DNA from: Candidatus Aenigmarchaeota archaeon LH_S7
GTDB taxonomy: Archaea > Aenigmatarchaeota > Aenigmatarchaeia > QMZS01
Direction of reading: 5' to 3'
Assembly (NCBI GenBank): GCA_023659895.1
Contig: JAGXOL010000002.1
Location: 4,388-68,387, forward strand
Length of the DNA stretch: 64,000 bases
The notes under the pieces: model-generated
What the model was told of the DNA's origin: nothing
What the model saw: the letters and a program-made list of their open reading frames with translations, nothing else
Databases searched by the model: none
Part shown: positions 1-64,000 of the stretch, one piece after another
How the letters are laid out: each line of letters starts with the position of its first letter
How positions within the stretch are numbered: the first letter of the stretch is position 1
Made by a program: the position numbers and the translations under genes

Positions 1-1
1 T

Positions 2-634
2 GTTTTCAAGTACAATTTGACTTTGCAGGATGTTGTTGAGAAAGATATTTCCCACATATCTTTGTTGAATGCTTTGTATGTTCACGAGACTGGTTTGAGA
101 TTTATTCCAGCGCATTTGTCGTTGAACTTCTTGGACACTGACGCAAGTAAACTAAAAAGTTTCTTGGAGAACAGTCCTTATAATGTTCTGATTGATTCCT
201 CACCTGGATTAGGTAAGGACTCTCTTTCCGTTCTTGAATGTTGTGATGAGGTTTTTGTGGTTACAGAACCTTATTTGCCTGATATAACTGATTGCATGAA
301 GACCCTAGAGGTTGCGAAGGACAGGGATGTTAATGTGAAAGGGATTATTTTGAACAAAGTCAGGGGAAAGGATTATGAATTGGGAAAAGAGGAAATTAAA
401 GCTTGTACTAATACAAATGTAATAGCTAATTTACCTTTTGAAGAGAATGTCTTGAGGTCCTTGAAGCTTAAAAATCCTGTAATAAATTACAAGCCACTTT
501 CAAAGGTCAGCTTAGGATTTAACCAACTAGCAGCGGATATTTCAGATAAAGAGTTTGTAAAGCCAAGGTTTTTGCCATTAAAGAGAGCTTTCAGTTTTAT
601 TCAAAATAAGTCAAAGTCAGCCAAGGCAAATTAA
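2..634 (+). CDS. MinD/ParA-family P-loop ATPase, C-terminal part (5' end cut by window edge)
   Basis: The frame is open from nt 2. It shows the DSSPGLG, VVTEP and ILNKVRG motifs typical of archaeal MinD-like ATPases. Confidence 0.7.
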   Translation, partial: VFKYNLTLQDVVEKDISHISLLNALYVHETGLRFIPAHLSLNFLDTDASKLKSFLENSPYNVLIDSSPGLGKDSLSVLECCDEVFVVTEPYLPDITDCMKTLEVAKDRDVNVKGIILNKVRGKDYELGKEEIKACTNTNVIANLPFEENVLRSLKLKNPVINYKPLSKVSLGFNQLAADISDKEFVKPRFLPLKRAFSFIQNKSKSAKAN

Positions 635-879
635 TATCTATTTATAAGATTTCTTTCTGTGTTCAAAGGTGTATTTCATTCTTCTATTGCTTTTTCAAAA
701 TCTTCTAATTCTAATAGGTTTCCAGATTCTGCTTCTTCCATGCTTTCCAACAAATCTTTCATTAATTTTTCATTAGATAATAATTCAAGTTCATATTTGA
801 TTTGTTCTATTTCTTCCTCTAACTTCTTGAATCTTTTGAGGACTTTTATACTTAACCAAAGGCAAGAAAACTCCCGACT

Positions 880-1235
880 TTAGTCGTGTAGCTCAATTGC
901 CCCTTAAATACTTTTAAAATATAATTAAATATGGACATACAGGTCCTGTATTGTCTTCTGGGTATATCTTGGAAGACGGGGTTGCTGAACCTACAATAGT
1001 GAAATAAGGCGTCTGAAAAAAGTGACTCAACCCTAAACTAAAGCGTGTCAGACCAAAACCTCTGCTACGGTAAGTTTTGTTAGCGACTTTAGAACCTCGC
1101 CAGTCTTCTGTATTCAAAACAGTGTTTTGGTTAAGGAAGCTCCTGAATTATTCAGGGAGAGGAAGTCACATTGGTAGCTCTCATAAATTTTAGTTCTTTT
1201 GTAGGGCTTACTTCCTCCTTACTCAAATTATTTCC
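880..1235. ncRNA. Unassigned structured RNA candidate (RNase P RNA or SRP RNA are the obvious suspects; identity and strand unresolved)
   Basis: The stretch has no credible ORF and is visibly more GC-rich than its surroundings. It is packed with hairpins, for example GACATACA..TGTATTGTC at 933-955, GTCTTC..GAAGAC at 943-978, CTCCTGAA..TTCAGGG at 1140-1159 and GAGGAAGT..ACTTCCTC at 1159-1217. The minus strand carries GGAGGAAGT, which resembles RNase P CR-I. Confidence 0.3.
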
Positions 1236-1303
1236 CATAATATATCAAGATTATATATATACCTATAATTAGGGTTGAATAAATAAAGTTTTGTGTATTT
1301 TAT

Positions 1304-1441
1304 GGGCCTGTAGTTCAATCTGGCAGAACGCTGCCCTTGCAAGGCAGAGGCTGTGGGTTCAAAGGGAACTTTTAGAAAAAGTTCCAAAGAAAGGTCTACC
1401 AACTCCAAAAGAAAAATGATACGAAAATCCCACCGGGTCCA
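1304..1441 (+). tRNA. tRNA-Ala(UGC) with a 64-nt intron in the T-loop (59/60; intron 1364-1427)
   Basis: The exons fold as acceptor GGGCCTG/CGGGTCC with the G3:U70 Ala identity pair, D stem GTTC/GAAC, anticodon arm CTGCC-CTTGCAA-GGCAG and T stem GTGGG/CCCAC, with the TTCAAA|T loop interrupted. CCA is not encoded. Confidence 0.85.
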
Positions 1442-1523
1442 TAAGTTTTGACTTTGCCAAAAGTGCACCGTTGCTATGATAAAGGCTCAATCAAAAAAGA
1501 ATTTTGAAAAAAGAAAAAATAAA

Positions 1524-1781
1524 TTACTTACCTTTAATTTTATCAATAAGTTTTCTCAATGGATTTTTTGATTCTTCTCCTTTTTCCGCTTCCTTTAGTT
1601 CTTTGTTCAGTTCGTCTAAGTCTTTCTTTTCTCCAGGTTTCTGTTCCATAGGTGGTTTTTGTGGTTCCATTGGTGGTTTTGTAGGTTTTTTGGCTCCCAT
1701 TCCTTCTTGTTTTTTCGATAATTCTGTTTTCTTTTTCCTTTGTTTTTTCTTTAGTTCTTCAAGTTTCTTTTTGTCTACCAT
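1524..1781 (-). CDS. Small Lys/Glu/Pro-rich hypothetical protein
   Basis: This is an 85-aa ORF with a KPPME repeat. The overlapping plus-strand ORF is an S/F-rich low-complexity mirror. Which strand codes is uncertain. Confidence 0.35.
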   Translation of the reverse strand: MVDKKKLEELKKKQRKKKTELSKKQEGMGAKKPTKPPMEPQKPPMEQKPGEKKDLDELNKELKEAEKGEESKNPLRKLIDKIKGK

Positions 1782-1809
1782 AATTTTCCTTTTTTATATT
1801 AAATAAATT

Positions 1810-2481
1810 ATGGAAGTCTTCATAGGTACTAGTGGGTGGTCCTATAAATGGAATAAAGACAAGAGTTTGGATTGGTTTTTGGAGAATTCTGGTTTGGATG
1901 CTGTTGAACTGAATGCGAGTTTTTACATGTTTCCTTTTCCTAACATGGTTAAGAGCTGGGCTAAGAAAGGTCAGGAGATAAGATGGAGTATTAAGGTGAA
2001 TCAGTGGATCACTCATAGGAAGAAGTTCAGTGAATGCAAGGAATTGTGGGACAAGTTTAAAAGAAAGTTTAAGACAATGGACAAATTTATTGATTTCTAT
2101 TTGTTTCAGGCTCCCCCAAAGTTTGAAGATTATGAGAAAGTAATAGAGCTTGCTAAGTACACAGGTTTAGGAAAGAGGTTTGCTTTTGAAGTTAGGAACA
2201 GAGAATGGTTAGAAAGTGAGGAGAAGTTTAAAGAATTGAAGAAGAAGATTACTTTGGTATCTATAGATTCACCTGATTTTCATTCAAAGATTTTTAGGGA
2301 TAAAGTTGTTTATTTGAGGATGCATGGGAAAGATAATTGGTATCAGCACAATTATTCAGATAAAGAGTTAAAAGAAATTGTTGGAAAGATTAAGGGAGTC
2401 AAGCCAAAAAAGGTCTATGTGTTTTTCAATAATAACCATGACATGCTAAACAATGCTCAAACAATGAAAGAATTATTTTAG
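1810..2481 (+). CDS. DUF72 (YecE-like) family protein
   Basis: It has the N-terminal IGTSGWSYKW signature and the length typical of DUF72. Confidence 0.85.
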   Translation: MEVFIGTSGWSYKWNKDKSLDWFLENSGLDAVELNASFYMFPFPNMVKSWAKKGQEIRWSIKVNQWITHRKKFSECKELWDKFKRKFKTMDKFIDFYLFQAPPKFEDYEKVIELAKYTGLGKRFAFEVRNREWLESEEKFKELKKKITLVSIDSPDFHSKIFRDKVVYLRMHGKDNWYQHNYSDKELKEIVGKIKGVKPKKVYVFFNNNHDMLNNAQTMKELF

Positions 2482-4136
2482 TTAGAACTTTTCTTATATA
2501 GGTTCTCAATTCTATTTAAAGTATCTACTTCTTCCACGCTTTTGTCCTCTCTTATTCTGATCAGTTTTGGGAACCTTAGTGCATAACCACTCTCATAGGT
2601 AGGGGATTTCTGTATTTCCTGATAGCCTGTCTCAACAACAACTTTTGGTTTTATCCTAACTTTGTTCTCTTTTTCAAATTCAATTAAGGGTTTTAATGTT
2701 TTGGTCATCTCCTTGAACTGCTCATCTGTTAAACCAGTCCCCATCTTTCCAATCCCTAATAATTCTCCTGTTTCCTCATCTCTAGCAGCTAGAATAAAAG
2801 AAGCGAGCCAATTTGCTCTTCTTCCCTGTCCCCATTCAGCTCCAACCACAACCAAGTCCAAGGTTTCCTCTTCTGGTTTTACTTTGTACATGTACCCAAC
2901 TCTTTTCCCTGGTTGGTAAGGTGCATCCAAGTTTTTAACCATTATTCCCTCTTGTCCCAAATCCAAGGCCTCGTTGTAGAATTTCTCTACTTTTTCAACA
3001 TCTTTAGTAACCAACTGCTCAGCTAGTTGAAATTTTCCTTTTTCCTGGGAGATAATTTCTTCCAGTTTTTTCCTCCTTTTTGAGAACTTCTCATCAAGTA
3101 ATTGCTTCCTGTCTACAAGAAGACAATCAAACAAGTTTACTTGCACTGGTATCTCCTGTGACATTTTCCTGATGTTATACTTTCTTTGGATTCTTTTGCT
3201 GAGTTCCTGGAAAGGTAAGAGTTTTCCATCTCTAATTGCAACTGCTTCTCCCTCAAGAATTGACTTTTCCACTTTAATATTTTTCTTGCAGAGCTCAACA
3301 ATATCAGGGAATTGCTTTGTAACATTTTCCAATCTTCTGGTAAAGACCCATATTTTTTCTCCCTCCTTTTGGGTTAAGATGCGGGTTCCATCATACTTGT
3401 ATTCTATAGCTGGGTTCTTAGCATCTTCCAAAGCTTTTTCCAGGTTTTCGGATTTTTCAGCAAGCATTGCTTTTGTTGGAGTTCCAATTTCCAAGCTTAT
3501 TTTTTTCAATCCTTTGTCCCCATCATTTTTTGCTATCTTTGCAACTCTTCCAAAATCAGTAATTAAATTGTAATCTCTTTCAACTAGCTCTTTGTCAACT
3601 TCAAAAGCTTTTGATGTTGCATCTCTCAAGATTCCCTCCGCAGTGCCCAATCTTAGCTCTCCAAGAATTGTTCTAATAACATATCTTGCCTCTGAAGGTT
3701 CCGCTGAGTTGAGTAGTTCAAGAATGTTGTTGATTTTTCTTTCTTGGGAGTTCTTTCCAGTATATTTCGCGATTTCTCTTATAGATTCGTAAACCTTTTT
3801 TATTTTTAAACTTTTCTTGAAAAGAATTGATTGTTTCTTTTTTTTGGCTATTTCCTGGGCAACCAAACCTAAATCACCACTATCTTTGAACTTGTCCATT
3901 ATCTCCTTTTTAGAATAACCTAATTTTGTTAGGGCAAGTATAACTAGATTATCTGCAATTCCTAGATCTTCTTCTTCACTTTCAGAGAAGATTTTTCCTC
4001 TCAACAAAGGCATTACAATTTTTAATTCCTCACCATTGAGGTCTTTAATAAAGTTTGCAATAATATCAGTTTTCTCAAGTTTTTTTGTTGTACTTCCAAC
4101 CTTATCATAAACATCAACCAAAGTTTTGTATTTCAT
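2478..4136 (-). CDS. lig: ATP-dependent DNA ligase
   Basis: It has the adenylation motif EYKYDGTR (KxDG), an OB-fold C-terminus and a length of 552 aa. Confidence 0.95.
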   Translation of the reverse strand: MKYKTLVDVYDKVGSTTKKLEKTDIIANFIKDLNGEELKIVMPLLRGKIFSESEEEDLGIADNLVILALTKLGYSKKEIMDKFKDSGDLGLVAQEIAKKKKQSILFKKSLKIKKVYESIREIAKYTGKNSQERKINNILELLNSAEPSEARYVIRTILGELRLGTAEGILRDATSKAFEVDKELVERDYNLITDFGRVAKIAKNDGDKGLKKISLEIGTPTKAMLAEKSENLEKALEDAKNPAIEYKYDGTRILTQKEGEKIWVFTRRLENVTKQFPDIVELCKKNIKVEKSILEGEAVAIRDGKLLPFQELSKRIQRKYNIRKMSQEIPVQVNLFDCLLVDRKQLLDEKFSKRRKKLEEIISQEKGKFQLAEQLVTKDVEKVEKFYNEALDLGQEGIMVKNLDAPYQPGKRVGYMYKVKPEEETLDLVVVGAEWGQGRRANWLASFILAARDEETGELLGIGKMGTGLTDEQFKEMTKTLKPLIEFEKENKVRIKPKVVVETGYQEIQKSPTYESGYALRFPKLIRIREDKSVEEVDTLNRIENLYKKSSN

Positions 4137-4164
4137 AACTTAAAATGTGAATTATTTCTTAATA

Positions 4165-5241
4165 ATGGAGGTCAAAAAAAGGGTTGAGAAGATTCTGGAA
4201 AAATATAATATTTGTGATACTTGCTTAGGGAGACAATTTCATGGTCTCTATCCTGAAAAAAGTAATAAAGAAATCGGGGAAAAGTTGAAATATGATTTTG
4301 ATTATAGAAAGAAAAAAGAATGTTATTTTTGTGGAGGTTTTTTTGAGAATTTTGAGAAAGAATTAAAAAAAATTGAGAGGGAATTAAAAAAATATGAATT
4401 TCATACGTTCCTAGTTGGTTCTGAGTTTCCCAGAAAAATGATTCAAAGAGAGGAAAAACTTTGGGAGGAAAATGGGGTTGACCTTTGTGAGGCAATAAAA
4501 ACAAATTTGAATAGAGAAGTTGGATTGGAATTGAGAAAAAGATTGGGAAAAGAAGTGGATTTTGAGATTCCTGATGTAATGGTTATTGTTGATTTAATTA
4601 AAAATAAAACTATAGTGCAAGCATCTCCTTTGTATGTTGAAGGAACTTATAAAAAAATTCTTCCTAGAAGTAAAATCCAAAAAACAATAGAAAGTAATTT
4701 TTTGAGAAAAAGTAAGAGTGAGAAGGTAATATTTTATTCTGCTGGGAGGATGGAAGAGAATGTTGTCACTTCATTTTACAAAGACTTTCTTGTTAAGTTG
4801 AAAGCTCCTAGAAAAAGGAGATTAAATTTGAGAGAGCTGGAAAGGAAAATAAACCAAAACAAATCGGTTAAGGTAAAGGATTTAGGATATTCAAAGAAAA
4901 AGAAGATTGAAGATCTTAAAAGCAGGCATTTGGTTTCTTATTCAGTTGTTCTAAAATTTGGTAAATTAGATGGAGAAAAGAAAGAGATTGCAGATAGTTT
5001 AAGAAAATTGGAGAACAAAAAAGTGCACCAGGAACTAAAAAACAAAATCAGGAAGCCTAAAATCAGTAAATTAGAAAGAAAATTTGAAGATAAAAAATTA
5101 AAGTTAAATTTGGAAAGCACAGAAAATTTCTCAATTAATGATTTCCTGGACAAGAGTAAGCCTAACTTGAAGGATACAATAGGGGAGGAATTTAAAGTTA
5201 AAGAGATTGTGATGAAAAGTTGCAGAAAATTAAAGAAATAA
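4165..5241 (+). CDS. Pus10-like tRNA pseudouridine synthase (divergent)
   Basis: The N-terminus has zinc-ribbon cysteines CDTC..CYFCGG. The region SAGRMEENVV..LKAPRKRR aligns by eye to the Pus10 GREDxDxRMLG..P.KR block. The ATG at 4165 is preferred over the GTG at 4147. Confidence 0.6.
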   Translation: MEVKKRVEKILEKYNICDTCLGRQFHGLYPEKSNKEIGEKLKYDFDYRKKKECYFCGGFFENFEKELKKIERELKKYEFHTFLVGSEFPRKMIQREEKLWEENGVDLCEAIKTNLNREVGLELRKRLGKEVDFEIPDVMVIVDLIKNKTIVQASPLYVEGTYKKILPRSKIQKTIESNFLRKSKSEKVIFYSAGRMEENVVTSFYKDFLVKLKAPRKRRLNLRELERKINQNKSVKVKDLGYSKKKKIEDLKSRHLVSYSVVLKFGKLDGEKKEIADSLRKLENKKVHQELKNKIRKPKISKLERKFEDKKLKLNLESTENFSINDFLDKSKPNLKDTIGEEFKVKEIVMKSCRKLKK

Positions 5242-5255
5242 TTTATTAATATATT

Positions 5256-5672
5256 ATGGAAAAAGGTATTGCTCTTCCTACTCGTGCTATAGTAATAATT
5301 GTTCTTTTGCTTTTAGTATTAGCTGTGCTAGCTTATTTTTTCACAAGTAGTGGTGGGTTGATTATAGGTCCTGTTATAGATGAAAGTAGACTAGATAAAG
5401 AGTGTAATCAATGGAAGTATTATTTGTATAGTTATGGTGAATTCAATAATACCAATTATCCTTCTCTGGTAAGCCATTTTGGAAACCCTGTAAGAGCAAA
5501 GGAGTATTGTCAGAATCTCGGTACTGACATTACAGTGGTTGGAGATTGTGGTTCTGATAAATGTGAAGGTAGTGAACCTGGTTGGGCAGAGGATTGTTGT
5601 TGCGAAAATAAAGGAGATGAATCTTCTTGTGATGAGGGGGAATCAAATTGTGGTTGGGGAGAGAGATGTTAA
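5256..5672 (+). CDS. Small secreted or membrane-anchored Cys-rich protein
   Basis: It has an N-terminal hydrophobic helix after MEKG, possibly a class III signal, and a C-terminal CxxC/CCC-rich acidic tail. Confidence 0.5.
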   Translation: MEKGIALPTRAIVIIVLLLLVLAVLAYFFTSSGGLIIGPVIDESRLDKECNQWKYYLYSYGEFNNTNYPSLVSHFGNPVRAKEYCQNLGTDITVVGDCGSDKCEGSEPGWAEDCCCENKGDESSCDEGESNCGWGERC

Positions 5673-5801
5673 ATGACACCCCATACCAAAAAGCTATAAG
5701 TTTCTTTACTTATTTCTAATAATATAATTTCCTTGACCAGGAGGAGCAATTCCCCAACCATCCATTATAACTAAAATTATTTTCTTAATAAGTTATATTT
5801 T

Positions 5802-6734
5802 ATGAAGGTTTTGATAACAGGAGGTGCAGGTTTTATTGGCTCAAACTTAATTGAAAAATTAGCTGAGAAAAATGAAGTAATTGTAATTGACAATTTATCT
5901 GGAGGCAGGAAGGAATTCATAGAACCCTTTCTTGATAAAATAAAATTCTACAAAGTTGATTTATTAAATAATGTAAATGATTACTTTTCTGGGGTTGAAG
6001 AGGTCTGGCATCTGGCAGCAGATCCTTCTGTAAAGGATTCTTCAATACAAACTTTTTTTAGGGATTTGGAAATAACAAAAAATGTTCTTGAAGCTTGTAG
6101 AAAAAATAAAGTCAAGAGAATTTTATTTACTTCAAGTTCTACAGTTTATGGGGAGTCCGAATTAAACACACCAGAAAACTGCGAAACAAAACCAATCTCT
6201 TTTTATGGAGGTACAAAGCTCTCTTGTGAATCCCTGATTTCAAACTACTGCTCCCTCTACAAAATTCAGGGCTTCCTTTTTAGATTTGCAAATATAATTG
6301 GAAAAAACTCGACCCATGGTGTGATTTATGATTTTATTGGGAAACTCTCAAAAAATAAAGAAGAGTTAAAAATTTTAGGTGATGGAAAACAGACAAAAAG
6401 TTATCTCTCTGTTAGTGATTGTATAAATGGAATGCTGATAGCAAGAGATAAAGCAAAAGAAAAAATAAATATATTTAATCTTGGAAGTAGAGACAAGACG
6501 AATGTGAAAGAGATTGCAGAAATTGTTGTTGAAGAGATGATTTCCTCACTTCAGAAAAAACCGAAATTTAAATTCACAGGTGGAGTTGATAATGGAAAAG
6601 GATGGAAAGGTGATGTTAAAGAAATGCTGTTAGATATTTCAAAATTACAGAAACTTGGATTTACTCCAAAAAATTCGTCAAAAGAAGCTGTCAGAGAAGC
6701 TGTTAGAGAAACAATTAATTCTTATCAATTATAA
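5802..6734 (+). CDS. NAD-dependent epimerase/dehydratase (UDP-sugar 4-epimerase-like SDR)
   Basis: It has the Rossmann motif ITGGAGFIGSNL and a YGGTK catalytic Y-x3-K. Confidence 0.9.
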   Translation: MKVLITGGAGFIGSNLIEKLAEKNEVIVIDNLSGGRKEFIEPFLDKIKFYKVDLLNNVNDYFSGVEEVWHLAADPSVKDSSIQTFFRDLEITKNVLEACRKNKVKRILFTSSSTVYGESELNTPENCETKPISFYGGTKLSCESLISNYCSLYKIQGFLFRFANIIGKNSTHGVIYDFIGKLSKNKEELKILGDGKQTKSYLSVSDCINGMLIARDKAKEKINIFNLGSRDKTNVKEIAEIVVEEMISSLQKKPKFKFTGGVDNGKGWKGDVKEMLLDISKLQKLGFTPKNSSKEAVREAVRETINSYQL

Positions 6735-6736
6735 TA

Positions 6737-8209
6737 ATGTTCATATCACATCCTCTCATAAAAAAGGGTAAAGTTGAAGTTAGAGACTATCAAACTAAAA
6801 TTGCTGAGAATTCATTGAAAAATAATACTTTGATTGTTTTGCCAACAGGTTTGGGTAAGACAAATATTGCTTTGATTGCCTGCGCTGAAAAGCTTAATAA
6901 AGTAGATGGGAAAATACTTTTTTTATCTCCAACAAAACCTTTGGTAAACCAGCACAAGCAGACTTTTGAAGATTTGTCTGAAATTGGGGATCTTGAAATA
7001 GTTAGTGGAGAAACAAAACCAGAAAGAAGAAAGAAATTGTATGATAAAGGAAGGATTATCTTTGCTACTCCTCAGACCATATCAAATGATTTGAAAAGCA
7101 GTGTTTTAAATTTGAAAGATTTTGTGATGTTAGTTGTGGATGAGGCTCATCACACTGTTGGAAACTATGCTTATACTTATATTGCAAACAGGTATATTAA
7201 GGAATCAAAAAATCCATTAATAATTGGTATGACTGCTTCACCAGGTGGTAAAATAACAAAGATTGAGGAGATAAAGAATAATCTTTTCATAAATCAAGTT
7301 GAAGCGAAAAGTGAAGTTGATGAAGGGGTTAAGAAGTATGTTAAGGAGAAAGAAATGAAAAAAATTGAAGTTAGTTTTCCTGAAGACTATAAAAACGCAA
7401 AGAAATTGATTGAAGGGATAATAAGTAAGAAAGGTGAGCAATTGTACAAGAAAGGGGCTCTGCCAACAAAGAAATTCTCAAAGAAGTTGCTCCTAGATTA
7501 TCATCAACTATATATAAAGAAAGCTAATTCCACAAAAAGAAAGGAATTATATTTTGCAGTTTCAAAAATCTCGGAATTAATAAAGTTAGATTACTGTCTG
7601 GAGTTGTTGGAGACCCAAGGGAAAATACAGTGTCTGCAGTATATAAGCAAATTGAAGAAGGAAAGTACGAAAGCTGCAAAAAGTATAAATTTTGATCCAG
7701 AGTTTCAAGTCTTTGTTAACAAAGTTGAAAAGCTGGAAGAGCATCCAAAACTTGAAAAGATTAAGGAGATAGCTAAGAAGGAATTCAAAAATAAAACCAT
7801 AATTTTTACTCAATACAGATCTACCATAGATGAGATTAAAAAGAAAGTTGAGAGGATAGAGGGGGTTAAAGCAGCTGTTCTGATTGGTCAGAAAAGTGGT
7901 TTGAATCAGAAAAAGCAGGTCTCAATAATAAGGGATTTTGAAGATGGTTTTTACAATGTTTTGATTTGCACCTCAATTGGGGAGGAAGGTTTGGATATAG
8001 GAGGTGTGGGAACAGCTGTTTTCTATGAGCCAATACCTAGTGAAATAAGGCAAATACAAAGGAGAGGTCGTGTGGGTAGGTTGATCAAAGGGAAGATTTA
8101 TATATTGGTTACTAAGGAAACAAGGGATGAGGCTTATTACTGGACTGCTTATCACAAAGAGAAGAAAATGAAGAGTTATTTGGATAAAGAGAATTTGAAC
8201 AAGTTTTAA
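6737..8209 (+). CDS. Hef/FANCM-type DEAH helicase (helicase domains only)
   Basis: It has RDYQ, PTGLGKT (Walker A), VVDEAHH (DEAH), TASP and a QRRGRVGR motif VI. No ERCC4 nuclease domain is present. Confidence 0.85.
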   Translation: MFISHPLIKKGKVEVRDYQTKIAENSLKNNTLIVLPTGLGKTNIALIACAEKLNKVDGKILFLSPTKPLVNQHKQTFEDLSEIGDLEIVSGETKPERRKKLYDKGRIIFATPQTISNDLKSSVLNLKDFVMLVVDEAHHTVGNYAYTYIANRYIKESKNPLIIGMTASPGGKITKIEEIKNNLFINQVEAKSEVDEGVKKYVKEKEMKKIEVSFPEDYKNAKKLIEGIISKKGEQLYKKGALPTKKFSKKLLLDYHQLYIKKANSTKRKELYFAVSKISELIKLDYCLELLETQGKIQCLQYISKLKKESTKAAKSINFDPEFQVFVNKVEKLEEHPKLEKIKEIAKKEFKNKTIIFTQYRSTIDEIKKKVERIEGVKAAVLIGQKSGLNQKKQVSIIRDFEDGFYNVLICTSIGEEGLDIGGVGTAVFYEPIPSEIRQIQRRGRVGRLIKGKIYILVTKETRDEAYYWTAYHKEKKMKSYLDKENLNKF

Positions 8210-8552
8210 GTGATTATCTGTGTTTGGGGAATTTACAAATGGGAGATTGTATTTAACATTTGACATTAAGAGAAGTTTCTGAGCGAAGCGAAGAAATTTG
8301 GACGGAGCCTGCAAGGTGGGATCTCTTAATCACTGTTATGTGTTTTTTCTGCAAGAAAAAATAGCGAAGCTTAGGCACATTTACCAATTTCCTCCAACCA
8401 ACCAGATTTCAAGGAATTAGCGAAGGAGTTACTTAATAGAGGCTTTGGAACTAATAAAAGAGATATAAGGATTATCTCTGAAAGCCCTGTTACTGAGCAA
8501 GATAGTTTAAGGATGAAGAAAATTTTGGAAAAATGTAGAGACTAAAGGGATT

Positions 8553-9089
8553 TTATTTTCTTGATTTAATAGGTTTCTCTCCTGTAATACATTGTTTACA
8601 ATAGTTATCCTGGTCTCCTAATACATCAAATAATCCTTTTTGAGAAATATAATCCAATTCGAACGGAATTCCATAGTTTTCGGATAAATATTTTTCTATT
8701 TCTCTTTCATTTCTATATCTCCTCATTATAAACTCATCATTTTTAGGCATGTCAACACCATAACAACAAAAACAATTTTCATCTCTGCCTACTGGAGGAG
8801 TTCCTGAAAGATAATATATTTTTTCAATTCCAGCTTCTTCAGATATTTCAACAACTCTTTCTAACACATTCCCTCTTATTATAGAATCATCAACAAAAAT
8901 CACTCTTTTTTCATATAAAATTTCAGGTCTCTCAAAATATAAATTCTCTTTTATCGATTTTCTTCTTTCTTCCTTTGTTGATTGTATAAATGACCTCTCA
9001 AATTTTTTCTTTTTTAGCTCAGGTAAATAGGGAATCCCACTTTTTTCAGAGTAACCAATGGCATAGGGTTTTTCCTGTATTTGGGACAT
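8553..9089 (-). CDS. purF: Amidophosphoribosyltransferase, C-terminal PRTase part (frame interrupted)
   Basis: It has PYAIGYSEKSGIPY, the PRPP loop VIFVDDSIIRGN and CCYGVDMP. It continues the upstream ORF if one A is removed from the A5 run at 9069-9073. Confidence 0.8.
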   Translation of the reverse strand: MSQIQEKPYAIGYSEKSGIPYLPELKKKKFERSFIQSTKEERRKSIKENLYFERPEILYEKRVIFVDDSIIRGNVLERVVEISEEAGIEKIYYLSGTPPVGRDENCFCCYGVDMPKNDEFIMRRYRNEREIEKYLSENYGIPFELDYISQKGLFDVLGDQDNYCKQCITGEKPIKSRK

Positions 9090-9921
9090 CCATTACAATG
9101 TCTGCTTCTATTTCAAATTCCTCTGCTAATTTCTTCCCTAAAGATTTTCTTGTATCCCAATTTTTTCTTCCTTTAAAAGTAGAGTTTGGGTTAGACAAGT
9201 AATTTATCTCAAAGAAACAAAAATTTTCTTCTGGTTCAACCACTTTTTCAAAGCTTACCTTATCATCCTCTATATAAACTATTTCCCCAGGATGTACTTC
9301 TCTTATCGGTTTACCACCTATTTTCTTTATTGGAAAGTCTTCTGAGCAGAGGACTGGCAACTCCTCTTTTTCTCCATACCATAAAGGCTTAATTCCATAT
9401 CTGTCTCTGCATCCTATCACATTACCTTCATCTAAGATTATCATTGAATAAGAACCTGGAATTTCTTCCATTAACTTATGAATTCCATATTTCTTGTAAG
9501 TTTGTAGAAGTAATTCTGTATCACTTTCCATTTCATTAGGAAATATCTTATCTCCAACTACCTGTCCATTGTGAACTATTGCAGAACTAGCACCCTTTGT
9601 AAAAGAAGTTTGTTTTTCTGTGCTTAAACTATCATACCCATCTATTGTTATAGGATGAGCATCTTTTAATAACTCCTTTTTTGATCCCTGAGTTGCATAT
9701 CTTGTGTGGATAGCAAATTGCTCTCCTCTCATTTTCTCAATATCCTCGTAACTTTCCCTATAAACCTTTCCAAGCCACCGCCTAGAGTCTATTTCTTTAT
9801 CTTCCATCCCTGCTATTCCTGTAGTTTCTTCACCTCTATGTTCTAGACCCCTAAGCATTACATAAGCATCAAAACGAGAATTTACAAATCCTACACCACA
9901 TTTATCTCTTAAACTTCCCAT
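9046..9921 (-). CDS. purF: Amidophosphoribosyltransferase, N-terminal glutamine amidotransferase part (frame interrupted)
   Basis: It has a class II GATase N-terminus (CGV..HRGEE) and runs to DVPNTGK before the frame is lost. Confidence 0.8.
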   Translation of the reverse strand: MGSLRDKCGVGFVNSRFDAYVMLRGLEHRGEETTGIAGMEDKEIDSRRWLGKVYRESYEDIEKMRGEQFAIHTRYATQGSKKELLKDAHPITIDGYDSLSTEKQTSFTKGASSAIVHNGQVVGDKIFPNEMESDTELLLQTYKKYGIHKLMEEIPGSYSMIILDEGNVIGCRDRYGIKPLWYGEKEELPVLCSEDFPIKKIGGKPIREVHPGEIVYIEDDKVSFEKVVEPEENFCFFEINYLSNPNSTFKGRKNWDTRKSLGKKLAEEFEIEADIVMDVPNTGKTLCHWLL

Positions 9922-9962
9922 AATTGAAGATAGAGATAATTATTTGATAATTTCCAAAAATT

Positions 9963-10274
9963 ATGGGATACAAACCACCTCCAAAAAGTGAGCAAGTTTT
10001 TAGATTAGTCCAGAAAATTCCCAAAGGAAAAATTACAACCTATAAAGAAATTGGCTCTAAACTTGGTTTAAATCCAAGAGAAGTTGGCAGAATCCTGTCA
10101 AAAAATGAAGATCTAAGGAGGATTAAATGCTATAAAGTTGTTGGGACTAATAGAGAAATTGGAGGATATAGATTAGGAGAAACCGAGAAAATTAGAAAAC
10201 TGAGGAGAGAGGGGATTAAAATTAAAAAAGGAAAAATTGTGAATTTTAAGGAAAAAGTTATCAAATTTTTCTAA
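9963..10274 (+). CDS. MGMT-family DNA-binding domain protein (Ogt/Atl-like)
   Basis: The IPKGKITTYKEI..RxVG pattern matches the MGMT C-terminal domain. The active-site PCHRV is replaced by KCYKV. Confidence 0.7.
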   Translation: MGYKPPPKSEQVFRLVQKIPKGKITTYKEIGSKLGLNPREVGRILSKNEDLRRIKCYKVVGTNREIGGYRLGETEKIRKLRREGIKIKKGKIVNFKEKVIKFF

Positions 10275-10329
10275 CTCTATCTCTCCTTTCGTTGGCAAAA
10301 ACACCAACCATCAAACTTACATTTAGGTT

Positions 10330-11004
10330 CTATCCCATTTCTCCAGATTTGATAACTACAAGATCCATAGGTGCTTTTTCACAAACATAACTATTTTTTT
10401 CTTCCGTATCCTGAATATGATATTTTGGTTCTAGTTTCTTTCTTGACTCTAGGAATTTGCCTGCTATTGCAAGTTTTAGCAGTTCTTCAATGTCCCTGCC
10501 TTTAGCCTTTCCAACAACTTCAAGAACAGTATTCTCTGATATTTCTTTGTTCATTGAAGCACAAGCCTGTAAAATATTTGTTGCTCTTCTCAAGTCACCC
10601 CCACACTCCTTAAAAATAACTTCTATAGCATCTTCTTCTATTTTAAGTTCCTCTCCTTTCTCTATTTTTTCCAAATATTTTTTGATATAGTCTTTTTTAA
10701 GGAGTCTAAACATAAAAATCACACACCTTGATTGGATAGGCTCAATTAGTTTTGAGGAATAATTGCAGTCCAGAATAAACCTGCAGGTTTCAGAATAATT
10801 TTCCATCGTTCTCCTTAAAGCCTGCTGGGCATCCTTTGTAAGAGCATCAGCCTCATCAAGCAAAATAATCTTAAAACTTCCTTCTCCAATTGGCCTTGTT
10901 CTTGCAAAATCTTTTATTTTTATCCTGACTGTGTCTATTCCCCTTTCATCAGAGGCATTTAACTCAATAAAATTCTCCGTATTCCCAAAAAGTTCATTAA
11001 CCAA
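10330..11004 (-). CDS. rfcS: Replication factor C small subunit (ORF as it stands lacks the Walker A segment)
   Basis: It has LLDEADALT (Walker B/DEAD), SRC motif IQSRC and the sensor region. Confidence 0.85.
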
Positions 11005-11170
11005 GGCTAAAGCAGTGCTTGTTTTACCACTTCCTTGTATTCCAGCGAATAGCAGGTTTGGAATTGAGCCTTTTGAAATAAATGCCTCTAATCTTTTTGT
11101 TGTATCCTCCTAACCAATAATATCATCCAGTTTTTTTTGGCCTGTATTTCTCCGTCCAAAGTTCAAACAT
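11005..11170 (-). pseudogene. rfcS: RFC small subunit N-terminal segment, disconnected by a frameshift and an in-frame TAG
   Basis: MFELWTEKYRPKK is followed by (frameshift at A8, 11131-11138) LDDIIG, then TAG (11110-11112), then [42 protein letters not shown]. Confidence 0.75.
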
Positions 11171-11224
11171 AATTATATATTTTAATAAATTAAGTTTCAT
11201 ATCTATAAATTATTTAAGCCTTTC

Positions 11225-11538
11225 CTGCTCTCTCTAAATATTCAAACTGAGGGACTATCCTACTCCGCAAAAATATTAACTATTCAGGTCAAGAAGAGAG
11301 GCCTGAGTAATATAAGAATCTGGAAGAGCTGGAAATTTAGTAGTGAAGAAAATCTCCTTAAAAATTTTAGAGACTGGTTTTTAAAAGAAAATGACAAAAT
11401 ATTCGTTGGGTATAATATACTGAAATTTGACTTTCCTCTCTTATTACTAAAACTTTCTTCTCTGGAAAAATTTGATGAATTTTATCTAAAATTAAACCGT
11501 TCTAATATTTTGGGTTTGTTTGCTATTTTGATTTTTTA
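11225..11538 (+). pseudogene. Fragment of an RNase H-fold 3'-5' exonuclease-like gene
   Basis: The open frame has no start codon. It encodes EENLLKNFRDWF..IFVGYNILKFDFPLL, which resembles the ExoII region of PolB-type exonucleases. Flanking motifs are absent. Confidence 0.3.
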
Positions 11539-11592
11539 AAAAAAGAACTTAAACAGAAGTTATTTAAATAATTTTAATCTATTATAGTTATC

Positions 11593-12954
11593 ATGGTGAA
11601 TATCAAATCAAAAACAAGTTTGGTTTTAGTATCGATTATTTTATTGTCATTTATATTTGTTCCTCCTATTTTTGCTGATGGATGTATAGCTATCCATGAT
11701 CTTGATATGTCTCGTTGGAAACTTCAAGATATGGATCAGCAATTATGTGCAATAAATTATGAAAATGGGTCTGAAAACATGCTTTTGTCTGTTGATGTTA
11801 GTGATTTACATGGTGAAAAAGGTGTCTGGATTTTCCCTATTCCTGCAAAACCAGACAAAACAGTAATAGACGTAATCAAAGGATTCCCAAGACTTCGAGG
11901 GTATGATGTAAAAAGAAGAACAGATGAAACAATTTCTGATACTTTTAGTGTAATGAGATTATCTCAGGTTTATACATTTTTTCCATTTATGTTCTTTACT
12001 GGTATGGGTGCTATGAGTATGGGTACTATGTATGCGGGCACAGAAAGAGGAATTACAGCACATGAACATATAGAAAAGATGGGTTTAACAACTGAATTAG
12101 TTACTGCAAAAGATGGAGATGCTTTTTATAATTATTTGACAAATAAAAACTTAGATTTACCTCCAGATTTAAAATCAATTTTAGAGGAATATATAGGTAA
12201 AGAATATTCTTTTGTTGTTTCTTGGATTTCAGATGTTGAGAAATTTAAGAAAGAATCTGCAACAAAAGATAGATATGGCAATACTATTAATACTGTTGGA
12301 GTTTTTATCAAGTTCCCAACTGATAAAATTTATTTTCCACTGAAACCAACGAGTGTTTATGGGAGTACAAAAGTTCCGATATCAGTTTATGTTGAAGGAC
12401 ATGTAACCCCTAAACTTTATTCAGAAATTGAAGAAGGAAAAGTTAATTATTTTGTTGATCGTTATTATCATGTTCCTGAGGAGTTATCTTCTTTCTTCAA
12501 CGGAAAAAAAATTATCAATTTGAAATACACAAAAATCAAAATAAATACACCCTCAAAATATTTAACTAAAGATTTATGGATAAAAGACTCTCCTCCAGCC
12601 CATATTGTTTTAGATAGTTTTATAAATAGGTCTGTTTGGTTATGGGGTATAATATTCTTTATATTAAGTTCGTGTTTAGCAAGTATGTTTGCTGGAATGA
12701 TTACTTTTAGAAAAGACCAACCATCCAAGAAAAAATTCGCTTTATTTGGCTTATGGAACTTTTTAACCTTAATTGGTTTTGCAGTTGCTTCTATGTTTCT
12801 TAGAACTAAGAAACTAAAACCTGAACTGGAACAACAACTTAAATCTCAAGGACTTACAGTTTGGGATAGTAGAAAAACTTTATTTGTATTCCTATTTACA
12901 GTGTTTTTCTTAATCATAACTTTTGTTTTTCAAATTGTTTTATCTATTTTTTAG
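11593..12954 (+). CDS. Hypothetical membrane-anchored protein
   Basis: It is 453 aa, with an N-terminal signal/TM segment and about three C-terminal TM helices. No family was recognised. Confidence 0.6.
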   Translation: MVNIKSKTSLVLVSIILLSFIFVPPIFADGCIAIHDLDMSRWKLQDMDQQLCAINYENGSENMLLSVDVSDLHGEKGVWIFPIPAKPDKTVIDVIKGFPRLRGYDVKRRTDETISDTFSVMRLSQVYTFFPFMFFTGMGAMSMGTMYAGTERGITAHEHIEKMGLTTELVTAKDGDAFYNYLTNKNLDLPPDLKSILEEYIGKEYSFVVSWISDVEKFKKESATKDRYGNTINTVGVFIKFPTDKIYFPLKPTSVYGSTKVPISVYVEGHVTPKLYSEIEEGKVNYFVDRYYHVPEELSSFFNGKKIINLKYTKIKINTPSKYLTKDLWIKDSPPAHIVLDSFINRSVWLWGIIFFILSSCLASMFAGMITFRKDQPSKKKFALFGLWNFLTLIGFAVASMFLRTKKLKPELEQQLKSQGLTVWDSRKTLFVFLFTVFFLIITFVFQIVLSIF

Positions 12955-13534
12955 TTCACCCCCCTGAAAAATGTTATGGCTATTCCTGGAGAAAAAATTT
13001 TGGATTTTTATAAAAATAAAGACTATCAGAAAATGGAAGAAGCTGTTATAAAAAATTTGCATGCCTCTGAAAAACTATATTCAACTATCTTGAAAACTTT
13101 CTATTACTCTGCTTATACCTTGTACATCATATTCTCCCCTTTCTACCATAGTACAATAATCATTAAAATTATTTATAATTTTTGGTAGTGGGGTATATAT
13201 AATTTTCGATGATAGAATATATAAATCTAGAGAAATTAAAGAAAATTTAACAAGAAACGAGGCAGAATGCCTGGACAATTGCGAATTAGAATAAGATTTA
13301 GAAAATACGTCGGAAATTGGTTTGATTATCTGACTGTTTCTAAAGATGAAATGAAAGATATTCTGAAAGACACTAGTTAGAAAGTTAGAAATTTATTGAT
13401 TCTGATAAATCAGCTTATATAGCAGTTATTGAGAAAATATGAATGCTCACACAAAAAAACTTCTACGCTCACTTTCGTTCACTCCTCGACCATGCCTTCT
13501 AGACTCTTGCTTACGCTTGGGCGTTGAACAGCGC

Positions 13535-14032
13535 TTATCTAGAACTTTCCTGCGAAACTTTATAGAAATAACTTCTTATCAAATTACACAATCGAGATGC
13601 TTTATTTAGATAATCTAAAGCAATTTCAGCTTCTTTCTCTGTAAAAATTTTAGATATTCCAATTTTTTCTAATTTTTCTTCTCCATATAATGAGATGTTT
13701 CGCCATAGGTGGAAGACTTTACTTCCAATTATTATTCTTACTATGTCTTCTTTAGGAAAATGGTAATCTTTGAGTACAAATTTTAGTTTTTCATAAGTAG
13801 ACATGATTTGATTGCTTAATTCATGTCCTTTTATGTTTGTTGGATATTCTTCTCTCATTAGCTTAAACACAACTTTGAGAAAAAGTTCAAAAGCTTCCTG
13901 CGACCTTCTTACACAAAGATCATAATTGTACTTTTTGAAATCTGATGCTTCTTGTTCTATATCTCTTGCTTTCATATATTGTTTATCAATCTTTTGTAAT
14001 TCTTTCATCGTCCAACTGGGATTTTCTGTCAT
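13535..14032 (-). CDS. HEPN domain protein
   Basis: It has a helical bundle pattern with SQEAFELFLK..KGHEL and a C-terminal RNISLYG, which matches classic HEPN PF05168-like features by eye. It overlaps the upstream NERD gene by ATGA. Confidence 0.65.
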   Translation of the reverse strand: MTENPSWTMKELQKIDKQYMKARDIEQEASDFKKYNYDLCVRRSQEAFELFLKVVFKLMREEYPTNIKGHELSNQIMSTYEKLKFVLKDYHFPKEDIVRIIIGSKVFHLWRNISLYGEEKLEKIGISKIFTEKEAEIALDYLNKASRLCNLIRSYFYKVSQESSR

Positions 14033-14730
14033 TTTGAATATTTTAAAATTAATTTTCCTATTGATTCTAACTCTTTCGGAGAAAATTTTATCCTTGATTT
14101 TTTATATTTGATAAAGTTGTATAATTCTTCAACTTTTAAAACTGGAACTGTTGGGTTATTTAATTCTAACTCAGCATTAGGATTTGTGAAAACAACAATT
14201 CCTTCAACCCATATTGGTTTTTTGAATATTTTTTGTATAAATTGTTTTAGTTTTACAGCATTTCTCTTAACTTGTTTACTTGGGCTACCAATACTATAAT
14301 CTCTCGATGGCTTCCAATATGGTCTTCCTCTCATACTTATTGTTAGACCACCTTCATAATGTCTATGCCATTCATCACCATTGCAAATAAGTTTCCCATC
14401 ATAATTTTTACTTTCAATAGCGAATATACCATTATGTCCTAAAATGATACAGTCAATATTTCCATAACTTTCTGATAACATTACATCATTAACCAAAGAA
14501 TATCTATTGTTTAATTCTTCTAAAGTTTCTTTGATTAATGTTTCACCAGTTTTTCCTTTCCTATATTGACCACTTTTAATGAAGAAGTATATAGAAATTC
14601 CTACGAATATTATACCCAATCCATAAAATATGAGAGTCACTAAACCTATTACCAAAAATATTATTGCTATTTTCTCATTAGATTTTCTTTGTTCTTCTAA
14701 ATATTCTCCAGTTTCTTTTAAAACTTTCAT
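14029..14730 (-). CDS. NERD (nuclease-related domain) protein with N-terminal transmembrane hairpin
   Basis: It has two TM helices followed by GKTGETLIKETLEEL..NDVML..GNIDCIILGHNGIFAIESKNYDG, the NERD signature. The ATG at 14730 is preferred over the upstream TTG, which lies inside the IS terminal repeat. Confidence 0.75.
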   Translation of the reverse strand: MKVLKETGEYLEEQRKSNEKIAIIFLVIGLVTLIFYGLGIIFVGISIYFFIKSGQYRKGKTGETLIKETLEELNNRYSLVNDVMLSESYGNIDCIILGHNGIFAIESKNYDGKLICNGDEWHRHYEGGLTISMRGRPYWKPSRDYSIGSPSKQVKRNAVKLKQFIQKIFKKPIWVEGIVVFTNPNAELELNNPTVPVLKVEELYNFIKYKKSRIKFSPKELESIGKLILKYSK

Positions 14731-14767
14731 AATATAAAAAACTAGTTTATATGATTTTATATATAAA

Positions 14768-15774
14768 GGTGTGCGAAATAAAATAACCAACTAATCAACT
14801 CTCTACAGGAAGCCTAATTTCGCACACTTACTTCACTAAAGAGACCAGTTCCACCTTACTATTTTAGATTCTAAATCTGCTAAACTCCCTGAGACTTGTT
14901 TTGTTATTGATAATGCTGTCAACAGCAGTGAGCAATATTGCACTCAATGAAGCAAAAACAACAGATATTTTTCTTTTAATTCCAACAACATTCTGCCAAC
15001 ATTTATCCATTGAGTTTTTGATAACTGAATTGAACTGCTCAACAATATATCTCTTTTTCTTCAGTATTTTTGGAGTCCAACGTCTTTTCTTGGTGTTCCT
15101 CCTGTTTTTTGCAATTACTGGTTTTGCCCCTTTCTCTCTACAAGCTTTTCTATTGGCCTCTGAATCATAACCAGCATCTGCTAAAGCAAGTTTACCTGAG
15201 ACCAATAACTCTGGTAAGAAAGGGGAATCATGTTTGTTTCCTGTTGTTAAAATTGCCTTTAGAGGCAATCCAAGTTGGTTTACAGAAAGATGTGTTTTAA
15301 ATCCTTTGAATGCTCCTCTCGAGTAAAAACCAACTTTGGTATCTGGATCTTCTTCATCCACCAAAGGAGTTGAGTCTATTATCAATAGTTCTGTTGGAAT
15401 AATCATCTGAATTATTGATGACAATTTGTTGAATACTTGTGTTACTAGATCAGAATATGTTTTCTTCCAGACACTAAGTCTTGACCTGTCTGGAACTCCT
15501 GTTAATCCAAGGCTTCTTCTTATTTTTGGATTCATTCGTTGCTTCACAACGATGCACCGTTTTGCTTCGCAAAACGAGTGTGCTTTTAAATGTCTGATTA
15601 ACTGGCAATCATTGAATCCTCTAATTTTCTGGTAAATTAAAGTTCTTGTTCTTGGTACATTTCTATATCCTCTTCTACCTCTGCCTTTCTGAGATGGAAC
15701 CATCCCTTTGTTTACCAAATGTCTTATAATATTACCTGCTTCCATCTATTAATTTGGTTTATTTCGCACACCCC
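14768..15774 (-). mobile_element. IS4/IS5-superfamily insertion sequence, copy 1
   Basis: It has terminal inverted repeats GGTGTGCGAAATAAA at both ends, plus a third internal copy of GTGTGCGAAAT near the 3' end. TTTATATAT-like sequence is present on both flanks. Confidence 0.85.
14864..15745 (-). CDS. DDE transposase (DDE_Tnp_1, IS4/IS5 type), 293 aa, with a 16-aa insert
   Basis: It has the motifs IIDSTPL, ADAGYDS and RYIVEQFNSVIKN. It is about 90% identical to the copy at 42185-43018, apart from the HSFCEAKRCIVVKQRM insert. Confidence 0.9.
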   Translation of the reverse strand: MEAGNIIRHLVNKGMVPSQKGRGRRGYRNVPRTRTLIYQKIRGFNDCQLIRHLKAHSFCEAKRCIVVKQRMNPKIRRSLGLTGVPDRSRLSVWKKTYSDLVTQVFNKLSSIIQMIIPTELLIIDSTPLVDEEDPDTKVGFYSRGAFKGFKTHLSVNQLGLPLKAILTTGNKHDSPFLPELLVSGKLALADAGYDSEANRKACREKGAKPVIAKNRRNTKKRRWTPKILKKKRYIVEQFNSVIKNSMDKCWQNVVGIKRKISVVFASLSAILLTAVDSIINNKTSLREFSRFRI

Positions 15775-15944
15775 TATTTATATATTTTACAAAAATACGC
15801 TTGCTTAGGGCAAACTCTTCGCAAAACTTCGTTTTGCTCGTCTCGGACTTCGTCCTCAAGAATATAACAGCGATTAAGAGGTAAAATTTCTTACAGAAAT
15901 TTCCCAAATTTTCACTTCATGAAAACTTCTTTTAACGGCATACG

Positions 15945-16022
15945 TTAACTGTGAATTGGCTTCGGGTCGCTTTAATATTAGAACTGAAGAAAAGATTATT
16001 AACGGGCGGTCGCTTTAATTTT
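15945..16022 (+). repeat. Left arm of an imperfect inverted repeat flanking the nuclease gene
   Basis: CTGTGAATTGG..CTTCGG..GGCGGTCGCTTTAA matches the reverse complement of 17453-17524 (CTGTTAATTGC..CCGAAGG..GGTGGTCGCTTTCA). Anchor spacing is about 59 versus 61 nt. Confidence 0.5.
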
Positions 16023-17406
16023 ATAACCAAACATTTTCTCCACATTTATCACAAAATTTAGCAGATTTTGGAAGTTGTTTTCCACAATTAGTGCAATATT
16101 TTATATTTTCTTCTAATGGAGGTTCTTGTCCAAATACTTTTATTTCTATTGGATATTTTGAACCTTTAATTGCATATTCAAGTTCTTTATCATGTTCTTT
16201 AACTATAATTATTCCTCTGACTTGCTTGTCTTGTGCCAAATTTTCATTAACCCATGCCATATATTTTTGGATTTGACCAACAACTTTATGAGAACCTTTA
16301 TCTTGTTTCAATTCTATAACAACAAAATTTCCATTTTTATCTTTGCATAAAATATCTATATAACCAACACCAGTTGTATACTGGTTTCCAATCAAGTCCA
16401 AACCGTCTTCTAAAATTTCTGGATTAGATATAATTGAAGTTTCAATCTCATATTCTAAAACTTCGCTTATTGCTCCTGTTTCTTCAAAATCTTCAATACT
16501 CCAAGCTTTTTCTAATTTCTTTGTTTCTTTTTCTTTAATAATTTCTTTTATTTTCTTTTCAAAATTTTCGGGTTTTGGTAATTTATCTTTAAAGCCCTTT
16601 ACACTTTCATAAATAAAGTTTGGTATTACAAATTCTATCGTTATTTTTCCTTTAGCACTTAAATAAAATGTCCAATATCCTACCCCACTTTCTACTAATC
16701 TATCTCCAAATTGCCAAAAACTATATTCTTCAGGTTGTGGCGGTGGAAACAATATTAACCTTCCACTCTTTCTATATGATTTGGTTTTGAATCTTTGCTC
16801 TTTTAGTTCTTCATCAAATAAGATATTAAAAATATATGTCCACTCTTTTGGATCAATCTTAAAATAAAGTATTTCACCAGTTTTTTCATTGACATTTACA
16901 TTAAAATCAGGAAGTAAACGATATTTATCATGACAATTTGGATTTTCTTGTTTTATTTTTTCAGCTTCTTTAATCGAATCGGTTATTCTAATTGGAATAT
17001 AATTTAAAGTAAAAGATAATACTTCCTTGTCTAATTCGGGTAATTTATTTAATTTGTTATTAACATTTTGTGTTAGAATTTTAGATGTCTTACTAAATAA
17101 TATTTCTCTCAATAATTTATCATCTTCGTTAAAAGTTTCCTTTAGAAAATTTGGTATGCTATTGAGGAAATCTACAAAAATATTACTCTTCTCTTTAATT
17201 TGTGGTGAATTTATTCCATATTTTTTCTGTAAATTTCTGGCACAAACTTTACCGAACCATTTTTTGAATGCTACTTGATTATTAAGATATCCAAACATAG
17301 ATGGAATAGAATAGGAAAAAATCCAAAGAATATCTAAAATTTGATTATCTTGTTTACTAATTGTGTTTTCTATGAAACTTTCAATTTTGATTTTTGTATC
17401 TGTCAT
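16021..17406 (-). CDS. NucS/DUF91-like PD-(D/E)xK nuclease domain protein with C-terminal zinc ribbon and an unassigned 300-aa N-terminal region
   Basis: The C-terminal block GYIDILCKDKNGNFVVIELKQDKG..VGQIQKYMAWV matches the RecB-like DUF91 core. It is followed by CTNCGKQLPKSAKFCDKCG. Confidence 0.65.
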   Translation of the reverse strand: MTDTKIKIESFIENTISKQDNQILDILWIFSYSIPSMFGYLNNQVAFKKWFGKVCARNLQKKYGINSPQIKEKSNIFVDFLNSIPNFLKETFNEDDKLLREILFSKTSKILTQNVNNKLNKLPELDKEVLSFTLNYIPIRITDSIKEAEKIKQENPNCHDKYRLLPDFNVNVNEKTGEILYFKIDPKEWTYIFNILFDEELKEQRFKTKSYRKSGRLILFPPPQPEEYSFWQFGDRLVESGVGYWTFYLSAKGKITIEFVIPNFIYESVKGFKDKLPKPENFEKKIKEIIKEKETKKLEKAWSIEDFEETGAISEVLEYEIETSIISNPEILEDGLDLIGNQYTTGVGYIDILCKDKNGNFVVIELKQDKGSHKVVGQIQKYMAWVNENLAQDKQVRGIIIVKEHDKELEYAIKGSKYPIEIKVFGQEPPLEENIKYCTNCGKQLPKSAKFCDKCGENVWL

Positions 17407-17452
17407 AATAATAACTAAAATCCTAATGAAACTTAAAAAGCTTTCTTTTTTT

Positions 17453-17524
17453 GAAAGCGACCACCTTTATTTTTTAATGACCCTCAGCTGACTTTCTTGC
17501 CTTCGGCTCGGGGCAATTAACAGG
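17453..17524 (-). repeat. Right arm of the inverted repeat flanking the nuclease gene
   Basis: See the left-arm entry at 15945-16022. Confidence 0.5.
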
Positions 17525-17736
17525 AATTTAATGGAAAAATGCGAGCTGAGCATTTTTCCCAAAGCGCCTTCAGTGACTTCGTTAAATTCTGATATTATAT
17601 GCAATCCACCTCCACTATCAAAAAATTATATAATACTAAAGTTGTTATTGTTAATTATGAAAAATAAAGATGATTGGTTAATTTTGAATGTATATGTGGA
17701 TAAACCTGATAAAATAGAAAATTAGCTGTGTTTATT

Positions 17737-18768
17737 ATGGATAAAAAAATATTAGTTAAAAACATAGTGGATGAATTTTTTAGAGAGGATTTTAACAGAG
17801 CACTATTAGTGACAGATAATTTAAAGCAAATCATTAACATAGTAAAAGAAAAATATAAGCTAAATGCTATATACCTAACTGATGCATTATCCTCTATTAT
17901 TAATGAAGGTGTTTTAAATCATTTGGCATCTTACAGAGCAAAAACAAGAAGAATGAAGGGATTTCATAACGCTTTGTGGGAATATTCAGAAAATAAGATA
18001 AGTAAAGAAAATTTACATAAAATAGCAAAGCAATCCATTAGGAGAAGTATTATAACAAATACTAGAAATGCATATCAAAGTTGGGTTCTATTATCATTGC
18101 TAAATTTGGTTAACTGCAAACTCCTTGTTAGACAATATAATTCGGATACAAATGGATACGAATTTAAATACATCGATGAACTACCTGATGAGTTAAAATA
18201 TATTTCTTTAGAAAGCCAAAGAGATTATAAAGGAATTCATCCAAATTTTGCACTAGAAATTTCTGGCAGATTCTTTAGCATCTTTTATGAAGGACCTGGG
18301 ATTATTGAATGGAATTTATATTCTAAAGAAACCGATAAAACCTTTTGGAAATTATATGGCGCACCTAGACCAGATATAATGATTTATTCTGGACAAATTG
18401 ATAATATTTACTCTCCTAGTGTAAAACCATTTCCAATCATGAAACCAGACATTATTATAGAATGCAAAGAAGAAGGAAACTGGTATAAAAAACTAAAACA
18501 GAGATCTGTATATGATGGGGCCAAAGATTGGAGAAATGCGGCCATTGAAAGTAGAGAACAGAAAAAAGAAAAAATAGATGATTTAGAAAATGTGAAAGAA
18601 TATCTAGAAATTTATTCACCAAAAAATTTGTTTTTAGTTAGCTGGAAGGAAACACCAAACAAGACTTGTGAAGAGTTAATAAATTCTGGAATTACTTGTA
18701 TAAATAAAGTAAATTTTGATAAAGATAAATTAATAAAAATTGTCGAAACAATCAAACAATCCAATTAA
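17737..18768 (+). CDS. Hypothetical protein with a restriction-endonuclease-like (PD-(D/E)xK) motif
   Basis: RPDIMIY ... KPDIIIECKEE fits a D..(D/E)xK arrangement. No other family signal was seen. The ATG at 17737 is preferred over the GTG at 17728. Confidence 0.45.
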   Translation: MDKKILVKNIVDEFFREDFNRALLVTDNLKQIINIVKEKYKLNAIYLTDALSSIINEGVLNHLASYRAKTRRMKGFHNALWEYSENKISKENLHKIAKQSIRRSIITNTRNAYQSWVLLSLLNLVNCKLLVRQYNSDTNGYEFKYIDELPDELKYISLESQRDYKGIHPNFALEISGRFFSIFYEGPGIIEWNLYSKETDKTFWKLYGAPRPDIMIYSGQIDNIYSPSVKPFPIMKPDIIIECKEEGNWYKKLKQRSVYDGAKDWRNAAIESREQKKEKIDDLENVKEYLEIYSPKNLFLVSWKETPNKTCEELINSGITCINKVNFDKDKLIKIVETIKQSN

Positions 18769-18803
18769 TGGGTGGGTTATGGCGAACTTCTCTTAATCGT
18801 ATA

Positions 18804-19259
18804 TTATCTAACAAGTAACTCAACCTCTGCTGGTTTGTATTTCCATTTTTTTGGTAATTTTTTTTCTCTAATATAATATTTTCCCAATCTCCTAATTTTT
18901 GATTCAGTTAGTTGCAATGCTCTTTGATTGTGCAAGTCTTTTTTGTTTTTGTTCAAGTGTTTCCTTAAGTTTATAGCTTTTTTAAAGAGGTTCATTAATT
19001 CCTCTGGATAATCCTCCTTCATGTTGTTTTCCTCAAGAATTGCTTGTAGTTTCTTGCCTGCAGTCAATCTTATGGAAGGTACTCCATGAGAATCTCTTAA
19101 GATTGTTCCTATTTCTGGTTTACTTATTCCCTCTTTTCTTAATTCCAAGACTTTTTTCTCTACATCTTTCTTTTTCATTGTTTGCCATTCCGGAATCTTA
19201 TTTCTGACAACTTTTTTGGAACCACTTCTTCCTTTTGTTCTAGCATAGATTCTTGCCAT
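18804..19259 (-). CDS. rps15: 30S ribosomal protein S15 (uS15/S13e)
   Basis: It has MARIYARTKGRSGSK..HGVPSIR..LTESKIRRLGKYY. Confidence 0.93.
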   Translation of the reverse strand: MARIYARTKGRSGSKKVVRNKIPEWQTMKKKDVEKKVLELRKEGISKPEIGTILRDSHGVPSIRLTAGKKLQAILEENNMKEDYPEELMNLFKKAINLRKHLNKNKKDLHNQRALQLTESKIRRLGKYYIREKKLPKKWKYKPAEVELLVR

Positions 19260-19288
19260 AAAATTAACAAAATTTTAAATTAAGGTTT

Positions 19289-21148
19289 CTATATAAACCG
19301 TATTGCTTCAAGGTTCATTGGAGAATAGGAATCCACATTAAATATTTTTTGGACTGAATTGGCAAGATTTTGTGCTTTTGAGGCTTCTCCATGATTAACT
19401 AGAATTTTCTTTGGTTTGTTTTTCAAGTGACCTATGAAGTTCAATAATTGTTTCCTATCAGAATGTCCACTAAGACCATCCACGGTCCTAATATCTAAGT
19501 TAATCTCCACTTTTTCTCCATCCTGTAATTTAACTTCTTTTTCACCTGCCTGGATTTTGCTACCTAATGTTCCAGCAGCTTGATAACCAACAAAAACCAA
19601 AGTGTTTTTGGGGTTAGTTCCAAAATTCTTCAAGTATTCCATTATAGGTCCTCCGTTAAGCATACCTGAGGTTGCAATGATGATGCAAGGTTTATCATCA
19701 CCTAAGATTTGTTCTCTTTCCCTTGCACTAGCAACATTAATGAATCTTTCACTTTCAAAAGGGTTCTTGTTCTCATCTATTATTTGTCTTTGCAAGTTAT
19801 AAGCAAGATATTTTGGGTAAGTAGAGTGAATGGAATTAGCATCGTAAATCATCCCATCAACATAGATAGGTACATCTAATCCATATTTCTCAAAAATTAC
19901 CATCAATTCCTGTGCTCTACCAACTGCAAAACTTGGAACTAAGACTTTTCCTCCTCTTTTTATTGTTTCATTGATTATTCCTATCATCTCTTTTTCTGAG
20001 TCTTCAAGTCTAGGAGTTATATTATCACTACCACCATAAGTCCCTTCCAATATCAAAGCCTCGCTTCTCATGAATTGGGTGAATGCAGGGTCAAACAAAT
20101 TTGAAACTGAGTATTTTATGTCTCCAGTATAAATAACATTTGTCTTTCCATTACCAATGTTAAAGTGTGACATAGCACTTCCTAGCAAATGTCCCGCATT
20201 TTCAAAAATCAATCTAACATCAGAACTTATATCTGTAACTTCCTTGTACTTTAATGGGATTGTGTTTTTGATCATCTTTTTTATGTCAGAACTCGTATAA
20301 AGGCTTTTTCCTGTCTCCCTCTGCATTAATTGGATTGTATCTATCTGCAACAAGGCAGCAAGTTCTCTTGTTGGCTCAGTACAATAAACAGGCCCATTGT
20401 AACCTATCTTATATAGATAAGGTATAAAACCTGAATGGTCAAGATGTGCATGACTCAAAACAATTGCATCTATTGAGTTTATATTGAAATCTTGGGAAAA
20501 TATTGGAAAGCGGTCTTCCCCCAAAGCTCCTGCAGAAATACCACAGTCAAGCATTATTCTAGAATTAGGGGTTTCTAGGATCATACAGCTTCTTCCCACT
20601 TCCCTTCCACTACCAAGAAAGCTTATTCTTGCGTATTTTGTTTCCTTTGGTTCTGATAAATAAATTTTCTTTCCCACACTGTTCAAGAATCTCTTTCTGT
20701 ATTTTGAACTCTGGAACAAAGTTTTACGAATTGCTTCAGCATGAGGAGATTTTGGTTTTGCAACTCTTCTAACTAAGGGTATCCAAAAAGTTTCCTTCTT
20801 TACTCTTTTTACAACTTCACCATTGTCTCCAACTGCCATCTGAGGATAAGTAACATCTATTGTAACCCTTGAGAAATCAGGTTCAAAAGAAATGTTATGG
20901 ATTTCAGCTTCTTCAGGAATAATTTCCTTGATTTTTTTCTTTGTTTCATCTTTTGTTGGTAGGGTGTCAGGTTCTATTCTCACCTCTATCCTTTTTTTGA
21001 TCTTGTCAACAATCTCTTTAATCTTCTCTTCCTGATTTAGGAAAAAATCTTTATCACAAGTGTAAATAACTATCTTGTTTCCTTCGTAATTTATCCTTTT
21101 ATCCTCTAATTCAGGGAGTTCTTCTTTAACAGCTTTTACAAAATCCAT
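19289..21148 (-). CDS. aCPSF1 (KH domains + metallo-beta-lactamase/beta-CASP RNase)
   Basis: It has HAHLDHSG and beta-CASP motifs. The 619-aa length and N-terminal KH-like region fit archaeal CPSF1. Confidence 0.9.
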   Translation of the reverse strand: MDFVKAVKEELPELEDKRINYEGNKIVIYTCDKDFFLNQEEKIKEIVDKIKKRIEVRIEPDTLPTKDETKKKIKEIIPEEAEIHNISFEPDFSRVTIDVTYPQMAVGDNGEVVKRVKKETFWIPLVRRVAKPKSPHAEAIRKTLFQSSKYRKRFLNSVGKKIYLSEPKETKYARISFLGSGREVGRSCMILETPNSRIMLDCGISAGALGEDRFPIFSQDFNINSIDAIVLSHAHLDHSGFIPYLYKIGYNGPVYCTEPTRELAALLQIDTIQLMQRETGKSLYTSSDIKKMIKNTIPLKYKEVTDISSDVRLIFENAGHLLGSAMSHFNIGNGKTNVIYTGDIKYSVSNLFDPAFTQFMRSEALILEGTYGGSDNITPRLEDSEKEMIGIINETIKRGGKVLVPSFAVGRAQELMVIFEKYGLDVPIYVDGMIYDANSIHSTYPKYLAYNLQRQIIDENKNPFESERFINVASAREREQILGDDKPCIIIATSGMLNGGPIMEYLKNFGTNPKNTLVFVGYQAAGTLGSKIQAGEKEVKLQDGEKVEINLDIRTVDGLSGHSDRKQLLNFIGHLKNKPKKILVNHGEASKAQNLANSVQKIFNVDSYSPMNLEAIRFI

Positions 21149-21276
21149 AGTATCAACCCTCAGTTTATAAAGTTGGTTTATGTATAATTATCATTCTTTT
21201 TAAAATATTTAAAAGTTCAAGGGTTTATTCTACCTTATTTTAGATGATTTTTATTTATAAATTTAAAAGTAATATT

Positions 21277-21882
21277 ATGGAAACTTCTATGAAGAGTGGG
21301 ACTACAACTATAGGGATGAAGTGCAAAGATGGAGTTCTATTAGCATCTGAATCAAAAGCTGGAATGGGTAATATAATCACAAATAAAGAGGTACAAAAGG
21401 TTTTCCAAATAGATGATAGGATTGGTGTTACAATTGCTGGATTAGTTAGTGATGCACAGCAATTAGTTAATATGCTCAAAGCTGAGATAAATCTTTATAA
21501 ATTGGAAAGTGGTGAGGAGATGAGAGTTGATGCAGTTGCTTCATTGTTATCAAATATTATGTACGCAAGAAGATTATTCCCTTATCTCACTCAGATGGTA
21601 GTAGGTGGTGTGGACAAAGAAGGAACTAAGTTATTTTCCTTTGACCCAACAGGTTCAAAAATGGAGGAAGAATATGTTTCCACAGGTAGTGGTAGTCCTT
21701 TTGTTTATGGTATCTTGGAAAAGGATTTCAAGAAAGCAATGAGTATGCAGGAAGGTAAGGAATTGACAAAACAAGCTATAAAGAGTGCTGCAGGTAGAGA
21801 TATGGCTTCAGGAGGGGAAAAAATCTGGATAGCTGAAATAACTTCTAAAGGATTCAGATTAAATAAGGACAAGATAAAATAA
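21277..21882 (+). CDS. psmB: Proteasome beta subunit
   Basis: A propeptide is followed by GTTTIGMKCKDGVLLA, with the Thr1 nucleophile context. The ATG at 21277 is preferred. Confidence 0.9.
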   Translation: METSMKSGTTTIGMKCKDGVLLASESKAGMGNIITNKEVQKVFQIDDRIGVTIAGLVSDAQQLVNMLKAEINLYKLESGEEMRVDAVASLLSNIMYARRLFPYLTQMVVGGVDKEGTKLFSFDPTGSKMEEEYVSTGSGSPFVYGILEKDFKKAMSMQEGKELTKQAIKSAAGRDMASGGEKIWIAEITSKGFRLNKDKIK

Positions 21883-21902
21883 ATAAATTTTTATGATTTT
21901 TT

Positions 21903-22136
21903 ATGGCTACAAAGAAGGTAAAAGCAGCAGGTAAATTCAGTGCTAAGCACGGAAAAAAGTTAAGAGATATTTATAATAAAATTTACAAAAGTGTGAAAAA
22001 AAAATATAATTGTCCTGTTTGTGCTAAGGAAAAAGCTGTTAGGAGGGTTTCTTTTGGTGTATGGGAATGTAAAAGATGTGAAACAAAGTTTGCTTCTGGG
22101 GCTTTTGAGTTCAGGGAGAGAGATTTCAAGAAATAA
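21903..22136 (+). CDS. rpl37ae: 50S ribosomal protein L37Ae (eL43)
   Basis: It has the zinc ribbon CPVC..CKRC and a GVWEC..FASGAF pattern. Confidence 0.85.
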   Translation: MATKKVKAAGKFSAKHGKKLRDIYNKIYKSVKKKYNCPVCAKEKAVRRVSFGVWECKRCETKFASGAFEFRERDFKK

Positions 22137-22160
22137 TTATAGTCACTTAATTAAAAATTA

Positions 22161-23228
22161 TTAAAACCTTAGAATTGCTCCGATTCCTCCAATGTTTTTG
22201 AATTGGGAACCATAAGAAGAGGTTGTGGAAATAAATTCTATTTTTGCATTGCTTTCCTCAGATAGTTCCTCAATTTCATCAATACTTTCATGATCTTCAC
22301 TTATAAGAACTGTTTCAGCTTTTCCTTCTTTCAAAGCATCTAAGGTATCATCTTTTCCATAAACCATTTCACCCTTTGCTTTGCTAAGTTTTGTGAAAAA
22401 GTCCTCTAGTAATTCATTTTCCTTGTAAAGCTCAGTCTCTTTTATGAGGTCTTTTCCCTTTTCCAAAGTTTCTTTTACACCTGGTTCTTCTGTGTATGAA
22501 GTGTCAACAACACCAATAACTTTCTCTTTGAGGTGGTTGGGAAGGTAATCTCCCTTTTGAAAGTTTTCCTTTATTGGTCCTGGACCTGAAATAATAATTC
22601 TTTTTATTTCCTTATCAAATAAGTCTTTCGCTGCTTCCCCAACATCTTTTAGGAAATCATGAAGTAAATTCTCACGGACTCTGTAAAAACGCACTGAACT
22701 CTGTCCTCCTGCGCGTGTTTTTCCAGGAACTAAAGAATCCATGTGCTTAAGTATTTCAACATTCTTCCCTTTTATGACTGCTATATCAGCACTGCTCTTA
22801 TCCAAACAAATGATTCCATAATTTGTTTTCTCCCTCATCTGCTCTTTCAAAGGTCCTACCTCAAAGTTTTGGTCACAATGGTAAAGCTTAATGTTAATTT
22901 TTTCTGGGGGTTCAACTGTCCAAAGTTTAATATCTGATTTGCCTTCTTCTGTGCCAACATTTCCGCAAAAAACTATTAATCCCTTCTCAGGGATTTTTTT
23001 GTACAATTTTAATTCCTGAGCAATTTTTTCTAAAGCGGAAAGAACATTCTTACGAACTATTTTGCTTTTCACATTTCTGGTGAGGGCCTGCTCTTGGGAA
23101 ACAAGCTCTGCTATTTTGTTTATATCATAACCAGAGGGGATGTAAAGAGTAATCAATTCAGTATGGCGTCCTCTGATCTGTTCCAGCTCTTTTATTAATT
23201 TCCTTAACTTTAATTTCTCCTTTTCCAT
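22161..23228 (-). CDS. prf1: Peptide chain release factor aRF1
   Basis: It has the GGQS motif (TRAGGQSSVRF), NVKS (an NIKS variant) and YHCDQNF (YxCxxxF). Confidence 0.93.
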   Translation of the reverse strand: MEKEKLKLRKLIKELEQIRGRHTELITLYIPSGYDINKIAELVSQEQALTRNVKSKIVRKNVLSALEKIAQELKLYKKIPEKGLIVFCGNVGTEEGKSDIKLWTVEPPEKINIKLYHCDQNFEVGPLKEQMREKTNYGIICLDKSSADIAVIKGKNVEILKHMDSLVPGKTRAGGQSSVRFYRVRENLLHDFLKDVGEAAKDLFDKEIKRIIISGPGPIKENFQKGDYLPNHLKEKVIGVVDTSYTEEPGVKETLEKGKDLIKETELYKENELLEDFFTKLSKAKGEMVYGKDDTLDALKEGKAETVLISEDHESIDEIEELSEESNAKIEFISTTSSYGSQFKNIGGIGAILRF

Positions 23229-23310
23229 AAAGCGTTTATAAATTAAGTTATTAAAAAACTCGTTTGCCTTATAAATAGGAAAATGTTATTTTTTAAAGAA
23301 AAATGCTTAT

Positions 23311-23558
23311 GGGCATGTAGCTCAGCTGGATAGAGCACCGGCCTTCTAAGGAACCGAGGAAAGCCGGGGGTCGCAGGTTCGAAGGGAACTTTTAGAAAAA
23401 GTTCCATCAAAAAAAGAAGGGAACTTTTAGAAAAAGTTCCATCAAAAAAAGAAGGGAACTTTTAGAAACCTCGAAAAACAAAGTTTTTCGGGGCCCCATA
23501 AACCTTTGGTTTATGAGGAAGTTCCATCAAAAAAGTCTCGGGAATCCTGTCATGCCCA
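23311..23558 (+). tRNA. tRNA-Arg(UCU) with two introns (13 nt at 37/38, 23349-23361; 161 nt at 59/60, 23384-23544)
   Basis: The exons fold as acceptor GGGCATG/CATGCCC, D stem GCTC/GAGC, anticodon arm CCGGC-CTTCTAA-GCCGG and T stem GCAGG/CCTGT around TTCGAA|T. Confidence 0.85.
23384..23535 (+). repeat. Tandem 35-nt repeat inside the tRNA-Arg T-loop intron (2 exact units + 1 expanded unit)
   Basis: The unit GGGAACTTTTAGAAAAAGTTCCATCAAAAAAAGAA occurs at 23384-23418 and 23419-23453. The third unit starts at 23454 and has its hairpin loop replaced by two nested hairpins (23469-23493 and 23497-23515). Confidence 0.9.
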
Positions 23559-25466
23559 TTAAGATTCCCCAATTCTCTTTAAAAAGGCTTTTGGATCAGC
23601 ACTGTATTGAGCAGTGTACTTTGCAAAATCCTTGTAATCTGTAATCTTGTTTTTTGAGAGCCATTCTAAAACCTTGGCTTTATTCAAAACATTTTCTTCC
23701 ATTTTTTTCTTATTGATGCCGGTTCTATCTATTATGTTTTTCAATATCACAGAATTATTTTTTATTTCAAATTCATCTTTTTTTGGATTCCATTGAGAAA
23801 ATGTGTTTGTTATAGGTCTCTTATTCTTGTGATCAACACCCGCAATTTCCTCTATTGAGGCTAATCTTCTAACTGTTTTATCACCTATTTTTACTCTAGA
23901 AATGAAAACAACTAAATCTAAAGTTTCAAGTAATGACACAGGTAAATTTATTGGGGGTGTAATTAAACGGTCTATCAAAGTTTCTATAGATTCCGCGTGA
24001 ATAGTAGCAAGACCTGGATGACCTGTAGACATTGCCTGGAATAATACAAATGCTTCTTTACCACGAACTTCACCAACTACAATTCTATCAGGTCTTTGCC
24101 TTAAACTCTCCCTCAGCAAGTCAAATAAAGTAACTGAACCCTTTCCACCTTCAGCTAAAACATTTCTTGCCACTTCTGGTATCCAGTTTGGGTGCGGTAA
24201 CTGTAGTTCTCCTGTATCCTCAATTGAAACAATTTTTTCTTGTGGTTGAAAAAACATGGAAGCAGAATTCAAAAAAGAAGTTTTACCTGAACCTGTACCA
24301 CCAGAAATAAGAATGTTCCTTCCATTTTCTATAGCATACCAAAGATAAGCCATTAATTTTACATCAGAAGTATGATAAAGAATCTGCATTGTAGGGGTGA
24401 AAGGCTCCTTACTAAACTTTCTAATTGTGAAATTTGAACCTTTCCTTGCAATGTCGGTAGCAAGAGTTGCCTGGACTCTACTATTATCTGATAATATTCC
24501 ATCAAGCAAAGGGTGTGCCATTGAAATGTCTCTTCCACATCTCTGAGCTAATTTCATGACAAAAGAATCTAATTCCTCAGAACTGTCAAAGACTATATTT
24601 GTTTTTATTGAACCAAATCTTGGATCCCTATGAACAATGTAAATAGGTACTCCTGTTCCATCACAAGATATATCCTCTATGTGCTTATCTTGCAATAAAG
24701 GTTCAATTTTATCAAAACCTAAAAAATCCCTGTCAATATAATATCTAAAAATCTTAATCATAGTATCAGATATATCCACTTTAAAATAATCTAAAGCTTC
24801 ATCAATTTTCTTAAAAAGATAATTTTTTGCCTCAAATTTCTTAACTGCTGCAAAATCAATATCTATTTTTTCCCTTATAAATTCCTTAAATATATTAAGA
24901 AGTTTTTTATCATTCTCTGTTAATTCAGGTTCAACAATATCGTATTTTAGCTCATTATTTTCCTGGTCCCAATATATATGAGCGTAAGCATAAATCTCTT
25001 CATTTTTTCTTGGATTTCGAGGTATCAAAGGATATTTTGTATCTATCTGAGTTAGTTCTTCTCTTTTAAACCTTTTTTCTATTGGCTTCACTTCTGATTC
25101 TATTTTTGGGAAAGAAACTCCCTCTATATGTTGCTTTTTCTTTTTTAAGCTCATTTCATCTTTTATAGAAGAGGGCACTCTACTAGGTAAATATTCCCCC
25201 AGATAAGATGCCAATTTTTTGAGTATTTCTGTTTGCTCTTTTGGAGGTGGAGAGATTTCTTTTTTCTTTTTTTGAGGTATGTACGTTTCTATTTGCTCTT
25301 TTGTGAGTTGAGGTTGCTGAATTTCTTTTTTCTTTTTACCTTCTTCCTTTTCTTGAGGTATATAATTAATAACAATAGGCCTTCTTTTGAAAACAAATTC
25401 TTTATTATTCAGAACTTTAATTGGTTTTCTTTTCTTAACCCTCTTCTTAATCCTTACCTTTACCAT
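23559..25466 (-). CDS. Type II/IV secretion-family ATPase (archaeal PilB/FlaI-like)
   Basis: It has Walker A GGTGSGKTS, an Asp box, Walker B and a His box (ATIHAES). The N-terminus has a long K/E/P-rich extension. Confidence 0.85.
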   Translation of the reverse strand: MVKVRIKKRVKKRKPIKVLNNKEFVFKRRPIVINYIPQEKEEGKKKKEIQQPQLTKEQIETYIPQKKKKEISPPPKEQTEILKKLASYLGEYLPSRVPSSIKDEMSLKKKKQHIEGVSFPKIESEVKPIEKRFKREELTQIDTKYPLIPRNPRKNEEIYAYAHIYWDQENNELKYDIVEPELTENDKKLLNIFKEFIREKIDIDFAAVKKFEAKNYLFKKIDEALDYFKVDISDTMIKIFRYYIDRDFLGFDKIEPLLQDKHIEDISCDGTGVPIYIVHRDPRFGSIKTNIVFDSSEELDSFVMKLAQRCGRDISMAHPLLDGILSDNSRVQATLATDIARKGSNFTIRKFSKEPFTPTMQILYHTSDVKLMAYLWYAIENGRNILISGGTGSGKTSFLNSASMFFQPQEKIVSIEDTGELQLPHPNWIPEVARNVLAEGGKGSVTLFDLLRESLRQRPDRIVVGEVRGKEAFVLFQAMSTGHPGLATIHAESIETLIDRLITPPINLPVSLLETLDLVVFISRVKIGDKTVRRLASIEEIAGVDHKNKRPITNTFSQWNPKKDEFEIKNNSVILKNIIDRTGINKKKMEENVLNKAKVLEWLSKNKITDYKDFAKYTAQYSADPKAFLKRIGES

Positions 25467-25873
25467 TTTGAAAGAATAATATTATTGTCTCCTTCAACAA
25501 CAAAACTTCTTCCTGAGCTAGTTGCATATCCTTTAACATCTTTTTCATAATAAATTGTTTGGGTGTTTATTCCTGCTCTAGTTCTAAAATTGGAGACAGA
25601 AACCTGGCTATTATCCAAGTCAATAGTATATCTATCTTCAGATAACTTTTCTGGAATTTCAACTGATAAATTACAATCCCCATAATCACTGCACAGGTAT
25701 GTCTTAGTTGTTGCCATAGAAACTAGATTTGCTATCATTTCATATTGTTCTTTTTGTGACTGGGACTGGGTAGGTACTACCAAAGTGGAAACCGTAACTG
25801 CAGCAGAGATTGCTAAAATAGCTCCAATTCCAAATAGAAGAAGCTCATTTATTGCACGATACTGACCTTTCAT
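25460..25873 (-). CDS. Archaeal type IV pilin-like protein
   Basis: It has the class III signal MKGQ|YRAINELLLFGIGAILAISA. It overlaps both neighbouring genes, so it looks like part of an operon. Confidence 0.6.
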   Translation of the reverse strand: MKGQYRAINELLLFGIGAILAISAAVTVSTLVVPTQSQSQKEQYEMIANLVSMATTKTYLCSDYGDCNLSVEIPEKLSEDRYTIDLDNSQVSVSNFRTRAGINTQTIYYEKDVKGYATSSGRSFVVEGDNNIILSKW

Positions 25874-26850
25874 AATAGTTTATTAGATGTATTAAATAGA
25901 AATTTTTTCTTGAGAAAGTAAAGAGTTATTAATCCTAGGAAAATTAGGAGCCAGAAACTCAACATTCTATCCAATAAAATCAATGAGGAGGAGATTTTCA
26001 TTGGTATCCCTAACAAGACTAAAGCAGAGATAGTTCCACCTTCTATTAATCCAAGGCCACCAGGAAGCCAAGGTATCATTGAAAATAAAAGTTGCAAAGC
26101 CCATGCAGCAAGAACCAAAAAGAAAATTGAAGGATAATTTATCGCAATAAGAAGGAAGTAAAGTCTCAATACTTCAAGAAACCGGGTAATAAATGAGAGA
26201 GAAAATATTTTTAACTGAAGTTTTCTGTTTTTGAGTAAAGTTCTCAAACTATAAGTGAAGTCTTTGGCAGTTATATCCTTTTCTGTTTTGAAAAATCTGA
26301 GAACATATTTTTTGATTATTTTTTCTATTTTTTCTTCTCTTAATAAGAAACGGAATATTAAAACAGTTGCTATTGCAAAAGCACCAATAACAGGAATACT
26401 TATAACTAAATATTTTTGAGAGAGATATTGCATCGAGACAAGGAAAAAAACTGCTAACAGTAAAGTTACATAAATGGAGATAAGTTCAGAAGTAACCTCA
26501 ATAATTACAGAGGCTGTGGACTTTGTTGCAGGGATATCATTTTTTGAGAGATAATACATCTTTACTGGTTCTCCACCAGCTCTTGCAATAGGGGTAAATT
26601 GGTTAACACTTAATCCCGCTAACAATATTTTTAACACTTCTTTAAATTCCAGATTATAGTTCTGGGAAGATAAGATAATTTTCAGTCTTATGGTATAAAA
26701 ATATATTATCAGGAGCTGTATTAACAATCCTAAGGAAAGGTAAAAAAGATTTGCCCTGGATAAAACACCTAAGAGTTCTATACCTCCTGTATAATAAAAT
26801 ACTCCTAAAAAAAGGAGTAGACCTACAAGAAAACTAATTTCTTTCTTCAT
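25870..26850 (-). CDS. UPF0104/flippase-like (LPG synthase TM-type) integral membrane protein
   Basis: It has about 8 TM helices, and the N-terminal pattern is typical of UPF0104. Confidence 0.65.
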   Translation of the reverse strand: MKKEISFLVGLLLFLGVFYYTGGIELLGVLSRANLFYLSLGLLIQLLIIYFYTIRLKIILSSQNYNLEFKEVLKILLAGLSVNQFTPIARAGGEPVKMYYLSKNDIPATKSTASVIIEVTSELISIYVTLLLAVFFLVSMQYLSQKYLVISIPVIGAFAIATVLIFRFLLREEKIEKIIKKYVLRFFKTEKDITAKDFTYSLRTLLKNRKLQLKIFSLSFITRFLEVLRLYFLLIAINYPSIFFLVLAAWALQLLFSMIPWLPGGLGLIEGGTISALVLLGIPMKISSSLILLDRMLSFWLLIFLGLITLYFLKKKFLFNTSNKLL

Positions 26851-26873
26851 TATAAAAATTTCATTATTTATTT

Positions 26874-27152
26874 ATGAAGATCCCCAAGGAGCAGCGGAGA
26901 TATTGCAAATATTGCAGAAAATACACAGTACAGAAATTGAAAAAGGTTAAAAACAAGCCAAGAAGGAAGCAAGCTGTGGGTCAGAGAAGACACTTGAGAA
27001 AGCTTGCTGGTTATGGTTCTTTCCCTGCAAAAAAGCCTAGTGGAAGAGGTAAGCCTGCAACCAAACTGGATTTGAGATATGTTTGCCAAGAGTGCAAGAA
27101 ACAAAATGTGATTGGCAAGGGGGTCAGATTAAAAAAAGTTGAGTTTGTTTGA
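26874..27152 (+). CDS. rpl44e: 50S ribosomal protein L44e (eL42)
   Basis: It has CKYCRKYT..CQECKK zinc ribbon cysteines and a GQRRH..GYG pattern. Confidence 0.9.
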   Translation: MKIPKEQRRYCKYCRKYTVQKLKKVKNKPRRKQAVGQRRHLRKLAGYGSFPAKKPSGRGKPATKLDLRYVCQECKKQNVIGKGVRLKKVEFV

Positions 27153-27166
27153 TTGTTCTTAATAAT

Positions 27167-27463
27167 TTAACTTTTCTTTGAGTTGTTGTTTAAACAATAA
27201 CCTCCTATTTGATCTTTTTCTTTGAGGAAGTTCATGTAGGATTTTAAGTCCTCTAGCAATTGGAATTTTTCCTCACCACTTAACTCTGAATTTAATATTG
27301 CTTTTCTGGCTTGTTTCTTGTAAAAATTAACTTTTCTAAGCTCACCATTACCATGTTTTGCTGCTCTTAGGTAAGTTGCAGGTATCAAGTAATCACAAAT
27401 TAATTCGAGTTTTTCTTCTAGCCTTAGTTTATATAGTCCCCCCAATGCATATCTCCTTGTCAT
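27167..27463 (-). CDS. Hypothetical protein
   Basis: The ORF starts at MTRRYALGG. No family was recognised. Confidence 0.4.
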   Translation of the reverse strand: MTRRYALGGLYKLRLEEKLELICDYLIPATYLRAAKHGNGELRKVNFYKKQARKAILNSELSGEEKFQLLEDLKSYMNFLKEKDQIGGYCLNNNSKKS

Positions 27464-27616
27464 AGTCCGAAAGAAATAAAGAAATAACAAGGATTACTGC
27501 AACTTAACAAATACTGTAATTTTGCCGTAGCACTTATTGATTGCAGTAATCCATCTATTCATGTATATATTTCGCTGGAATATATTTAAAGTTTTTTGTA
27601 GAATTAAGGCAATTGT

Positions 27617-29233
27617 CTAAAGTTTTATATATTTTTCTTTCTTCTTTTGTTCCTTGTCAAGTTGGCTATCTGGTTTGTTTGCTTTAAAACGTCCTGTGTC
27701 TTGGTCTCTTCTGAAGGTTATCTTAAAGTTCTTCAAAAAGTTGTTAATCGCATTGTAAGTTTTAATAAGTTCAGCTCTCCCTTCTTTCTTTGGAGTTCCC
27801 TGGAAAAACAAAATCCTGTCAGAGAGTTGGGAAACTAAATGCAAATCATGGTCAACAACAACAATGCTAATATTGTTGTTTTCTACTATTCTCCCTAAAA
27901 TTTTTGTTAATTGTAATCTGTTTTCAGTGTCAAGGAAAGCACTTGGCTCATCTAAAAGATATAAATCTGCTTCTTTGGAAAGACACAAAGCTATTGCTAA
28001 TGTCTGTAGTTCACCACCTGATAGATTCTTAATATTTTTGTCATATAACGGTTGTAATTGTAAAGGGTAAGCGATTTGTTCCTTGAAATTTTTTGATTTT
28101 GGGAGAACATACTTGACCATCTTATCCATATCAGCATATAAATATTGTGGTTTGTAGGAGATTTTCACTTTGTCTGCCTTACCTTTGTCAGGTTTCATTT
28201 TGTTAGCTAGAAGTTCCATAAAAGTTGTTTTTCCAATTGAGTTAGGTCCTAAAATACCTAATATTTCTTTGTTATAGATCTCTCCTTCTTTTATATTCAA
28301 TTGGAATTCACCTAGTTTCTTTTCTATATTGGTGAAAGAGGTCTTGATTTCTTTTTCTGAGATTTTATCAGCTTTTGTTAAGTTGAATTTGATTCCTTCT
28401 CTCCTTAATCTTACATTTTCAGCTGGTAAGTAACCATCAAGGTAGCTATTAATTCCTCTTAGAGAGAAATAAAGAGAAGATACTACTCCATAAACCCCTT
28501 GAGCACCGTAAAGAGAATAGATTTTATCAGAAAGATAATCAAGCATGGCTAAATCGTGTTCAACTGTTATTACTTCCTTGTCTTTTAGTCTTTTTCTTAT
28601 TAAGTTCGCGATTTTTAACCTCTCCGAAATATCTAAATAAGAGGAAGGTTCATCTAACAAATACAAGTCTGCGTCCTTTGATAAACATAAAGCAATATTT
28701 AATTTTTGAAGTTCCCCACCTGAATAACTGTCCTTCTTTTCAATGTTAAGTTCTTTAACTAGTTCCTTGTCAAGCTCATCAATATTCACCTCATTCAAGA
28801 CTTGTGGTTTGTAAGAAATTGTTTTCTGCTTTTTCAAGTAAACTTTAAGTAAAGTGGGGAGATTTTCAATATCAATCTTTATTTCTCCTGCAAGGATTTT
28901 TATTGCAGTGGATTTACCTATTCCATTTCTGCCAATTAGTCCAATTATGTTTCCTTTTTCCGGGACTGGCATGTTGTAAAGAGCGAACTTGTTTTCACCG
29001 TATCTGTAAGTTAAAGTTCCTATTCTCTCTGGTGTGTTTATAATTTTTATTGCACCAAAAGGACACCTGTTGGAGCAAATCCCGCAACCGACACAAAGGT
29101 TCTCATTTATTTTTGCTTTCTCATTAATAACTATACACTCCTCTCCCAATTTATTCCTTGGACAAACTTTTGCACAGAGTTTACCACATTTTTTAGGTTC
29201 ACACTTCTTCTCATCTATTACTGCTAATCTCAT
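27617..29233 (-). CDS. ABCE1 (RNase L inhibitor homolog), ribosome recycling ATPase
   Basis: It has an N-terminal 4Fe-4S cysteine cluster (CVGCGICSNRCP), two ABC cassettes with LSGGELQ signatures and a C-terminal RFKANK tail. Confidence 0.93.
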   Translation of the reverse strand: MRLAVIDEKKCEPKKCGKLCAKVCPRNKLGEECIVINEKAKINENLCVGCGICSNRCPFGAIKIINTPERIGTLTYRYGENKFALYNMPVPEKGNIIGLIGRNGIGKSTAIKILAGEIKIDIENLPTLLKVYLKKQKTISYKPQVLNEVNIDELDKELVKELNIEKKDSYSGGELQKLNIALCLSKDADLYLLDEPSSYLDISERLKIANLIRKRLKDKEVITVEHDLAMLDYLSDKIYSLYGAQGVYGVVSSLYFSLRGINSYLDGYLPAENVRLRREGIKFNLTKADKISEKEIKTSFTNIEKKLGEFQLNIKEGEIYNKEILGILGPNSIGKTTFMELLANKMKPDKGKADKVKISYKPQYLYADMDKMVKYVLPKSKNFKEQIAYPLQLQPLYDKNIKNLSGGELQTLAIALCLSKEADLYLLDEPSAFLDTENRLQLTKILGRIVENNNISIVVVDHDLHLVSQLSDRILFFQGTPKKEGRAELIKTYNAINNFLKNFKITFRRDQDTGRFKANKPDSQLDKEQKKKEKYIKL

Positions 29234-29242
29234 TATTGTTTA

Positions 29243-29371
29243 TTAAAAAGAAGGAAAACCAATCGCCTTGGAAGTAAAGAAGAAAAGTATCATAAAAGCT
29301 ATAATGGAGCCTAAAACAACTGCGAGAACAAAATAAATTGGATAACCTGCAATTTGGGAATCCCCTCTCAT
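29243..29371 (-). CDS. Possible 42-aa single-pass membrane peptide
   Basis: The ATG-to-TAA ORF encodes MRGDSQIAGYPIYFVLAVVLGSIIAFMILFFF.. between tatD and ABCE1. It is short and unsupported by anything else. Confidence 0.25.
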   Translation of the reverse strand: MRGDSQIAGYPIYFVLAVVLGSIIAFMILFFFTSKAIGFPSF

Positions 29372-29373
29372 AA

Positions 29374-30120
29374 TTATAAATTAAAAAACTTTATTGCATT
29401 ATTGGTTGTTGTTCTGTCTATTTCCTCAGATGTTTTCTTTTCCAACTGAGCTGTTTTCTCTATAACCTTTTTCACTGCCAAAGGAGTATTTCTTTCCCCA
29501 AACCCCATCCAAGGAGCATCTGTTTCAGTCATTATTCTTCCTGTTCCCAAAGTTTTCAGGATTTGCCTTACTCCCTTGCTTCTCAGAATCGCAGTGTTTA
29601 GGGAAACATAGTAGTTCGTGGTGGCAACTTCTTCCCTCAATTTCTGGTTTGAAAAAAAGTGTAACAAAACATTTTTTGCATTTTGTTCTTTCAGGATTTC
29701 CAAACATTCCTTTTCCGCTTTTCTGGAGTGGATTACTAAGGGTAGTTTTAATCTTTTTGCTAGTTTGATGTGGTCCAGAAAAAATTGTTTTTGCTTTTCC
29801 CTTAGTTTTTCATTTTTAATCCAGTGGTAATCTAAGCCACACTCCCCAATTCCAACCATCTTTTCTTTGTTTTCTTCCAGTTTTGCAAAATAATTTTCCT
29901 TTTCTTCTTCTGAAAATTCTTCAATATGTATTGGGTGTAATCCTGCAGTGAGGAAAACAAATCCTCTGTATTTTTCCACTAATTGTAAAGATAAATCTAA
30001 ATTTTTTGGATTTGCACAACAGGTAATTATTGCATCCATTTCCTTTCTGCAGTTCTCTATAAGTCCCTCTCTGTCTTTATCATAGTCTTGATTTTCCAGG
30101 TGGCAGTGGGAGTCTATCAT
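29374..30120 (-). CDS. TatD-family metal-dependent hydrolase
   Basis: It has MIDSHCHL, GECGLDY and a TETDAPW pattern. Confidence 0.9.
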   Translation of the reverse strand: MIDSHCHLENQDYDKDREGLIENCRKEMDAIITCCANPKNLDLSLQLVEKYRGFVFLTAGLHPIHIEEFSEEEKENYFAKLEENKEKMVGIGECGLDYHWIKNEKLREKQKQFFLDHIKLAKRLKLPLVIHSRKAEKECLEILKEQNAKNVLLHFFSNQKLREEVATTNYYVSLNTAILRSKGVRQILKTLGTGRIMTETDAPWMGFGERNTPLAVKKVIEKTAQLEKKTSEEIDRTTTNNAIKFFNL

Positions 30121-30138
30121 AAATTGTTAAATAAATAA

Positions 30139-30786
30139 TTAATAATCCAAACTAGGATGAGCTTTTCTGTCATCATAGAAGTAATGTTTTCCTTCCTCAA
30201 GGTAAGTTACTAAATCAGACATTTGCACGATTCTTTCTGGTGCAAATCTTCCAGTAAGAATCATGTGCACATTTTTCCTCTTTTCAATTAAAGAAATCAC
30301 ATCATCTTCCTTAACGAGCTTAAACTTTATTGCATAAAGAATTTCATCAAGGATTACAAGTTTGTACTTTTTTTCATTTATTATCTTGTTAGCAAATTCC
30401 ATTCCTTTCTTCGCTTTTTTCTGGTGTGCTTCGAAAGAGCAGGACTTTAAATTATTAGCAAGCTTGTCAGCAACAACTTTCTTGTTGTTTCCATTCCCAT
30501 TTTTCTTTCCAGTGAAAGAGTTTAGGGAAACATATTCTATCTTGCCCCCTTTAATCCATCCACCTAAAGTTGCCTGGAAGGTCATTAGGAAAAAAGGAGG
30601 TCCAAATAAGTGACTATCTATTAGCTTGTTTTTATCAAGAAATTTGAATTCTCCAGTCTTCCGTCCTTTCATGAAGTGGAGGGTTGCGGATTTCTTTCCA
30701 TAGCCAGAGAATCTTATTGCGTGTCCTATTGCCGCGCTTGTCTTTCCCTCACCATTCCCTGTATAAATAATAACTTTACCTTGCAT
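30139..30786 (-). CDS. Cob(I)yrinic acid a,c-diamide adenosyltransferase (CobA/CobO/BtuR family) with an internal insert
   Basis: It has IYTGNGEGKTSAAIGHAIRFSGYG..HFMKG and DEILYA, plus an insert of about 45 aa relative to the usual 175 aa or so. Confidence 0.75.
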   Translation of the reverse strand: MQGKVIIYTGNGEGKTSAAIGHAIRFSGYGKKSATLHFMKGRKTGEFKFLDKNKLIDSHLFGPPFFLMTFQATLGGWIKGGKIEYVSLNSFTGKKNGNGNNKKVVADKLANNLKSCSFEAHQKKAKKGMEFANKIINEKKYKLVILDEILYAIKFKLVKEDDVISLIEKRKNVHMILTGRFAPERIVQMSDLVTYLEEGKHYFYDDRKAHPSLDY

Positions 30787-30828
30787 AATAAATAAATTCT
30801 ATCTTAAAAGTTTTAGGATTTATAGCTT

Positions 30829-32115
30829 TTATGCTGTCTTTTGTATATTTTCTATGAAATATTTTACAAACTCTTCTTCCTTATTTTTGGGAATTTTTCC
30901 TCCTGCTGCTTGTTTGTGACCTCCTCCACTTCCCCCAACTTTCTCACATATATCAGTTAGAATCTTGTCCAAATCTATTTCCCTTTTCGCTCTTGCTGAG
31001 ATTTTCGTGTTTTCTCCTTCCCTTGCCAAGCCCACAACAACCTTTTTTTCCGCAAAAGTGTTAATGAAAATTGAGATTATTGTCCCTATCATGTTTGGGT
31101 CTATATTTTCCTTCGCATTTATGAAAAGAGCATCATTAAATTCCTGGAAATTTTTTATGTTTTTGTTGGTCCAGCTCAAATAATCAGCTATTTTTCTTCT
31201 GTATTCTTTTAAAACATCTTCCAAAATATCAAGATTCCCTTTCATCATTTCAAGAGCTTCATCATATTTCTCTGATCTACCAAAAGCATTAAGAATTGTG
31301 GAATACTCAAGAGCATCAATAAGTTTTCTTGATTGATAAGGAAGCAAGTAAATTTCAGAGAAAACATCATTGTGTTCTCCAAAATCATTTCTTATTCTTT
31401 CCTTAATTATTTCTAAGACAAGTCTTCCTTTCTCTTCTTTTGTTAAATCATAATAGCTTTTTAGTCTTCCATTTCCTACCAAGTCAATATCTAAATCAGA
31501 GAGAAATTGCACAACCTCAGAATGATTGTTTAGAGGGAACATGCTTGAGTTTCTTAAAGATTCGTGGAGTGGTCTGTTAACATGACCAAATATTTTCAAT
31601 CCCTTTTCAACTTTCAATCTTCCCAGCTTCTTTGCTTTTTCCTTGATTTTCAGGTTTTCTCCAACATTTAATTGGTTATCCCCTATTGAACCAACAACAG
31701 CATAGTCTATTAAGTCCTGGTTATTTCCCAATTTGGAAGCGAATAAATAACAAATTCCTGCACCACAAAGTTCTTTTTCCTCATTAATAGGGTTTATCTG
31801 GATTATGTTTTCAGGGACTTCAATTTCTTCCATGGTGTGATGGTCCAAAATAATAATTTTTCCTTCTTTGGGTAGCATGCTCAAATATCCAGAGCCCAAG
31901 TCAGAAAAAATTGTCAAATCCTTTTCTATTGGCTCTATTTCTTTAATTATTTCTTCTGATAGTTCCTTTGCAATTTTTATTTTTATTTCTTTTCCTTCCC
32001 TTTCCAAAGCTGTAGAAAGGATTTTAGCGGAACAAAGACCATCACAATCATAGTGTGATACAATTAAAATTTTATTTGCTTTTTTTGCTTCTTCCAAGGC
32101 CTTAGTAAAATCCAT
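30829..32115 (-). CDS. DHH-family phosphoesterase, RecJ/GAN-like
   Basis: It has DCDG, DHH (ILDHHT) and a C-terminal GGGH motif. Confidence 0.8.
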   Translation of the reverse strand: MDFTKALEEAKKANKILIVSHYDCDGLCSAKILSTALEREGKEIKIKIAKELSEEIIKEIEPIEKDLTIFSDLGSGYLSMLPKEGKIIILDHHTMEEIEVPENIIQINPINEEKELCGAGICYLFASKLGNNQDLIDYAVVGSIGDNQLNVGENLKIKEKAKKLGRLKVEKGLKIFGHVNRPLHESLRNSSMFPLNNHSEVVQFLSDLDIDLVGNGRLKSYYDLTKEEKGRLVLEIIKERIRNDFGEHNDVFSEIYLLPYQSRKLIDALEYSTILNAFGRSEKYDEALEMMKGNLDILEDVLKEYRRKIADYLSWTNKNIKNFQEFNDALFINAKENIDPNMIGTIISIFINTFAEKKVVVGLAREGENTKISARAKREIDLDKILTDICEKVGGSGGGHKQAAGGKIPKNKEEEFVKYFIENIQKTA

Positions 32116-32154
32116 GTAATTAATATATCTAAAATTCTTTATTTATTTATAATT

Positions 32155-32598
32155 ATGATTATGGAAGCTTTGATGATTTCAGGAGTTGCCATAGGTGCAT
32201 CTTTAGCACAAACCTTGATACAGAAAAGAGTGATGGATGTGGACTTAGTTAAATCTCTAAAAGCAGATGTTAAAAAGCTGAATAAAGAGATGAAAAATCA
32301 CAGGCAAGACACAAAGAAAACCAATGAGTTGATGAAGAAAAGTTTTGAGGCACAAAAGAAAATGATGAAGCACACCATGAAACCAACCATAATATCAAGT
32401 GTTGTTGTTTTGCTTACTATTATTACCTTAGGATTCTTTTTCGGATTACCTATTTTAACTGGAGAATATAATCTTTATTTTACAATGCCTTTCTCTCTTC
32501 CTTTCATAGGCACACAGATGCCATGGATAGGTATCTTTATTGTAGTAATTACTATTTCCTCCTTCATTTTCAGGAAAGTTTTTGATGTAGGCATGTAA
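32155..32598 (+). CDS. DUF106/EMC3-like membrane protein (archaeal YidC/Oxa1-like insertase candidate)
   Basis: It has a TM helix, a basic coiled coil and two further TM helices, at the expected size. Confidence 0.5.
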   Translation: MIMEALMISGVAIGASLAQTLIQKRVMDVDLVKSLKADVKKLNKEMKNHRQDTKKTNELMKKSFEAQKKMMKHTMKPTIISSVVVLLTIITLGFFFGLPILTGEYNLYFTMPFSLPFIGTQMPWIGIFIVVITISSFIFRKVFDVGM

Positions 32599-32650
32599 TT
32601 CGAAGGTTTCAGAGTGCGATTTCAGAATCTCCCAACTTTAATAGTGAAGA

Positions 32651-35143
32651 GTGTCAATTATGGAGGGTTTAACTCAATCGCAAGTAAATGAAAGATTAGC
32701 TGTTTATGGCAAAAATAAAATAAAGCAAGTTAAAAAATTAAACCCTTTCAAAATCTTTATTCAGCAATTCACTTCTCCTGTTGTGTTAATTTTGTTGGCA
32801 GCTGCTATTGTGTTATATTTTGTTAGTATTTTCGATCCTGCAAGTGCTAATCTATCAGAAATTTTGTTGATATTGGCGATTGTTTTGTTTAGTGGTATTT
32901 TCGGTTTTATTCAGGATTACAAAGCTGAAAGGAGCATAGAGGCATTGAAAAAACTTTCCACACCCACTGCAATAGTTATTCGTGGTGGAAAGCAAAAACA
33001 AATCTCAAGCAGGGATATTGTTCCAGGGGACCTTTTGATGTTAGAAGAAGGTAATATGATTCAAGCTGATGCTGAGATTGTTGAGGGAGAATTAAATGTT
33101 GATGAATCTATTCTAACTGGGGAGAGTAAAGCTGTAAAGAAAAAGAAAGGGGATAAGATTTATTCTGGTTGTCCAATCTTGAAGGGAAGAGCCAAAGCAC
33201 AGGTAACTAACATAGGGATGCAAACCAAGATAGGAAAATTAGCGGAAAAGATGCAGGAGATAAAAGAGGACAGAACACCTTTTCAGAAACAGATGCAAAG
33301 ATTTTCCAGGAAGATTAGTCTTTACACTGTTTTATTGATAATTGTAATTTTTGTTATAGGTTACTTTAAGTTTGGAATGTGGGATTCTTTCTTGTTTGCT
33401 GTTTCCTTAGCAATAGCTGCAATTCCTGAGGGTTTACCAGCAGTAACTACATTGTCTTTGTCTTTGGGAGCAAAGGAAATGGTAAGGAAAAATGTTTTGA
33501 TAAGGAAGCTTGGTGTAACAGAATCCATTGGAACTGTGAATATAATTTGCAGTGATAAAACTGGAACAATAACAGAAGGTAAGATGAGGGTTAGGGAGTT
33601 CTTTTTTGATAAAGAAATTGAGGCAGGAGAAATGGAAAATGAAACGGCTTTGAGAATTATTAATTTTTGTAATAATGCAAAGAAAGTTTTCAGGAGAGGA
33701 AAAGAAATTTTTGTTGGTGATGAAACAGAGATTGCTTTGAAAGAATTTTCCAAAGGAAAAATTAAAGAAGAATTTCAAAGGACTGATGAGATTCCTTTCT
33801 CAAGTAAGAGAAAGATGATGAGTGTTATTGGTAAGGTAGATAAAGATAAATATGTTTTGAGTAAAGGTGCTCCTGAAGTGTTGATAGAGAAGTGTAATAG
33901 GTATTTAAAAAATGGGAAAATTGAGAAATTAACATTTAAGAAGAAGGTAGACCTTCTTCACAAGAATCAGGAACTTGCAAAGAAAGGTAGGAGAGTTCTT
34001 GCTTTAGCTTATAAGAAACAACCAAAATCTGAAAGATTGATGGAAGAGAATCTGGTTTGGGCTGGATTGGTTTCTTTGGCTGATCCTCCTAGGGAAGAGG
34101 TTAAAGGATCTATCAAGGAGTGCCAGGATGCAGGGATAAGAGTAATTATGGTTACTGGGGACCACCCAGACACTGCCTTGGCTGTTGCAAATGAAATTGG
34201 TATTGATGGTGAGAGAGTTATTACAGGGAAAGATGTTAAGGAGATGAATGATATACAATTGAAAAAAGAATTGGAGCTTGTGAATGTATTTGCAAGAGTT
34301 AACCCAATGCACAAGTTAAGGATTTTGAAAATTTTGCAGAAGAGAGATAACATTGTAGGTATGACTGGGGATGGAGTTAATGATTCTCTTGCTTTGAAGA
34401 AAGCTGATGTAGGGATATCTATGGGAATTAAAGGAACTGAGGTTGCTAAGCAAGCCAGTGATATTGTATTGCTTGATGATAATTTTGCTACAATAAAGAG
34501 TGCTGTTGCAGAAGGGAGGAGAATTTTTGATAATATCAAGAAATTTGTTAACTATTTGTTTTCGTGTAATTTTGCTGAGGTTAGCGTAATTTTACTAGCA
34601 ACTTTGTTTTTCACGCTTCAGGAACCTATCTTGTTGCCTTTCCAGATTTTGTGGATAAACTTGTTAACAGATGGGATGCCTGCGGTAGCTTTAGGTATTG
34701 ACCCTACTACTAGAAATGTAATGAAAAGGGAGCCAAAGGAAAAAGGTGAGCCTATCATAGACAAGAAATTAAAAGAATTTATTGGCTCAATAGGTATCAG
34801 TATGTCTATCTTGTTGATTGCAGTGTTTTTGTTCTTGCTTCCTTTGGGTGAGATAATTGCAAGAACTGCATTATTCACAGGATTTATTATCTTTGAATTT
34901 TCTCGTATAGGTATAATAAGATACCAGGAAAAAATGAACTTCTTTGCGAACAAGTGGCTGGTTATAGCTCTGGTTATTTCTTTGTTACTTCAATTAACTA
35001 TAATTTATACACCATTGAATTCAATTTTTGCTGTGGTTCCTTTGGGGCTTTACGAGTGGTGTGTGATATTGGGAGGTATGCTAATAAACTTGATAGCAGG
35101 AATATTGATTACTAAATTCATTATCAGAAAGCAAAGGATTTAA
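32651..35143 (+). CDS. P-type cation-transporting ATPase (P2, Ca2+/Na+-type)
   Basis: It has TGES, ICSDKTGTIT, MVTGDHP and GDGVNDSLALKKADVG. The start may instead be the ATG at 32660. Confidence 0.93.
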   Translation: MSIMEGLTQSQVNERLAVYGKNKIKQVKKLNPFKIFIQQFTSPVVLILLAAAIVLYFVSIFDPASANLSEILLILAIVLFSGIFGFIQDYKAERSIEALKKLSTPTAIVIRGGKQKQISSRDIVPGDLLMLEEGNMIQADAEIVEGELNVDESILTGESKAVKKKKGDKIYSGCPILKGRAKAQVTNIGMQTKIGKLAEKMQEIKEDRTPFQKQMQRFSRKISLYTVLLIIVIFVIGYFKFGMWDSFLFAVSLAIAAIPEGLPAVTTLSLSLGAKEMVRKNVLIRKLGVTESIGTVNIICSDKTGTITEGKMRVREFFFDKEIEAGEMENETALRIINFCNNAKKVFRRGKEIFVGDETEIALKEFSKGKIKEEFQRTDEIPFSSKRKMMSVIGKVDKDKYVLSKGAPEVLIEKCNRYLKNGKIEKLTFKKKVDLLHKNQELAKKGRRVLALAYKKQPKSERLMEENLVWAGLVSLADPPREEVKGSIKECQDAGIRVIMVTGDHPDTALAVANEIGIDGERVITGKDVKEMNDIQLKKELELVNVFARVNPMHKLRILKILQKRDNIVGMTGDGVNDSLALKKADVGISMGIKGTEVAKQASDIVLLDDNFATIKSAVAEGRRIFDNIKKFVNYLFSCNFAEVSVILLATLFFTLQEPILLPFQILWINLLTDGMPAVALGIDPTTRNVMKREPKEKGEPIIDKKLKEFIGSIGISMSILLIAVFLFLLPLGEIIARTALFTGFIIFEFSRIGIIRYQEKMNFFANKWLVIALVISLLLQLTIIYTPLNSIFAVVPLGLYEWCVILGGMLINLIAGILITKFIIRKQRI

Positions 35144-35149
35144 AAATCG

Positions 35150-35372
35150 TTATGAGCGTGAAGAATATTTGAAAGACCCAGAATGTTTTAATGTCAAGGA
35201 TTTCTGAGATTGAGGGTAAATCAAAAAAGACAGAAATATATGAGAAACTAAAAGAAATTCTTCCGAAGAAAGGTGATGAAAAAATAAGATATATTAGTAA
35301 ATTAAAAAGAGGAGTAGAAATTCTTAGACAATTAGAGAAAATATAAGTATGGTGACCTCGCCTCTCTCTATT
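35150..35372 (+). pseudogene. Decayed partial tandem duplicate of the 3' half of gene 35418-35879
   Basis: DNA and peptide similarity is visible (EYLKD..VLMS/NVKD..E.EGK...YEKLKEILPKKGDEKIRYISKLKRGVEIL). Both copies end in GTATGGTRAYCTCRCCTCTCTCTA. The frame is broken by stops. Confidence 0.6.
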
Positions 35373-35417
35373 TTATTTGAAATATTATTAATCTAAAAAA
35401 TTTATTTTAATTATTTT

Positions 35418-35879
35418 ATGGTAACAATAGAAAAAAGAGCGAGAGAGTCATTTGAATTGGGGTATTCCACAAGAAAGACTTATGAGACTCTCTCTAAAGA
35501 AGGGATTAAAAGACACCCTAAGACAATTGAAGGATATTACGCTGCTTGGGAAGGAGGGTTTAAAAATCATTCTGAGTACAGAAAATATTTAAAAGACCTA
35601 GATTTCAAAGAAATTTACAATTCAAGTAATGGATTAGATGGGGCAGAAGAAGACAATCCCTATGTTTTAATGTCAAGGTTTTTAGATAGGAAGGATGAAT
35701 TAGAAAGTGAGGGAAAAGGAGTTGAAGAAATAAGGGGAACAGAAGAATACGATAAACTAGAAGAATTTCTTCCAAAGGAGGGTGATAAAAGAATAAGTTA
35801 TCTTAGAGAATTAAAAAGAGGATTAGAAATCCTAAACAAGCAGGGAAAAATAAAGTATGGTAATCTCACCTCTCTCTAA
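35418..35879 (+). CDS. Hypothetical protein, possible N-terminal HTH
   Basis: This is a 153-aa ORF. The N-terminal GYSTRKTYETLSKEGIKRHPKTIEGYY looks like a helix-turn-helix. Confidence 0.5.
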   Translation: MVTIEKRARESFELGYSTRKTYETLSKEGIKRHPKTIEGYYAAWEGGFKNHSEYRKYLKDLDFKEIYNSSNGLDGAEEDNPYVLMSRFLDRKDELESEGKGVEEIRGTEEYDKLEEFLPKEGDKRISYLRELKRGLEILNKQGKIKYGNLTSL

Positions 35880-35880
35880 A

Positions 35881-36013
35881 GTTCACGTGAAATTCATCCA
35901 ACTGTATTTGTAGGGACACCTTTGTTTCACGTGGAGAATTTAGGTTCACTAAAGTTCACGTAAAAATTTGGGGTTTAGAGGGTTTATAAAGCAAAATTTT
36001 GATGTTCACATGA
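35881..36013 (+). promoter_or_regulatory. Array of GTTCACGTG-like motifs
   Basis: The copies are GTTCACGTGA (35881), GTTTCACGTGGA (35924), GTTCACT (35944), GTTCACGTAA (35954) and GTTCACATGA (36004). Confidence 0.5.
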
Positions 36014-36076
36014 ATTCGACAAATGAGGGTGTAAATTTCAACAATAAAAGTTCATACATTTTATATAAGATTATTT

Positions 36077-36793
36077 ATGGATCACAGATTCTATGACCTG
36101 CATGTCAGGTTCTCGGAAAATTGGGAAGAGATCATTAAAAGAGCTGAGTATATAGGTTTGAGTGGGGTTTGCTTGGTTGTTAGTTCAAAGGAAGATTTGA
36201 GAAATTATTTTAATGTAGTTAAGGAAATTAAAAAAAACACTAGCTTGGATGTTGTTGAAGGTATTCTAATTGAAGAAGAAAATGATAATATAGTTAAGTT
36301 TGCGAAAAAATACAGGAAAGAGTTTGAATTAGTTTTGGTTAAAGGGGGTGATTACGAAATTAACAGGAGTGCTTGCTCCTGCGAGTATGTGGATATTTTA
36401 TCTGTGCCAGGACAGGGTAGGAAGGATTCTGGTATAGATCATATTTGTCTGAGAGATGCTAAGGAGAAAGGGGTTCTGATAGAACTTAAATTCAATGAAC
36501 TTTTGAGGGCTCAGGGAATGGATAAGATTAGGGAAATAAAAAAGATGAAAGAGATTATAAGATTGTGTACTAAAATGAAAGCACATTTCATTGTGAATTC
36601 TGGTGCTGAGAATAAATGGGAACTAAGGCAAGGACGTGATCTATCTTCTTTAAGTTACTGCTTGGGTGCGAATCAGGAAGAAGCATTGTATTCGGATTAT
36701 GCAGAAAAATTAATCCAAAAAAACAGGGAGAAAATTTCTCAGCCTTTGAAAGGTGTTGAAATAAGAGGTGATTTGAAAGATTATGAGAGATAG
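36077..36793 (+). CDS. rnp3: RNase P protein component 3 (Rpp30)
   Basis: It has an N-terminal FYDLHVR, a TIM/PHP-like pattern and the conserved pairing with Pop5 downstream. Confidence 0.75.
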   Translation: MDHRFYDLHVRFSENWEEIIKRAEYIGLSGVCLVVSSKEDLRNYFNVVKEIKKNTSLDVVEGILIEEENDNIVKFAKKYRKEFELVLVKGGDYEINRSACSCEYVDILSVPGQGRKDSGIDHICLRDAKEKGVLIELKFNELLRAQGMDKIREIKKMKEIIRLCTKMKAHFIVNSGAENKWELRQGRDLSSLSYCLGANQEEALYSDYAEKLIQKNREKISQPLKGVEIRGDLKDYER

Positions 36794-37139
36794 ACCTAAA
36801 ACTTTGCCTTTATCATACAGGGAAAAAAAGAGATATATTACTTTTGAAATTCTTTCAGATAACAAGATAGAGATTGAGGAACTAATAAAATCTGTTTGGA
36901 GTCAAACAATTAATTTTATTGGTGTGTTAGGTGTTGCAAGAACTAATCTGAAGTTCCTGAATGATATATACGACGAAAGAAAGCAGAGGTTTGTTGTTAG
37001 GTGTTCACCTAAAGATGTTGAGTTTGTTAGGTTGGCTCTTGCATTGGTTAGTGAGATAAATGAGAAGAGGGTTGTTTTGAGGAGCTTGGGTGTAACTGGA
37101 ACATTGAAGTCTGCTAAGATTAAGTATTTTGGTTCATAG
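36783..37139 (+). CDS. rnp2: RNase P protein component 2 (Pop5)
   Basis: It has the LPLSYREKKRYITFEI signature and overlaps rnp3. Confidence 0.75.
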   Translation: MRDRPKTLPLSYREKKRYITFEILSDNKIEIEELIKSVWSQTINFIGVLGVARTNLKFLNDIYDERKQRFVVRCSPKDVEFVRLALALVSEINEKRVVLRSLGVTGTLKSAKIKYFGS

Positions 37140-37167
37140 AGCTATAATTAAAAATTTAAGATAATTT

Positions 37168-38073
37168 ATGGCTGAAACATATGTGATAGGGCACAAGAAT
37201 CCTGATACAGATTCTATCTGCTCTGCTATTACTTATTCTCACTTCTTGAAACTGAATGGTAGGGAAGTAAAGCCTGCAAGAGTTGGAGAAATTAATTCTG
37301 AAACAAAGTTTGTCTTGGAGAAGTTTGGGTATGAAAAGCCTGAATTGATTGAGGATGGTACTAGAAAAAGATTTATTTTAGTTGACCACAATGAAGAGGG
37401 TCAAAGAGTCAGTGGAGATTATGAAATCTTGGAGATTATTGATCATCACAAGTTTGATTTCTCATCTTCTAATCCAATTTTTATTTTGAATAAACCTATT
37501 GGATCAACCTGCACGATTATTGCTGAGATGTTTTTTGAGAATGAGTTAGATATTCCTAAAGATATAGCAGGCTTGCTTTTGTCTGGTATTTTATCTGATA
37601 CTGTGATTTTCAAGTCTCCAACAACTACAGAAAAGGATAAGGAAATTGCTGAGAGATTGAACAAGATTGCAGACTTGAATTTGGTTGAACATGGTAAGGA
37701 GATGAAGAAGAAAGGTGCAGAGATTGAGGGGGTTTCAATGAAAGAATTAATTTTGAGGGACTCTAAGGAATATGATTTCAATGGTAAAAAGGTTTGTATT
37801 GGTCAGTTGGAACTGGTTGATACTGAAGAGTTTTTAACTCGTAAAGAAAAAATTTTTGAAACTATGAAATCTATTAAGGAAGAAAAAAGTTATGATTCAT
37901 TGGTTTTTGCGGTTACTGATGTTATGAAAGAAGGTTCCACTTTGTTTTGTCTAGGTGAAGAAGAAAATGTTGGGAAAGCTTTTGAAACTGATTTAAGTTC
38001 AGGTAAGGCTTATCTTGAGGGGGTAATGTCAAGGAAAAAGCAAATTGTACCTGCTTTGGAGAAAGTTTTTTAA
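37168..38073 (+). CDS. ppaC: Family II (Mn-dependent) inorganic pyrophosphatase
   Basis: It has GHKNPDTDSICSA, VDHNE, DHHK and the DHHA2 region SPTTT. Confidence 0.9.
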   Translation: MAETYVIGHKNPDTDSICSAITYSHFLKLNGREVKPARVGEINSETKFVLEKFGYEKPELIEDGTRKRFILVDHNEEGQRVSGDYEILEIIDHHKFDFSSSNPIFILNKPIGSTCTIIAEMFFENELDIPKDIAGLLLSGILSDTVIFKSPTTTEKDKEIAERLNKIADLNLVEHGKEMKKKGAEIEGVSMKELILRDSKEYDFNGKKVCIGQLELVDTEEFLTRKEKIFETMKSIKEEKSYDSLVFAVTDVMKEGSTLFCLGEEENVGKAFETDLSSGKAYLEGVMSRKKQIVPALEKVF

Positions 38074-38362
38074 TAGTAAAATAAAATTTTAGGGTAGTGG
38101 TTTTGACGCGTATGACAAGAGTTTCTCCATTTCTTTTTCCTTTTCTTTGTCAGTATAAAACAGTCCCATTGCAAGTCTAACATCGTCAACAGGGTGAGTT
38201 AAAACATACTCTACCATTTCTTGTCTCGTTTCTTCTGTAACTTCAATATCTGAGAAGTCCTTATCTAATATCTCTTTTTTGGTATAATCTCTTAAATCTT
38301 TTTTGAAATAACCTTTTAAACGTTCTAATATAATATTATATATTCTTAAAAAAAAGAAAAGA

Positions 38363-38914
38363 TTAAAAGGATTTATATTTACTAGTCTCTTCTTTAAAAG
38401 CTTCTGATTTTGATTTTAGGATTTCCAGACTTTTCTTCAAAATATCTTTTTCTGATAAATAAGAGCAACTCTCTACAGTTAAATTAATTTTTTGGGGAGT
38501 TTTGTATTTGTACTTAACTATTGCTGGTTGCCACTTTGAGTGCTCTTTTCCTATTCCCTCCTTAACTTTCGCACTTAGGTTCAATTTTTGATTCTCCAAG
38601 AGTTCATCAATAGGGATTTTCTTGTTTGGGATTTCTATATTTCCATCTGTTTCAAAATCTCCGGATAAAACAGTTTTAGGGCCTTCTACTTGTAATTTTA
38701 CAGTGCCTTCACCTTTTACAGGTATTAAACCTAGTCTGTTAGCCAAAATTTCATCCTGAAGAGCAGAATTGTTTTCCTTTATAAACACATCCTCTATTGC
38801 TGTTAATGGAATCTCACTGAGCATTATCCTTCTCAGGGCATTGGCAAAGTTAGGTGTTGAATCTTTTAATTCCATCTCCAATTTACCCTTAAATTCTTTA
38901 GTACTAATTTCCAT
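38363..38914 (-). CDS. rpoD: DNA-directed RNA polymerase subunit D (Rpo3), short form
   Basis: It has FANALRRIMLSEIP..LANRLGLIPV. At 183 aa, no Fe-S domain cysteines are present. Confidence 0.85.
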   Translation of the reverse strand: MEISTKEFKGKLEMELKDSTPNFANALRRIMLSEIPLTAIEDVFIKENNSALQDEILANRLGLIPVKGEGTVKLQVEGPKTVLSGDFETDGNIEIPNKKIPIDELLENQKLNLSAKVKEGIGKEHSKWQPAIVKYKYKTPQKINLTVESCSYLSEKDILKKSLEILKSKSEAFKEETSKYKSF

Positions 38915-38977
38915 TAATTATTTAATTTGGAAATTTTTATATTGTGATTATATAACAATGTTATAATTTAGACATTT

Positions 38978-39187
38978 TTATTTTGGGACTGATGGTACTT
39001 CTTCCTTAGGTGTAAAAATCTTTGGTGTTGGTGGTCCTCCTGTAGTGGATTCGGTAGAAGCGTTCAACTCTGGACCTGTTGTATTGTTTATATCTGCGCC
39101 ACCCTGAAATTGTTGGGTGCAACCACCGATCAAAATTACTCCGACAAGGAACAAACAAACCACCCAAATACCTAATTTGTTTTTCAT
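38978..39187 (-). CDS. Small putative lipoprotein
   Basis: A signal peptide ends in LIGGC (lipobox-like), followed by a T/P/G-rich tail. Confidence 0.45.
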   Translation of the reverse strand: MKNKLGIWVVCLFLVGVILIGGCTQQFQGGADINNTTGPELNASTESTTGGPPTPKIFTPKEEVPSVPK

Positions 39188-39205
39188 TCTCCACCCCATA
39201 AAAAT

Positions 39206-40591
39206 TTACCTATTGGGAAAAGGTATCTCAACTTTTTTAGATAAATCACAATCTGCATCTGATTTTATGTAATAACCTTGTCCTAACTCAAATTTTGTTG
39301 GATGCTCCCAACTATCTGTTTTTGGGTTCCATTTCCAGACTTTATAGCCTTCATAAGGAACTAAATGATCTTCACAAGCCCCTAAAATTTGCTCTAAATT
39401 AGTTTCTCCAGGACTAATCATATTCCAACCTTTGTAAATTTTTTGTCTCTCAAACTCAAATTTCTTTCCCGTGATATTTACAATACAGTCCACATTGACC
39501 TTTACATAATACCCTTTCCCAAGTTCCAAAACTGTTGGATGACTCCACTCATCTATAGTTGTGTCCCAATACCAAACTTTATAGTCTTTGTAAGGAACTA
39601 ACTCACAAGTTTTTTCTATTTCTGAGACTGAAATAGGTCTTGTAACTGGAGAAGAAATCATATTCCATCCTCTGTAAAGTTTTAAACTACGAGTCTCATT
39701 TCTTATGCAGGCACCATCTTCACAACCATTTGGACAGGTATAAGTCTTTGACTCAATTTTACCTCCTTTTTCACAGTAATGTTCTAACATATTTCCTCCA
39801 AGTTGTAAGCAGAAATCTTTTGGCTTAATTGCTTCACAAATTTTTTTACCTTCCCTTATATAACATCTACTAACAATTCCTTTTTTATAATAGTTTATTC
39901 CTCCGTCTGAGTCTTTGCAATAATATTTGCAATCTTTTGAGCAAGTTTCTGGGGTTTCGTTTCCATTGCAGATTCTATCACCACAATAAGTTCTTGATAT
40001 TGGTGTTATGTTCTTTTCTACAACAATATCAATATCAACCCTTGCTCCATCTGGACAAAGACAACAACCCCCACAACCAGATCCAGATTGCCACTCTATT
40101 TTACCTATGGTTTTATTTACATTACAATAGGTATCTATTAAAACATTATTCGAGCTATAGGTATCTGAAGTAATAGAACATTTTACAACTTTGGTTATCT
40201 TCCAATCTGAATCTGGATTTGATTTAATCCAACCAGCATTCTGAGGTTGACCTTTTCCACAATCAGCATCAGACCTCCCCCTCACCAAAATTTTGTATTT
40301 ATATTTATTAGAGTTTATATATTTCCTCTCTATATCCCAAGCATCAGGATAATAACGATATTTTCCATCATAAGAACAATATCTATTAGAAGTTGTGTAA
40401 GTATTATCAGAAGCATTTAAATCTGCATAGTAAGTTTCTCCATCTTTAGCAACATTTCCAAATATTTGTGACTGATTAGAATTATACTCATAATCTGTTG
40501 TAGTAAATTGTGCTGAAATATCCCAAGCATAAACTGTTCCGCTTAATAGGATAAATCCAAAAATTAATGATAGACACACTTTTATTTTCAT
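39206..40591 (-). CDS. Secreted Cys-rich protein with two C-terminal repeats of about 75 aa each
   Basis: It has the signal peptide MKIKVCLSLIFGFILLSGTVYA. The repeats are YRGWNMIS..VPYKDYKVWYWD..W.HPT..ELGKGYYVK and YKGWNMIS..VPYEGYKVWKWN..WEHPT..ELGQGYYIK. Confidence 0.6.
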   Translation of the reverse strand: MKIKVCLSLIFGFILLSGTVYAWDISAQFTTTDYEYNSNQSQIFGNVAKDGETYYADLNASDNTYTTSNRYCSYDGKYRYYPDAWDIERKYINSNKYKYKILVRGRSDADCGKGQPQNAGWIKSNPDSDWKITKVVKCSITSDTYSSNNVLIDTYCNVNKTIGKIEWQSGSGCGGCCLCPDGARVDIDIVVEKNITPISRTYCGDRICNGNETPETCSKDCKYYCKDSDGGINYYKKGIVSRCYIREGKKICEAIKPKDFCLQLGGNMLEHYCEKGGKIESKTYTCPNGCEDGACIRNETRSLKLYRGWNMISSPVTRPISVSEIEKTCELVPYKDYKVWYWDTTIDEWSHPTVLELGKGYYVKVNVDCIVNITGKKFEFERQKIYKGWNMISPGETNLEQILGACEDHLVPYEGYKVWKWNPKTDSWEHPTKFELGQGYYIKSDADCDLSKKVEIPFPNR

Positions 40592-40909
40592 ATATTTTTT
40601 GTCTTTTAAGAGTTTCAAACCATATAAAATAAGATAATATATATATTCTACTATCATAATAGTTTTTAAATAGTATTTTGTACTTTGCAAAGATATAGGC
40701 AACACTCCCATAAAAATATATAAATAAAAAACTTTAAATAATTCTATCTAACTATATTCCAAACTCTCTTTGGTGCTCTTAGGTCGTTCTCTAAACCTTT
40801 TATTCCTTTTTCTATCAATCTCTCAGCCTATTTAAGTATTATCTTCTTTGTTGTGTTATAGATTTGGCATAAAATGGATTTAAAAAACTTTGATCCAAGG
40901 ATTGTTTAA

Positions 40910-41734
40910 TTAGCAATGACCCTTGTACCTGTGCTCCAAGACTATCTCCCCAAAAGAGTTTATTAAATAAACAATGTCACCTTCACAATCATTGTTCCAA
41001 ACAGCACTGCAACCTTTTCCTGAATGGTTCCAGTATAACTCGTTTTTTGTGTTCTCACCAGCTCCTGTATAAATAGTTAACTTGCCATAAGGCTCAAGCT
41101 CTGATTTTGGTAGTAAATAAGAATTGTCATCACTGTCTTGAATCTTCCACTTTGTTAAATCACATGAAATGTTACAGAAATTCTTGAAAACAACATATTC
41201 ATCATTCAAGTTATAGCAATCATTATCATTTGCATCCCAATTAATATAAGAAATTCCTATACAAGTATCATCGCATTTTTCCTTTACTCCGCAAAGGTTA
41301 ATATCTTCTTTCAAGCAGTTCTGCCAAGCCTCTTGTATCTCTGATTTATGCTTAAGGTTTTCCAGGATATAGGGTTTTGCATAACCTTCCCTAACCAATT
41401 TGATGTTAACCATTTCTCCATCTACGTAAACATATCTCAACCATCTCCCATACTTGTCTTTATCCTTAAAGTCCTTCTTCAAAATTACTTTTTTATTGCC
41501 AATTAATTCCTTCAACCTATCTTTTGCTTCCTCATAATATTCCTGTCCCTTTTCCGGAGAATTTATTCCCAACAATCTAACATACTCACCATTTTCCAGT
41601 CTTATTGTGTCACCATCCACAACATTTACAATCTTAAATTTCTCTTCTGAGGTCAGGAACAAAAATGATAAAACTAAAGTTGCTAGGATTGCTATGGAAG
41701 CGAAAATCAAATAATTTCTTTTTTTCTTCTTCAT
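40910..41734 (-). CDS. Secreted staphylococcal-nuclease (SNase)-like nuclease fused to a lamin-tail-like domain
   Basis: A TM/signal is followed by VVDGDTIRL..VRLLGINSPE..RYVY. The C-terminal EYVVFKN..WKIQD..LTIYTGAG resembles an LTD. Confidence 0.75.
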   Translation of the reverse strand: MKKKKRNYLIFASIAILATLVLSFLFLTSEEKFKIVNVVDGDTIRLENGEYVRLLGINSPEKGQEYYEEAKDRLKELIGNKKVILKKDFKDKDKYGRWLRYVYVDGEMVNIKLVREGYAKPYILENLKHKSEIQEAWQNCLKEDINLCGVKEKCDDTCIGISYINWDANDNDCYNLNDEYVVFKNFCNISCDLTKWKIQDSDDNSYLLPKSELEPYGKLTIYTGAGENTKNELYWNHSGKGCSAVWNNDCEGDIVYLINSFGEIVLEHRYKGHC

Positions 41735-41760
41735 AAAAATAATTTTAAAGTGTTATTAAA

Positions 41761-42078
41761 TTACTCTTTCATCTTTACTTCAATATTTACATTGTGTGGT
41801 ATCTGCAATCTCATTATTTGGTGCAAAGCTCTCTCAGTTTCCCCTATTTCAAGCAGTCTCTTGTGCACTCTCATCTCCCATCTGTCAAATTTTGCATTTC
41901 CATGACCTGTACCTGTTTTCATTTGTCTCATCACAGGTATTCTCAAAGTCTTGGTTGGCAAAGGAATAGGACCGCGAACACTTGCTCCTAATTTTTCCAC
42001 AAGCTCTTTTATATTTATAGCTGTCTCATCAAGACTTTCCTTATCCTTGCTCCAAAGCTTTATTCTTGCTTTTTGCAT
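41761..42078 (-). CDS. rps10: 30S ribosomal protein S10 (uS10)
   Basis: It has ARIKL..GPIPLPTK..HKRLLEI. Confidence 0.92.
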   Translation of the reverse strand: MQKARIKLWSKDKESLDETAINIKELVEKLGASVRGPIPLPTKTLRIPVMRQMKTGTGHGNAKFDRWEMRVHKRLLEIGETERALHQIMRLQIPHNVNIEVKMKE

Positions 42079-42155
42079 AAAATTTAACAAAATTTAATAA
42101 ATAAGTGTTGTTTTTTTCTTAACAATGAAGCAAGTATTTCTAAAAAAATAGTATA

Positions 42156-43116
42156 GGGGTGTGTGAAATAAACCAAATTAATAGATGGAAGCAGGTAATA
42201 TTATAAGACATTTGGTAAACAAAGGGATGGTTCCATCTCAGAAAGGCAGAGGTAGAAGAGGATATAGAAATGTACCAAGAACAAGAACTTTAATTTACCA
42301 GAAAATTAGAGGATTCAATGATTGCCAGTTAATCAGACATTTAAAAGCAAATCCAAAAGTTAGAAGAAGCCTTGGATTAACAGGAGTTCCAGACAGGTCA
42401 AGACTCAGTGTCTGGAAGAATCTATATTCGGATCTTGTGATAACTGCCTTCAACAAATTGTCATCAATAATCCAGATGATAATTCCAACAGACATGTTAG
42501 TTGCGGATTCAACTCCTTTAGTGGATGAAGAAGATCCAGATGCAAAAGTTGGTTTTAATTCAAGAGGGGCATTCAAAGGATTTAAAACACATCTTTCTGT
42601 AAACCATCTTGGATTGCCTCTAAAGGCAATTTTAACAACAGGCAATAAACATGATTCCCCTTTCTTACCAGAGTTATTGGTCTCAGGTAAACTTGCTTTA
42701 GCAGATGCTGGTTATGATTCAGAGGCCAATAGAAAAGCTTGTAGAGAGAAAGGGGCAAAACCAGTAATTGCAAAAAACAGGAGGAACACCAAGAAAAGAC
42801 GTTGGACTCCAAAAATACTGAAGAAAAAGAGATATATTGTTGAGCAGTTCAATTCAATTATCAAGAACTCAATGGATAAATGTTGGCAGAAGGTTAGAGG
42901 AATCATAAGAAAAACATCTGTTGTTTTTGCTTCATTGAGTGCAATATTGCTCACTGCTATTGACAGTATTATCAATAACAAAACAAGTCTCAGGGAATTC
43001 AGCAGATTTAGAATCTAAAATAGTAAGGTGGAAATTATCTCTTTAGTGGGAGCATGTGTGCGAAATTAGGCTTCCTGTAGAGAGTTGATTAGTTGGTTAT
43101 TTTATTTCGCACACCC
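42156..43116 (+). mobile_element. IS4/IS5-superfamily insertion sequence, copy 2
   Basis: It has the same termini as copy 1 (GGGGTGTGTGAAATAAACC ... TTATTTCGCACACCC). It is flanked by AAAAATAGTAT on both sides. Confidence 0.85.
42185..43018 (+). CDS. DDE transposase (IS4/IS5 type), 277 aa
   Basis: It has VADSTPL, ADAGYDS and RYIVEQFNSIIKN. Confidence 0.9.
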   Translation: MEAGNIIRHLVNKGMVPSQKGRGRRGYRNVPRTRTLIYQKIRGFNDCQLIRHLKANPKVRRSLGLTGVPDRSRLSVWKNLYSDLVITAFNKLSSIIQMIIPTDMLVADSTPLVDEEDPDAKVGFNSRGAFKGFKTHLSVNHLGLPLKAILTTGNKHDSPFLPELLVSGKLALADAGYDSEANRKACREKGAKPVIAKNRRNTKKRRWTPKILKKKRYIVEQFNSIIKNSMDKCWQKVRGIIRKTSVVFASLSAILLTAIDSIINNKTSLREFSRFRI

Positions 43117-43154
43117 TTAAAAATAGTATTTAAAAATTTAAAACATATTACACT

Positions 43155-44783
43155 ATGGATGGATTAAATCAGCCAATAATGGTATTGTCGGAAAATTCGT
43201 TTCGACAGACAGGAAAAGATGCTCAGAAAGCAAATATAACAGCAGCTACTAATTTAGCAGAATCTATAAGAAGCACTTTAGGACCAAGAGGAATGGACAA
43301 GATGCTTGTTGATAGCGTGGGAGACATCACAATAACAAACGATGGTGTAACAATATTGAATGGAATGGAAATTCAACATCCAGCAGCAAAGATAATGGTG
43401 GAAATCGCAAAAACCCAGGAGCAAGAAGTAGGTGATGGAACAACTACTGCTGTAGTACTCGCAGGAAATCTCTTAAAAAATGCAGAGGACTTACTAGACC
43501 AAGGAATCCACAGGACAACAATAATTGAAGGTTATAGATTAGCAGTAAAGAAAGCCACTGATTTGTTAGATGAAGTTGCAGTTAAAGTTGGTTTAAATGA
43601 TGAAGAAAGTCTAAAGAAAATTGCTCTCACTGCAATGACAGGAAAGGGAACTGAGGGAGCAAAAGATACGTTGTCAGAACTTGCAATGAAAGCAGTAAAG
43701 TATGTTACTCATGAGAAAAATGGAAAAACTGTTATAAAAACAGATGACATACAAATAGAGAAAAAGCAGGGAAGTTCAATCACTAAAACAGAATTGATTA
43801 AAGGTGTAGTGGTTGATAAGGAAGTTGTTAATTCAGCTATGCCAAGAAATATTAATAGCGCGAAAATCGCTTTGATAAATTCAGCTTTGGAAGTTAAATC
43901 TACTGAAACTGATGCAAAGATATCCATAACAGACCCTGGAAAGATGCAAGAATTTAGTGAGCAGGAAACAAGTATATTAAAAAATTTAGCAGACAAAATA
44001 AAAGAAAGTGGTGCTAATGTGGTATTCTGTCAAAAAGGAATTGATGACACAGTACAATATTATTTGGCTAAGAATGGAATTTTGGCAGCAAGGAGAGTGA
44101 AAGAAGGTGATATAGAAAAATTAGCAAAGGCAACAGGAGCAAAAATAATTTCCAATGTTCAGGAAATTTCTTCTGAAGATTTGGGAGAAGCAGGAGTGGT
44201 AGATGAAAAGAAAATTGGGGAAGACAAGATGATTTTCGTAAGAGAATGCAAGGAACCTAAAGCAGTTTCAATTTTGATCAGAGGAGGAACAGAACACGTA
44301 GTTGAAGAAGCTAAGAGATCTATGGATGATGCAATTTTAGGGATTGCAACAACATTGGATGTAGGCTCTTACGTGTATGGAGGAGGAGCAGTTGAAATAG
44401 AACTAGCAAGAAATTTAAGGAATTATGCAGAAGGAATTGGTGGAAAAGAACAATTAGCTATAAATAGTTTCGCTGAGTCTTTGGAAATAGTTCCTAGAAC
44501 TTTGGCGGAAAGCACAGGGAAGGATGCAGTAGAATTATTAGTTTCTGGAAAGAGCAAGCATGAATCAGGAGAAACAAACTATGGAATAGATGTTTACAAT
44601 GGGAAGATAGCAGACATGGAAAAGCAAGGTGTTGTAGAGCCAACAAAAATAAAGCTTCAAGCAATAAGTTCAGCTTCAGAAGTAACAGAGATGATCTTGA
44701 GGATAGACGATGTGATAACATCAGGTAAATCAAGTGGTCAAGGAGAACAGCAAATGCCACCTGGAATGGGTGGAGGAATGTAA
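43155..44783 (+). CDS. ths: Thermosome subunit (group II chaperonin)
   Basis: It has [31 protein letters not shown] and a C-terminal GGM tail. Confidence 0.95.
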
Positions 44784-44814
44784 TTTTTGTTTTTTTTTGT
44801 TATTTTATTAATTT

Positions 44815-45978
44815 ATGGAATCTAAACTTGAATTAGTAATAATTCTATCTCATGAACTAAATGAAAAAAAGTTTGGAGATATTAAAGAAAAAATTAAAAG
44901 TTTAGATGATGTTGTTTCTGTGGATTATAGTGCAAACAGAGTTTACATTAATATACAGGGAAATAAAGACTTCTCAAATTTCATCTTTGATATTCGTGAA
45001 AAAATGAAACAATGGTTAAAAGAATACAAGATAGGGGTTAGGGATTTTTTCATACTTAATTACGAGATAACAATCTCTGCAAATTTTGTTGGTAAGATGA
45101 ATGTACCAGTAGCAAAAAGTGTGGTAGGTAATGGAAAAAGCTGCAAGATCGTTTTCAAAGGCTTGGAGAAAGAATTCCTGAGGAGAGGTATTATAGGTAA
45201 AACCATAAAGCTAGTTCATGATAAGAGCAGAGAGAAAAAGGAAAAAACTTTTTTTGATAACAAATTGGAATCCAAAAAGAGAAAAAGTTTGAAAGACAAG
45301 GTAAAGAAAGGTGTTATAAAGAACAAGAATTTTTATTTGCCTGAAGGAGCAGAGGAGATTTCCAATTTAAAAGAGAATTTAGTTGCAAAATTGAAAGAAA
45401 ATTTTGATTGCAATGAGATTTTTGTCCCAAAGAAAGTGCCACTAAGCCTGCTTGAAGAAAAAAATATATTTGATTTAATACCTAGAAAAGCTTTCTCTTA
45501 TTTTTCCTCAGTTCCTGAAAAAAAGGAACTGCTTTATGAAATTTCTTTTTTAACAGGGAAGATTCCAAGAATAGAAACAAAAAACAAATCAATTCTTTTC
45601 AATGAGATTCCATTAACCTTATTCAAAGCTTTGGAAAATACTAATCTCGCGGGAAATAACTATTATTACATTGAGGAACTCAAGATAAACCTTGCCTTTT
45701 TTGAAAATGGTGGCTATAATGAATTAAGGAAAAAGATAATTGAATTTTTTAGAGAGATTCTTGATGAAAAAGAAGTGAGGTACAGAATTTTGGAAAACAA
45801 GTTTACCTTGAGAAACAGGGAAGTAGAATATTACAAATTTGAGGTGAAAGCAGGAAGGAAGTGGAAAAAGGTTGTGGATGTTTTGTTTCCCACAGATGTT
45901 TACACAAGTATTTTCAAGATTAGAGGAAGGAGCGCGCATGCAACAATAGATTTAGATAAGATGTTTTTTATAAATTAA
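44815..45978 (+). CDS. Hypothetical protein
   Basis: This is a 387-aa ORF with coding-like composition. No family was recognised with confidence. Confidence 0.55.
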   Translation: MESKLELVIILSHELNEKKFGDIKEKIKSLDDVVSVDYSANRVYINIQGNKDFSNFIFDIREKMKQWLKEYKIGVRDFFILNYEITISANFVGKMNVPVAKSVVGNGKSCKIVFKGLEKEFLRRGIIGKTIKLVHDKSREKKEKTFFDNKLESKKRKSLKDKVKKGVIKNKNFYLPEGAEEISNLKENLVAKLKENFDCNEIFVPKKVPLSLLEEKNIFDLIPRKAFSYFSSVPEKKELLYEISFLTGKIPRIETKNKSILFNEIPLTLFKALENTNLAGNNYYYIEELKINLAFFENGGYNELRKKIIEFFREILDEKEVRYRILENKFTLRNREVEYYKFEVKAGRKWKKVVDVLFPTDVYTSIFKIRGRSAHATIDLDKMFFIN

Positions 45979-46267
45979 TTAACTTCAACATCACAAATTT
46001 GTTTTAAACCGTTCGAGGAATACACTTCCAAGAGGTTTTCAGTAGCTTCTTTTAAAGTAAAACCATTTGAAAAAGGTACCTTTTCCTCTTCTCCATTTAT
46101 CATTTCTGCTTTCTCCAATAAATCCAAAGGTAATCTTTCAGCTAGCTCATACCTTATCAATGTGTCCCCTAGATTAGCATATTTATCAAAGAAATTCGTT
46201 CTTTTTCTTTGTCAAGTATCTTGAGATAATCCAAAAAATAAATTTCCGCGCTGTATTTAGTTTCCAT
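45975..46267 (-). pseudogene. Small hypothetical gene split by a frameshift
   Basis: The ATG at 46267 opens METKYSAEIYFLDYLKILDKEK.. and ends at a TAG. The frame of ORF 45975-46160 is open from 46211. The two join if the A5 run at 46202-46206 changes length by one. Confidence 0.4.
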
Positions 46268-46293
46268 ACTATAAACTATTTAAAAAATAAGGA

Positions 46294-46866
46294 TTATTTC
46301 CCTCTACTTTCGTTTGACTTTATGCTAGGTCTAATTTTTTCGGTTCCAAAACCTTTCTTTCTCAAACCACGGGATTTCTTTGCAGAACTTGTCTTACCTT
46401 TATAAACCCTTCCTTTGTGCTGTTTTTCTAAAATCCATTTAACATCCTTATCATTCTTGATTTGAGGATGGTTCTTATCTACTAAAATCACTTCATACCA
46501 TCTGTTTATTCCATCATCAGCAGCCCAGTAAGAATTCAAGACTTCTAGATTAGGGAATTTCTTTGATACTCTTTCCTCTGCTATCCATTGCTTGCTTTTT
46601 TTAGCAGGGATTCTTGTTCCCATACTATGAGGTTTCTTACCTTTTCTCTTTATAGGCCTTTTTCTTGTACCCTTCTTTATTCTTACTCTTGTAACAATAA
46701 AACCTTGCTTGGATTTATATCCCAAAGCTTTCGCTCTATCTAATCTTGTTGGTCTCTCTACCTTAGTTACAACATTCTCTTTTCTCCAGGATATTAATCT
46801 CTCTTTATATGGCTTGTTCTCTTTAGGTCTTTTCCAGATTTGCCTTAAATACTTTGTAAAGCTCAT
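46294..46866 (-). CDS. rpl15e: 50S ribosomal protein L15e
   Basis: It has MSFTKYLRQIWKRPK..LGYKSKQGFIVTRVRI. The start at 46866 replaces the longer hydrophobic ORF extension. Confidence 0.92.
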   Translation of the reverse strand: MSFTKYLRQIWKRPKENKPYKERLISWRKENVVTKVERPTRLDRAKALGYKSKQGFIVTRVRIKKGTRKRPIKRKGKKPHSMGTRIPAKKSKQWIAEERVSKKFPNLEVLNSYWAADDGINRWYEVILVDKNHPQIKNDKDVKWILEKQHKGRVYKGKTSSAKKSRGLRKKGFGTEKIRPSIKSNESRGK

Positions 46867-46892
46867 TATAATTAAAAAAAATAAAATAATAT

Positions 46893-47141
46893 ATGAATCC
46901 AATAATAAAACTGATTGTAGGAATTCTGATAACCCTAGCAGGAATAGCCTGGTATATATTCCCAGAAGCCATAACATCACTTGGATTTAGCATAGACCCT
47001 ATCAACAGCCTTAAAATGATAATTTCAGGGGTAGTGGGCTTAGCATTGATTATAATAGGTGTTCTTTTGATATGGATTGAGGCAGAAGAAATCAGAGAAG
47101 GAAGCCTAAGTAGTAGTGGAGAAAGCAAAGAAGAAAAATAA
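46893..47141 (+). CDS. Small two-TM membrane protein
   Basis: This is an 82-aa ORF with two clear hydrophobic helices and an acidic tail. Confidence 0.45.
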   Translation: MNPIIKLIVGILITLAGIAWYIFPEAITSLGFSIDPINSLKMIISGVVGLALIIIGVLLIWIEAEEIREGSLSSSGESKEEK

Positions 47142-47167
47142 AATAATTTTATTTTTATTTTTTATTC

Positions 47168-47494
47168 ATGGAACAGATAAACATTGATGATTTTGGGAAA
47201 TTGGACATCAAAATTGGGAAAATATCTAATGCGGAAAAAGTTGAGAACAGTGATAAGCTTTTGAAGTTGGAAGTTGATTTAGGGGGAGAAAAAAGGCAAG
47301 TTGTAGCAGGTATTGCTGAACAATATTCTCCTGAGGAGATTGTTGGAAAACAATTTCCCCTTCTAACAAACCTTAAACCTGTGGAATTGAAAGGTGTGGA
47401 AAGCCAGGGAATGATTCTTGCAGCGGATGAAAACGGGAAACCAATTTTGTTGCACCCTGACAGAGAGGTTAAAGTAGGGAGTAAAATTAGGTGA
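47168..47494 (+). CDS. tRNA-binding domain protein (Trbp111/CsaA/EMAP-like)
   Basis: It has LDIKIGKI..AEKVENSDKLLKLEVDLG..QVVAGI..NLKP..KGV.SQGMILAA. Confidence 0.85.
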   Translation: MEQINIDDFGKLDIKIGKISNAEKVENSDKLLKLEVDLGGEKRQVVAGIAEQYSPEEIVGKQFPLLTNLKPVELKGVESQGMILAADENGKPILLHPDREVKVGSKIR

Positions 47495-47649
47495 AAAGGA
47501 AAATACACACCCAAAAACTAAAGCTTATGAATGCCCATATGAGATCTTAGTTATTGGAGAATTCACACAAATATCATCTTCTAAAAGGGAAACTAAATCT
47601 ATTTGGAGTGGGATGATACAAGAAATTATTAAGATTAATTAATTTAATC

Positions 47650-47856
47650 CGCCTCGGGGAGGATTCTCGAACTTCAATGAGGGAATGCGTTGAAAGGAAG
47701 AAATGTGTTCTCCCTTTTAACCTCGAACCTCCGACCTCATGGTTTCTGCAGGTATATAACAGCTTCGCCCGGAACCTTCTTTTTAATCAGGTTTTGACTG
47801 GAAGCGGAAGCTCCAAAAGATTCCGACATGCGCTCTACCTGCTGAGCTACCGAGGC
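47650..47856 (-). tRNA. tRNA-Asn(GUU) with three introns (47764-47826 at 30/31; 47744-47756 at 37/38; about 47664-47721 at 59/60)
   Basis: Four exons (30+7+22+14 = 73 nt) assemble into acceptor GCCTCGG/CCGAGGC, D stem GCTC/GAGC, anticodon arm CATGG-CTGTTAA-CCATG, T stem GGAGG/CCTCC and discriminator G. Confidence 0.8.
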
Positions 47857-47885
47857 ATATATTAATAACAAATTAATTTTAATTA
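47857..47885 (-). promoter_or_regulatory. AT-rich promoter block upstream of tRNA-Asn, duplicated at 48716-48762
   Basis: ATATATTAATAACAAATTAATTTTAATTA (plus strand) directly abuts the tRNA 5' end. TATA-like TTAAAATTAA lies about 20-29 nt upstream. Confidence 0.5.
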
Positions 47886-47905
47886 TTTTTTGTTTTGAGG
47901 AATAT

Positions 47906-48487
47906 TCAAAATCCCCTGTGTTCTTTGTTATATTTTTTCTTAGCTTCTTCAAAATTTTGTAAGTTTAAACTAATTAATACTTTCTGATAAATTCTATCTA
48001 TCTCTTTATGCAATTCTATTGTATCTTTATATTTCTTTGTCAAGTTATTATGAATTAATTCATGAATCAAAATAAGTAAAAGGAGTTTATGATCTTCTTT
48101 ATAACTTAATGTTAGGGGATCTGAAAAAGAGTTTATTTTCCCAAAAACAATATAAACAGGGATATATTCTCTTTCCCAAGGCTTGTTGTTAGAAGCAATT
48201 AATTCTAAAATTTCTTGAACATAATTTTTAAATAAATTTATAAATGGATAACTATCTTTTTTTAATTTAATGAAATCTTGAGAACTAAAAGAAGGGTTAA
48301 AGCTTTTATTATAAATAAATGAGAATCTTATTTCTGTTTTTGGTATCATATATTTACCTGTAAACTCTTTCTTAAAAATGTTTTGATAAACACCTTTCTT
48401 CATTATTTCTGTTTTTTCCTCTTTACTTAACTTTCTGTGTTCTGGATCCAAAACATGTTTTTCCACTTCAAGATCCTTCTTTGCCAT
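47906..48487 (-). CDS. Hypothetical protein with HExxH motif
   Basis: This is a 193-aa ORF. LLILIHELIHNN suggests a zinc-metallopeptidase-like site. Confidence 0.5.
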   Translation of the reverse strand: MAKKDLEVEKHVLDPEHRKLSKEEKTEIMKKGVYQNIFKKEFTGKYMIPKTEIRFSFIYNKSFNPSFSSQDFIKLKKDSYPFINLFKNYVQEILELIASNNKPWEREYIPVYIVFGKINSFSDPLTLSYKEDHKLLLLILIHELIHNNLTKKYKDTIELHKEIDRIYQKVLISLNLQNFEEAKKKYNKEHRGF

Positions 48488-48561
48488 AATATTCTTTGTT
48501 AAAAACTTTCTTCTTTTGGATCAAACCTTCCTTTTTTGCTCAAGCTTTTTTAAAAGCTTGT

Positions 48562-48715
48562 TTTGATGGAACTTCCTCATAAACCGAAGGTTTATGGGGC
48601 CCCGAAAAACAAAGTTTTTCGAGGTTTTTAAAAGTTCCCTTCTTTTTTTGCTGGAACTTTTTTCTAAAAAGCTCATTCGAACCCGCGACTTTCAGGTGTC
48701 TTCTTTCATAGAGGC
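48562..48715 (-). other. Orphan tRNA-like 5' fragment fused to the intron hairpin module (split-tRNA half or pseudogene)
   Basis: The minus strand reads GCCTCTATGAAAGAAGACACCTGAAAGTCGCGGGTTCGAA. It continues with a degenerate repeat unit and the two-hairpin module seen in the tRNA-Arg intron. No CCCGC/acceptor 3' exon follows. Confidence 0.5.
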
Positions 48716-48762
48716 ATATATTATTTACCCTCAAAACTTTAATAACAAATTAATTTTAATTA
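48716..48762 (-). promoter_or_regulatory. Second copy of the tRNA-Asn promoter block (with a 17-nt insertion)
   Basis: The sequence is ATATATTA[TTTACCCTCAAAACTTT]AATAACAAATTAATTTTAATTA. The first five transcribed nt (GCCTC) are also shared with tRNA-Asn. Confidence 0.5.
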
Positions 48763-48771
48763 ATTTCAAAA

Positions 48772-49053
48772 TTATTTCCAATATCCTCTTCTCTTCAACT
48801 CCTTCACTTCCTGCTTGTTGTATTTAGCAATTATATCTCCTCTTTCATCAGATTGCAACTCCCATAGCTTAACAATCACAACCATGTTCAAACCTATCCA
48901 AAGACCTCTCTTCAAAGCTCCGGGGATTCTGCAAACTCTTATCTTATCATCCATACAAGCAACTCTAAAATGAGCTCCACCTAGTTTTTCCTCTACTATT
49001 CCTAAGACTTCTCCCTCTTTTGGTAGTCTTAATTTATGTTCTTCCATAATCAA
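48772..49053 (-). CDS. eif1a: Translation initiation factor aIF-1A
   Basis: It has an S1/OB pattern EGEVLGIV..G..FRV.C.D...R.CRIPG.LK..LWI. The start may be the ATG at 49047. Confidence 0.9.
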   Translation of the reverse strand: MIMEEHKLRLPKEGEVLGIVEEKLGGAHFRVACMDDKIRVCRIPGALKRGLWIGLNMVVIVKLWELQSDERGDIIAKYNKQEVKELKRRGYWK

Positions 49054-49097
49054 TAATAAGTTTTAGATAGTGCTTAAAATTTAAGGAATTTTAAAAA

Positions 49098-50732
49098 CTA
49101 ATAACCCACATAATACAATTTAACCAAATAAGGAATTTTATTCCCATTTATATCTGAATAATATTGCATACAATAACTACTGTCTTCAGGTATATCTCTA
49201 TCAAAAACAAAATGGTGTTCTCCAGCAGTCCAAAACATTCCTGTCCTCAAAAGTAATTTTAAATCATCTCTTGTTTTATTAAAATCATACATCCAAAAAG
49301 CTCTTGGAGAAGTTTCATAGGTCTTACCATACTCTTCTAAAATCTTAGCATTCACTAAACTTATTGTTGTGTCTGAAGAAGGGGACAGAACTGTATATTC
49401 ATTTGAATCTACTGTCAGAGGAACATTATCCTTAAAAGTATAATTTCTTGGATTTGATGCAGTTGGAGAAATCTTTACATCAAATGAATCATTGTTTTCT
49501 ATTTGGTAAACACCTAGTTTCACAGAAGAAGAATGCATACAATACTCTCCTTTACTCGTACTATTAGGGCATCCTGTTATATTTACACAAAAACCAAAAT
49601 TTTCAACAGGATATTTACCATCATGCAAATATAAGTTTCCACTTCCTCCACTAGTATCTATTCTAACAATATTATCAAGGAATCTTTTTGCAATCATTCC
49701 TGTATTAGGGTTAGATAAATTGTTGAAACTTAAATCCTTTGTAGAAAAGCTTCCCCAAATATAATTTATTTGAAAAATTTCCTTTGTCAAGGAATCTGGA
49801 TTAGAAGTAAAATCCCTGATCAGAACAATTCCTTTACCTTTTCTTAACAGATTCTTTACATTTGATTCATAATCAGATAAATTTACATTACCACAAACAA
49901 TATAAGTGTCAAAACTGTTATCTGATAGCAAGTTTGCTATGCTCAATATATTTGTACTAATATTTTTTGGAGGATAGTTTGCACTAAAAAATTCTGAAGG
50001 TAAATTGCAACTGTCATGTATTCCCACAGAAATATTTTGTCCAGAAATACCTTTTATCTCATATTCAAAATCTACCATCGGAGGAAAGGTTTCACTACTT
50101 AAATCCTCAAAATATTCTTTATCCAAACTTCTATACAAGCATAGTTTTCGTAGTTCAAGACTATTATTTGGTTCAGAAGTAGCTTCACAATATGCGGTTG
50201 TATATAAAGTAATATTGTTTTCTCCTTCATTAAAAGAAAAAGTGCCTGCATCCTCATATCTTATACTACTATTATGACCTTCTAAATCATCCCTCAGCTC
50301 TGTACCATTAACACCATTAACCTCTATATAGCCTTGTTCCCGTAACTCCTCAGAGCCGTTTCTATATACTCTTGCTACAACTGAATAATTACCCGCGATT
50401 GGAACATTTATAGTTATGGTATTATTAGTAGGGCATGATTTAGTGCAGTTCACTCCGCACACATGCCAATCAGTTTTATTGTAAGTGTAATCAGCACCCT
50501 CACAAGCTCTCAAAGCATAATTTTCTTCAGATGATAAAGCACTTTTTGAAATATCATTTATAGACACAGAATTGAGTAAATCATTACAAATAATATTATC
50601 ACTCACTTCCCTCCAATTATTTTTTTCTGTTTGTTTTGTATCTGGTAAAAGATTAGGTAAAATTACTACCAAAACTATGAAAGAAAACAAAACCACTTCT
50701 ATCACCCTAATAAATCCTTTTTTAGCTAACAT
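49098..50732 (-). CDS. Large pilin-like or secreted protein with class III signal peptide
   Basis: MLAKKG|FIRVIEVVLFSFIVLVVIL is followed by a 500-aa N/S/T-rich extracellular region with many NxS/T sites. Confidence 0.55.
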   Translation of the reverse strand: MLAKKGFIRVIEVVLFSFIVLVVILPNLLPDTKQTEKNNWREVSDNIICNDLLNSVSINDISKSALSSEENYALRACEGADYTYNKTDWHVCGVNCTKSCPTNNTITINVPIAGNYSVVARVYRNGSEELREQGYIEVNGVNGTELRDDLEGHNSSIRYEDAGTFSFNEGENNITLYTTAYCEATSEPNNSLELRKLCLYRSLDKEYFEDLSSETFPPMVDFEYEIKGISGQNISVGIHDSCNLPSEFFSANYPPKNISTNILSIANLLSDNSFDTYIVCGNVNLSDYESNVKNLLRKGKGIVLIRDFTSNPDSLTKEIFQINYIWGSFSTKDLSFNNLSNPNTGMIAKRFLDNIVRIDTSGGSGNLYLHDGKYPVENFGFCVNITGCPNSTSKGEYCMHSSSVKLGVYQIENNDSFDVKISPTASNPRNYTFKDNVPLTVDSNEYTVLSPSSDTTISLVNAKILEEYGKTYETSPRAFWMYDFNKTRDDLKLLLRTGMFWTAGEHHFVFDRDIPEDSSYCMQYYSDINGNKIPYLVKLYYVGY

Positions 50733-51210
50733 AAACTTTCACCTCAGCTAATAAACCGTCCAAAACACCTATTCTCCTGATTCCTGCTCTTTTATTTAAG
50801 GATTCTCCTCCAGGAAAACACTCTAACACATTTGTTCCATTGAAATAGTTAATCTCTATAGAAAGACTATTATCTTCCAAGCTAAATGAATTTAATAATT
50901 TTCTTTTTTTTGTAATATTTGTAGAAGTGCAAATCTTTTCCAATTCATTTATTTTTGATTGATTTAATAAATGGTGTTCTGATACTAACCCTATCCTATC
51001 AAAATTAGTTTCATTCCAATTAGCAGGATAACCTTTATCCTTGATTAACAGTTCAGAAACTTGATAAGCTTTTGCATATAAAATATCTGATTCCGTGTCT
51101 TCTCCGTAAAAAGAAGAAGAAGTTAGTAAAACGTGTATTAAATAGATCACTACACCTAAAAAAATCACCACACTTACTATAAAATGAAGATTTACTTGTC
51201 CTCTCAACAT
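50722..51210 (-). CDS. Pilin-like protein with class III signal peptide
   Basis: It has MLRGQ|VNLHFIVSVVIFLGVVIYL. It lies in an operon with the T2SS-F genes. Confidence 0.55.
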   Translation of the reverse strand: MLRGQVNLHFIVSVVIFLGVVIYLIHVLLTSSSFYGEDTESDILYAKAYQVSELLIKDKGYPANWNETNFDRIGLVSEHHLLNQSKINELEKICTSTNITKKRKLLNSFSLEDNSLSIEINYFNGTNVLECFPGGESLNKRAGIRRIGVLDGLLAEVKVYVS

Positions 51211-51211
51211 A

Positions 51212-52192
51212 TTAAAATAAACCAAGTAAGTTTGTTAAAACTATTACTGCAAAACCTAAAACAGACATGATTAAACCATGCTTTGCTCCTTCAAGCCAGC
51301 TTTTAGCTGAAATTTGTCCTGCTATCAAACCTGTAAAAAATCCCTGGATAACTATCATAGTGAAAAATAATGATTTATAATATAAGTCTGTGGAATAAGG
51401 TTCTCCAAAACCATATATTCCTCCCACTAAATTATAATAACCACACAAAGCAAGACAGAAATTATTGTTGCACGTTTCAGGAGCACAAGGGGAAACAGCT
51501 TTCATGACACTAAAACCAATGCTCTCTGTTTCTGTTGATGACATCTGTGTTATCATAGGTAACAAAAAGTTCCCTAAGACTATAATAAGCCCTATATACA
51601 AAAAGAAAATACCATACATCATAAAAACGTGCTGTTGCATCAATGATTTTTTGTAATTTTCAGTTTCCATTATTTTCAGGAGAGAATCTATCAAAGTATC
51701 CAAAATATCCTCAATATTTCCACCAGAACGGTAAGTTTCATGCAATATTGCTAAAGAACGAGATAAAACCCTACTTTCAGATAAATTTTTTCCCATGTGT
51801 TTTATAGAATAATCTATACTAACTCCCCAACTTATATCCTTCTTTAGTTTATCAACGTATTTATCTAACTTTCCATAATTCCCTTTACAAGATTTAATCG
51901 CATCAGGAAAAGAAATTCCACTCTCTTTTGCCTCTTTCAAATCATTCAAAAAATGAGGAATATTCTTCTCACAATCTTTTAATTCCAAATAATGGATGTA
52001 TCTATATATGAAAAAAGGCACAAAGCTAACAAAAACAGCAAGCAAAATAAAATTCAAAAGTATATTCCAATTACCAAATATTAAAGAAAAGATAATGCCT
52101 ATGACTACAATCACTATTGAGGCTACAGCAGAATAAAGTATTATCTTTTCTTTTCCTGTTAATTTCTCCCCAAAAAAATCCTCTATTTTCAT
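51212..52192 (-). CDS. Type II secretion system F-domain membrane protein (PilC/FlaJ/TadC-like, half-size)
   Basis: Two N-terminal TM helices are followed by a cytoplasmic helical T2SSF domain (FPDAIKS..LS..L) and C-terminal TM helices. Confidence 0.7.
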   Translation of the reverse strand: MKIEDFFGEKLTGKEKIILYSAVASIVIVVIGIIFSLIFGNWNILLNFILLAVFVSFVPFFIYRYIHYLELKDCEKNIPHFLNDLKEAKESGISFPDAIKSCKGNYGKLDKYVDKLKKDISWGVSIDYSIKHMGKNLSESRVLSRSLAILHETYRSGGNIEDILDTLIDSLLKIMETENYKKSLMQQHVFMMYGIFFLYIGLIIVLGNFLLPMITQMSSTETESIGFSVMKAVSPCAPETCNNNFCLALCGYYNLVGGIYGFGEPYSTDLYYKSLFFTMIVIQGFFTGLIAGQISAKSWLEGAKHGLIMSVLGFAVIVLTNLLGLF

Positions 52193-53046
52193 GGTGAAGC
52201 AACATTAATATAAAAAGCAAATGCAACTGAAATGATAGGCATTAATGCAAAAGATATCATAGCTTGGATAGCTAAAATGTTTCCTGCACCTCCCATAACA
52301 GCCATGACTGAAGAAAGAATTGTAAAGAAAATTGGACCAATTATCATTATTGTAATATACATCTCAGTAAGCATAGATAGTAAATCCGCGTGGGTTTTAA
52401 TTCTATTTTGATATTGTTTAAATAAATTGTTCGCTTTCCCACTAAAAAAAGCGGTTACATCTCCACCAGAAGTTAAAGTAGCTTCTAGCCCTAAAAGCAA
52501 GTCCCGAAATTCCTTTGAAGGAGTTCTTTTTGCTTCTCTTCTTAAAGCAGTTAATAAATCCATACCCATGCCTTCCACATCCTTTATAACATTTAAGGCT
52601 TGCTGTTTTAGTTCTGGATATTCCTCTATCTTTGATATTGATTTGAATATGGTTATTGGAGGTGCATCTGAAGATGCAGAGGCAACCATGTAACTTACTG
52701 AAAAAGGTAATCCTTTTTCAATTTTTGAAGCCAGGTTAGACACTTGCGCTTTCGGATATGTGGTAAACAAGAAAAAAATTAAAACACCTCCTATTGCTGA
52801 GAAAATAAGAGCAAATATGATTGCAATAATAACCGGAATAAAAAAGGCCAAGATAAATGTTACAATAGGTATCTCAACCGCAGTTACAATCAAAGAAATG
52901 AAAATCGCTAAAGATAAATATTCCTCCAAAGTATAACGCATATTACTCTTTTTAAGGTCTTCTATTATATAACCAAAATTTGGAGATATCTTTCTAGCTA
53001 TTTCACCATAGGACAAATAAATTCTTTTGATATGTTCCTCAAACAT
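52189..53046 (-). CDS. Type II secretion system F-domain membrane protein (PilC/FlaJ/TadB-like, half-size)
   Basis: It has the same architecture as 51212-52192 and overlaps the downstream gene by 4 nt. Confidence 0.7.
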   Translation of the reverse strand: MFEEHIKRIYLSYGEIARKISPNFGYIIEDLKKSNMRYTLEEYLSLAIFISLIVTAVEIPIVTFILAFFIPVIIAIIFALIFSAIGGVLIFFLFTTYPKAQVSNLASKIEKGLPFSVSYMVASASSDAPPITIFKSISKIEEYPELKQQALNVIKDVEGMGMDLLTALRREAKRTPSKEFRDLLLGLEATLTSGGDVTAFFSGKANNLFKQYQNRIKTHADLLSMLTEMYITIMIIGPIFFTILSSVMAVMGGAGNILAIQAMISFALMPIISVAFAFYINVASP

Positions 53047-53130
53047 AACTATAATAGAAAATGCTTCTAATAAACTTTCAAAGCACTTGTATAAAACAGG
53101 TCAAATTAATAAAACTTTTTTGTTTTAGTT

Positions 53131-53796
53131 ATGGAAGAAAAAAAAGGAGAATATGTGATAGTTACTCCAGGAACATTACTAGCAACAACAAAAAAGTCAG
53201 GAGATGGAATTTATACTTCAGAAGAAAAGACTTATTCCAAGTATTTTGGGATTTTAAGGAAATCTGAATACAAAGTGAATGTTATTCCTTTTCAGCACAC
53301 TTACAAGCCTAATAGAGAGGATAAGATAATAGGGATGGTTAAGGAATTTGTTTATCCCTTCTTTATAATTGATATGTTATCTCCAATAAAGGGATATTTG
53401 TATTTGAGCAACATTTCTGATTATCCTATAAGACAGGATAAGGCAACTAAAATTTATTCACCTGGTACTTGGATATACTCTGAAATAATGGATATTTCAG
53501 ACAAGGTAAAATTGTCTATGAAAGGTAAGGAGTCAAAAACATTAAAGAATGGTGGAATTGCTTATATTACACCTTCAAAGGTTCCAAGAGTGATTGGTAA
53601 AGGAGGGAGCATGATAAAGATGATTATGGATAAAACTAACTGCAAGGTCTTGGTTGGCCAAAATGGAGCTATATGGATAGAAGGAGAAAATTTGAACTTA
53701 GTAATAAAAATTATCAAGAAAATAGATGAGGAATCTCATATTCCTGGTTTAACAGACAGGATTAATGAGATGATAGATAAAGGATTGAAAAAATAA
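53131..53796 (+). CDS. rrp4: Exosome RNA-binding subunit Rrp4 (S1 + KH)
   Basis: It has VTPG, an S1 core and the KH motif VIGKGGSMIKMI. Confidence 0.88.
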   Translation: MEEKKGEYVIVTPGTLLATTKKSGDGIYTSEEKTYSKYFGILRKSEYKVNVIPFQHTYKPNREDKIIGMVKEFVYPFFIIDMLSPIKGYLYLSNISDYPIRQDKATKIYSPGTWIYSEIMDISDKVKLSMKGKESKTLKNGGIAYITPSKVPRVIGKGGSMIKMIMDKTNCKVLVGQNGAIWIEGENLNLVIKIIKKIDEESHIPGLTDRINEMIDKGLKK

Positions 53797-53797
53797 T

Positions 53798-54514
53798 ATG
53801 GAAGGAATGATTAAAGAAGGGAAAAGAACAGATGGGAGGAACTTGGATGAGTTAAGGAACTTGGAAGCAAAGATAGGAATCAGTAAGGAAGCTACAGGAA
53901 GTGCAATGTTTAGGATGGGTGGAACAAAAGCTATTGCTTATGTTTATGGACCTATGGAAGTAATTCCTAAATTCTTGGAACAAAGTGAAAGAGCTATATT
54001 GGATGTGAACTATAATATGTTGCCATTTTCAACAGAGGAGAGGAAAAGGTCTGGATTTTCAAGAAGGAACGCGGAAATATCAAGTGTAATAAAAAGAGTT
54101 CTGGAAAGTGTTATATTTCTAGAAGACATTCCAAAAACAAAAATCTTGGTTAACATTGATATCTTGAATGCGGATGCAAGTACGAGATGTGCTGCTATTA
54201 ATGCAGCTTCTTTAGCTTTAACAACTGCAGGAATGCCAATGAATGACTTAGTTACTAGTTGTGCTGCTGGTAGGGTTGGAGAAAATTTGATTTTAGATGT
54301 TGCAGGAAAGGAAGATACTGAGGGTGATGTGGACTTACCTATTGCTTATCTTCCAGTAAAAGACGAGATTCTGTTGTTGCAGATGGATGGAATTCTAAAG
54401 AATGAGGATTTTGAAAAATTGATGGAATTGTGCAAGAAAGGTTGCAAGCAGATACATGAGTTCCAGAGAAATACTTTGTTGGATTACAAAAACAATTTCA
54501 ACAATAAAAGCTAA
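53798..54514 (+). CDS. rrp41: Exosome RNase PH subunit Rrp41
   Basis: It has RTDGR..ELR..G....A.GSA.F..G.TK..A.VYGP and a DADAS-like NADAS. Confidence 0.9.
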   Translation: MEGMIKEGKRTDGRNLDELRNLEAKIGISKEATGSAMFRMGGTKAIAYVYGPMEVIPKFLEQSERAILDVNYNMLPFSTEERKRSGFSRRNAEISSVIKRVLESVIFLEDIPKTKILVNIDILNADASTRCAAINAASLALTTAGMPMNDLVTSCAAGRVGENLILDVAGKEDTEGDVDLPIAYLPVKDEILLLQMDGILKNEDFEKLMELCKKGCKQIHEFQRNTLLDYKNNFNNKS

Positions 54515-54575
54515 ATGATTTTAATTATATTTTCTTTTAACAAAACATAGGATTAAATAATTTTAAGGAATAATT

Positions 54576-54896
54576 ATGTTCCCAAATATGGATCCAAAGA
54601 AGTTGGAAAAGATGGCCAAGCAAATGGGCATGGAAATGGAGAATATTGATGCTAATAGAGTTGTTATTGAAAGTGGTGAGAAAGAAATAATTATAAAAAA
54701 TCCACAGGTCTCAAAAATAAAAATGCAGGGACAGGAAACTTTCCAGATTTCAGGAGAAATTGAAGAGAAAGGAAAAATAAGTGATGAGGATGTTGAAATA
54801 GTTTCCCAAAAAGCCAATGTTTCAAAGGAAGAAGCACGCAATTTGTTGGAAAAAACTGGAGACATTGTAAGTGCAATAAAAGAATCTCAAAAATGA
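54576..54896 (+). CDS. nac: Nascent polypeptide-associated complex protein (archaeal NAC)
   Basis: It has a NAC domain (VVIE..EIIIKNPQVSKIKMQGQETFQISG) and a UBA-like tail (EEARNLLEKTGDIVSAI). Confidence 0.85.
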   Translation: MFPNMDPKKLEKMAKQMGMEMENIDANRVVIESGEKEIIIKNPQVSKIKMQGQETFQISGEIEEKGKISDEDVEIVSQKANVSKEEARNLLEKTGDIVSAIKESQK

Positions 54897-55507
54897 AACT
54901 GTTGATAATAGGTCCACCAGCTTCTGGAAAAGGTACTCAAGCAGAAAAAATTGCTGAGAATTTTGAATTGGAACATATTTCAACAGGGGATATTTTCAGG
55001 AAAATAAATGATGAAGAAATTTCTCAGCACTTGGCTTCAGGTAAATTGCTTCCTGATGAACTCGTTTTCAAAGCAGTTAAGGAAAAACTTGATGAAAAGG
55101 AGAATTTTATTTTGGATGGTTATCCAAGAAATGTAAACCAAGCAAAAATGCTTGACAAATTTTTGGAGGAAAGAAATAGCAAAATTGACTATATAATTTA
55201 TTTGAAAGTGAGTGAGGAAACAATAATAAAGAGGATGACTTCAAGAAGAACATGTAAAGAGTGTGGAAAAACTTATAACTTAATAACTTCCCCTCCACCA
55301 GAAGAAAATAAATGTGAATGTGGTGGAAAATTAATACAAAGGGAAGATGATAAGGAGGAAGTTGTTAGGGACCGCGTGAAAATTTTCAAGAAAATCACCC
55401 AACCAGTTATAGATCATTACATAAACAAATTAATCGCAGTTGATGGAGAACTTTCTATTGATGAAGTTTATGAAAAAATTGTTGAACTTCTAAATAATCA
55501 ATCATAA
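54893..55507 (+). CDS. adk: Adenylate kinase (long form with zinc lid)
   Basis: It has GPPASGKGTQ, ISTGDIFR, the lid CKECGKTYN..CECGG and REDD. Confidence 0.93.
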   Translation: MKLLIIGPPASGKGTQAEKIAENFELEHISTGDIFRKINDEEISQHLASGKLLPDELVFKAVKEKLDEKENFILDGYPRNVNQAKMLDKFLEERNSKIDYIIYLKVSEETIIKRMTSRRTCKECGKTYNLITSPPPEENKCECGGKLIQREDDKEEVVRDRVKIFKKITQPVIDHYINKLIAVDGELSIDEVYEKIVELLNNQS

Positions 55508-55763
55508 TTCGATTAATTCATTTCTTATTTTCGCTAACTCATTTGAGGAATACTCTGAAATCCTTTTTCCTTTTAATATAACTTTGCCTTCTGTGGGCTT
55601 ATCCAACCAAATGCATCAAGGTGGATTTACCAGAGCCACTAGGACCAAAGAAAAGAACAAATTCCCCTTTCTTTATCTTCATATTTACTTTATCTAAGGC
55701 ATACACTTTATTATCGCCTATTTCATAGATCTTGGAAACATTCTTCAGCTCAAAAAGACTCAT
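55502..55763 (-). pseudogene. Truncated, frameshifted ABC transporter ATP-binding gene remnant
   Basis: [54 protein letters not shown] is followed by a frame change to [30 protein letters not shown]. It ends before the Q-loop and signature motifs. Confidence 0.7.
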
Positions 55764-55816
55764 AATATTCGAAGACTAATAGAACTCTATTTAATTTTTT
55801 AAAACCTAATTATAAA

Positions 55817-56749
55817 ATGGCAACACCACATAGTCCTAGAAGGGGAAGTATTCAATTTTGGCCGAGAGTTAGAGCTAAAAGAATATACCCTAATATCTCA
55901 TTTTTTAAAGGGGATTCTCTGGGTGTAATCGCAGGTTACAAAGTAAGCATGGTTCAATATTCAGCTACTGAAACCCGTAGCAATGTGAATAAAGGAAAAG
56001 AGATTGTGGAGCCAGGTACTATTCTGGAGATACCTCCTTTGTACCTAATATCTCTGGTTTTTTACAAGAAAACTGCTTATGGAAAAAGGAAGATAACAGA
56101 GTATTTTAACATCAAAGATTTGCCAAAAGAGCTTAAGAAAGACTTGAAAAGAAAAACAAAATTTAAGAAAGAAGAATATGGTAAGATTCCTAAAGAATAT
56201 GATGAATTGAGGATTAAAGTTGCAACTTTTCCTAGAAAAATAAAATTGAAAAAAACACCTGAAATCCTTGAATTTGGTCTTTCCGAGTCTTTAGAAAAAA
56301 CCAAAGAACTTTTAGGTAAAGAAATTAGTCCAGAAAATTATTTTTCTGAGGGTGAGTATATTGATGTTACTTCAATCACAAAAGGAAAAGGTACTCAGGG
56401 CACAGTTAAAAGATTTGGAATAAAATTGAGAGGTCATAAAGCAAAAAAAGGTAGGAGAAGGGTTGGTTCTGTGGGAAGCAGGTCACCTGGAAAAATTGAT
56501 TGGCAGGTTCCAATGCCTGGACAAATGGGTTTTCAACAAAGAACAGAAAACAACAAAGTTATAATGAAAATTTCTGATAATTTAGATGAAATTAATCCTA
56601 AAAGAGGTTTTAAAAGGTATGGGAATGTAAATACAAAATACATTTTAATTAGTGGTTCTGTGCCAGGTCCAAAGAAAAGGTTAGTTGTGCTAAGAAAACC
56701 TAAGAAAGCTAGAAAGATGGTTCCTCAAATAAAGGAAATTTTGAAATAG
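55817..56749 (+). CDS. rpl3: 50S ribosomal protein L3 (uL3)
   Basis: It has PRRGS.QFWPR.RA and a GKGTQG..KR pattern. Confidence 0.93.
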   Translation: MATPHSPRRGSIQFWPRVRAKRIYPNISFFKGDSLGVIAGYKVSMVQYSATETRSNVNKGKEIVEPGTILEIPPLYLISLVFYKKTAYGKRKITEYFNIKDLPKELKKDLKRKTKFKKEEYGKIPKEYDELRIKVATFPRKIKLKKTPEILEFGLSESLEKTKELLGKEISPENYFSEGEYIDVTSITKGKGTQGTVKRFGIKLRGHKAKKGRRRVGSVGSRSPGKIDWQVPMPGQMGFQQRTENNKVIMKISDNLDEINPKRGFKRYGNVNTKYILISGSVPGPKKRLVVLRKPKKARKMVPQIKEILK

Positions 56750-56757
56750 TTATTAAA

Positions 56758-57015
56758 GATGTGCGAAATAAAATAATAAACTAATCAATTTTTCCAGGAA
56801 GCCTAATTTCGCACACTTACTTCACTAAAGAGATAATTTCCACCTTACTATTTTAGATTCTAAATCTGCTGAATTCCCTGAGACTTATTTTGTCGCAGAT
56901 AATACTGTCAATAGCAATTATCAATATTGCACTCAATGAAGCAAAAACAACAGATGTTTTTCTTATGATTCCTATAACCTTCTGCCAGCATTTATCCATA
57001 GATTTCATACACCCC
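56758..57015 (-). mobile_element. Internally deleted (MITE-like) derivative of the IS at 14768/42156
   Basis: It keeps the 3' terminal module and about 170 nt of the transposase 3' end. It then jumps to a degenerate left terminus, TTTCATACACCCC. Confidence 0.7.
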
Positions 57016-57052
57016 TATATATTTATTCAAATAAATATAGTATGAAATGCTA

Positions 57053-58372
57053 TTATTCAGCTAAAATCTCCCTACCAGCCAAAATACCTGTTGCCGCAGC
57101 ATTTATAATATCTCTTGATAAACCACACCCATCTCCTGCTGCATATAAATTCTTAACTGAAGTTTGCATATTTTTATCAACATTTAATTTTATTGCATAA
57201 AATTTTACTTCTGGGGCATAAAGCAGGGTTGAATCAGATGCAACTCCCGGAATAATTTTATCCAGGACTTCAAGACCATCCAAAATATCTTTTACAATTC
57301 TGTGAGGCATGGCCATTGAAATATCTCCTGGAGTTACCTCTTCCAGACTATTATTCACAGGATTTCGCTTTATTTTATCCCAGGTTGACCTCCTTCCTCT
57401 CCTCAAATCACCAAATCTTTGTATTAGTGGTTTTCCTCCTCCAATCGTGGTTGCAAGTTTTGCAATTGACTTTCCATATTTTGTTGTGTTTTCAAGTGGT
57501 TTGGTTAACTTAATACTAACCAAAAATGCAAAGTTTGTATTCTCTGATTTTGTTTTTCTAAGAGAATGCCCATTTACAGTCACAAAACTATCCTGCTCTT
57601 CTTTAACAACAAATCCATGCTCATTAGTACAAAATGTCCTGATAAAATCATCATAAATTTTTGTGTAAATATGAAATTTAGGGTCTCTGTTTATTTCTGT
57701 TATAGAATTTGTAACTATTGCGGGAACTTCTATTCTCACTCCAATATCAATCTCCCCATAAAAAAATTCAATTTTGTGTTTTTCAACCAAATTATTTATA
57801 AACTCTGCACCAACTCTCCCGGGAGCCAACAAAATTTTTCCTGCTCTTATTTCTTTCCCATTTTTTAGAATCACTCCATTACAACAGTTATTTTCAATAA
57901 TCAAACCAGAGACCTCGGAATTCAACAGAAATTCTACACCCCTTTTTTCAAGGTTTGATTTAAAATTTTTTATAATTTCCGGAGAATTATCAGAGCCTAT
58001 ATGTCTCTGCCTTGTTTCAACAAATTTTGCTCCATAAGATAAAGCTACTCTCTTTAGTTTTTCTATCTTTGTAGGATCATAATATTGTAAATCTTTTGGA
58101 ACCCCATATTTAAGAAAAATTTTATCAACTTGGTTAACTAAATTCCATGCTTCTATTCTGTTTGTAAAATCCATAAGATTTCCACCTATTTCCGGATTTA
58201 AATTTAAGGTTCCGTCAGAGAAAGTTCCTGCGCCTCCAACACCATATAATATACTTGTTCTTTTATCCACATCCTTGCCCTTATCAACAATTATTACCTC
58301 TTTTTTACCTGCCAATTCATTTGCTGCAAATAGACCAGCAGGTCCTGCCCCTATTATTAAAACATCTTTCAT
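57053..58372 (-). CDS. FAD-dependent oxidoreductase (COG2509-like)
   Basis: It has an N-terminal GAGPAGLFAA dinucleotide fold and a C-terminal AAGDG motif. Confidence 0.8.
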   Translation of the reverse strand: MKDVLIIGAGPAGLFAANELAGKKEVIIVDKGKDVDKRTSILYGVGGAGTFSDGTLNLNPEIGGNLMDFTNRIEAWNLVNQVDKIFLKYGVPKDLQYYDPTKIEKLKRVALSYGAKFVETRQRHIGSDNSPEIIKNFKSNLEKRGVEFLLNSEVSGLIIENNCCNGVILKNGKEIRAGKILLAPGRVGAEFINNLVEKHKIEFFYGEIDIGVRIEVPAIVTNSITEINRDPKFHIYTKIYDDFIRTFCTNEHGFVVKEEQDSFVTVNGHSLRKTKSENTNFAFLVSIKLTKPLENTTKYGKSIAKLATTIGGGKPLIQRFGDLRRGRRSTWDKIKRNPVNNSLEEVTPGDISMAMPHRIVKDILDGLEVLDKIIPGVASDSTLLYAPEVKFYAIKLNVDKNMQTSVKNLYAAGDGCGLSRDIINAAATGILAGREILAE

Positions 58373-58642
58373 AATATTCTTTTTAGGTAAATTAACTTAA
58401 ATTCTTCTTACTCTTGAAAACCTATTTTTGTCTGTGGTTTTCTGTAATTTTCCCTGAAAACTTCTTGGAGTCAGAAATTCTCCAAAAAATTCCCCTCTCT
58501 TTCCAAAAATCATACAAAATATCTTTATTCCTTTATCTTCAAGGAGAATTTTGTTCCCTCCTATTTCTTTTATCTCCTCCATAAAAAGTTAGCGAAGTCA
58601 TAATTACCAAGACTATTATTAAGATTAAATATAATACCTAAA

Positions 58643-58713
58643 GGTGTACGAAATAAAATAATAAACTAATCAATTCTCTCCAGAAAGCTTAATTTCTACC
58701 TTATTATTTTAGA
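58643..58713 (-). mobile_element. Solo degenerate terminal remnant of the same IS family
   Basis: GGTGTACGAAATAAAATAATAAACTAATCAATTCTCTCCAGAAAGCTTAATTTC..CTTATTATTTTAGA aligns to the IS 3' end, with an internal deletion. Confidence 0.55.
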
Positions 58714-59069
58714 ACATTTATTTGACTCTTAAGCATTATCTCTTCTTGCTGGAAAGATTCAATAATTTTTTTATAAGTAGATTCACTTATCTTTCTATTA
58801 TAATAAGCCTTTTCTGCTTCTTTTATACTACTTTTAATAGCTTTTAATCTTAACTCAGATTCTTTTAATTTTTCATCAGGCTTTAGTCTCATTTTTGACG
58901 TGTATAATATATAATAAGAAGTGGTGACTAAATTGGTAGCCATTAAGATAAGAATCAAATTATACACTATATTCTCAAAATTTGAGAATTTAAAAAGTAT
59001 AATAGCTACAGAAGCTACGAGAAGAGAAACTAAAACCCCCCAAACAAAATCTTGAGTAATACCTTTCAT
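58704..59069 (-). CDS. Hypothetical membrane protein with C-terminal coiled coil
   Basis: This is a 121-aa ORF with two TM helices followed by a K/E-rich helix. Confidence 0.45.
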   Translation of the reverse strand: MKGITQDFVWGVLVSLLVASVAIILFKFSNFENIVYNLILILMATNLVTTSYYILYTSKMRLKPDEKLKESELRLKAIKSSIKEAEKAYYNRKISESTYKKIIESFQQEEIMLKSQINVLK

Positions 59070-59124
59070 AATTTAAGCCTTTTAATAGTTTTTATAATTA
59101 TTAAAATTTTATCCAATTAATTAA

Positions 59125-59538
59125 ATGAAGAAGGAATTCAGTAAAAATTGGGTTTCAAGCAAACAGCCAAGGAAACAAAGAAAGTACAGATATAACGCTC
59201 CTTTGCATATAAGACAAAATTTTGTTAGTACTAATTTTAACAAAGAATTAAGAAAAAAATATAACAAAAGAAGTTTTCCTTTGAGAGCAGGAGATTCTGT
59301 AAAAGTGATGAGAGGAGGTTTTAAAGGCAAAACAGGAAAAATCTCTAAAGTTGATTTAAAAGATATAAAAGTTTATATAGAAGGTTTGAAAAGAAAAAAA
59401 TCTGATGGTAAGGAAGTTCAAGTTCCATTTAAACCTTCAAATTTACAGATAATTTCTGTAAATATAGAAGATAAGAAAAGAGCAAAGATTGCTGACAAGA
59501 AAATTTCTAAGAATCCAAAATCAACAAAGAACCAATAA
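59125..59538 (+). CDS. rpl24: 50S ribosomal protein L24 (uL24, KOW)
   Basis: It has KQPRKQRK..APLH and the KOW motif GDSVKVMRGGFKGKTGKI. Confidence 0.9.
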   Translation: MKKEFSKNWVSSKQPRKQRKYRYNAPLHIRQNFVSTNFNKELRKKYNKRSFPLRAGDSVKVMRGGFKGKTGKISKVDLKDIKVYIEGLKRKKSDGKEVQVPFKPSNLQIISVNIEDKKRAKIADKKISKNPKSTKNQ

Positions 59539-59576
59539 ACTTGAATTTCAAAAAAATTTTTAAAAAGAAAATAATA

Positions 59577-59691
<115 letters not shown>

Positions 59692-60153
59692 TAATTATAT
59701 TTAGATTTAAATTTTAAATTTCTATTATAGATATAATATTTATACTATCACAAATTGGTTTATTGTCATTATTTCATCCTTACATATAATCGTATTATAT
59801 TGGATACTTCCCTCAATAATCGCATCAATAAAAAAGTATTATGCTATCAAGTCTTATTATAAACATAATCTTAAGTTTAAAGTGCTTTGTTAATGGGATT
59901 AGGAGCTAATATTCTTCCTTCATTAATGGGAACTTATTATAAACAAATTTCTCAATGGATTCCTCTCTCTTATTTAAGGTTTGGTCCTTTAACATTAATA
60001 TCAGTAATTGTAGGTTTAATAATCTGGATACGCTTGGAATGTTCATAATGTCTGATTTGGAAATGGAAGACAGGATAAAGATTGGTGAGACAGTTTTGTA
60101 ATAACACAATTGGTGATAATCTTAAATTTTTTTTATTTTTGGAACTTGCTAAT

Positions 60154-60894
60154 TTAATTTTTAAATTTTTTTACTTCCTTTATAATTTCAACCATTTTGT
60201 TGTGATTTCCCTCATTTATTGTACCTGTAACAACAATATCGGCTCCTGCATCCAATTTTTCCCTCAAAACATTTTTGTCTTTTATACCACCACCAACAAT
60301 AATAGGTATATTAACATTTTCCTTGACTTTAGATATTGTTTCATTTGAAACAGATTTTTTTGCTCCACTACCTGCCTCTAAATAAATATTTTTCATCCCT
60401 AAATACTGAGCTGTCAAGGCATAAGCAACTGCAAACTCTGGTTTGTCTGCTGGTAAAAGTTTTGCATCTGAAACGAACTGTGAGGCGCAGGTGTTACCTG
60501 ATTCAAATATTAAGTATCCCATTGGTATGGTTTCAATGTTGTAAGCTTTGATTAAAGGAGCCCCCTTAACTTGTTCATCAATCAAATAATTCGTGTTTCT
60601 TGAGTTAAGCAAGGACATGAAAAATATAGCATCAGCATGTTTTGAAATTACTGCATGTGATGAAGGAAATAAAATTACAGGTTTTTTTGATGTTTCTTTA
60701 ATTTTCTTGATAACTTCATCTAACTGTAAAACAACTGTGGGACTTGAGCCTCCTATCATGAATGCATCAGTCCCAGCTTTATCAGCTTCCTTTGCTAAAT
60801 CCACAGCCTCTTCAACTTTTTGTTTGTCAGGGTCAATCAGAGTCAGGTGGAGTTTCTCTTTTTGCAACTTTTTTGTTAACTCATTGTATATCAT
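60154..60894 (-). CDS. Geranylgeranylglyceryl phosphate synthase (PcrB/GGGPS family)
   Basis: It has LTLIDPDK, AFMIGGS and VGGGIKD patterns. Confidence 0.9.
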   Translation of the reverse strand: MIYNELTKKLQKEKLHLTLIDPDKQKVEEAVDLAKEADKAGTDAFMIGGSSPTVVLQLDEVIKKIKETSKKPVILFPSSHAVISKHADAIFFMSLLNSRNTNYLIDEQVKGAPLIKAYNIETIPMGYLIFESGNTCASQFVSDAKLLPADKPEFAVAYALTAQYLGMKNIYLEAGSGAKKSVSNETISKVKENVNIPIIVGGGIKDKNVLREKLDAGADIVVTGTINEGNHNKMVEIIKEVKKFKN

Positions 60895-60954
60895 AACTTT
60901 ATCTGAATTTTTTTAAAATAATCACCATTGTCTTAAACTTTAATTATTTTATTT

Positions 60955-61770
60955 ATGAGATCTTACTTAGAACTCATAAGACCTAATATTGGTTTATTAT
61001 CTGTATTTGGGTTAATAGCAGGACTTTTGATTGTGAAAGTTCCTTTAAGCTTGTGGATTCTACCAACAATCTCTATTTTCTTTATAACCTCATCAGGAAA
61101 CATTATCAATGATTACTTTGATTTACCAATAGATAAAATTAATAAACCAAAAAGGCCTCTTCCTGAGGGGAGAGTAACCATAAAAGAAACACTTGTTCTA
61201 TTCATGGTTTCCACTTTATTAAGTCTATTGAGTGGTTTCTTTGTGTCTTTCAATTTTTTCCTTCTTGCTATTTTAAATACTATCTTAATTTTCCTTTATT
61301 CCTGGAAATTTAAGAAAGCAATAATAGGTAATTCCATTGACAGTTGGCTTGCCTGTTCTGTTTTCATAGCACCTGTTCTTGTTTTGAATGGTCTTGAAAT
61401 GCTTTTAAGTTCTCCAGTAATAATACTTGCAATAATTGCTTTTTTTGGTAACTATGGAAGAGAAATTCTAAAAGATGTTGAAGACATAAAGGGGGACAAG
61501 ATGAATGGAGCGGAGACATTACCAATTGTGTTTGGACACATAAAAGCAATAATCTTGGGGAAATTTTTAATCTTTATCACCTCTCTTTTGCTTTTCCTAC
61601 CTTATATCGTGGGTTACTTTTCTGAACTTTATTTAGTTTTAGCATTTTTCTGTTTCTTATTTGGGGTTTATATTCTAAGCATTGAGAAAATTAAAAAAGT
61701 TCAAAAGATGATAAAGGTCTTGATGTTCCTTGTGATTTTGTCTTTCTTAATTGCAGTTTTCTCTAGTTAA
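60955..61770 (+). CDS. UbiA-family prenyltransferase, probable digeranylgeranylglyceryl phosphate synthase
   Basis: It has NDYFDLPIDKINKPKRPLPEG, a second Asp-rich motif KDVEDIKGD and 8-9 TM helices. It sits next to GGGPS. Confidence 0.85.
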   Translation: MRSYLELIRPNIGLLSVFGLIAGLLIVKVPLSLWILPTISIFFITSSGNIINDYFDLPIDKINKPKRPLPEGRVTIKETLVLFMVSTLLSLLSGFFVSFNFFLLAILNTILIFLYSWKFKKAIIGNSIDSWLACSVFIAPVLVLNGLEMLLSSPVIILAIIAFFGNYGREILKDVEDIKGDKMNGAETLPIVFGHIKAIILGKFLIFITSLLLFLPYIVGYFSELYLVLAFFCFLFGVYILSIEKIKKVQKMIKVLMFLVILSFLIAVFSS

Positions 61771-63450
61771 TCATTCAACTAAAACTAGTTCCACGAAACG
61801 GGCAAAAGCAGGTCTAGCAAGCAAAACTCCTGCAAGGACTCCAATAATCACTGTTACAGCAAATCCTCCAATCTCTCTATAAGCAGTGAATCCTGCCCAC
61901 AAGATAGGAAGCATAGCAAAAATTGTTGTTGCTCCCGCACCAAAAATCATGAAGAAAGCTCTTTTTAAACCTTCCTTTAAAGAATATTTCTGGGTTTTCT
62001 TGCTTGTTTCATCAATAATCAAAATCTGGTCATCAACACCAAAACCTATTGCTGCTACAATACCTGCTAAAGCCAAGGTTGAAAGATTCCATTGAGTTGC
62101 TGCAGCAAAACCTAAGATAAGTATAACCTCTGAGAACATTGTTAGAATCACACCCAAAGAAATTTTCAAGTTCCTATATCTAACAAAAACCGTACTACTA
62201 ATAAGGAAAATTGCTATGACCCCTGCTATAGCAATCACATAAAGATAGTTTTCACCTAATGTTGGATTTAACCTGTCAAGGGAAACAACTTCCAATTCTA
62301 CAGGTATATCACCTGATTGCAAGAGTGCTTTCAAACGGCCCCTATTTTTCTTTGCCTCTTCTTCTGTTTCACCATATCCTGTAATCACTGGATTGGTAAC
62401 TTCTTTTCCACGCAAGTTTCCAGAAATACTCAAAGCATCAAGTTCTTTTTCATCAATATAAAAATGTATTTTGGATGAAAGGTAAGATCCTCCTTTGGAA
62501 AAGGTCTTCCCCAAATTTTGAGTTAGCCCAGCAAACCTCTTTGAACCCTCTTTGGAAATTATAACACCAAACTGAAACTTGTAACCTCCCTGGGTTCTTC
62601 CCAAAAAGTTGCTTTCTGGGGGCATTCCTACTTGTTTAACATCACTGCTCTCAAAAACCAAAGCACTCAAAACAACTTTGCTTGAAGTCAGATTTTTAAC
62701 CTCAAATTCTACATCTTTTAATTCAAACTTGCTTCCTTCAGTATAATTCTCACCATTTATCTTAACAGTATTGTTTAGTAGATCTACACTAAATTCTTCA
62801 TTTTCATCCTCAAGATATTTTCCCAGTTCAAAAGAATCACCCTCCTCTAAATTTAATGGGATTCTGGCTTCAAAGGTTCCTTTCCTTGAAAGTAGATCTC
62901 TTATTTCTTTTTCGTTTCCCCCTGCAATCGAAACCATTATCAATTCTTCCTGCCCTACTTCCATTTTCCTGAATTCAGCTTGTCTCAAACCGTAAATATT
63001 TATTCTCGTATCTAAAATGCTAATGATTTCCTCAGTGGTTGTGTTTGTTGTATTTTTCGGTTTTAGTAAAGCTCTTATCCCTCCCTCTATATCCAAACCG
63101 AATTTCAAGTTTGTTCTAGCCACTTGTTCAACAGAAAGGTTAAGCACAGAATCATTTTCTAATTTAACAGTCTTTTTTCCCTCATTTGTGTTCAAAATTA
63201 AATAACCTCTATTATCCTGATATTTTAAAATATCCTTTAATCTATAAACATCTGATTGCTCTTGACCAACCATTCCCACAGAATAAATAATTGTTCCTGG
63301 TTCTAAATTATCTTCAAGAGCTCCTCCACCAACATAAGTAACTTTTAAACCGCTTTTACTTAAGGAAGGACTTATAAAAATTACAGATATAATTATAAAG
63401 GTAACTAATAATAAAAATTGCCAACTAACTAATAATTCTTTGGACTCCAT
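61771..63450 (-). CDS. secD: Protein-export membrane protein SecD
   Basis: It has an N-terminal TM, a periplasmic domain with FGLDIEGGIRA (the LGLDLxGG motif) and a C-terminal 6-TM RND-like module with GFGVDDQILI. Confidence 0.8.
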   Translation of the reverse strand: MESKELLVSWQFLLLVTFIIISVIFISPSLSKSGLKVTYVGGGALEDNLEPGTIIYSVGMVGQEQSDVYRLKDILKYQDNRGYLILNTNEGKKTVKLENDSVLNLSVEQVARTNLKFGLDIEGGIRALLKPKNTTNTTTEEIISILDTRINIYGLRQAEFRKMEVGQEELIMVSIAGGNEKEIRDLLSRKGTFEARIPLNLEEGDSFELGKYLEDENEEFSVDLLNNTVKINGENYTEGSKFELKDVEFEVKNLTSSKVVLSALVFESSDVKQVGMPPESNFLGRTQGGYKFQFGVIISKEGSKRFAGLTQNLGKTFSKGGSYLSSKIHFYIDEKELDALSISGNLRGKEVTNPVITGYGETEEEAKKNRGRLKALLQSGDIPVELEVVSLDRLNPTLGENYLYVIAIAGVIAIFLISSTVFVRYRNLKISLGVILTMFSEVILILGFAAATQWNLSTLALAGIVAAIGFGVDDQILIIDETSKKTQKYSLKEGLKRAFFMIFGAGATTIFAMLPILWAGFTAYREIGGFAVTVIIGVLAGVLLARPAFARFVELVLVE

Positions 63451-63530
63451 AATTTTGTAAACAAAAAATACTTAATTTAACGAGTAAATAGTCAAAAAAA
63501 ATAATTTATATTTTTAAATAAATATAATAT

Positions 63531-64000
63531 ATGGTTGTAGAACAAACTGTAAAAAGAGAAATTCTTGAAGCTCTTAAAGGGATTGGATTGAACCTCTATG
63601 AGAGGAATATCTATGCAGCAATACTCATAAAGAAAGTTGCCACAGCAAGTGAATTATTTGAACTTTCAAATGTACCAAGAGCAAGGGTTTATGATGTTTT
63701 GGAGTCCTTGGAACAAAAAGGTTTCGTGGTAATCCAACATGGAAGTCCTTTTAGGTATGTGGCTGTAGAACCTAAGGAAGCTTTTGAAAACTTGAAGACA
63801 AAAATAATGAAGACTGCTGAAAACACAAGTAAGAGATTGGATGAGTTAAAAAGTAGCAGAATAATGAAGGATATGACAGAGATTTACAAAAAAGATTTAA
63901 AATTGGTTTCACCTGAAAGTTTTAGTGGAGTAATAAAATCTTCAGATAAAATAAGAATGCATGTAAGATCTCTACTAGGAAAAACAAGTACTTACACAAA
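63531..64000 (+). CDS. TrmB-family transcriptional regulator (3' end beyond window)
   Basis: The frame is open from the ATG at 63531 to the window edge. It has the winged HTH LGLNLYERNIYAAIL..ATASELFELSNVPRARVYDVLESLEQKGFV. Confidence 0.75.
   Translation, partial: MVVEQTVKREILEALKGIGLNLYERNIYAAILIKKVATASELFELSNVPRARVYDVLESLEQKGFVVIQHGSPFRYVAVEPKEAFENLKTKIMKTAENTSKRLDELKSSRIMKDMTEIYKKDLKLVSPESFSGVIKSSDKIRMHVRSLLGKTSTYT

Follow-up and report, generated by a model that had tools for sequence, protein, structure and literature searches.

The tRNA-Ala(UGC) gene near the start of the window (the whole 64-kb stretch of DNA analysed here) is interrupted in its T-loop, and the interrupting sequence opens with a hairpin that also occurs in the T-loop intron of a tRNA-Arg gene in the same window. 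The original prediction ascribed this to the transfer or homing of an intron element to tRNA position 59/60. The locus raises the question of what the two introns have in common, and of whether the common part arrived as an intron, arrived as a smaller unit or arose in place.

The host is an Aenigmarchaeote; the DNA ligase encoded in the window is 63–72% identical to proteins named Candidatus Aenigmarchaeota. Archaeal information-processing genes of the window include those for aRF1, a proteasome subunit, RNase P p30 and Pop5, and the thermosome, and exosome Rrp4 and Rrp41, Pus10 and ribosomal proteins are also encoded. Neither EndA, an exon-joining ligase, a reverse transcriptase, an HUH transposase nor a Y1 (RAYT) transposase was found among the ORFs of the 64-kb window. 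In DPANN archaea, broad-specificity EndA variants occur together with many disrupted tRNA genes (PMC5829648).

In the raw window, no tRNA was called by ARAGORN with its intron mode on or off, and the Rfam tRNA model recovered the 5' exons of tRNA-Ala and tRNA-Arg only, never whole genes. In-silico splicing changed this result. After the removal of 1364–1427, ARAGORN calls a tRNA-Ala(UGC) with G3:U70, and after the removal of 23384–23544, it calls a tRNA-Arg(UCU) with a 13-nt anticodon-loop intron. A canonical tRNA is thus restored by removal at both loci, as expected for BHB introns, and the 64-nt T-loop intron predicted in tRNA-Ala is borne out. A third tRNA gene was missed by both ARAGORN and Rfam, so that none of the window's three tRNA genes is detected by standard tRNA finders; a brute-force deletion search gave no settled answer on the anticodon identity of the third. 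The features are given below, where R1 is a covariance model built from 31 copies of the hairpin and its tail and run without filters.

1304..1363, plus strand: 5' exon of tRNA-Ala(UGC), positions 1–59; called by ARAGORN after splicing, 33.4 bits with the Rfam tRNA model.
1364..1427, plus strand: T-loop (59/60) intron of tRNA-Ala, 64 nt; seen as the structure of minimum energy when the T arm and intron are folded without constraint.
1365..1385, plus strand: hairpin GGAACUUUU-AGA-AAAAGUUCC; 37.4 bits with R1 over 1364–1398.
1428..1441, plus strand: 3' exon of tRNA-Ala, comprising U60, the 3' strand of the T-stem, the 3' strand of the acceptor and discriminator A; called by ARAGORN after splicing.
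23311..23558, plus strand: tRNA-Arg(UCU) gene with two introns; called by ARAGORN after splicing.
23349..23361, plus strand: anticodon-loop (37/38) intron of tRNA-Arg, 13 nt, AGGAACCGAGGAA; called by ARAGORN.
23384..23544, plus strand: T-loop (59/60) intron of tRNA-Arg, 161 nt; seen in a BHB-constrained fold.
23384..23453, plus strand: two identical 35-nt tandem units, each the hairpin followed by ATCAAAAAAAGAA; 52.7 bits each with R1.
23454..23538, plus strand: third unit of the tRNA-Arg intron, with a 50-nt insertion at 23469–23518 that consists of two other hairpins with 3-nt loops.
47650..47856, minus strand: third tRNA gene, with one or more anticodon-arm introns (about 90 nt) and a 58-nt 59/60 intron.
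48528..48715, minus strand: apparent decayed partial duplicate of the 3' part of tRNA-Arg; 36.4 and 33.8 bits with R1.

Pus10, encoded at 4147–5241 (plus strand), is the enzyme for pseudouridine at T-loop positions 54/55; its gene is 2.7 kb away from that of tRNA-Ala, whose T-loop is interrupted, and this proximity is probably coincidental.

The shared sequence, GGGAACTTTTAGAAAAAGTTCC, occurs exactly at 1364–1385, 23384–23405 and 23419–23440. No other match with up to three mismatches was found in the window, and none was found in 100 dinucleotide shuffles. In the tRNA-Ala intron, the 22-mer consists of G1364 and the hairpin at 1365–1385. A further copy in the tRNA-Arg intron is cut by a clean 50-nt insertion into 23454–23468 (GGGAACTTTTAGAAA) and 23519–23525, where the sequence resumes with AAGTTCC after the inserted 23469–23518. 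The claim of an identical 22-nt module in the two introns therefore stands, with three exact copies against none expected, and its common rather than independent origin is strongly supported because all 22 of 22 positions match, including the loop, and no match is expected by chance. Outside the module, the best local match between the two introns is the 7-nt AAAAGAA, and the description of the rest of the intron as unrelated was essentially right. Duplication of a tRNA gene as the source of the module is rejected, since the tRNA-Ala and tRNA-Arg exons are identical at only 49 of 75 positions (65%), which is ordinary for two different tRNAs. The best-supported reading of these comparisons is that the two copies would share a recent common origin of the hairpin unit and not of the whole intron.

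Runs of A leave the splice position formally undecided from 56/57 to 59/60, and only 59/60 yields the BHB register. As usually defined for an intron at p/p+1, this register pairs exon positions p−5 to p−2 with intron positions n−5 to n−2 as helix H; the 5' bulge consists of p−1, p and the first intron base, and the 3' bulge of the last two intron bases and p+1. The register was applied by hand and then checked by constrained folding. In tRNA-Arg, helix h is the T stem, helix H is UUCG/CGGG with two G-U pairs, and the bulges are AAG and AAU. The constrained BHB fold has an energy of −57.6 kcal/mol, compared with −59.4 kcal/mol without constraint; it is thus near-optimal, at 1.8 kcal/mol above the optimum. 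The whole pre-tRNA fold has a z-score of −6.2. The hairpin arm GGAACUUUU can also pair with the 3'-terminal AAAAGUCU of the intron, which gives a continuous helix h'.

In tRNA-Ala, the corresponding structure is the unconstrained optimum, where h is again the T stem, U54, U55 and C56 pair with A, A and G within 1423–1425, A57 faces C as a mismatch, and the bulges are (A)AAG and AAU. The 9-bp hairpin follows directly after the 5' bulge and is not continuous with the 3' strand of H. Thus, two 3-nt bulges, a 4-bp helix and flanking helices are found, with helix H of tRNA-Ala reduced to three pairs and the A-C mismatch; the modelled tRNA-Ala junction is a relaxed rather than a canonical BHB motif. 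In tRNA-Ala as in tRNA-Arg, the first base of the hairpin is the second of the T-loop intron, which is where helix h' belongs. From these folds, we infer splicing at 1363/1428 and 23383/23545.

All three 59/60 introns of the window have G as the first base and CGRRAA at the 3' end. The T-loop sequence UUCRAAU is universal; therefore, an intron with such ends could form a BHB-like junction in any tRNA. The 59/60 intron of the third tRNA (47721–47664, 58 nt) is without the hairpin and shows helix H as UUCG/CGAG with the same bulge layout. Its anticodon-arm intron starts at the 5' end with a probable decayed unit (47824–47791), whose local alignment score of 29 was equalled by 7 of 2935 random windows and is taken as suggestive. 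Also suggestive is the 13-nt anticodon-loop intron of tRNA-Arg, which opens with AGGAAC as the hairpin unit does; by hand reading, its helix H is CUUC/GAGG and its bulges are UAA and AAA.

A stem of 9 bp, a loop of 3 nt and an ATCAAAA tail together make up the unit, whose overall length is 28–36 nt. The credible R1 copies in the window are those at 1364, at 23384 and 23419 with the split third unit, and at 48528–48674 (minus strand), and nowhere else; the next-best match in the window reaches 13.8 bits (E = 0.4). The tail of the tRNA-Ala copy is degenerate (AAAGAAAGG). Within the window, the unit is always tied to tRNA introns. The region at 48528–48715 contains, in order, GTCGCGGGTTCGAAT, a diverged unit, an interrupted unit with the same 50-nt composite, and the variant hairpin CAAGCUUUU..AAAAGCUUG. 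No 3' exon was found for this pseudo-copy, which we read, from the order of its parts, as a decayed partial duplicate of the tRNA-Arg gene. It comes with a promoter-like second copy of the sequence upstream of the neighbouring tRNA and lies about 40–70 nt upstream of a 193-aa ORF (47906–48487); the identification of this ORF as RpoH was not confirmed, as no Pfam hit was obtained. The 50-nt composite is made of the palindromes CCTCGAAAAAC-AAA-GTTTTTCGGGG and CCCCATAAACC-TTT-GGTTTATGAGG, each with a 3-nt loop, and sits inside one hairpin unit at two loci, 23469–23518 and 48573–48626; the interrupted arrangement of the tRNA-Arg intron is seen again at 48563–48639.

Several known types of element were considered for the unit and rejected. 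An intron-encoded C/D box sRNA is rejected since the C box (RUGAUGA) and the D box (CUGA) are absent from both introns. A CRISPR repeat is rejected because the units are contiguous or solitary, with no spacers and no arrays at any locus. For a type III toxin-antitoxin (ToxI-like) RNA, there is no toxin gene nearby, and the neighbours encode aRF1 and a T2SSE-type ATPase. The R'/R'' consensus of an integron attC was not seen when the sequence was read by eye, and a homing-endonuclease intron is rejected as there is no ORF. The only transposon of the window is an IS5-like element with a DDE_Tnp_1 transposase, present as inverted copies at about 14770–15810 and about 42120–43090 that are 92–95% identical. 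Its terminal inverted repeat, GGGGTGTGCGAAATAAA, is unrelated to the hairpin, and a MITE derived from it is rejected for this reason. No consistent direct repeats of the kind expected for MITEs flank the copies of the unit, and no homing endonuclease or other mobility gene was found in association with it.

Beyond the window, the hairpin was found in five other tRNA genes (L028, L126, L037, L016 and L103), where it lies 0–1 nt past the 5' splice site.

L028 (Micrarchaeota) and L126 (a near-identical metagenome locus): tRNA-Ala(UGC) with a 37/38 intron of about 30 nt that is the unit alone.
L037 (Aenigmarchaeota): tRNA-Arg(UCG) with a 37/38 intron.
L016 (Aenigmarchaeota): tRNA-Ser(GCU) with a 50-nt 37/38 intron.
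L103 (Aenigmarchaeota): 59/60 T-loop intron with the variant hairpin UGAAC..GUUCA.

In the intron of L028 and L126, CAAA of the tail pairs with U32–G35, leaving the bulges CAA and AAA. The Aenigmarchaeota tRNA genes at L016 690–1060 and at about L103 5266–5500 (minus strand) have two or three introns each, and a second intron module, ..CTTTCTTGCAAAGAAAGCGTGCACGGAAAGAA.., is common to these two genomes. The homing to 59/60 that had been proposed is consequently upheld in part: every copy in the window follows the T-arm sequence GGTTCRAA, but the same hairpin with ATCAAAA is found at 37/38 elsewhere.

The orthologous tRNA-Ala locus was not recovered through its neighbouring DUF72 and DNA ligase genes. 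The Logan contig from the source sample stops inside the hairpin of the tRNA-Ala intron, the contig of a 98%-identical relative stops just short of the tRNA-Ala locus, and in more distant relatives the gene order is lost. Public assemblies of the source organism and of this relative break at or next to the hairpin (window position 1387; L143, L144), which, like the missed tRNA genes, is a practical point.

Copies outside tRNAs were obtained from pattern scans. A genome scan with the bare hairpin pattern was too loose, and its matches were mostly unrelated bacterial REP-like or terminator-like palindromes; at least seven archaeal matches and at least one bacterial match have ATCAAAA directly 3' of the hairpin, a motif that was not in the search pattern. 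A metagenome scan with the hairpin plus ATCAAA as the pattern returned 32 loci, one of which is an obvious tRNA. As most external copies come from such exact-pattern scans, the apparent conservation of the stem is inflated. No match to the unit was found among IMG/VR viral contigs, only chance-level partial matches were found among PLSDB plasmids and INPHARED phages, and the sequence was found in no published paper.

Long ORFs that begin 1–25 codons upstream of the unit, on its own strand, were seen in at least 12 distinct cases. In frame, the unit reads as GTFxKSSIK or ELLxKVPSK, and an AGA loop puts a stop into the third frame. Further copies are located close to the 3' end of TnpB-like ORFs, past stop codons or in the space between genes, and some loci carry the unit in 3' regions or antisense. 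A single bacterial contig of 1.1 Mb supplies seven loci and has at least nine copies of the unit. It encodes LigA, DnaN, an RHS-repeat protein and a SAM-I riboswitch, and its LigA has as closest named proteins those of Actinomycetota, with 46% identity. On this contig, a unit with the tail ATTGAAAG (L133 6234–6268, minus strand) is nested in an outer GGAAC/GTTCC stem, between a SAM-I riboswitch aptamer and the start of a gene read by eye as threonine synthase. Large arrays of tRNA genes from an uncultured bacterium lie at L138 4544–10681 and L125 261–5623 (contig Ga0153956_1000001), with at least 22 tRNAs in 11 kb; the tRNA at L125 261–395 has a 60-nt anticodon-loop insertion resembling an acceptor/T-arm minihelix.

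These copies bear on two further points of the original prediction. All copies of the window sit in tRNA-intron contexts, in line with the proposed search for the 22-mer at 59/60, but outside the window the unit is also found at 37/38 and in non-tRNA sequence. T-loop specificity has to be given up, since the unit also turns up close to the starts of ORFs, within TnpB-like genes, between genes and in bacterial DNA, and the third 59/60 intron lacks it. Nor does a whole intron element appear to have been transferred; only the 28–36-nt hairpin unit seems to move. The transferred-element idea is therefore partly supported, being right in spirit and wrong in its T-loop specificity, with no homing machinery evident.

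Several comparisons point to the gain or loss of the unit as a discrete insertion. Two TnpB-like homologues, L121 and L136, carry it at two different in-frame sites. One of these sites forms a hairpin, CTTGAGT-9 nt-ACTCAAG, in the allele that lacks the unit; in the filled allele the unit takes the place of the loop, with a net change of +21 nt. In an MgtE-like gene of Aenigmarchaeota, L020 and L152, whose proteins are 46% identical, both have a 36-nt in-frame insertion right after ATGAAGA, whereas it is missing from the closest orthologues, L151 (79% identical to L020) and L153 (77%), which have the same upstream gene and neighbourhood. This patchy pattern could also result from precise loss instead of gain. 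Tandem copies are common (the window, L016, L115, L139 and L140), and nested insertions are seen in the third unit of the window and in L133. No target-site duplications were found, and copy numbers are low, with three loci in 64 kb. An outer flanking stem of at least 5 bp surrounds 7 of 38 copies, compared with 3.9% of random controls; combined with the sites in tRNA loops, the difference suggests that the unit prefers hairpin loops.

The unit also shows signs of a maintained structure. The two outer stem pairs show six compensatory changes (GC to CG, AU or UA), and their covariation score of 0.069, compared with 0.026, was reached by none of 500 shuffles; it follows that the hairpin as such is maintained. 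In 31 of 33 copies the tail-bearing strand has a purine-rich loop, and the ATCAAAA tail is present in 31 of 33. The loop sequence is free to vary in other copies, yet it is AGA in both introns of the window.

On balance, the probable explanation is that the unit is a miniature REP-like tagged palindrome that spreads as a unit and is tolerated in archaeal tRNA genes since splicing removes it. The tagged palindrome, with its 9-bp stem, purine-rich 3-nt loop and A-rich tail AUCAAAA, would propagate at the DNA level, duplicate in tandem, nest in other hairpins and turn up at new sites. In the T-loop, the T stem would form the outer helix h, and U54–R57 would pair with the 3'-terminal CGRR of the intron as the 4-bp helix H. 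The 5' bulge would consist of R58, R59 and the first intron base G, and the 3' bulge of the last two intron bases AA and U60. The GGAAC hairpin, starting at the second intron base, would supply helix h'; EndA would presumably cleave within each of the two bulges, and the exons would then be joined by a ligase. We propose that the unit persists in archaeal tRNA loops because splicing removes it, and it may even create introns there. Outside tRNAs, it would persist where it is harmless, namely in frame near ORF ends, in the loops of structured RNAs and in intergenic DNA.

A more far-reaching form of this explanation, which we hold tentatively, describes the unit as a 28–36-nt mobile element of archaea and bacteria that prefers hairpin loops and the 5' ends of transcribed genes and that, once in the anticodon loop or T-loop of an archaeal tRNA gene, would on its own create an intron removable by EndA.

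Transposition of the whole intron is an unlikely alternative. Here, as in the Thermoproteales type, one T-loop intron would have been copied into the other tRNA gene, for example by reverse splicing or by ectopic conversion at the conserved T-arm, after which its 3' part diverged and the hairpin was kept fixed as helix h'. The shared 59/60 position, the first base G and the CGRRAA ends of both introns agree with such an event, the universal UUCRAAU would let one intron form a BHB junction in any tRNA, and Fujishima 2010, cited in PMC4090602, offers a precedent. However, only 22 nt are shared, the remainder matches over no more than 7 nt, and the AGA loop, although free to vary in other copies, is identical as well. 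The occurrence of the unit outside introns and in a bacterium, and a 59/60 intron without the hairpin, also speak against it.

The bias of the copies toward the sense strand and the 5' ends of ORFs is not predicted by random insertion followed by selection, which keeps an RNA-level function in contention. The hairpin with AUCAAAA would then be a functional RNA motif, either a protein site or a 5'-proximal stabilising or regulatory hairpin, rather than selfish DNA. The sense orientation within 1–25 codons of the start in at least 12 distinct ORFs, the strand-specific purine-rich loop and the covarying stem are consistent with this reading, and in the window itself the unit also occurs upstream of an ORF in sense orientation. 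Nevertheless, we regard it as rather doubtful, because the unit sits in genes with no relation to one another, is read in two frames and lies in 3' regions or antisense at some loci, close orthologues differ in carrying it, decayed copies are common, and no candidate binding protein is known.

An origin by retroposition is improbable. The stretch conserved among the dispersed copies, GGAAC through ATCAAAA, has the same ends as the Micrarchaeota tRNA-Ala(UGC) intron, so that the excised RNA of about 30 nt could have been reverse-transcribed and inserted, and both the A-rich tail and the sense-strand bias would fit. Against this, at least nine copies are in a bacterium, which is without such splicing, and the window has neither a reverse transcriptase nor target-site duplications at the copies. 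Finally, a chance match, convergence toward a helix suited to the splicing motif, or an error of assembly, to which the breaks of assemblies at the hairpin might point, is scarcely credible in view of the absence of expected chance matches, the identity of the loop as well as the stem, the complete and valid tRNAs formed by the flanking exons, and the copies in independent projects.

If the more far-reaching form holds, the unit would be the missing vehicle by which archaeal tRNA genes gain introns and introns undergo "transposition"; that unrelated tRNAs can have similar introns has been known since 2010, without a mechanism (PMC4090602). The unit is defined and searchable: one lineage has it as an entire intron, several DPANN phyla have it at intron 5' ends, at 37/38 as well as 59/60, and outside tRNAs it shows gain or loss between homologues. 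The gain of tRNA introns thereby becomes a testable and tractable problem.

Among known systems, the non-canonical BHB introns of archaea resemble the present case in the interruption of a complete tRNA at the T-loop (59/60), the helix-bulge-helix-bulge arrangement and the DPANN host (PMC5829648). They differ in that h' here is a local, self-contained palindrome that also occurs outside tRNAs, and in that the tRNA-Ala motif is relaxed. In Thermoproteales, near-identical introns occur in tRNA genes of different specificity by an unknown mechanism (Fujishima 2010, cited in PMC4090602). These transposed introns are alike in having a common sequence across tRNA specificities, whether the position is canonical or not. 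By contrast, the similarity here does not extend over whole introns (22 nt are identical and the rest matches over at most 7 nt), and the shared module of 22–36 nt is also found in ORFs, intergenic DNA and a bacterium.

REP elements are tagged extragenic palindromes that are thought to be moved by RAYT transposases; some lie within genes, and for some a role as an RNA hairpin is suspected (PMC3733652). Like them, the unit is a palindrome of 20–40 nt with a conserved unpaired tag at one end (PMC3733652), here ATCAAAA in 31 of 33 copies, so that the opposite strand reads TTTTGAT followed by the hairpin. The unit differs from REPs in that its tag is neither GTAG nor CGTC, it is found in archaea, and it often lies in genes or introns; in place of high copy numbers and mostly extragenic sites, there are three loci in 64 kb and many copies in ORFs and introns. 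The palindromic elements of Rickettsia, reportedly described by Ogata et al. in 2000, are said to be selfish palindromes inserted in frame in protein-coding genes. They differ in their size of about 100–150 bp, their restriction to one genus and the lack of a link to tRNA introns. The combination seen here, a unit that is or begins DPANN tRNA introns at both 37/38 and 59/60 and that has coding and bacterial copies with gain or loss, was not found in the literature. Its components are already known, namely non-canonical BHB introns (PMC5829648), near-identical introns in unrelated tRNAs (PMC4090602) and tagged REPs, some of which lie in genes (PMC3733652).

Follow-up and report, generated by a model that had tools for sequence, protein, structure and literature searches.

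A NucS-like nuclease gene as the probable cargo of an integron-type cassette in an Aenigmarchaeota archaeon

The closest described system to the locus analyzed here is that of the archaeal integron gene cassettes and of CALINs, attC clusters in which an integrase is missing (Ghaly et al. 2022, Sci Adv, PMC9668308). A CALIN is recognized by at least two attC sites less than 4 kb apart; archaeal integrons are mostly of this kind, their typical cargo consists of toxin-antitoxin systems, restriction enzymes and acetyltransferases, and ANME-1, Methanoperedenaceae and Nanoarchaeota (DPANN) are listed among the carrier genomes (PMC9668308). We analyzed a 64-kb stretch of DNA from an Aenigmarchaeota (DPANN) archaeon (the window), in which a gene for a nuclease is bracketed by inverted repeats. 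We consider it probable that this gene is the cargo of an integron-type cassette, placed between two co-oriented attC-type sites in a CALIN-like cluster within a variable chromosomal island. Coordinates of the features are collected in Table 1.

Table 1. Features of the nuclease locus, in window positions, with scores of the covariance models R1 and R2 where these apply
Feature	Position	Strand	Remarks
IS5/IS982-like insertion sequence	14767..15781	-	78 nt left of the left attC; outside the cassette, disrupts the neighboring one
GC-rich mini-hairpin module just upstream of left R''	15821..15855	+	Read directly
Left attC-type site	15859..15952	+	R1 31.8 bits, E 1.9e-5, plus strand only; R2 53.3 bits
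Short arm (predicted cassette 5' end), TGTGAATTGGCTTCGGGTCGCTTT	15950..15973	+	Holds the left outer anchor and the first GGTCGCTTT
Inner repeat GGGCGGTCGCTTTAATTTTATAAC	16004..16027	+	Abuts and overlaps the stop codon; conserved in L001
Nuclease ORF	16021..17406	-	461 aa
Protein layout			Residues 1 to ~300, novel helical and alpha/beta; ~318-425, NucS-like PD-(D/E)xK; 438-455, CxxC..CxxC Zn ribbon
Putative promoter and short leader	17407..17453	-	Predicted by reading the sequence; kept in L001, L006 and L056
Inner repeat AAAGCGACCACC	17454..17465	+	Inverted copy of GGTGGTCGCTTT
Long arm: GACCCTCAGCTGAC, GCC-TTC-GGC mini-hairpin insert, then GGGGCAATTAACAG	17479..17523	+	Holds the right outer anchor
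Right attC-type site, the cassette's own	17512..17602	+	R1 16.7 bits, E 0.13; R2 23.8 bits, E 0.013

The nuclease ORF is real and intact. An initial annotation, made from the letters alone, had described it as a 461-aa ORF with a nuclease core and a ribbon, and this description was confirmed by the ORF call and by Pfam, which placed NucS_C at residues 318-404 (E 9e-18), YhcG_C PDDEXK, and Zn_Ribbon at residues 437-457. The score for PF01939 (64.8 bits against a cut-off of 24 bits) identifies the RecB-like PD-(D/E)xK domain of NucS/EndoMS; the protein is not equivalent to full-length NucS, scoring 76 bits against the 216-bit cut-off of the NCBIfam NucS equivalog. The nuclease domain matched PDB entry 2vld (4e-17) and, by Foldseek, 5gke (2e-7), and Foldseek with local alignment found nothing beyond this domain at E<0.03. 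For residues 1-300, for which structure prediction had been proposed as a check, Pfam, PDB and Foldseek searches gave no family or structural match. Residues D351, E365, K367 and C438/C441/C452/C455 were invariant across 43 homologues. The PADLOC candidate defense families PDC-S02, PDC-S11 and PDC-S18 matched the nuclease domain (E 1.6e-22 to 4e-8), and in other proteins the C-terminal nuclease module is fused to TPR N-termini. Judging by domain similarity and gene neighborhood, the protein is most likely a stand-alone DNA-cleaving defense or restriction-like effector. The region upstream of the gene contains a TATA-like TTTTTAAG (17432-17439, minus strand) as part of the putative promoter, and a hairpin GCTTTC-T7-GAAAGC (17440-17458).

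The attC-type sites were located by using covariance models of our own: R1 was built only from other genomes and contained no window sequence, and R2 was one iteration on from R1, with the right window site excluded from building. These models place two sites of like orientation in the window, at a distance of 1.56 kb; the first has E 2e-5, and the second is marginal, at E 0.13 and then 0.013. The left site, with boxes R'' ATATAAC (15862-15868) and R' GTTAACT (15944-15950), closes the preceding cassette (NERD/HEPN), which an insertion sequence disrupts. At the right site both model matches were weak and fell at the predicted place and on the predicted strand; R'' reads AATTAAC (17515-17521), a central hairpin spans 17533-17559, and R' is ambiguous between GTTAAAT (17581-17587) and a degenerate ATTATAT (17594-17600). 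The match GTTAAC/GTTAAT between R boxes of the window was seen by eye only. The initial annotation had also noticed weak direct similarity just outside the two arms (15893-15935 and 17556-17595); this similarity falls inside the two co-oriented model matches and represents the attC cores.

The mini-hairpin module upstream of the left R'' consists of GCAAAAC-TTC-GTTTTGC (15821-15837) and GGAC-TTC-GTCC (15845-15855), and similar modules precede R'' of the attCs in loci L004, L011 and L003 of other genomes. Single-stranded folding of the two window sites gave z-scores of -2.25 and -2.96, with individual-site z-scores being mixed, and the spacers of the attC sites are consistently asymmetric (3-5 nt after R'', 7-9 nt before R'). 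Within the window the model search also returned a marginal copy of the element at 27476-27566 and a solitary copy next to the housekeeping gene purF (8249-8344), the latter of which is compatible, too, with a dispersed hairpin repeat of generic kind. The stretch 13425-13545 was considered as a third attC and rejected (folding z = +0.84, no model support); it is at most a remnant. A strict regular expression (RYYYAAC...GTTRRRY with complementary L boxes) proved too strict, finding one site each in L004 and L007, and Rfam gave no match in the region.

Ten flanking elements taken from other genomes gave a good alignment, in which the columns without variation include R'' AAC, CCCAAA, AACTTC and R' TTA, and in which the G of R' varies little (conserved to at least 90%); an inverse core R'' (RYYYAAC) and a core R' (GTTRRRY) are present in the left window site, in the family alignment and in L004 (GCCTAAC...GTTAGGC). 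In the L''/L' helix 85.6% of cells pair, against 76.8% after shuffling (0/500 shuffles reach the observed value) and at most 42.5% with the register slid, and compensatory changes occur in 6 of the 12 pairs, as in a palindrome maintained for its structure. Outside the window and the gene-family loci no match at E<=0.05 was found in 89 other sources, about 80 control loci included, and the syntenic Aenigmarchaeota loci gave none at this threshold. A loose DNA pattern scan of viral contigs returned nearly all chance matches, L207 excepted.

The clearest array is L004 (Methanoperedenaceae GB50), where four co-oriented attCs (R'' ACTTAAC/AGATAAC/GCCTAAC/ACCTAAC; R' GTTATCT/GTTAGGC/GTTAGGC/GTTAGTT) separate TIR-STAND, HicBA, MNT-HEPN and nuclease cassettes, and where the neighbors of the nuclease gene are defense and toxin-antitoxin genes. 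In L011 (Dehalococcoidia) two attCs in direct orientation enclose the nuclease, their 58-nt cores agreeing at 91% identity; in L002 (Methanophagales) there are three or more further attCs. Cassettes of the array end in inverted repeats, matching at 15/16 nt for TIR-STAND, at 14/16 nt for MNT-HEPN and over 10+14 nt around a 31-nt insert for HicBA. In the L004 cassettes and the L011 nuclease cassette the 5' end is complementary to the cassette's own R'' at scores reached by 0-3 of 500 shuffles; in the window this complementarity is weaker, the best alignment running through the inner repeat, with 12/500 shuffles reaching its score. Because terminal inverted repeats of 16-25 nt are common to the unrelated HicBA, MNT-HEPN and TIR-STAND cassettes, they are not specific to the nuclease and occur generally in cassettes with attCs of this family. 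Canonical attC R boxes are 7 nt long, so that the 16-25 nt complementarity is longer and, like the hairpin module before R'', atypical.

No Pfam Phage_integrase match was found in the cassette-adjacent ORFs or in 20 further window ORFs of 221-439 aa, and a regular-expression screen of all ORFs of at least 120 aa found no integrase in the window or in close related loci. The intI tyrosine recombinase of a complete integron was thus absent from the screened ORFs, and since no integrase was among those of the window, the locus appears to resemble a CALIN. Counting against the integron reading are this missing integrase, the weak right attC, the solitary purF copy, the atypical ORF orientation and the long terminal complementarity. 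The elements could alternatively be dispersed REP-like or MITE-like hairpin repeats, unrelated to integron recombination and merely lying between genes, which we regard as unlikely. Such repeats would accord with the failure to find IntI, with the purF-side and marginal copies, and with extended stems and a hairpin module before R'' that are atypical for attC. They would not account for conserved AAC...GTT boxes with complementary inverse core and core (e.g., GCCTAAC/GTTAGGC), for co-oriented arrays separating short cargo genes of typical cassette function, or for the published archaeal CALINs in the same taxa; nor would they account for each cassette start being complementary to its own R'', the mark that recombination at G|TT leaves.

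In the window and in the related locus L001 the ORF runs against the attC orientation; other lineages differ in this, with the arms unmoved. In a neighbor-joining tree each orientation has a clade of its own, so that a single past inversion suffices: one ancestral inversion would be enough to explain the reversed ORF in the window's clade. Recurrent inversion is rejected by the same tree. The invertible segment that the initial annotation had offered as an alternative therefore stands as a past inversion relative to the attC frame and fails as active switching, of which there was no sign. A programmed switch, in which the segment between the arms flips reversibly and controls nuclease expression, is very improbable. 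Although the orientation of the ORF does differ between lineages around fixed arms, and the window's clade does have nested outer and inner inverted repeats, the distribution over two clades takes one event only, Pfam and regular-expression screens found no invertase or recombinase nearby, and the promoter-like region lies inside the inverted segment, so that flipping would not obviously switch the gene.

The inverted arms of about 75 nt reported around the gene do not exceed chance as wholes. Locally they align best over no more than the 12-mer GG[CT]GGTCGCTTT (score 19 vs 14.4 +/- 2.2 shuffled; 84/2000 shuffles at or above the observed score), 211/2000 shuffles score as high in global alignment, and 9% of random segment pairs of the window score equally well. 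The anchors described within them are real features by comparison with other genomes: the left outer anchor CTGTGAATTGG is the predicted cassette start directly after R' of the left attC, the right outer anchor CTGTTAATTGC is the reverse complement of what we take to be the cassette's own R'' region, and the inner anchors are a pair of repeats, specific to the clade and found also in L001, immediately on either side of the gene. The claimed threefold occurrence of AAAGCGACC also holds, with 3 occurrences in 64 kb, all at the nuclease gene, against 0.15 expected (0/100 shuffles reach 3). The inner repeat GGGCGGTCGCTTTAATTTTATAAC duplicates the inner portion of the short arm in direct orientation, at a spacing of 43 nt (90% over 20 nt; repeat family D4). 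The L001 equivalent of the short arm is 80% identical over 45 nt to CGTTAGTTGCAATTGGCGTCGGGTC after R' in L004, both attC-oriented, and the short arm of the window was aligned to CGTTAGTTGCAATTGGCGTCGGGTC by eye only. The long arm resembles ...CGACCCGACGCCAACTT[30-nt hairpin insert]GGGGCAACTAAC of L003 and L011 in a by-eye alignment, and BLAST gave a plus/plus match at its R'' when both sequences were attC-oriented. These flank motifs are kept across genomes whose proteins share only 65-83% identity.

That the gene sits in a mobile cassette, as the initial annotation suggested, is borne out by the gene-plus-flank unit, which ANME-1, Methanoperedenaceae and a Dehalococcoidia bacterium share with a DNA identity of 80-90%. 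In cassette arrays of these same three groups, relatives of the gene lie between attCs. Identity is 89.6% from -105 to +68 between L003 and L004 and 80% from -108 to +78 between L003 and L011, and the homology stops near the terminal repeat GTTAGTTGC...GCAACTAAC. Most members of the nuclease family are without such flanks. A search for an empty site on contigs of syntenic Aenigmarchaeota gave no exact one; the content of the island bounded by rpS15/aCPSF1 and DUF2330 differs there. When the flanks were compared with the 64-kb window by self-BLAST, no further copy of the arms came up, the element being single-copy there; the comparison showed only the neighboring insertion sequence and a second copy of it.

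An autonomous TIR transposon or homing cassette, whose PD-(D/E)xK protein cuts its own terminal inverted repeats and so mobilizes the gene, is extremely improbable. Inverted motifs do bracket the gene, AAAGCGACC is confined to the locus, gene plus flanks are common to distant taxa, and for some Logan contigs the end coincides with the flanks; but the L262 contigs break off within attC repeats, and this accounts for the contigs being short. The same terminal-repeat architecture surrounds unrelated cargo of one array, and the R'/R'' boxes of attC make up the outermost bases of the repeats. Element-specific repeats, multiple copies and target duplication, by which a TIR transposon is recognized, were not found: the window holds one copy, each related locus gave one match, no target-site duplication was seen at the outer anchors by inspection, and most family members have no such repeats. 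On these grounds the idea of the nuclease as its own endonuclease at the inverted repeats was not upheld. Since the inverted repeats are best read as cassette ends and flanking attC sites, the nuclease is most likely cargo and not a self-mobilizing transposase. Chance similarity in AT-rich sequence around just an ordinary gene, with which the non-significant formal alignment of the two 75-nt arms would agree, deserves almost no credence and is already refuted by the enriched 9-mer AAAGCGACC, the model match at E 2e-5, and the identity of the unit and conservation of flank motifs across genomes with only 65-83% identical proteins.

Under the integron-type cassette reading, the outer anchors would be the two ends of the cassette, namely the sequence after G|TT of the upstream R' and its complement at the cassette's own R''; in a cassette that is circular or single-stranded, base pairing of these ends would lengthen the attC stem. 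Delivery, and possibly excision, would be performed by an IntI-type tyrosine recombinase acting in trans on the folded single-stranded attC, with the encoded nuclease uninvolved and expressed from its own putative promoter. A single inversion of gene and promoter together, bounded by the terminal inverted repeats, would have occurred in the clade of the window and left the ORF opposed to the attC direction. The right attC may no longer have a canonical R', in which case the cassette would be immobile. A further and quite improbable extension is that attCs with 16-25 nt terminal repeats and a GNA/GNRA mini-hairpin before R'' form a distinct subclass whose long terminal repeats let cassette interiors invert and perhaps let whole cassettes move in archaeal arrays that have no integrase, the structure-recognizing NucS-like nuclease then helping to process the hairpin ends and being more than passive cargo.

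The analysis places an uncharacterized nuclease family among the probable integron-type cassette cargo of archaea (DPANN, ANME-1, Methanoperedenaceae) and Dehalococcoidia, and makes the protein a reasonable candidate for a new single-gene defense nuclease. It provides a tangible, nearly identical instance of the exchange of cassettes across domains that has been proposed for archaeal integrons, suggests that transposon-end-like repeats can be cassette ends, and documents both an attC family with unusually long terminal complementarity and a cassette interior inverted in one clade.

With TIR-bounded DNA transposons and insertion sequences the locus shares one gene between inverted terminal sequences; it differs in having no transposase fold, no target duplications seen, a single copy in the window, and terminal repeats shared with neighboring cassettes in architecture and not in sequence. 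The PADLOC systems PDC-S02, PDC-S11 and PDC-S18 have the nuclease domain in common with our protein, and their genes likewise occur in defense islands and cassette neighborhoods; these systems are only candidates, the core of ~90-160 residues alone matches, and the N-terminal region differs. NucS/EndoMS (PDB 2vld, 5gke) has the same C-terminal RecB-like PD-(D/E)xK fold with catalytic D...ExK, but its N-terminal DNA-binding/dimerization domain is absent here, where an unrelated region of ~300 aa takes its place and a Zn ribbon follows the nuclease; NucS is a housekeeping mismatch-specific endonuclease, whereas the window's family is patchy and cassette-borne. Sedentary arrays of the Vibrio superintegron type have near-alike attCs within an array, toxin-antitoxin cassettes, and some cassettes with their own promoters and reverse orientation. 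The 91% identical attC cores of L011, the interspersed toxin-antitoxin cassettes, and the putative own promoter and reversed ORF of the window resemble this pattern, while the archaeal host, the very short arrays and the lack of intI among screened ORFs set our loci apart. Archaeal CALINs differ from the window, which has only two sites, one of them weak, as called by our own covariance model, an ORF opposed to its attCs in direction, complementary ends of 16-25 nt and a GC-rich mini-hairpin module before R''. They agree with it in their chromosomal location, in having no adjacent integrase, and in attC-type imperfect palindromes with AAC/GTT boxes, co-oriented between short cargo genes (toxin-antitoxin, nucleases, acetyltransferase), and the carrier taxa and the cross-domain sharing with Chloroflexota overlap as well.

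The nuclease gene is probably carried by a cassette of the integron type, within an archaeal cluster that is CALIN-like (CALIN, a cluster of integron recombination sites (attC) lacking an integrase). Around 80 full-length homologues of the nuclease (35-83% identity) are patchily distributed among Methanoperedenaceae, ANME-1/Methanophagales, other Methanosarcinales, Woesearchaeota, Aenigmarchaeota, Asgard archaea and Dehalococcoidia, and flank conservation is limited to a subset of them. From -105 to +68 the ANME-1 (L003) and Methanoperedenaceae (L004) loci are 89.6% identical in nucleotide sequence; for L003 and a Dehalococcoidia single-cell genome (L011) the figure is 80% from -108 to +78. 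The L011 homologue (6001-7413) is in three ORFs, reflecting a pseudogene or SAG sequencing errors. The homology seen in the L003-L004 and L003-L011 comparisons runs out close to an inverted pair, GTTAGTTGC...GCAACTAAC, beyond which lie imperfect palindromes of ~90 nt that start with ...YTAAC and finish with GTTA..., their cores in direct orientation on either side of the nuclease gene. Such a palindrome-separated gene layout is that of an integron cassette array lacking an integrase.

The same layout recurs in related loci. In L004, four co-oriented elements, with boxes including GCCTAAC...GTTAGGC, separate the genes for TIR-STAND, HicB-HicA, MNT-HEPN and the nuclease. The nuclease cassette there lacks an attC of its own (11436 onward; homology to L003 stops directly after ...GCGGG), and in L003 this attC is cut to about half (1744-1800, 22.9 bits), so that in each of the two arrays the nuclease cassette either comes last or is damaged. 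A phage-like contig (L207, IMGVR_UViG_3300028595_000036, 1627-3745) carries eight co-oriented model-matched attC sites with textbook units, TCTAAC-AGCG-L''...L'-CGCAGAAC-GTTAGAT. These sites of the same family lie densely between very small ORFs, some with centres of 130-160 nt overlapping ORF ends, and the array adjoins a terminase-sized ORF (776 aa) with an intein-like insertion, judged by eye from the translation. Three Logan contigs with close nuclease homologues (L260, L261, L262) are just 1.6-1.8 kb long; L262 begins and finishes within attC sites (1-122, 1512-1613), which suggests that these assemblies break at repeated attCs.

A covariance model was built from ten aligned attC-type elements, none from the window or from L001, which belongs to its clade. 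Its R and L helices were supported by paired cells (85.6% vs 76.8% in shuffled and ≤42.5% in slid registers) and by compensatory changes in six pairs. Both nuclease-gene flanks were matched on the same strand, at the places predicted by the comparative layout, and the right site reached 23.8 bits (E 0.013) after one iteration made without it. At E ≤ 0.05 across 89 sources, including ~80 control loci with distant NucS_C proteins only, no match was found beyond the window and gene-family loci, and the model had no match in four syntenic Aenigmarchaeota loci. R' of the right attC may be degenerate, in which case the nuclease cassette is a fossil. The top-scoring site of the window (ACATAAC...GTTAAAT) is solitary, ~200 nt downstream of purF, whose division into two overlapping ORFs suggests a frameshift or assembly error. 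Two marginal matches could represent decayed copies or have arisen by chance.

Features of the window and of the nuclease protein
Feature	Location	Strand	Basis or detail
Left attC-type site	15859-15952	+	covariance model, 31.8 bits, E 2e-5
R' of upstream attC	15944-15950		GTTAACT
Nuclease ORF	16021-17406	-	461 aa
NucS_C	residues 318-404 of 461-aa protein		Pfam, E 9e-18
YhcG_C PDDEXK	461-aa protein		Pfam
Zinc ribbon	residues 437-457 of 461-aa protein		Pfam
Right attC-type site	17512-17602	+	covariance model, 16.7 bits, E 0.13
Solitary attC-type site	8249-8344	-	41.8 then 60.5 bits
purF ORFs	9046-9921; 8553-9089
Marginal attC matches	27476-27566; 50087-50132	-; +	17-18 bits, E 0.06-0.35
Stretch resembling a pre-R''/R'' remnant	13497-13534		GTTGAACAGCG
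NERD and 165-aa ORFs	13535-14790	-
IS5/IS982-like copies	14767-15781; ~42128-43125		DDE_Tnp_1
346-aa ORF	17728-18768	+
5S rRNA gene	59576-59691	-	Rfam
Short tRNA match	1304-1361	+	Rfam, 58 nt, 33 bits

The initial annotation had described inverted arms of ~75 nt around the gene. Aligned whole, these are no better than chance (the score is equalled in 4% of shuffles and by 9% of segment pairs drawn at random from the window), and no further copies of either flank occur elsewhere in the 64-kb window. The motif AAAGCGACC, noted as triplicate, is indeed specific to the locus, with 3 copies in 64 kb (0.15 expected), every one at the nuclease gene. The left outer anchor, CTGTGAATTGG, is the cassette start, directly after R' of the upstream attC, and the right one, CTGTTAATTGC, read on the other strand is the R'' region of the nuclease cassette itself (17513-17523); the direct similarity outside the arms proved to be conserved attC cores, TTTCCCAAA...ACTTC. 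The sole stretch common to both arms, GG[CT]GGTCGCTTT, is the inner anchor, which directly brackets the gene and is kept in L001; its left copy duplicates the short arm (left flank, 15950-15973) at 43-nt spacing, and this inner repeat is specific to the window's clade. Complementarity between cassette start and own R'' is not peculiar to the nuclease cassette: in L004 it reaches 15/16 matches for TIR-STAND, 10+14 around a 31-nt hairpin insert for HicBA, and 14/16 for MNT-HEPN (scores reached by 0-3 of 500 shuffles). Because unrelated cassettes share it, the repeats are part of the framework of the cassette and require no action by the nuclease. The initial observation is partly confirmed. A mobile cassette was the right kind of element to propose, but the suggested mechanism, with the nuclease as its own endonuclease, was wrong.

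The ORF is co-directional with the attCs in L002/3, L004/7, L011, L057, L072 and L262, and opposed to them in the window and L001. Once the cassettes are placed in the same attC orientation, matches between gene bodies fall on the minus strand and matches between flanks on the plus strand (L004 58-102 vs L001 6-50, for instance, 80%, E 1e-6); the upstream R' still adjoins the short arm, and the cassette's own R'' still adjoins the long arm (right flank, 17479-17523), which carries a homologous mini-hairpin insert. The interior (gene and promoter-like region) was therefore inverted between terminal repeats. The two orientations form two clades in a neighbour-joining tree, and a single inversion would suffice for both. 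We found no evidence of active switching of the cassette interior.

Searched against the PDB by Foldseek and by HMM, the protein gave matches in the nuclease domain only, to NucS/EndoMS. Pfam gave no match for the first ~300 residues, and NCBIfam NucS was sub-threshold (76 bits vs a cut-off of 216). The AlphaFold2 model (pLDDT 84) comprises a helical bundle (1-155), an alpha/beta unit (165-275), the nuclease and the ribbon. Invariant residues among 43 full-length homologues include the PD-(D/E)xK triad (D351, E365, K367), the ribbon cysteines (C438/C441/C452/C455) and N-terminal D25, N194, D235 and G241. We favour a putative sensor-plus-effector DNA nuclease, for defence or as an addiction module, because the core is similar to PADLOC candidate defence families PDC-S02/S11/S18, TPR N-termini are fused to the same nuclease-ribbon module elsewhere, the N-terminal region also occurs on its own, and neighbours in the window and L004 include TIR-STAND, HicAB, MNT/HEPN and NERD genes.

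The window is chromosomal sequence of an Aenigmarchaeota (DPANN) archaeon: its aCPSF1 shows 68-79% identity to proteins assigned to Aenigmarchaeota. Housekeeping genes (ribosomal proteins, eRF1, RNase P and others) surround the locus. Neither the screened window ORFs nor the related loci yielded a tyrosine recombinase, so this is at best a short CALIN. The first IS5/IS982-like element interrupts the neighbouring cassette at a distance of 78 nt from the left attC, which it separates from the NERD/HEPN genes; the two ~1-kb copies, 88.8% identical, are inverted relative to each other and have terminal repeats GG(G)GTGTGCGAAATAAA. Left of the element, a NERD-domain ORF (253 aa) overlaps a 165-aa ORF that is HEPN-like by eye and has no family match; together they probably form a two-gene cassette with a defence or toxin-antitoxin-like role. 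The adjacent stretch resembles a pre-R''/R'' remnant and has no match with the attC model. Directly after the right attC and co-oriented with it, a 346-aa ORF abuts rpS15; it contains a PD...(D/E)xK-like motif (KPDIIIECKEE), has no Pfam, NCBIfam or PADLOC match, and may be the last cassette, without its own attC. Rfam found nothing in the window beyond the 5S rRNA gene and a short tRNA match.

Most archaeal integrons are CALINs; their cargo includes toxin-antitoxin, restriction and acetyltransferase genes, and their carriers include ANME-1, Methanoperedenaceae and Nanoarchaeota genomes (PMC9668308). Relatives of the nuclease locus have the same array anatomy as these published CALINs (PMC9668308), and the cassette itself is unusual in its long terminal complementarity, in the hairpin module that precedes R'' and in having its interior inverted.

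Follow-up and report, generated by a model that had tools for sequence, protein, structure and literature searches.

How protein-spliced introns arise in archaeal tRNA genes and spread between them is an open question, and a locus at nt 23311–23558 of the 64,000-nt (64-kb) stretch of DNA from a DPANN archaeon (Aenigmarchaeota) analysed here (the window) poses it directly: can a tRNA-Arg(UCU) gene with a long, repetitive insert in its T-loop be a working gene, and if so, what is the insert made of and where does it come from? The gene is read in three pieces on the + strand. Exon 1 (nt 23311–23348) supplies the 5' strand of the acceptor stem, the D-arm and the 5' strand of the anticodon stem with its loop up to position 37, and its sequence is the same in the syntenic orthologue of a close relative (contig L115, about 95% identity between neighbouring proteins). 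Exon 2 (nt 23362–23383) covers positions 38–59, with the 5' strand of the T-stem (GCAGG) at nt 23373–23377, T54–G57 (TTCG) at nt 23378–23381, and A58 and A59 at nt 23382–23383. Exon 3 (nt 23545–23558), recognised by ARAGORN and corroborated by Logan contig L114, provides U60, the 3' strands of the T-stem and acceptor stem, and the discriminator A. An earlier note, made from the letters of this DNA, had claimed that a cloverleaf results only if two inserts of 13 and 161 nt are removed. This proved correct, as ARAGORN folds the exons, joined in silico, into a clean 74-nt tRNA-Arg(TCT), while the unspliced gene is not called by ARAGORN and scores a sub-threshold 22.5 bits in Rfam.

The shorter insert, AGGAACCGAGGAA (nt 23349–23361, +), lies at 37/38 and is also reported by ARAGORN as a 13-nt intron. 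Its junction is a relaxed bulge-helix-loop, not a full bulge-helix-bulge (BHB): C32–C35 pair with GAGG, the 3' bulge is AA|A, and the 5' cut site falls within the loop. The longer insert (nt 23384–23544, +) has AA beside both junctions, so that the cut could formally be placed at 57/58, 58/59 or 59/60. BHB geometry decides for 59/60, the position given in the earlier note and, at 6 nt past the stem, equivalent in the T-arm to 37/38. With this placement the junction has a 4-bp helix (H, UUCG/CGGG, 4/4 paired), 3-nt bulges AA|G and AA|U, the T-stem as outer helix and either a unit hairpin or a closing helix as inner helix. The 3' elements (nt 23539–23544, +) consist of CGGG, which pairs with T54–G57, and AA, with which the 3' bulge opens; they are the same in L115. 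As the helix directly adjoining H is weak (3 bp) and the 5' bulge faces an interrupted strand, the motif is relaxed rather than strict.

Comparison with related introns points to the same geometry. In all 15 introns examined at 59/60, helix H is paired at three or four of its four positions, and the 3' bulge is AA|U in 13, the remaining two having AG|U and AU|U. The minimal relative, a 28-nt intron in contig L153, is a textbook hBHBh' structure, with its hairpin abutting the H strand. Across 10 lineages the outer 4 bp of the first hairpin covary (96.7% paired, with 15 double-change cells), a value reached in 0 of 500 shuffles and compared with at most 67% in slid controls; the core, CTTTYAGAAAAAG, was fixed in the metagenome set by the search pattern, and only these outer stem pairs therefore count as independent evidence. 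Judged from these substitutions, the first unit hairpin probably acts as h', the inner helix of the BHB, a need of splicing that would account for its being kept among orthologues.

A route for splicing may be proposed on this basis. The central 4-bp helix would be formed by T54–G57 and the CGGG of intron positions −6 to −3, A58-A59-G(i1) and A-A-U60 would form the two 3-nt bulges holding the cut sites, and the T-stem would act as outer helix. The inner helix would come from the first unit hairpin, or from a closing helix in which the 5'-most GGGA.CUUUU pairs with the 3'-most AAAAG.UCUC. From the known archaeal pathway we infer splicing and circularisation of the tRNA-Arg introns: both bulges would be cleaved by the splicing endonuclease (EndA), after which a ligase of the RtcB type would unite the exons and probably also close the intron into a circle. 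The nearest precedent is in another DPANN archaeon, ARMAN-2, where a 59/60 intron of tRNA-Cys is cut in vitro by the organism's own EndA (PMC3239211), and DPANN EndAs with an L3 loop accompany heavy tRNA disruption (PMC5829648). Neither EndA nor RtcB was found among the approximately 40 ORFs of the 64-kb window that were scanned against Pfam.

The same organisation is found in every intact tRNA gene of the window (Ala, Arg and Ile), all three of which carry a 59/60 intron, indicating that this is normal for the genome. The tRNA-Ala(UGC) gene, with G3:U70 (nt 1304–1441, +), has a 64-nt intron at nt 1364–1427 and was recognised by ARAGORN after intron removal. The tRNA-Ile(UAU) gene (nt 47650–47856, − strand) has inserts of 65 nt at 32/33, 11 nt at 39/40 and 58 nt at 59/60; brute-force single deletions gave ambiguous results in its anticodon region, which was resolved by hand as two inserts and then confirmed. 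Its 59/60 intron differs in content from that of tRNA-Arg and again has helix H paired at 4/4 positions. Removal of the inserts restores a canonical cloverleaf in tRNA-Ala and tRNA-Ile as well. By default ARAGORN misses all three genes, and Rfam scores two of them below threshold.

Failure to be called by ARAGORN and Rfam could also be a sign of pseudogene decay or misassembly at the tRNA-Arg locus, with its T-loop disrupted and the real tRNA-Arg(UCU) encoded elsewhere. The presence in the window of a truncated tRNA-like remnant with a matching array (see below) would fit such a history, as would the breaking of short-read graph contigs within the repeat. We nevertheless consider this explanation extremely unlikely. 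The independently assembled Logan contigs (SRR14170872, k=31), which break inside the repeat at about nt 23410 and nt 23505, confirm both ends of the intron, and intron ends of both the window type and the L115 type are backed by Logan contigs of two samples. AGA makes up 63% of the arginine codons within the window (AGA and AGG together 92%), so that a tRNA-Arg(UCU) must be made, and the 64-kb window holds no intron-less copy. The exons are intact and are kept in six syntenic lineages with compensatory changes (CCGGC/GCCGG vs CCGCC/GGCGG; GGGCATG vs GGGTATG), and although the interior is rearranged between the window and L115, their BHB nucleotides are exactly the same. That all three intact tRNA genes of the window have 59/60 introns likewise speaks against decay of this one.

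As assembled, the interior of the long intron is built of repeats. Unit 1 (nt 23384–23418, +) consists of a 9-bp hairpin, GGAACTTTT-AGA-AAAAGTTCC, which starts at intron nucleotide 2, and an A-rich tail, ATCAAAAAAAGAA. Unit 2 (nt 23419–23453, +) is an exact tandem copy, according to both TRF (100% identity) and a repeat search. TRF reports a period of 35 with 2.5 copies, also at 100% identity, in agreement with two claims of the earlier note, that the insert holds two exact 35-nt copies and that a 35-nt hairpin unit was tandemly amplified to produce it. Unit 3 (nt 23454–23535, +) is the same unit split by a 50-nt insertion between AGAAA and AAGTTCC and followed by the tail ATCAAAAAAG; apart from the insertion it is exact. 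The insertion (nt 23469–23518, +), delimited by inverted-repeat search and blastn, is palindromic and made up of two adjacent hairpins, CCTCGAAAAAC-AAA-GTTTTTCGGGG and CCCCATAAACC-TTT-GGTTTATGAGG, with the centre GGGGCCCC. The two hairpins are approximately inverted copies of one another. The third copy had been described as containing two nested hairpins of 11 and 8 bp, and of this description the double-hairpin insertion stands, but the hairpins lie side by side and are not nested. The first has 11 bp including one G.U; for the second, the centroid structure shows 8 bp and the minimum-energy fold 10 pairs round a C.A mismatch. The three-way-junction-like fold also predicted for this copy is obtained when unit 3 is folded alone (-30.7 kcal/mol, z -5.5), and every hairpin forms in the minimum-energy fold of the intron. 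No ORF lies inside the 161-nt intron and no Rfam intron family matches it, leaving no ground for assigning it to group I or II or to homing-endonuclease introns. The sense strand has a T5 run (GTTTTTC, nt 23483–23487), and the L115 version has T7 runs; such runs inside a pre-tRNA could act as archaeal terminators.

Orthologues of the gene, situated between the genes for a T2SSE ATPase and eRF1, form a series in which the introns can be compared at one position (a partial orthologue, L124, was not counted). The length at 59/60 is 0 nt in L118, 46 in L123, 56 in L121, 40 in L117, 97 in L115 and 161 in the window, the intron thus being present in five of the six and absent from the tRNA-Arg(UCU) of L118. 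Intron length at 37/38 varies between 0 and 176 nt, and a D-loop intron is present in some orthologues and absent from others. From one orthologue to the next the interior at 59/60 has been entirely replaced, and all that persists is the first hairpin and the nucleotides next to the BHB. In L117 the hairpin and A-rich tail occur as a single copy, and the more distant orthologues do not have the three-way-junction module. The closest relative, L115, differs in orientation. Its anticodon intron, read as the reverse complement, aligns with the T-loop intron of the window over 159 columns at 80% identity; the cassette of about 150 nt is inverted relative to the tRNA, and the homologue of unit 3 (87%) lies on the opposite strand with respect to the tRNA. 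The 37/38 and 59/60 introns of L115 share 84 columns at 96% identity. The 37/38 intron of L115 has the same ends as that of the window, with about 163 nt extra between GGAACC and GAGGAA; the short intron of the window looks like a deletion derivative.

Further copies occur within the window itself. The 22-nt hairpin is found three times (0.00 expected from shuffles), the third copy at nt 1364–1385, where it opens the intron of the tRNA-Ala gene; the first 22–23 intron nucleotides of tRNA-Arg and tRNA-Ala are identical. The syntenic tRNA-Ala(UGC) orthologue in L121 has no intron. The tRNA-like remnant (nt 48526–48715, −) comprises duplicated upstream sequence, GCCTC, the 5' half of a T-arm (GCGGGTTCGAA) and then an array of three units; a 3' T-stem and acceptor strand were not found in it. 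Its array is 93% identical to the tRNA-Arg intron over 113 columns, with the unit 3 homologue at nt 48561–48639 (−) reaching 93.7%, and its hairpin A has the loop TTT vs AAA in the tRNA-Arg intron. By regular expression and blastn, module copies were confined to three tRNA-related loci in the 64 kb and to the tRNA-Arg gene in 22 kb of L115, with none intergenic. For the tRNA-Ala locus and the tRNA-Ile/remnant locus, the nearest relatives in the protein collection, by the neighbouring DUF72 protein and 544-aa ORF, reach at best 67% and 58% identity, respectively.

Introns of the pattern 'hairpin plus A-rich tail' at 59/60 are present in many low-GC archaeal metagenome contigs, in which no genes shared among the contigs with similar introns were found. 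In a second lineage the 59/60 introns of tRNA-Ser, tRNA-Glu and a tRNA-Gly-like gene have their first 24 nt in common (31 nt in most); in L130 both introns have the hairpin with ATCAAAA; and the tRNA-Glu genes of L140 and L141 differ by an analogous duplication of a module. As in transposed or duplicated families of tRNA introns, the sequences are thus found in tRNAs of different identity, at different positions, and as presence or absence among orthologues.

A strongly folded module (z about -5.5), conserved at 87–94% between three loci or genomes, might be expected to have a function as RNA, and the earlier note had suggested a functional intron-borne RNA. Such a structured RNA (e.g. a guide, decoy or regulatory RNA) would be set free by splicing, possibly in stable circular form. 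Circularisation is known for archaeal BHB introns, and the one in the tRNA-Trp of Haloferax volcanii, about 100 nt long and structured, contains a C/D-box guide sRNA in one orientation. The present intron resembles it as a long structured BHB intron in a tRNA, but differs in having no C/D boxes, Rfam match or preferred orientation; neither a C or D box nor any CUGA is present. In the closest relative the module is reverse-complemented with respect to the transcript, and the antisense folds as well as the sense: the G.U and C.A asymmetries of the inner hairpins cancel, and the two strands give -52.7 and -52.0 kcal/mol. Given also that the module is missing from more distant orthologues, where the interior has been replaced, the suggestion of a functional RNA is not upheld, and we regard it as very unlikely. 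The probable nature of the locus, as we see it, is a working tRNA-Arg(UCU) gene with two protein-spliced BHB introns, the interior of the longer one having no function of its own and having been shaped by events at the DNA level.

What these events were can be proposed from the repeat structure. The interior would have arisen by tandem triplication of nearly the whole of an ancestral intron body (hairpin and A-rich tail), with a quasi-palindromic 50-nt insertion in one unit. Being palindromic and free of selection, it would be prone to expansion, inversion and copying at the DNA level, for which slippage, hairpin-mediated template switching and gene conversion are likely routes; copying between sites could make use of the conserved T-arm flanks GGTTCRAA...TCC. 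We infer this mechanism of copying because it explains the occurrence of the cassette in tRNA-Ala, in the pseudo-tRNA and, inverted, in the anticodon intron of the relative. The inverted L115 cassette, the equal folding of the two strands, the sharing between loci and the intron-less relative of tRNA-Ala all favour duplication, inversion and copying between introns at the DNA level. The term 'self-propagating', applied to the intron in the earlier note, holds in this limited sense, the module or cassette being present in the 59/60 intron of tRNA-Ala, in the remnant and in both L115 introns, with the tRNA-Ala intron absent in L121. Tentatively, and against our expectation, one may go further and regard the three-unit array of about 150 nt as a discrete cassette that has been moved or copied, in either orientation, between BHB-intron sites of different tRNAs, and that would represent, together with the 59/60 family of hairpins with A-rich tails, an ongoing gain and remodelling of introns.

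A related but separate proposal is that the units of about 35 nt, or the array of about 150 nt, belong to a mobile, selfish kind of palindromic DNA resembling MITEs, REPs or PATEs, which uses existing tRNA introns as safe havens or creates new ones, in either orientation; splicing would proceed as above, and the content of the introns would be due to transposition rather than to gene conversion and local slippage. The bacterial REP/BIME sequences and the archaeal PATEs are palindromic repeats derived from IS200/IS605 elements, and the present sequences share features with them: short hairpin units are arrayed in both orientations, and a short motif, TTGAT, stands by the foot of the hairpin on one strand. 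The cassette occupies four sites (the T-loop intron of tRNA-Arg and the remnant in the window, and both L115 introns) in both orientations, its units are bounded by the inverted repeats GGAACTT...AAGTTCC, and the module duplication in the tRNA-Glu of L140/L141 is analogous. As a lead only, TTGAT precedes each hairpin on the opposite strand, and is the pentanucleotide targeted by ISDra2, an IS200/IS605 element. However, the tail is variable (ATCAA, but also AGCAA, AAGCC and AAAGA), and TTGAT lies beside many of the hairpins but not all. Unlike REP/BIME and PATEs, which lie at intergenic gene ends, all copies detected across the 64-kb window and 22 kb of L115 are within a tRNA gene or remnant, and genes for a Y1 transposase (TnpA), TnpB or an integrase are absent from the window. 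No target-site duplication can be defined, because the short 37/38 intron of the window looks like a deletion derivative, and the inverted copies are just 22 exon nucleotides apart, a distance for which local fold-back template switching suffices. On balance, a mobile element of this kind seems doubtful.

Links to insertion sequences and to viruses were considered and rejected. The window encodes two IS5-like DDE transposases, whose terminal repeats (GGGGTGTGTGAAATAAA) show no relation to the module. A scan of genome contigs with GGGAACTTTTNNNAAAAGTTCC was too loose, returning mainly bacterial palindromes that match on both strands and are probably terminator hairpins; one odd archaeal match was seen, in L003. 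In IMG/VR, neither the exact hairpin nor the T-loop-plus-hairpin pattern had a match (0 each), and the spliced T-arm junction had no viral match. With CTTTTAGAAAAAGNNNNNATCAAAA, IMG/VR gave nine loci with tandem hairpin arrays, in which ATCAAAA is imposed by the pattern. Three of these contigs were Pfam-scanned and are giant-virus-like, two of the three with NCLDV major capsid proteins; their hairpins, at gene ends, match the known AT-rich 3'-end palindromes of giant viruses, and a viral link was discarded as support for an origin from a mobile element.

Returning to a working gene remodelled by DNA-level events, its features can be set against those of known disrupted tRNA genes. In ARMAN-2 (Ca. 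Micrarchaeum, DPANN), pre-tRNA-Cys(GCA) has an intron at 59/60 and pre-tRNA-Pro(GGG) has introns at 53/54 and 59/60 (Fujishima et al. 2011, PMC3239211). The DPANN host, the T-loop site at 59/60, the BHB or relaxed BHB junction and the presence of several introns in one tRNA are alike, but the ARMAN-2 intron has 13 nt and no internal repeats, compared with 161 nt, tandem 35-nt units and a palindromic insertion here. In the Thermoproteales, as summarised in the literature, near-identical intron sequences occur in different tRNAs and at different positions (37/38, 59/60), with presence or absence among orthologues, and spread at the DNA level has been inferred (PMC4090602, PMC4033280). All of these features recur in the present case, which differs in its host, an aenigmarchaeon, and in that the shared sequence is a palindromic, modular cassette, present in tandem copies and in reverse complement as well, features that do not appear in those literature summaries (PMC4090602, PMC4033280). 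Caldiarchaeum subterraneum offers, in summary accounts, a parallel at the population level, related natural populations differing in the way one tRNA gene is disrupted (Sugahara et al. 2012, PMC3293823); the differences seen here are instead inversion, duplication and deletion of a cassette inside introns at fixed positions.

For DPANN archaea generally, tRNA genes that go uncalled, such as those of the window, bear on the repeated reports of 'missing tRNAs' (PMC5829648; bioRxiv 10.64898/2026.05.13.725050). With regard to intron evolution, 'intron transposition' has been inferred in the Thermoproteales, by a mechanism that summary accounts give as unknown (PMC4090602). In the present case two populations with about 95% identity between neighbouring proteins have orthologous tRNA-Arg genes in which one recognisable cassette has been amplified, inverted, deleted and copied between introns to different outcomes, and tRNA-Ala has gained or kept the module while the copy of a relative is intron-less. 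Orthologue series of this kind are the material needed for reconstructing the DNA events. If the interior is neutral, unstable filler and nothing more, the locus would be an instructive yet unsurprising extension of known archaeal tRNA disruption. If the reading of a discrete cassette moved or copied between intron sites is true, it would expose a DNA-level mechanism by which BHB introns spread, the candidates being copying via the universal T-arm flanks GGTTCRAAUCC and hairpin-mediated template switching.

The tRNA-Arg(UCU) gene (nt 23311–23558, forward strand) consists of three exons (nt 23311–23348, 23362–23383 and 23545–23558) separated by inserts of 13 nt (nt 23349–23361) and 161 nt (nt 23384–23544). 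That removal of both inserts restores a cloverleaf, as the earlier note proposed, was borne out by ARAGORN: the joined exons form a 74 nt tRNA-Arg with anticodon TCT and a clean cloverleaf, and when the longer insert alone is taken out, the program reports the shorter one as an anticodon-loop intron. The unspliced locus receives no ARAGORN call and scores 22.5 bits against an Rfam threshold of 29, and no intron-less copy of tRNA-Arg(UCU) is present within the window. The locus is best read as a functional tRNA gene with two introns that are probably spliced by protein.

The adjacent T2SSE/FlaI-like ATPase assigns the organism to Aenigmarchaeota, and in relatives (neighbour-protein identity 95, 78, 71 and 70%) the tRNA-Arg gene lies between this ATPase and eRF1. 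At the orthologue locus L118 (66%) it is directly downstream of the ATPase and is followed by NDK, not eRF1. L118 has a 32 nt anticodon intron and none at position 59/60, L123 has 46 nt at 59/60 with a D-loop intron and no anticodon intron, L121 and L117 have 59/60 introns of 56 and 40 nt together with D-loop and anticodon introns, and the close relative L115 (GCA_023659905.1, JAGXOM010000001) has 97 nt at 59/60 and a 176 nt anticodon intron. The exons are nearly identical among orthologues and differ by the compensatory pairs CCGGC/GCCGG vs CCGCC/GGCGG and GGGCATG/CATGCCC vs GGGTATG/CATACCC. AGA makes up 63% of the Arg codons of 24 window ORFs (92% with AGG). The tRNA-Arg gene is under selection and the intron interior is not. 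Logan contigs from both source samples independently confirm the intron ends of the window and L115 types.

Within the 161 nt intron, TRF finds a 35 nt period (2.5 copies, 100% identity), each unit being a hairpin with an A-rich tail. The third copy is also an exact unit, divided by a 50 nt insertion (nt 23469–23518) of two neighbouring hairpins centred on GGGGCCCC. The earlier description of the insert was correct overall, except that these inner hairpins stand side by side and are not nested; the 8 bp given for the second holds for the centroid structure, while the minimum-energy fold has 10 pairs with a C.A mismatch. By itself the third unit adopts a three-way-junction structure (−30.7 kcal/mol, z −5.5), and the whole intron is closed in its minimum-energy fold by a helix between the 5'-most GGGA.CUUUU and the 3'-most AAAAG.UCUC. 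One inner-hairpin loop is AAA or TTT depending on the copy, a difference that template switching within a quasi-palindrome would be expected to produce. The L117 59/60 intron consists of just one unit, TAGAGCTTTCAGAAAAAGCTCC followed by an A-rich tail, which makes the window intron a triplication of nearly the entire ancestral intron body. Logan contigs (k=31) of sample SRR14170872 stop at nt 1387, 23410 and 23505, at or inside the tRNA-Ala and tRNA-Arg hairpin modules; in short-read graph assemblies these repeats thus cause breaks precisely at tRNA genes.

In a 59/60 intron the T-stem is expected to form the outer helix of the bulge-helix-bulge (BHB) motif and positions 54–57 to pair with intron nt −6 to −3 (central helix H), leaving 58, 59 and the first intron nucleotide as one 3 nt bulge and the last two intron nucleotides with U60 as the other. 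In tRNA-Arg, H is TTCG/CGGG (4/4 paired) with bulges AA|G and AA|U. This geometry is kept in all 15 delimitable 59/60 introns (H with 3–4 of 4 pairs), the 3' bulge being AA|U in 13, AG|U in L153 and AU|U in L117. The unit hairpin starts at intron nucleotide 2, and in the shortest relative (L153, 28 nt) it directly adjoins the H strand in a textbook hBHBh' motif, which indicates that the hairpin is the inner helix. Its four outer base pairs, the only ones free of the search pattern that fixed the core in the metagenome set, covary across ten lineages (96.7% paired, 15 cells changed on both sides; 0/500 shuffles as high, slid controls ≤67%). The strand facing the 5' bulge is interrupted in the 161 nt intron, so its motif is relaxed, and the 13 nt anticodon intron is a bulge-helix-loop only. 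Relaxed BHB motifs need an EndA of broad specificity. Such enzymes have been reported for DPANN lineages (PMC5829648), and an ARMAN-2 59/60 intron was cut in vitro (PMC3239211); no EndA gene was found within the 64 kb window.

The exact 22 nt hairpin recurs at nt 1364–1385, at the start of the 64 nt 59/60 intron (nt 1364–1427) of a tRNA-Ala(UGC) with the G3:U70 identity pair (nt 1304–1441, forward strand), the first 22–23 nt being identical to the tRNA-Arg intron. ARAGORN misses this gene and Rfam detects only a tRNA without T-arm; the syntenic gene of L121 matches it in acceptor and T-arm and is intron-less. A tRNA-like remnant (nt 48526–48715, reverse strand) carries the T-arm 5' half GCGGGTTCGAA followed by a three-unit array 93% identical to the tRNA-Arg intron over 113 columns, has duplicated upstream A/T-rich sequence and GCCTC as in tRNA-Ile, and lacks a 3' T-stem and acceptor strand; this may be a pseudogene or one of the halves of a split gene. 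Downstream of it come a 193 aa ORF (HExxH motif) and tRNA-Ile(UAU) (nt 47650–47856, reverse strand). Three inserts interrupt the latter, at 32/33 (65 nt), 39/40 (11 nt) and 59/60 (58 nt), and its joined exons give a perfect cloverleaf of 73 nt; 43% of the Ile codons in the window are ATA. A hairpin regex matches only the tRNA-Arg, tRNA-Ala and remnant loci in the 64 kb (0.18 expected). A genuinely mobile element (similar to MITEs, REPs or PATEs) is a possible source of such copies, but none were seen outside tRNA genes in the window and 22 kb of L115, nor was any target duplication, nor a matching transposase in the window. Two IS5-like DDE transposase genes occur there (nt 14864–15745, reverse; nt 42157–43116, forward), and the ~16 nt terminal inverted repeats of the second, GGGGTGTGTGAAATAAA, are unrelated to the intron modules. 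The only rRNA gene in the window is a stand-alone 5S (nt 59576–59691, reverse strand, 75.6 bits).

The three-unit cassette of L115 is inverted with respect to its tRNA. Nucleotides 2–150 of the window T-loop intron match the reverse complement of the L115 anticodon intron (80%, 159 columns), and the intron matches that of the L115 T-loop intron (89%, 75 columns); the two L115 introns match each other in the same orientation (96%, 84 columns). Two results make the functional intron-borne RNA suggested by the earlier note unlikely: the cassette does not keep its orientation, and Rfam gives no RNA family match over the intron. Sense and antisense strands form equally stable folds (−52.7 and −52.0 kcal/mol). 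As the cassette is reversed, the L115 tRNA-Arg(UCU) locus (nt 11850–12200) has sense-strand T7 runs within its 176 nt anticodon intron, which could be archaeal terminators inside the pre-tRNA.

In a second lineage (L140 and L141, JGI Ga0190309_1000279 and Ga0164310_10042369; also L127, L128, L132, L137 and L152), the 59/60 introns of tRNA-Ser(UGA), tRNA-Glu(CUC) and other tRNAs start with the same TGAGCCTTTTAGAAAAAGGCTCAAGC, followed by CAAAA in most; the two tRNA-Glu versions (L140 and L141; 119 vs 166 nt) are set apart by a similar duplication, of an internal module. A Thermoplasmatales-labelled MAG (JAUVCN010000157, nt 1220–1420, reverse strand) has an intact tRNA-Arg(TCG), upstream of which a 22 nt copy of the tRNA 5' end and an inverted copy flank a hairpin, GGGGAACTTTTCAAAAAAGTTCC plus ATCAAAA, closely resembling the window unit. 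A TARA scaffold (TARA_B110000008 scaffold119071, nt 3700–3830) carries GGTTCAAA and, after it, a tandem array composed of ATCAAAAA repeats and half-hairpin units similar to AAAGAACTTTTAAT. Nine IMG/VR contigs (L157–L165), of which the three with scanned proteins resemble giant viruses (two of them with NCLDV major capsid genes), have tandem stem-CTTTTAGAAAAAG-stem' plus ATCAAAA arrays directly after gene ends; the resemblance of these AT-rich 3'-end palindromes is striking but probably coincidental.

The window shares its 59/60 introns, multi-intron tRNAs and relaxed BHB motifs with DPANN archaea described already (PMC3239211, PMC5829648); in Thermoproteales, too, different tRNA genes have intron sequence in common, as summarised in PMC4090602 and PMC4033280. 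The literature searched contained no report of an intron built from tandemly amplified hairpin-plus-tail units, of a cassette in both orientations common to both intron sites of one tRNA, or of a 59/60 intron type that recurs in many archaeal contigs of low GC content and has its 5' hairpin conserved. With the tRNA-Arg intron sites only 22 exon nucleotides apart and the flanks GGTTCRAA...TCC common to all 59/60 sites, copying could plausibly have proceeded by fold-back template switching and by gene conversion over short homology. The first hairpin and last six nucleotides of the T-loop intron would be retained for splicing, and the interior would behave as unconstrained palindromic DNA that may expand by slippage, invert, and be copied from one intron site or tRNA gene to another.

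Follow-up and report, generated by a model that had tools for sequence, protein, structure and literature searches.

Archaeal tRNA genes contain up to three introns, and the highest intron loads are found in Thermoproteales (PMC8450103, PMC4033280, PMC3239211), with 71 introns in 46 tRNA genes in P. calidifontis (PMC8450103). The motif recognised by archaeal EndA, a 3-4-3 hBHBh' structure, consists of two 3-nt bulges around a 4-bp helix and is cut after the second nucleotide of each bulge, while relaxed hBH and HBh' forms are tolerated by broad-specificity enzymes (PMC3239211, PMC4090602). In Thermoproteales, the presence of similar introns in different tRNAs reflects intron transposition (PMC4090602, PMC4033280), and introns lying close to each other in archaeal tRNAs possibly have to be removed sequentially (PMC8450103). 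ARMAN-2 (Ca. Micrarchaeum acidiphilum) has a pre-tRNA-Cys with a 13-nt hBH intron at 59/60, cut in vitro by its type epsilon-2 EndA, and two T-loop introns in pre-tRNA-Pro (PMC3239211). In DPANN lineages with an L3-loop alpha-4 EndA, Kaneta et al. (2018) reported increased tRNA gene disruption, noting for Pacearchaeota, Woesearchaeota and other groups both tRNAs with multiple introns and predicted tRNA sets that are incomplete, and ascribed the gaps in these sets to undetected disrupted genes as the probable cause (PMC5829648).

Here, we describe a locus in an archaeal window (the whole 64,000-nt stretch of DNA that was analysed) that is very probably a functional tRNA-Asn(GUU) gene with three protein-spliced (BHB) introns at 30/31, 37/38 and 59/60, the splicing being predicted from sequence. 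Its features, all on the minus strand, are as follows.

47650-47856 (-): whole tRNA-Asn(GUU) gene, 207-nt precursor body with four exons and three introns
47857-47895 (-): A/T-rich upstream region, putative archaeal TATA/BRE promoter
47827-47856 (-): exon 1, 30 nt, GCCTCGGTAGCTCAGCAGGTAGAGCGCATG, tRNA positions 1-30 (acceptor 5' strand, D arm, G26 and the first 4 nt of the anticodon stem)
47764-47826 (-): intron 1, 63 nt, position 30/31 in the anticodon stem, relaxed BHB
47757-47763 (-): exon 2, 7 nt, GCTGTTA, positions 31-37, with the anticodon GTT
47744-47756 (-): intron 2, 13 nt, TATACCTGCAGAA, canonical position 37/38
47722-47743 (-): exon 3, 22 nt, ACCATGAGGTCGGAGGTTCGAG, positions 38-59 (A38, anticodon stem 3' strand, variable loop AGGTC, T stem 5' strand and TTCGAG)
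47664-47721 (-): intron 3, 58 nt, position 59/60 in the T loop, hBH-type motif
47650-47663 (-): exon 4, 14 nt, TCCTCCCCGAGGCG, positions 60-73 (T60, T stem 3' strand CCTCC, acceptor 3' strand CCGAGGC and discriminator G, with no encoded CCA)

Joined together, the exons (30 + 7 + 22 + 14 nt) form a 73-nt tRNA-Asn(GUU), which ARAGORN calls as tRNA-Asn(gtt) and which, without constraints, adopts exactly the cloverleaf as its minimum-energy fold (-32 kcal/mol, z = -3.07, with none of 200 shuffles as good). The preliminary description of this locus, made from the letters only, had proposed the same four exons forming a perfect tRNA, and it holds base for base. The stems, anticodon and discriminator G that it named are likewise those read in the sequence and in the fold: acceptor GCCTCGG/CCGAGGC, D arm GCTC/GAGC, anticodon arm CATGG-CTGTTAA-CCATG and T arm GGAGG-TTCGAGT-CCTCC. 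All 21 stem pairs and every conserved tRNA nucleotide are intact after splicing, and the nucleotides involved in tertiary contacts are present in the sequence (U8, A14, G18G19, G15:C48, G26/A44, U33, T54-A58, G53:C61 and G73). The 63-nt and 13-nt introns sit where they had been placed, with BHB geometry at their junctions, and a T-loop intron given as 'about 58 nt' is exactly 58 nt long and lies at 59/60.

How does this gene compare with the systems outlined above? Three-intron archaeal tRNAs are an already known, rare kind, and the earlier remark that they occur mainly in Thermoproteales agrees with the literature (PMC8450103, PMC4033280, PMC3239211), this one being apparently in a different lineage. 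Thermoproteales such as Pyrobaculum, Thermofilum and Caldivirga (PMC8450103, PMC4033280) share with it relaxed hBH/HBh' motifs and close introns needing sequential removal, as well as intron sequences that are similar between tRNAs (seen in the window in the T-loop introns of tRNA-Ala and tRNA-Arg, below), whereas here the host has 32.5% G+C and the introns are A/U-rich and uniformly end in AA↓N (the arrow marks the cut). With ARMAN-2, the gene has in common the 59/60 intron that uses the T stem as outer helix (hBH) and, apparently, an uncultured host outside Crenarchaeota, but it differs in having three introns in one gene, a 59/60 intron of 58 nt and an additional intron at 30/31. Like the genes thought to account for the gaps in DPANN tRNA sets, it is invisible to ARAGORN and Rfam. 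In C. merolae, too, three BHB-type introns are found in one tRNA gene, with one in the T arm, but that host is eukaryotic, the intron positions differ and some of its genes are also permuted. Finally, split and tri-split tRNAs (in Nanoarchaeum equitans and for tRNA-Gly in Caldivirga maquilingensis) are also assembled from multiple pieces with BHB-like junctions by EndA and a ligase. The pieces of split tRNAs are encoded at separate loci with their own promoters and a complementary leader or trailer, whereas the four exons here are colinear on one strand within the 207 nt of 47650-47856, and splicing would therefore occur in cis. Self-splicing can be set aside as well: group I and group II introns are several hundred nt long and have a conserved catalytic core known to Rfam models, while these introns are 63, 13 and 58 nt long and match no Rfam intron family at the gathering threshold or at E<=10. 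The novelty is thus modest, and lies in the AT-rich host (apparently not one of the Thermoproteales), in a precursor that combines three types of motif and in an exon of only 7 nt for the anticodon.

BHB geometry fits all three junctions, two of the three motifs being relaxed, as detailed below.

Intron 1: central helix CGCA/GGCG, three of four pairs (an A28.G mismatch adjoining the 5' bulge); bulges TG↓T and AA↓G; outer helix 2 bp; inner helix 11 bp
Intron 2: central helix CTGT/GCAG, four of four pairs; bulges TA↓T and AA↓A; inner helix 1 bp; after removal of intron 1, the 5-bp anticodon stem serves as outer helix
Intron 3: central helix TTCG/CGAG, four of four pairs; bulges AG↓G and AA↓T; outer helix formed by the 5-bp T stem; no inner helix

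Against 200 shuffles, the precursor has the better fold (z = -3.38), and its unconstrained minimum-energy structure contains the 3-nt 3' bulge (AAU) of intron 3, the corresponding 5' bulge being swallowed by a longer helix. Since the BHB scan used permissive criteria, its background was estimated on shuffled precursor, in which ~48 of the 17,557 possible pairs of 5' and 3' sites pass (~0.3% per site pair). The three junctions, which were specified beforehand, all fit, and this is therefore not a chance outcome. Intron 2 passes these criteria only when intron 1 has been removed.

Further support comes from relatives of this gene in metagenomes. A scan of a metagenome collection with a 24-mer corresponding to tRNA positions 7-30 (the last 24 nt of exon 1) recovered 22 loci, including 20 archaeal-type tRNA-Asn(GTT) genes that match the query exactly and lie mostly on AT-rich contigs that include 0.1-um groundwater fractions. 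Eight of these genes are uninterrupted and twelve bear introns. The spliced product is identical at 61-67 of 73 positions to uninterrupted genes (computed against five of the eight), and every exon joint corresponds to continuous sequence in uninterrupted homologues (alignment A1). BHB introns recur in the tRNA-Asn genes of relatives at 37/38 (L008, L011, L014, L017, L019, L020 and L021), 38/39 (L013 and L023) and 59/60 (L016, L017 and L024). Their geometry matches that of the window gene, and most share its AA↓N 3' bulge; an intron in L017 ends in ...GCAGAA↓A exactly as intron 2 does. In two relatives (L019 and L022), a second copy of the tRNA-Asn 3' end (AGTCCTCYCCGGKGACG) lies downstream (~100-130 nt away in L019 and likewise in L022), after an insert that starts with GGACGAGAACCGA; this looks like the att duplication expected from an element that has integrated into the tRNA gene, or else like an alternative 3' exon.

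A simple structural scan of the window revealed two other interrupted tRNA genes.

1304-1441 (+): tRNA-Ala(UGC), with G3:U70 and one 64-nt intron (1364-1427) at 59/60
23311-23558 (+): tRNA-Arg(UCU), with a 13-nt intron (23349-23361) at 37/38 and a 161-nt intron (23384-23544) at 59/60

Once spliced, both are clean tRNAs for ARAGORN, and their introns have BHB motifs, with a three-of-four central helix (TTCA/CGAA) and an AA↓T 3' bulge in tRNA-Ala, and four-of-four central helices in both tRNA-Arg introns. In unspliced form, ARAGORN misses the two genes; Rfam gives a distorted 58-nt match for tRNA-Ala (1304-1361) that skips the T arm, and misses tRNA-Arg, with a weak spurious StyR-143 match inside the 161-nt intron. 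The window therefore totals six introns in three tRNA genes, each of the three genes having one at 59/60, and AA directly precedes the 3' splice site in all six.

The T-loop introns of tRNA-Ala and tRNA-Arg open, exactly at the 5' splice site, with 23 identical nucleotides (GGGAACTTTTAGAAAAAGTTCCA) forming a hairpin, copies of which are found at 1364-1386, 23384-23406 and 23419-23441. In tRNA-Arg, these 23 nt belong to a 35-nt unit present in 2.5 tandem copies with 100% identity (array 23381-23468, identified by TRF). These repeats suggest transfer of introns between tRNA genes and expansion inside an intron. When the shared intron hairpin (GGGAACTTTTAGAAAAAGTTCC) was scanned against a genome-contig collection, the only matches were three chance ones in Clostridia MAGs, and by blastn no further copies of tRNA-Asn introns 1 and 3 turned up in the window or in any of the retrieved loci. 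There is, in addition, a 94%-identical copy at 48561-48662 (-) of a 102-nt stretch of the tRNA-Arg T-loop intron (23431-23532 (+)), outside any complete tRNA gene. This stretch, which comprises the end of one 35-nt repeat unit and two hairpins enclosed by GGGAACTT/AAGTTCC, matches no Rfam family, and the differences located between the two copies fall mostly in the loops of the two hairpins (CAAAG to CTTTG and TTTG to TTCG); a structured element that is mobile or amplified is one possibility.

Upstream of tRNA-Asn lie the following features.

48677-48715 (-): orphan tRNA-like fragment, GCCTCTATGAAAGAAGAC-ACCTGAAAGTCGCGGGTTCGAA, resembling tRNA positions 38-59
48716-48766: upstream region of the orphan fragment

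T-loop-intron-like repeats follow the orphan fragment. A 28-nt stretch upstream of tRNA-Asn (47862-47889) is duplicated ~870 nt away, within 48711-48766 (repeats D1 and D5), as is a separate piece of 18 nt that covers the tRNA's first 5 nt (GCCTC) and the adjoining upstream bases. The fragment represents either the remains of a pseudogene or one part of a split tRNA, and a search of the window for its possible partners (a 5' exon, CCCGC plus an acceptor 3' strand, or the complement of a leader) found none.

Among the rival explanations, the one that survives best, improbable as it is, is that the tRNA-Asn locus is a decaying pseudogene inactivated by its insertions (at least by the lineage-unique one at 30/31), while a conventional tRNA-Asn elsewhere does the work. 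It draws on the tRNA debris at the locus, i.e. the incomplete fragment 860 nt upstream with its duplicate of the gene's upstream region, on the mismatch in the central helix of intron 1 and on the fact that a 30/31 intron is missing from all 20 tRNA-Asn homologues recovered. However, introns at 30/31 with the geometry of intron 1 are found in apparently intact tRNA-Ile(GAT) genes, adjacent to tRNA-Asn in three relatives (L013, L018 and L023), where they have a four-of-four central helix (CAC[C/T]/GGTG) and an AA↓A bulge. This helix covaries at position 26, with A26-T in tRNA-Ile and G26-C in the window tRNA-Asn, and in L018 the combination of introns at 30/31 and 37/38 leaves a 7-nt anticodon exon (ACTGATA) just as it does here. 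Decay is also difficult to reconcile with conserved nucleotides and stem pairs that are all preserved after splicing, with insertions that each bring a separate BHB motif with the AA↓N ending typical of the lineage, and with the interruption of the other two tRNA genes in the window, which makes interruption the norm here.

A second rival, considerably less probable, keeps the gene but changes the exon model, by using either another 7-mer (e.g. GCTTCCG or GCTTCCA, with anticodon UCC) or a T-loop cut at 56/57-58/59 that would give TTCGAAT. The T-loop junction is ambiguous from sequence alone because GTTCGAG is present at both ends of intron 3, and several T-loop cuts yield tRNAs that ARAGORN accepts. 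The junction at 59/60 is settled by two observations: the uninterrupted homologues all read TTCGAG↓TCC, giving the T loop TTCGAGT, and only the 59/60 cut produces a four-of-four TTCG/CGAG central helix flanked by the T stem, other registers having 0-3 pairs, mostly G.U (checked by hand). The cut giving TTCGAAT was rejected on these grounds. As for the anticodon exon, GCTTCCG, at precursor position 46, does have three-of-four central helices on both sides, but GCTGTTA has the best motifs on both sides among the six candidate 7-mers (three of four pairs plus an 11-bp inner helix for intron 1, and four of four for intron 2), and the tRNA body, including G73, is ~90% identical to tRNA-Asn(GTT) of relatives. 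The other 7-nt exons that could be placed between exons 1 and 3, with anticodons TCC, TAA and CCG, have weaker BHB motifs. The view in the preliminary description that the anticodon is carried by a 7-nt second exon is thus upheld, and the rival anticodons it had asked about score worse.

Such a gene escapes standard tools. ARAGORN found no match at the raw locus, with intron options on or off, and neither did the Rfam tRNA model, whether the gathering threshold was applied or the cut-off was relaxed to E<=10 on a 301-nt slice, so that tRNA-Asn is detectable only after in-silico splicing. In a public gene call on an identical Logan contig (L001), the 5' half of the gene and the putative promoter region are covered by a 71-aa ORF (3570-3785, equivalent to window 47737-47952 (-)), which is almost certainly spurious. 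The idea that tRNA-like segments were assembled by chance, for which this silence and the ORF call might be invoked, is effectively refuted by four colinear segments that rebuild a 73-nt molecule so close to real tRNA-Asn genes, by 63% G+C in the spliced locus versus 32.5% for the genome and by BHB motifs at every joint. The ORF next to the gene (47906-48487) encodes a protein of 193 aa and probably has an over-extended N terminus, since its homologues have only 143-167 aa; homologues of this neighbouring protein (145-193 aa) could be found when synteny was considered, but with no adjoining tRNA-Asn. Inspection of the tRNA-Asn introns by eye identified no C/D-box sRNA (no RUGAUGA C box).

Returning to a functional three-intron tRNA-Asn, we infer from these features how the gene might be transcribed and processed, by which enzymes and in what order, in order to function in vivo. 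A single precursor of ~207 nt would be transcribed and its 5' leader trimmed by RNase P, EndA would cleave within the two 3-nt bulges around the 4-bp helix at each intron, the exons would be joined by an RtcB-type ligase and CCA would be added post-transcriptionally by a CCA-adding enzyme. The central helix of intron 1 occupies nucleotides 25-28, with an outer helix pairing 23-24 with 32-33, and the central helix of intron 2 occupies 32-35. Owing to these shared nucleotides, neither the anticodon stem nor the intron 2 central helix can form alongside the intron 1 structure. Because intron 2 acquires its full outer helix only after intron 1 has been excised, the two are probably removed sequentially in this structural model; simultaneous cutting would leave the 7-nt anticodon exon detached. 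Intron 3, with the T stem serving as outer helix, would be processed independently.

The window also encodes proteins of tRNA maturation. These are the RNase P protein subunits Rpp30 and Pop5 (36077-37139 (+)) and Pus10 (4165-5241 (+)), the archaeal pseudouridine-54/55 synthase acting on the T loop, i.e. the loop that 59/60 introns interrupt. A Pfam scan of 36 window ORFs revealed no EndA or RtcB, the other predicted ORFs having been named by eye.

Regarding the host, the window is archaeal (thermosome, L15e, aIF-1A, Rpp30, Pop5, Pus10 and 5S rRNA). A hyperthermophile of the Thermoproteales seems unlikely, judging indirectly from the low G+C content (32.5%) and from tRNA-Asn homologues that lie on AT-rich contigs, including those from 0.1-um groundwater fractions. 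Two ORFs for DDE_Tnp_1 transposases of an IS element (14864-15745 (-) and 42185-43018 (+)), in opposite orientation and 26 kb apart, have N-terminal sequence in common. At 40910-41734 (-), there is a secreted-looking protein with a staphylococcal nuclease domain and a lamin-tail domain, an architecture common in ultra-small episymbiotic archaea and bacteria, which provides a weak hint as to lifestyle and taxon. A bolder proposal, which we put forward only tentatively and regard as unlikely, is that in this AT-rich, non-Thermoproteales and possibly DPANN-like host the tRNA intron load equals or exceeds the highest one known (in the window, six introns in three genes versus 1.54 per gene in Pyrobaculum calidifontis), driven by an actively spreading and expanding T-loop intron element, with the orphan fragment and its duplicated promoter as a possible piece of a split or tri-split tRNA.

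Three-intron tRNAs represent the upper limit of known tRNA gene fragmentation, which has been tied mainly to Thermoproteales and to a broad-specificity splicing endonuclease. Finding such an extreme in an AT-rich, apparently mesophilic uncultured archaeon supports an independent escalation of tRNA disruption in several archaeal lineages. The gene would also offer a set of substrates for the EndA of that lineage, since a single precursor combines strict, HBh'-like and hBH motifs with a 7-nt exon that would force ordered splicing. On a practical level, genes that are invisible to ARAGORN and Rfam, and are overwritten by spurious ORFs, make genomes of such lineages seem to lack essential tRNAs.
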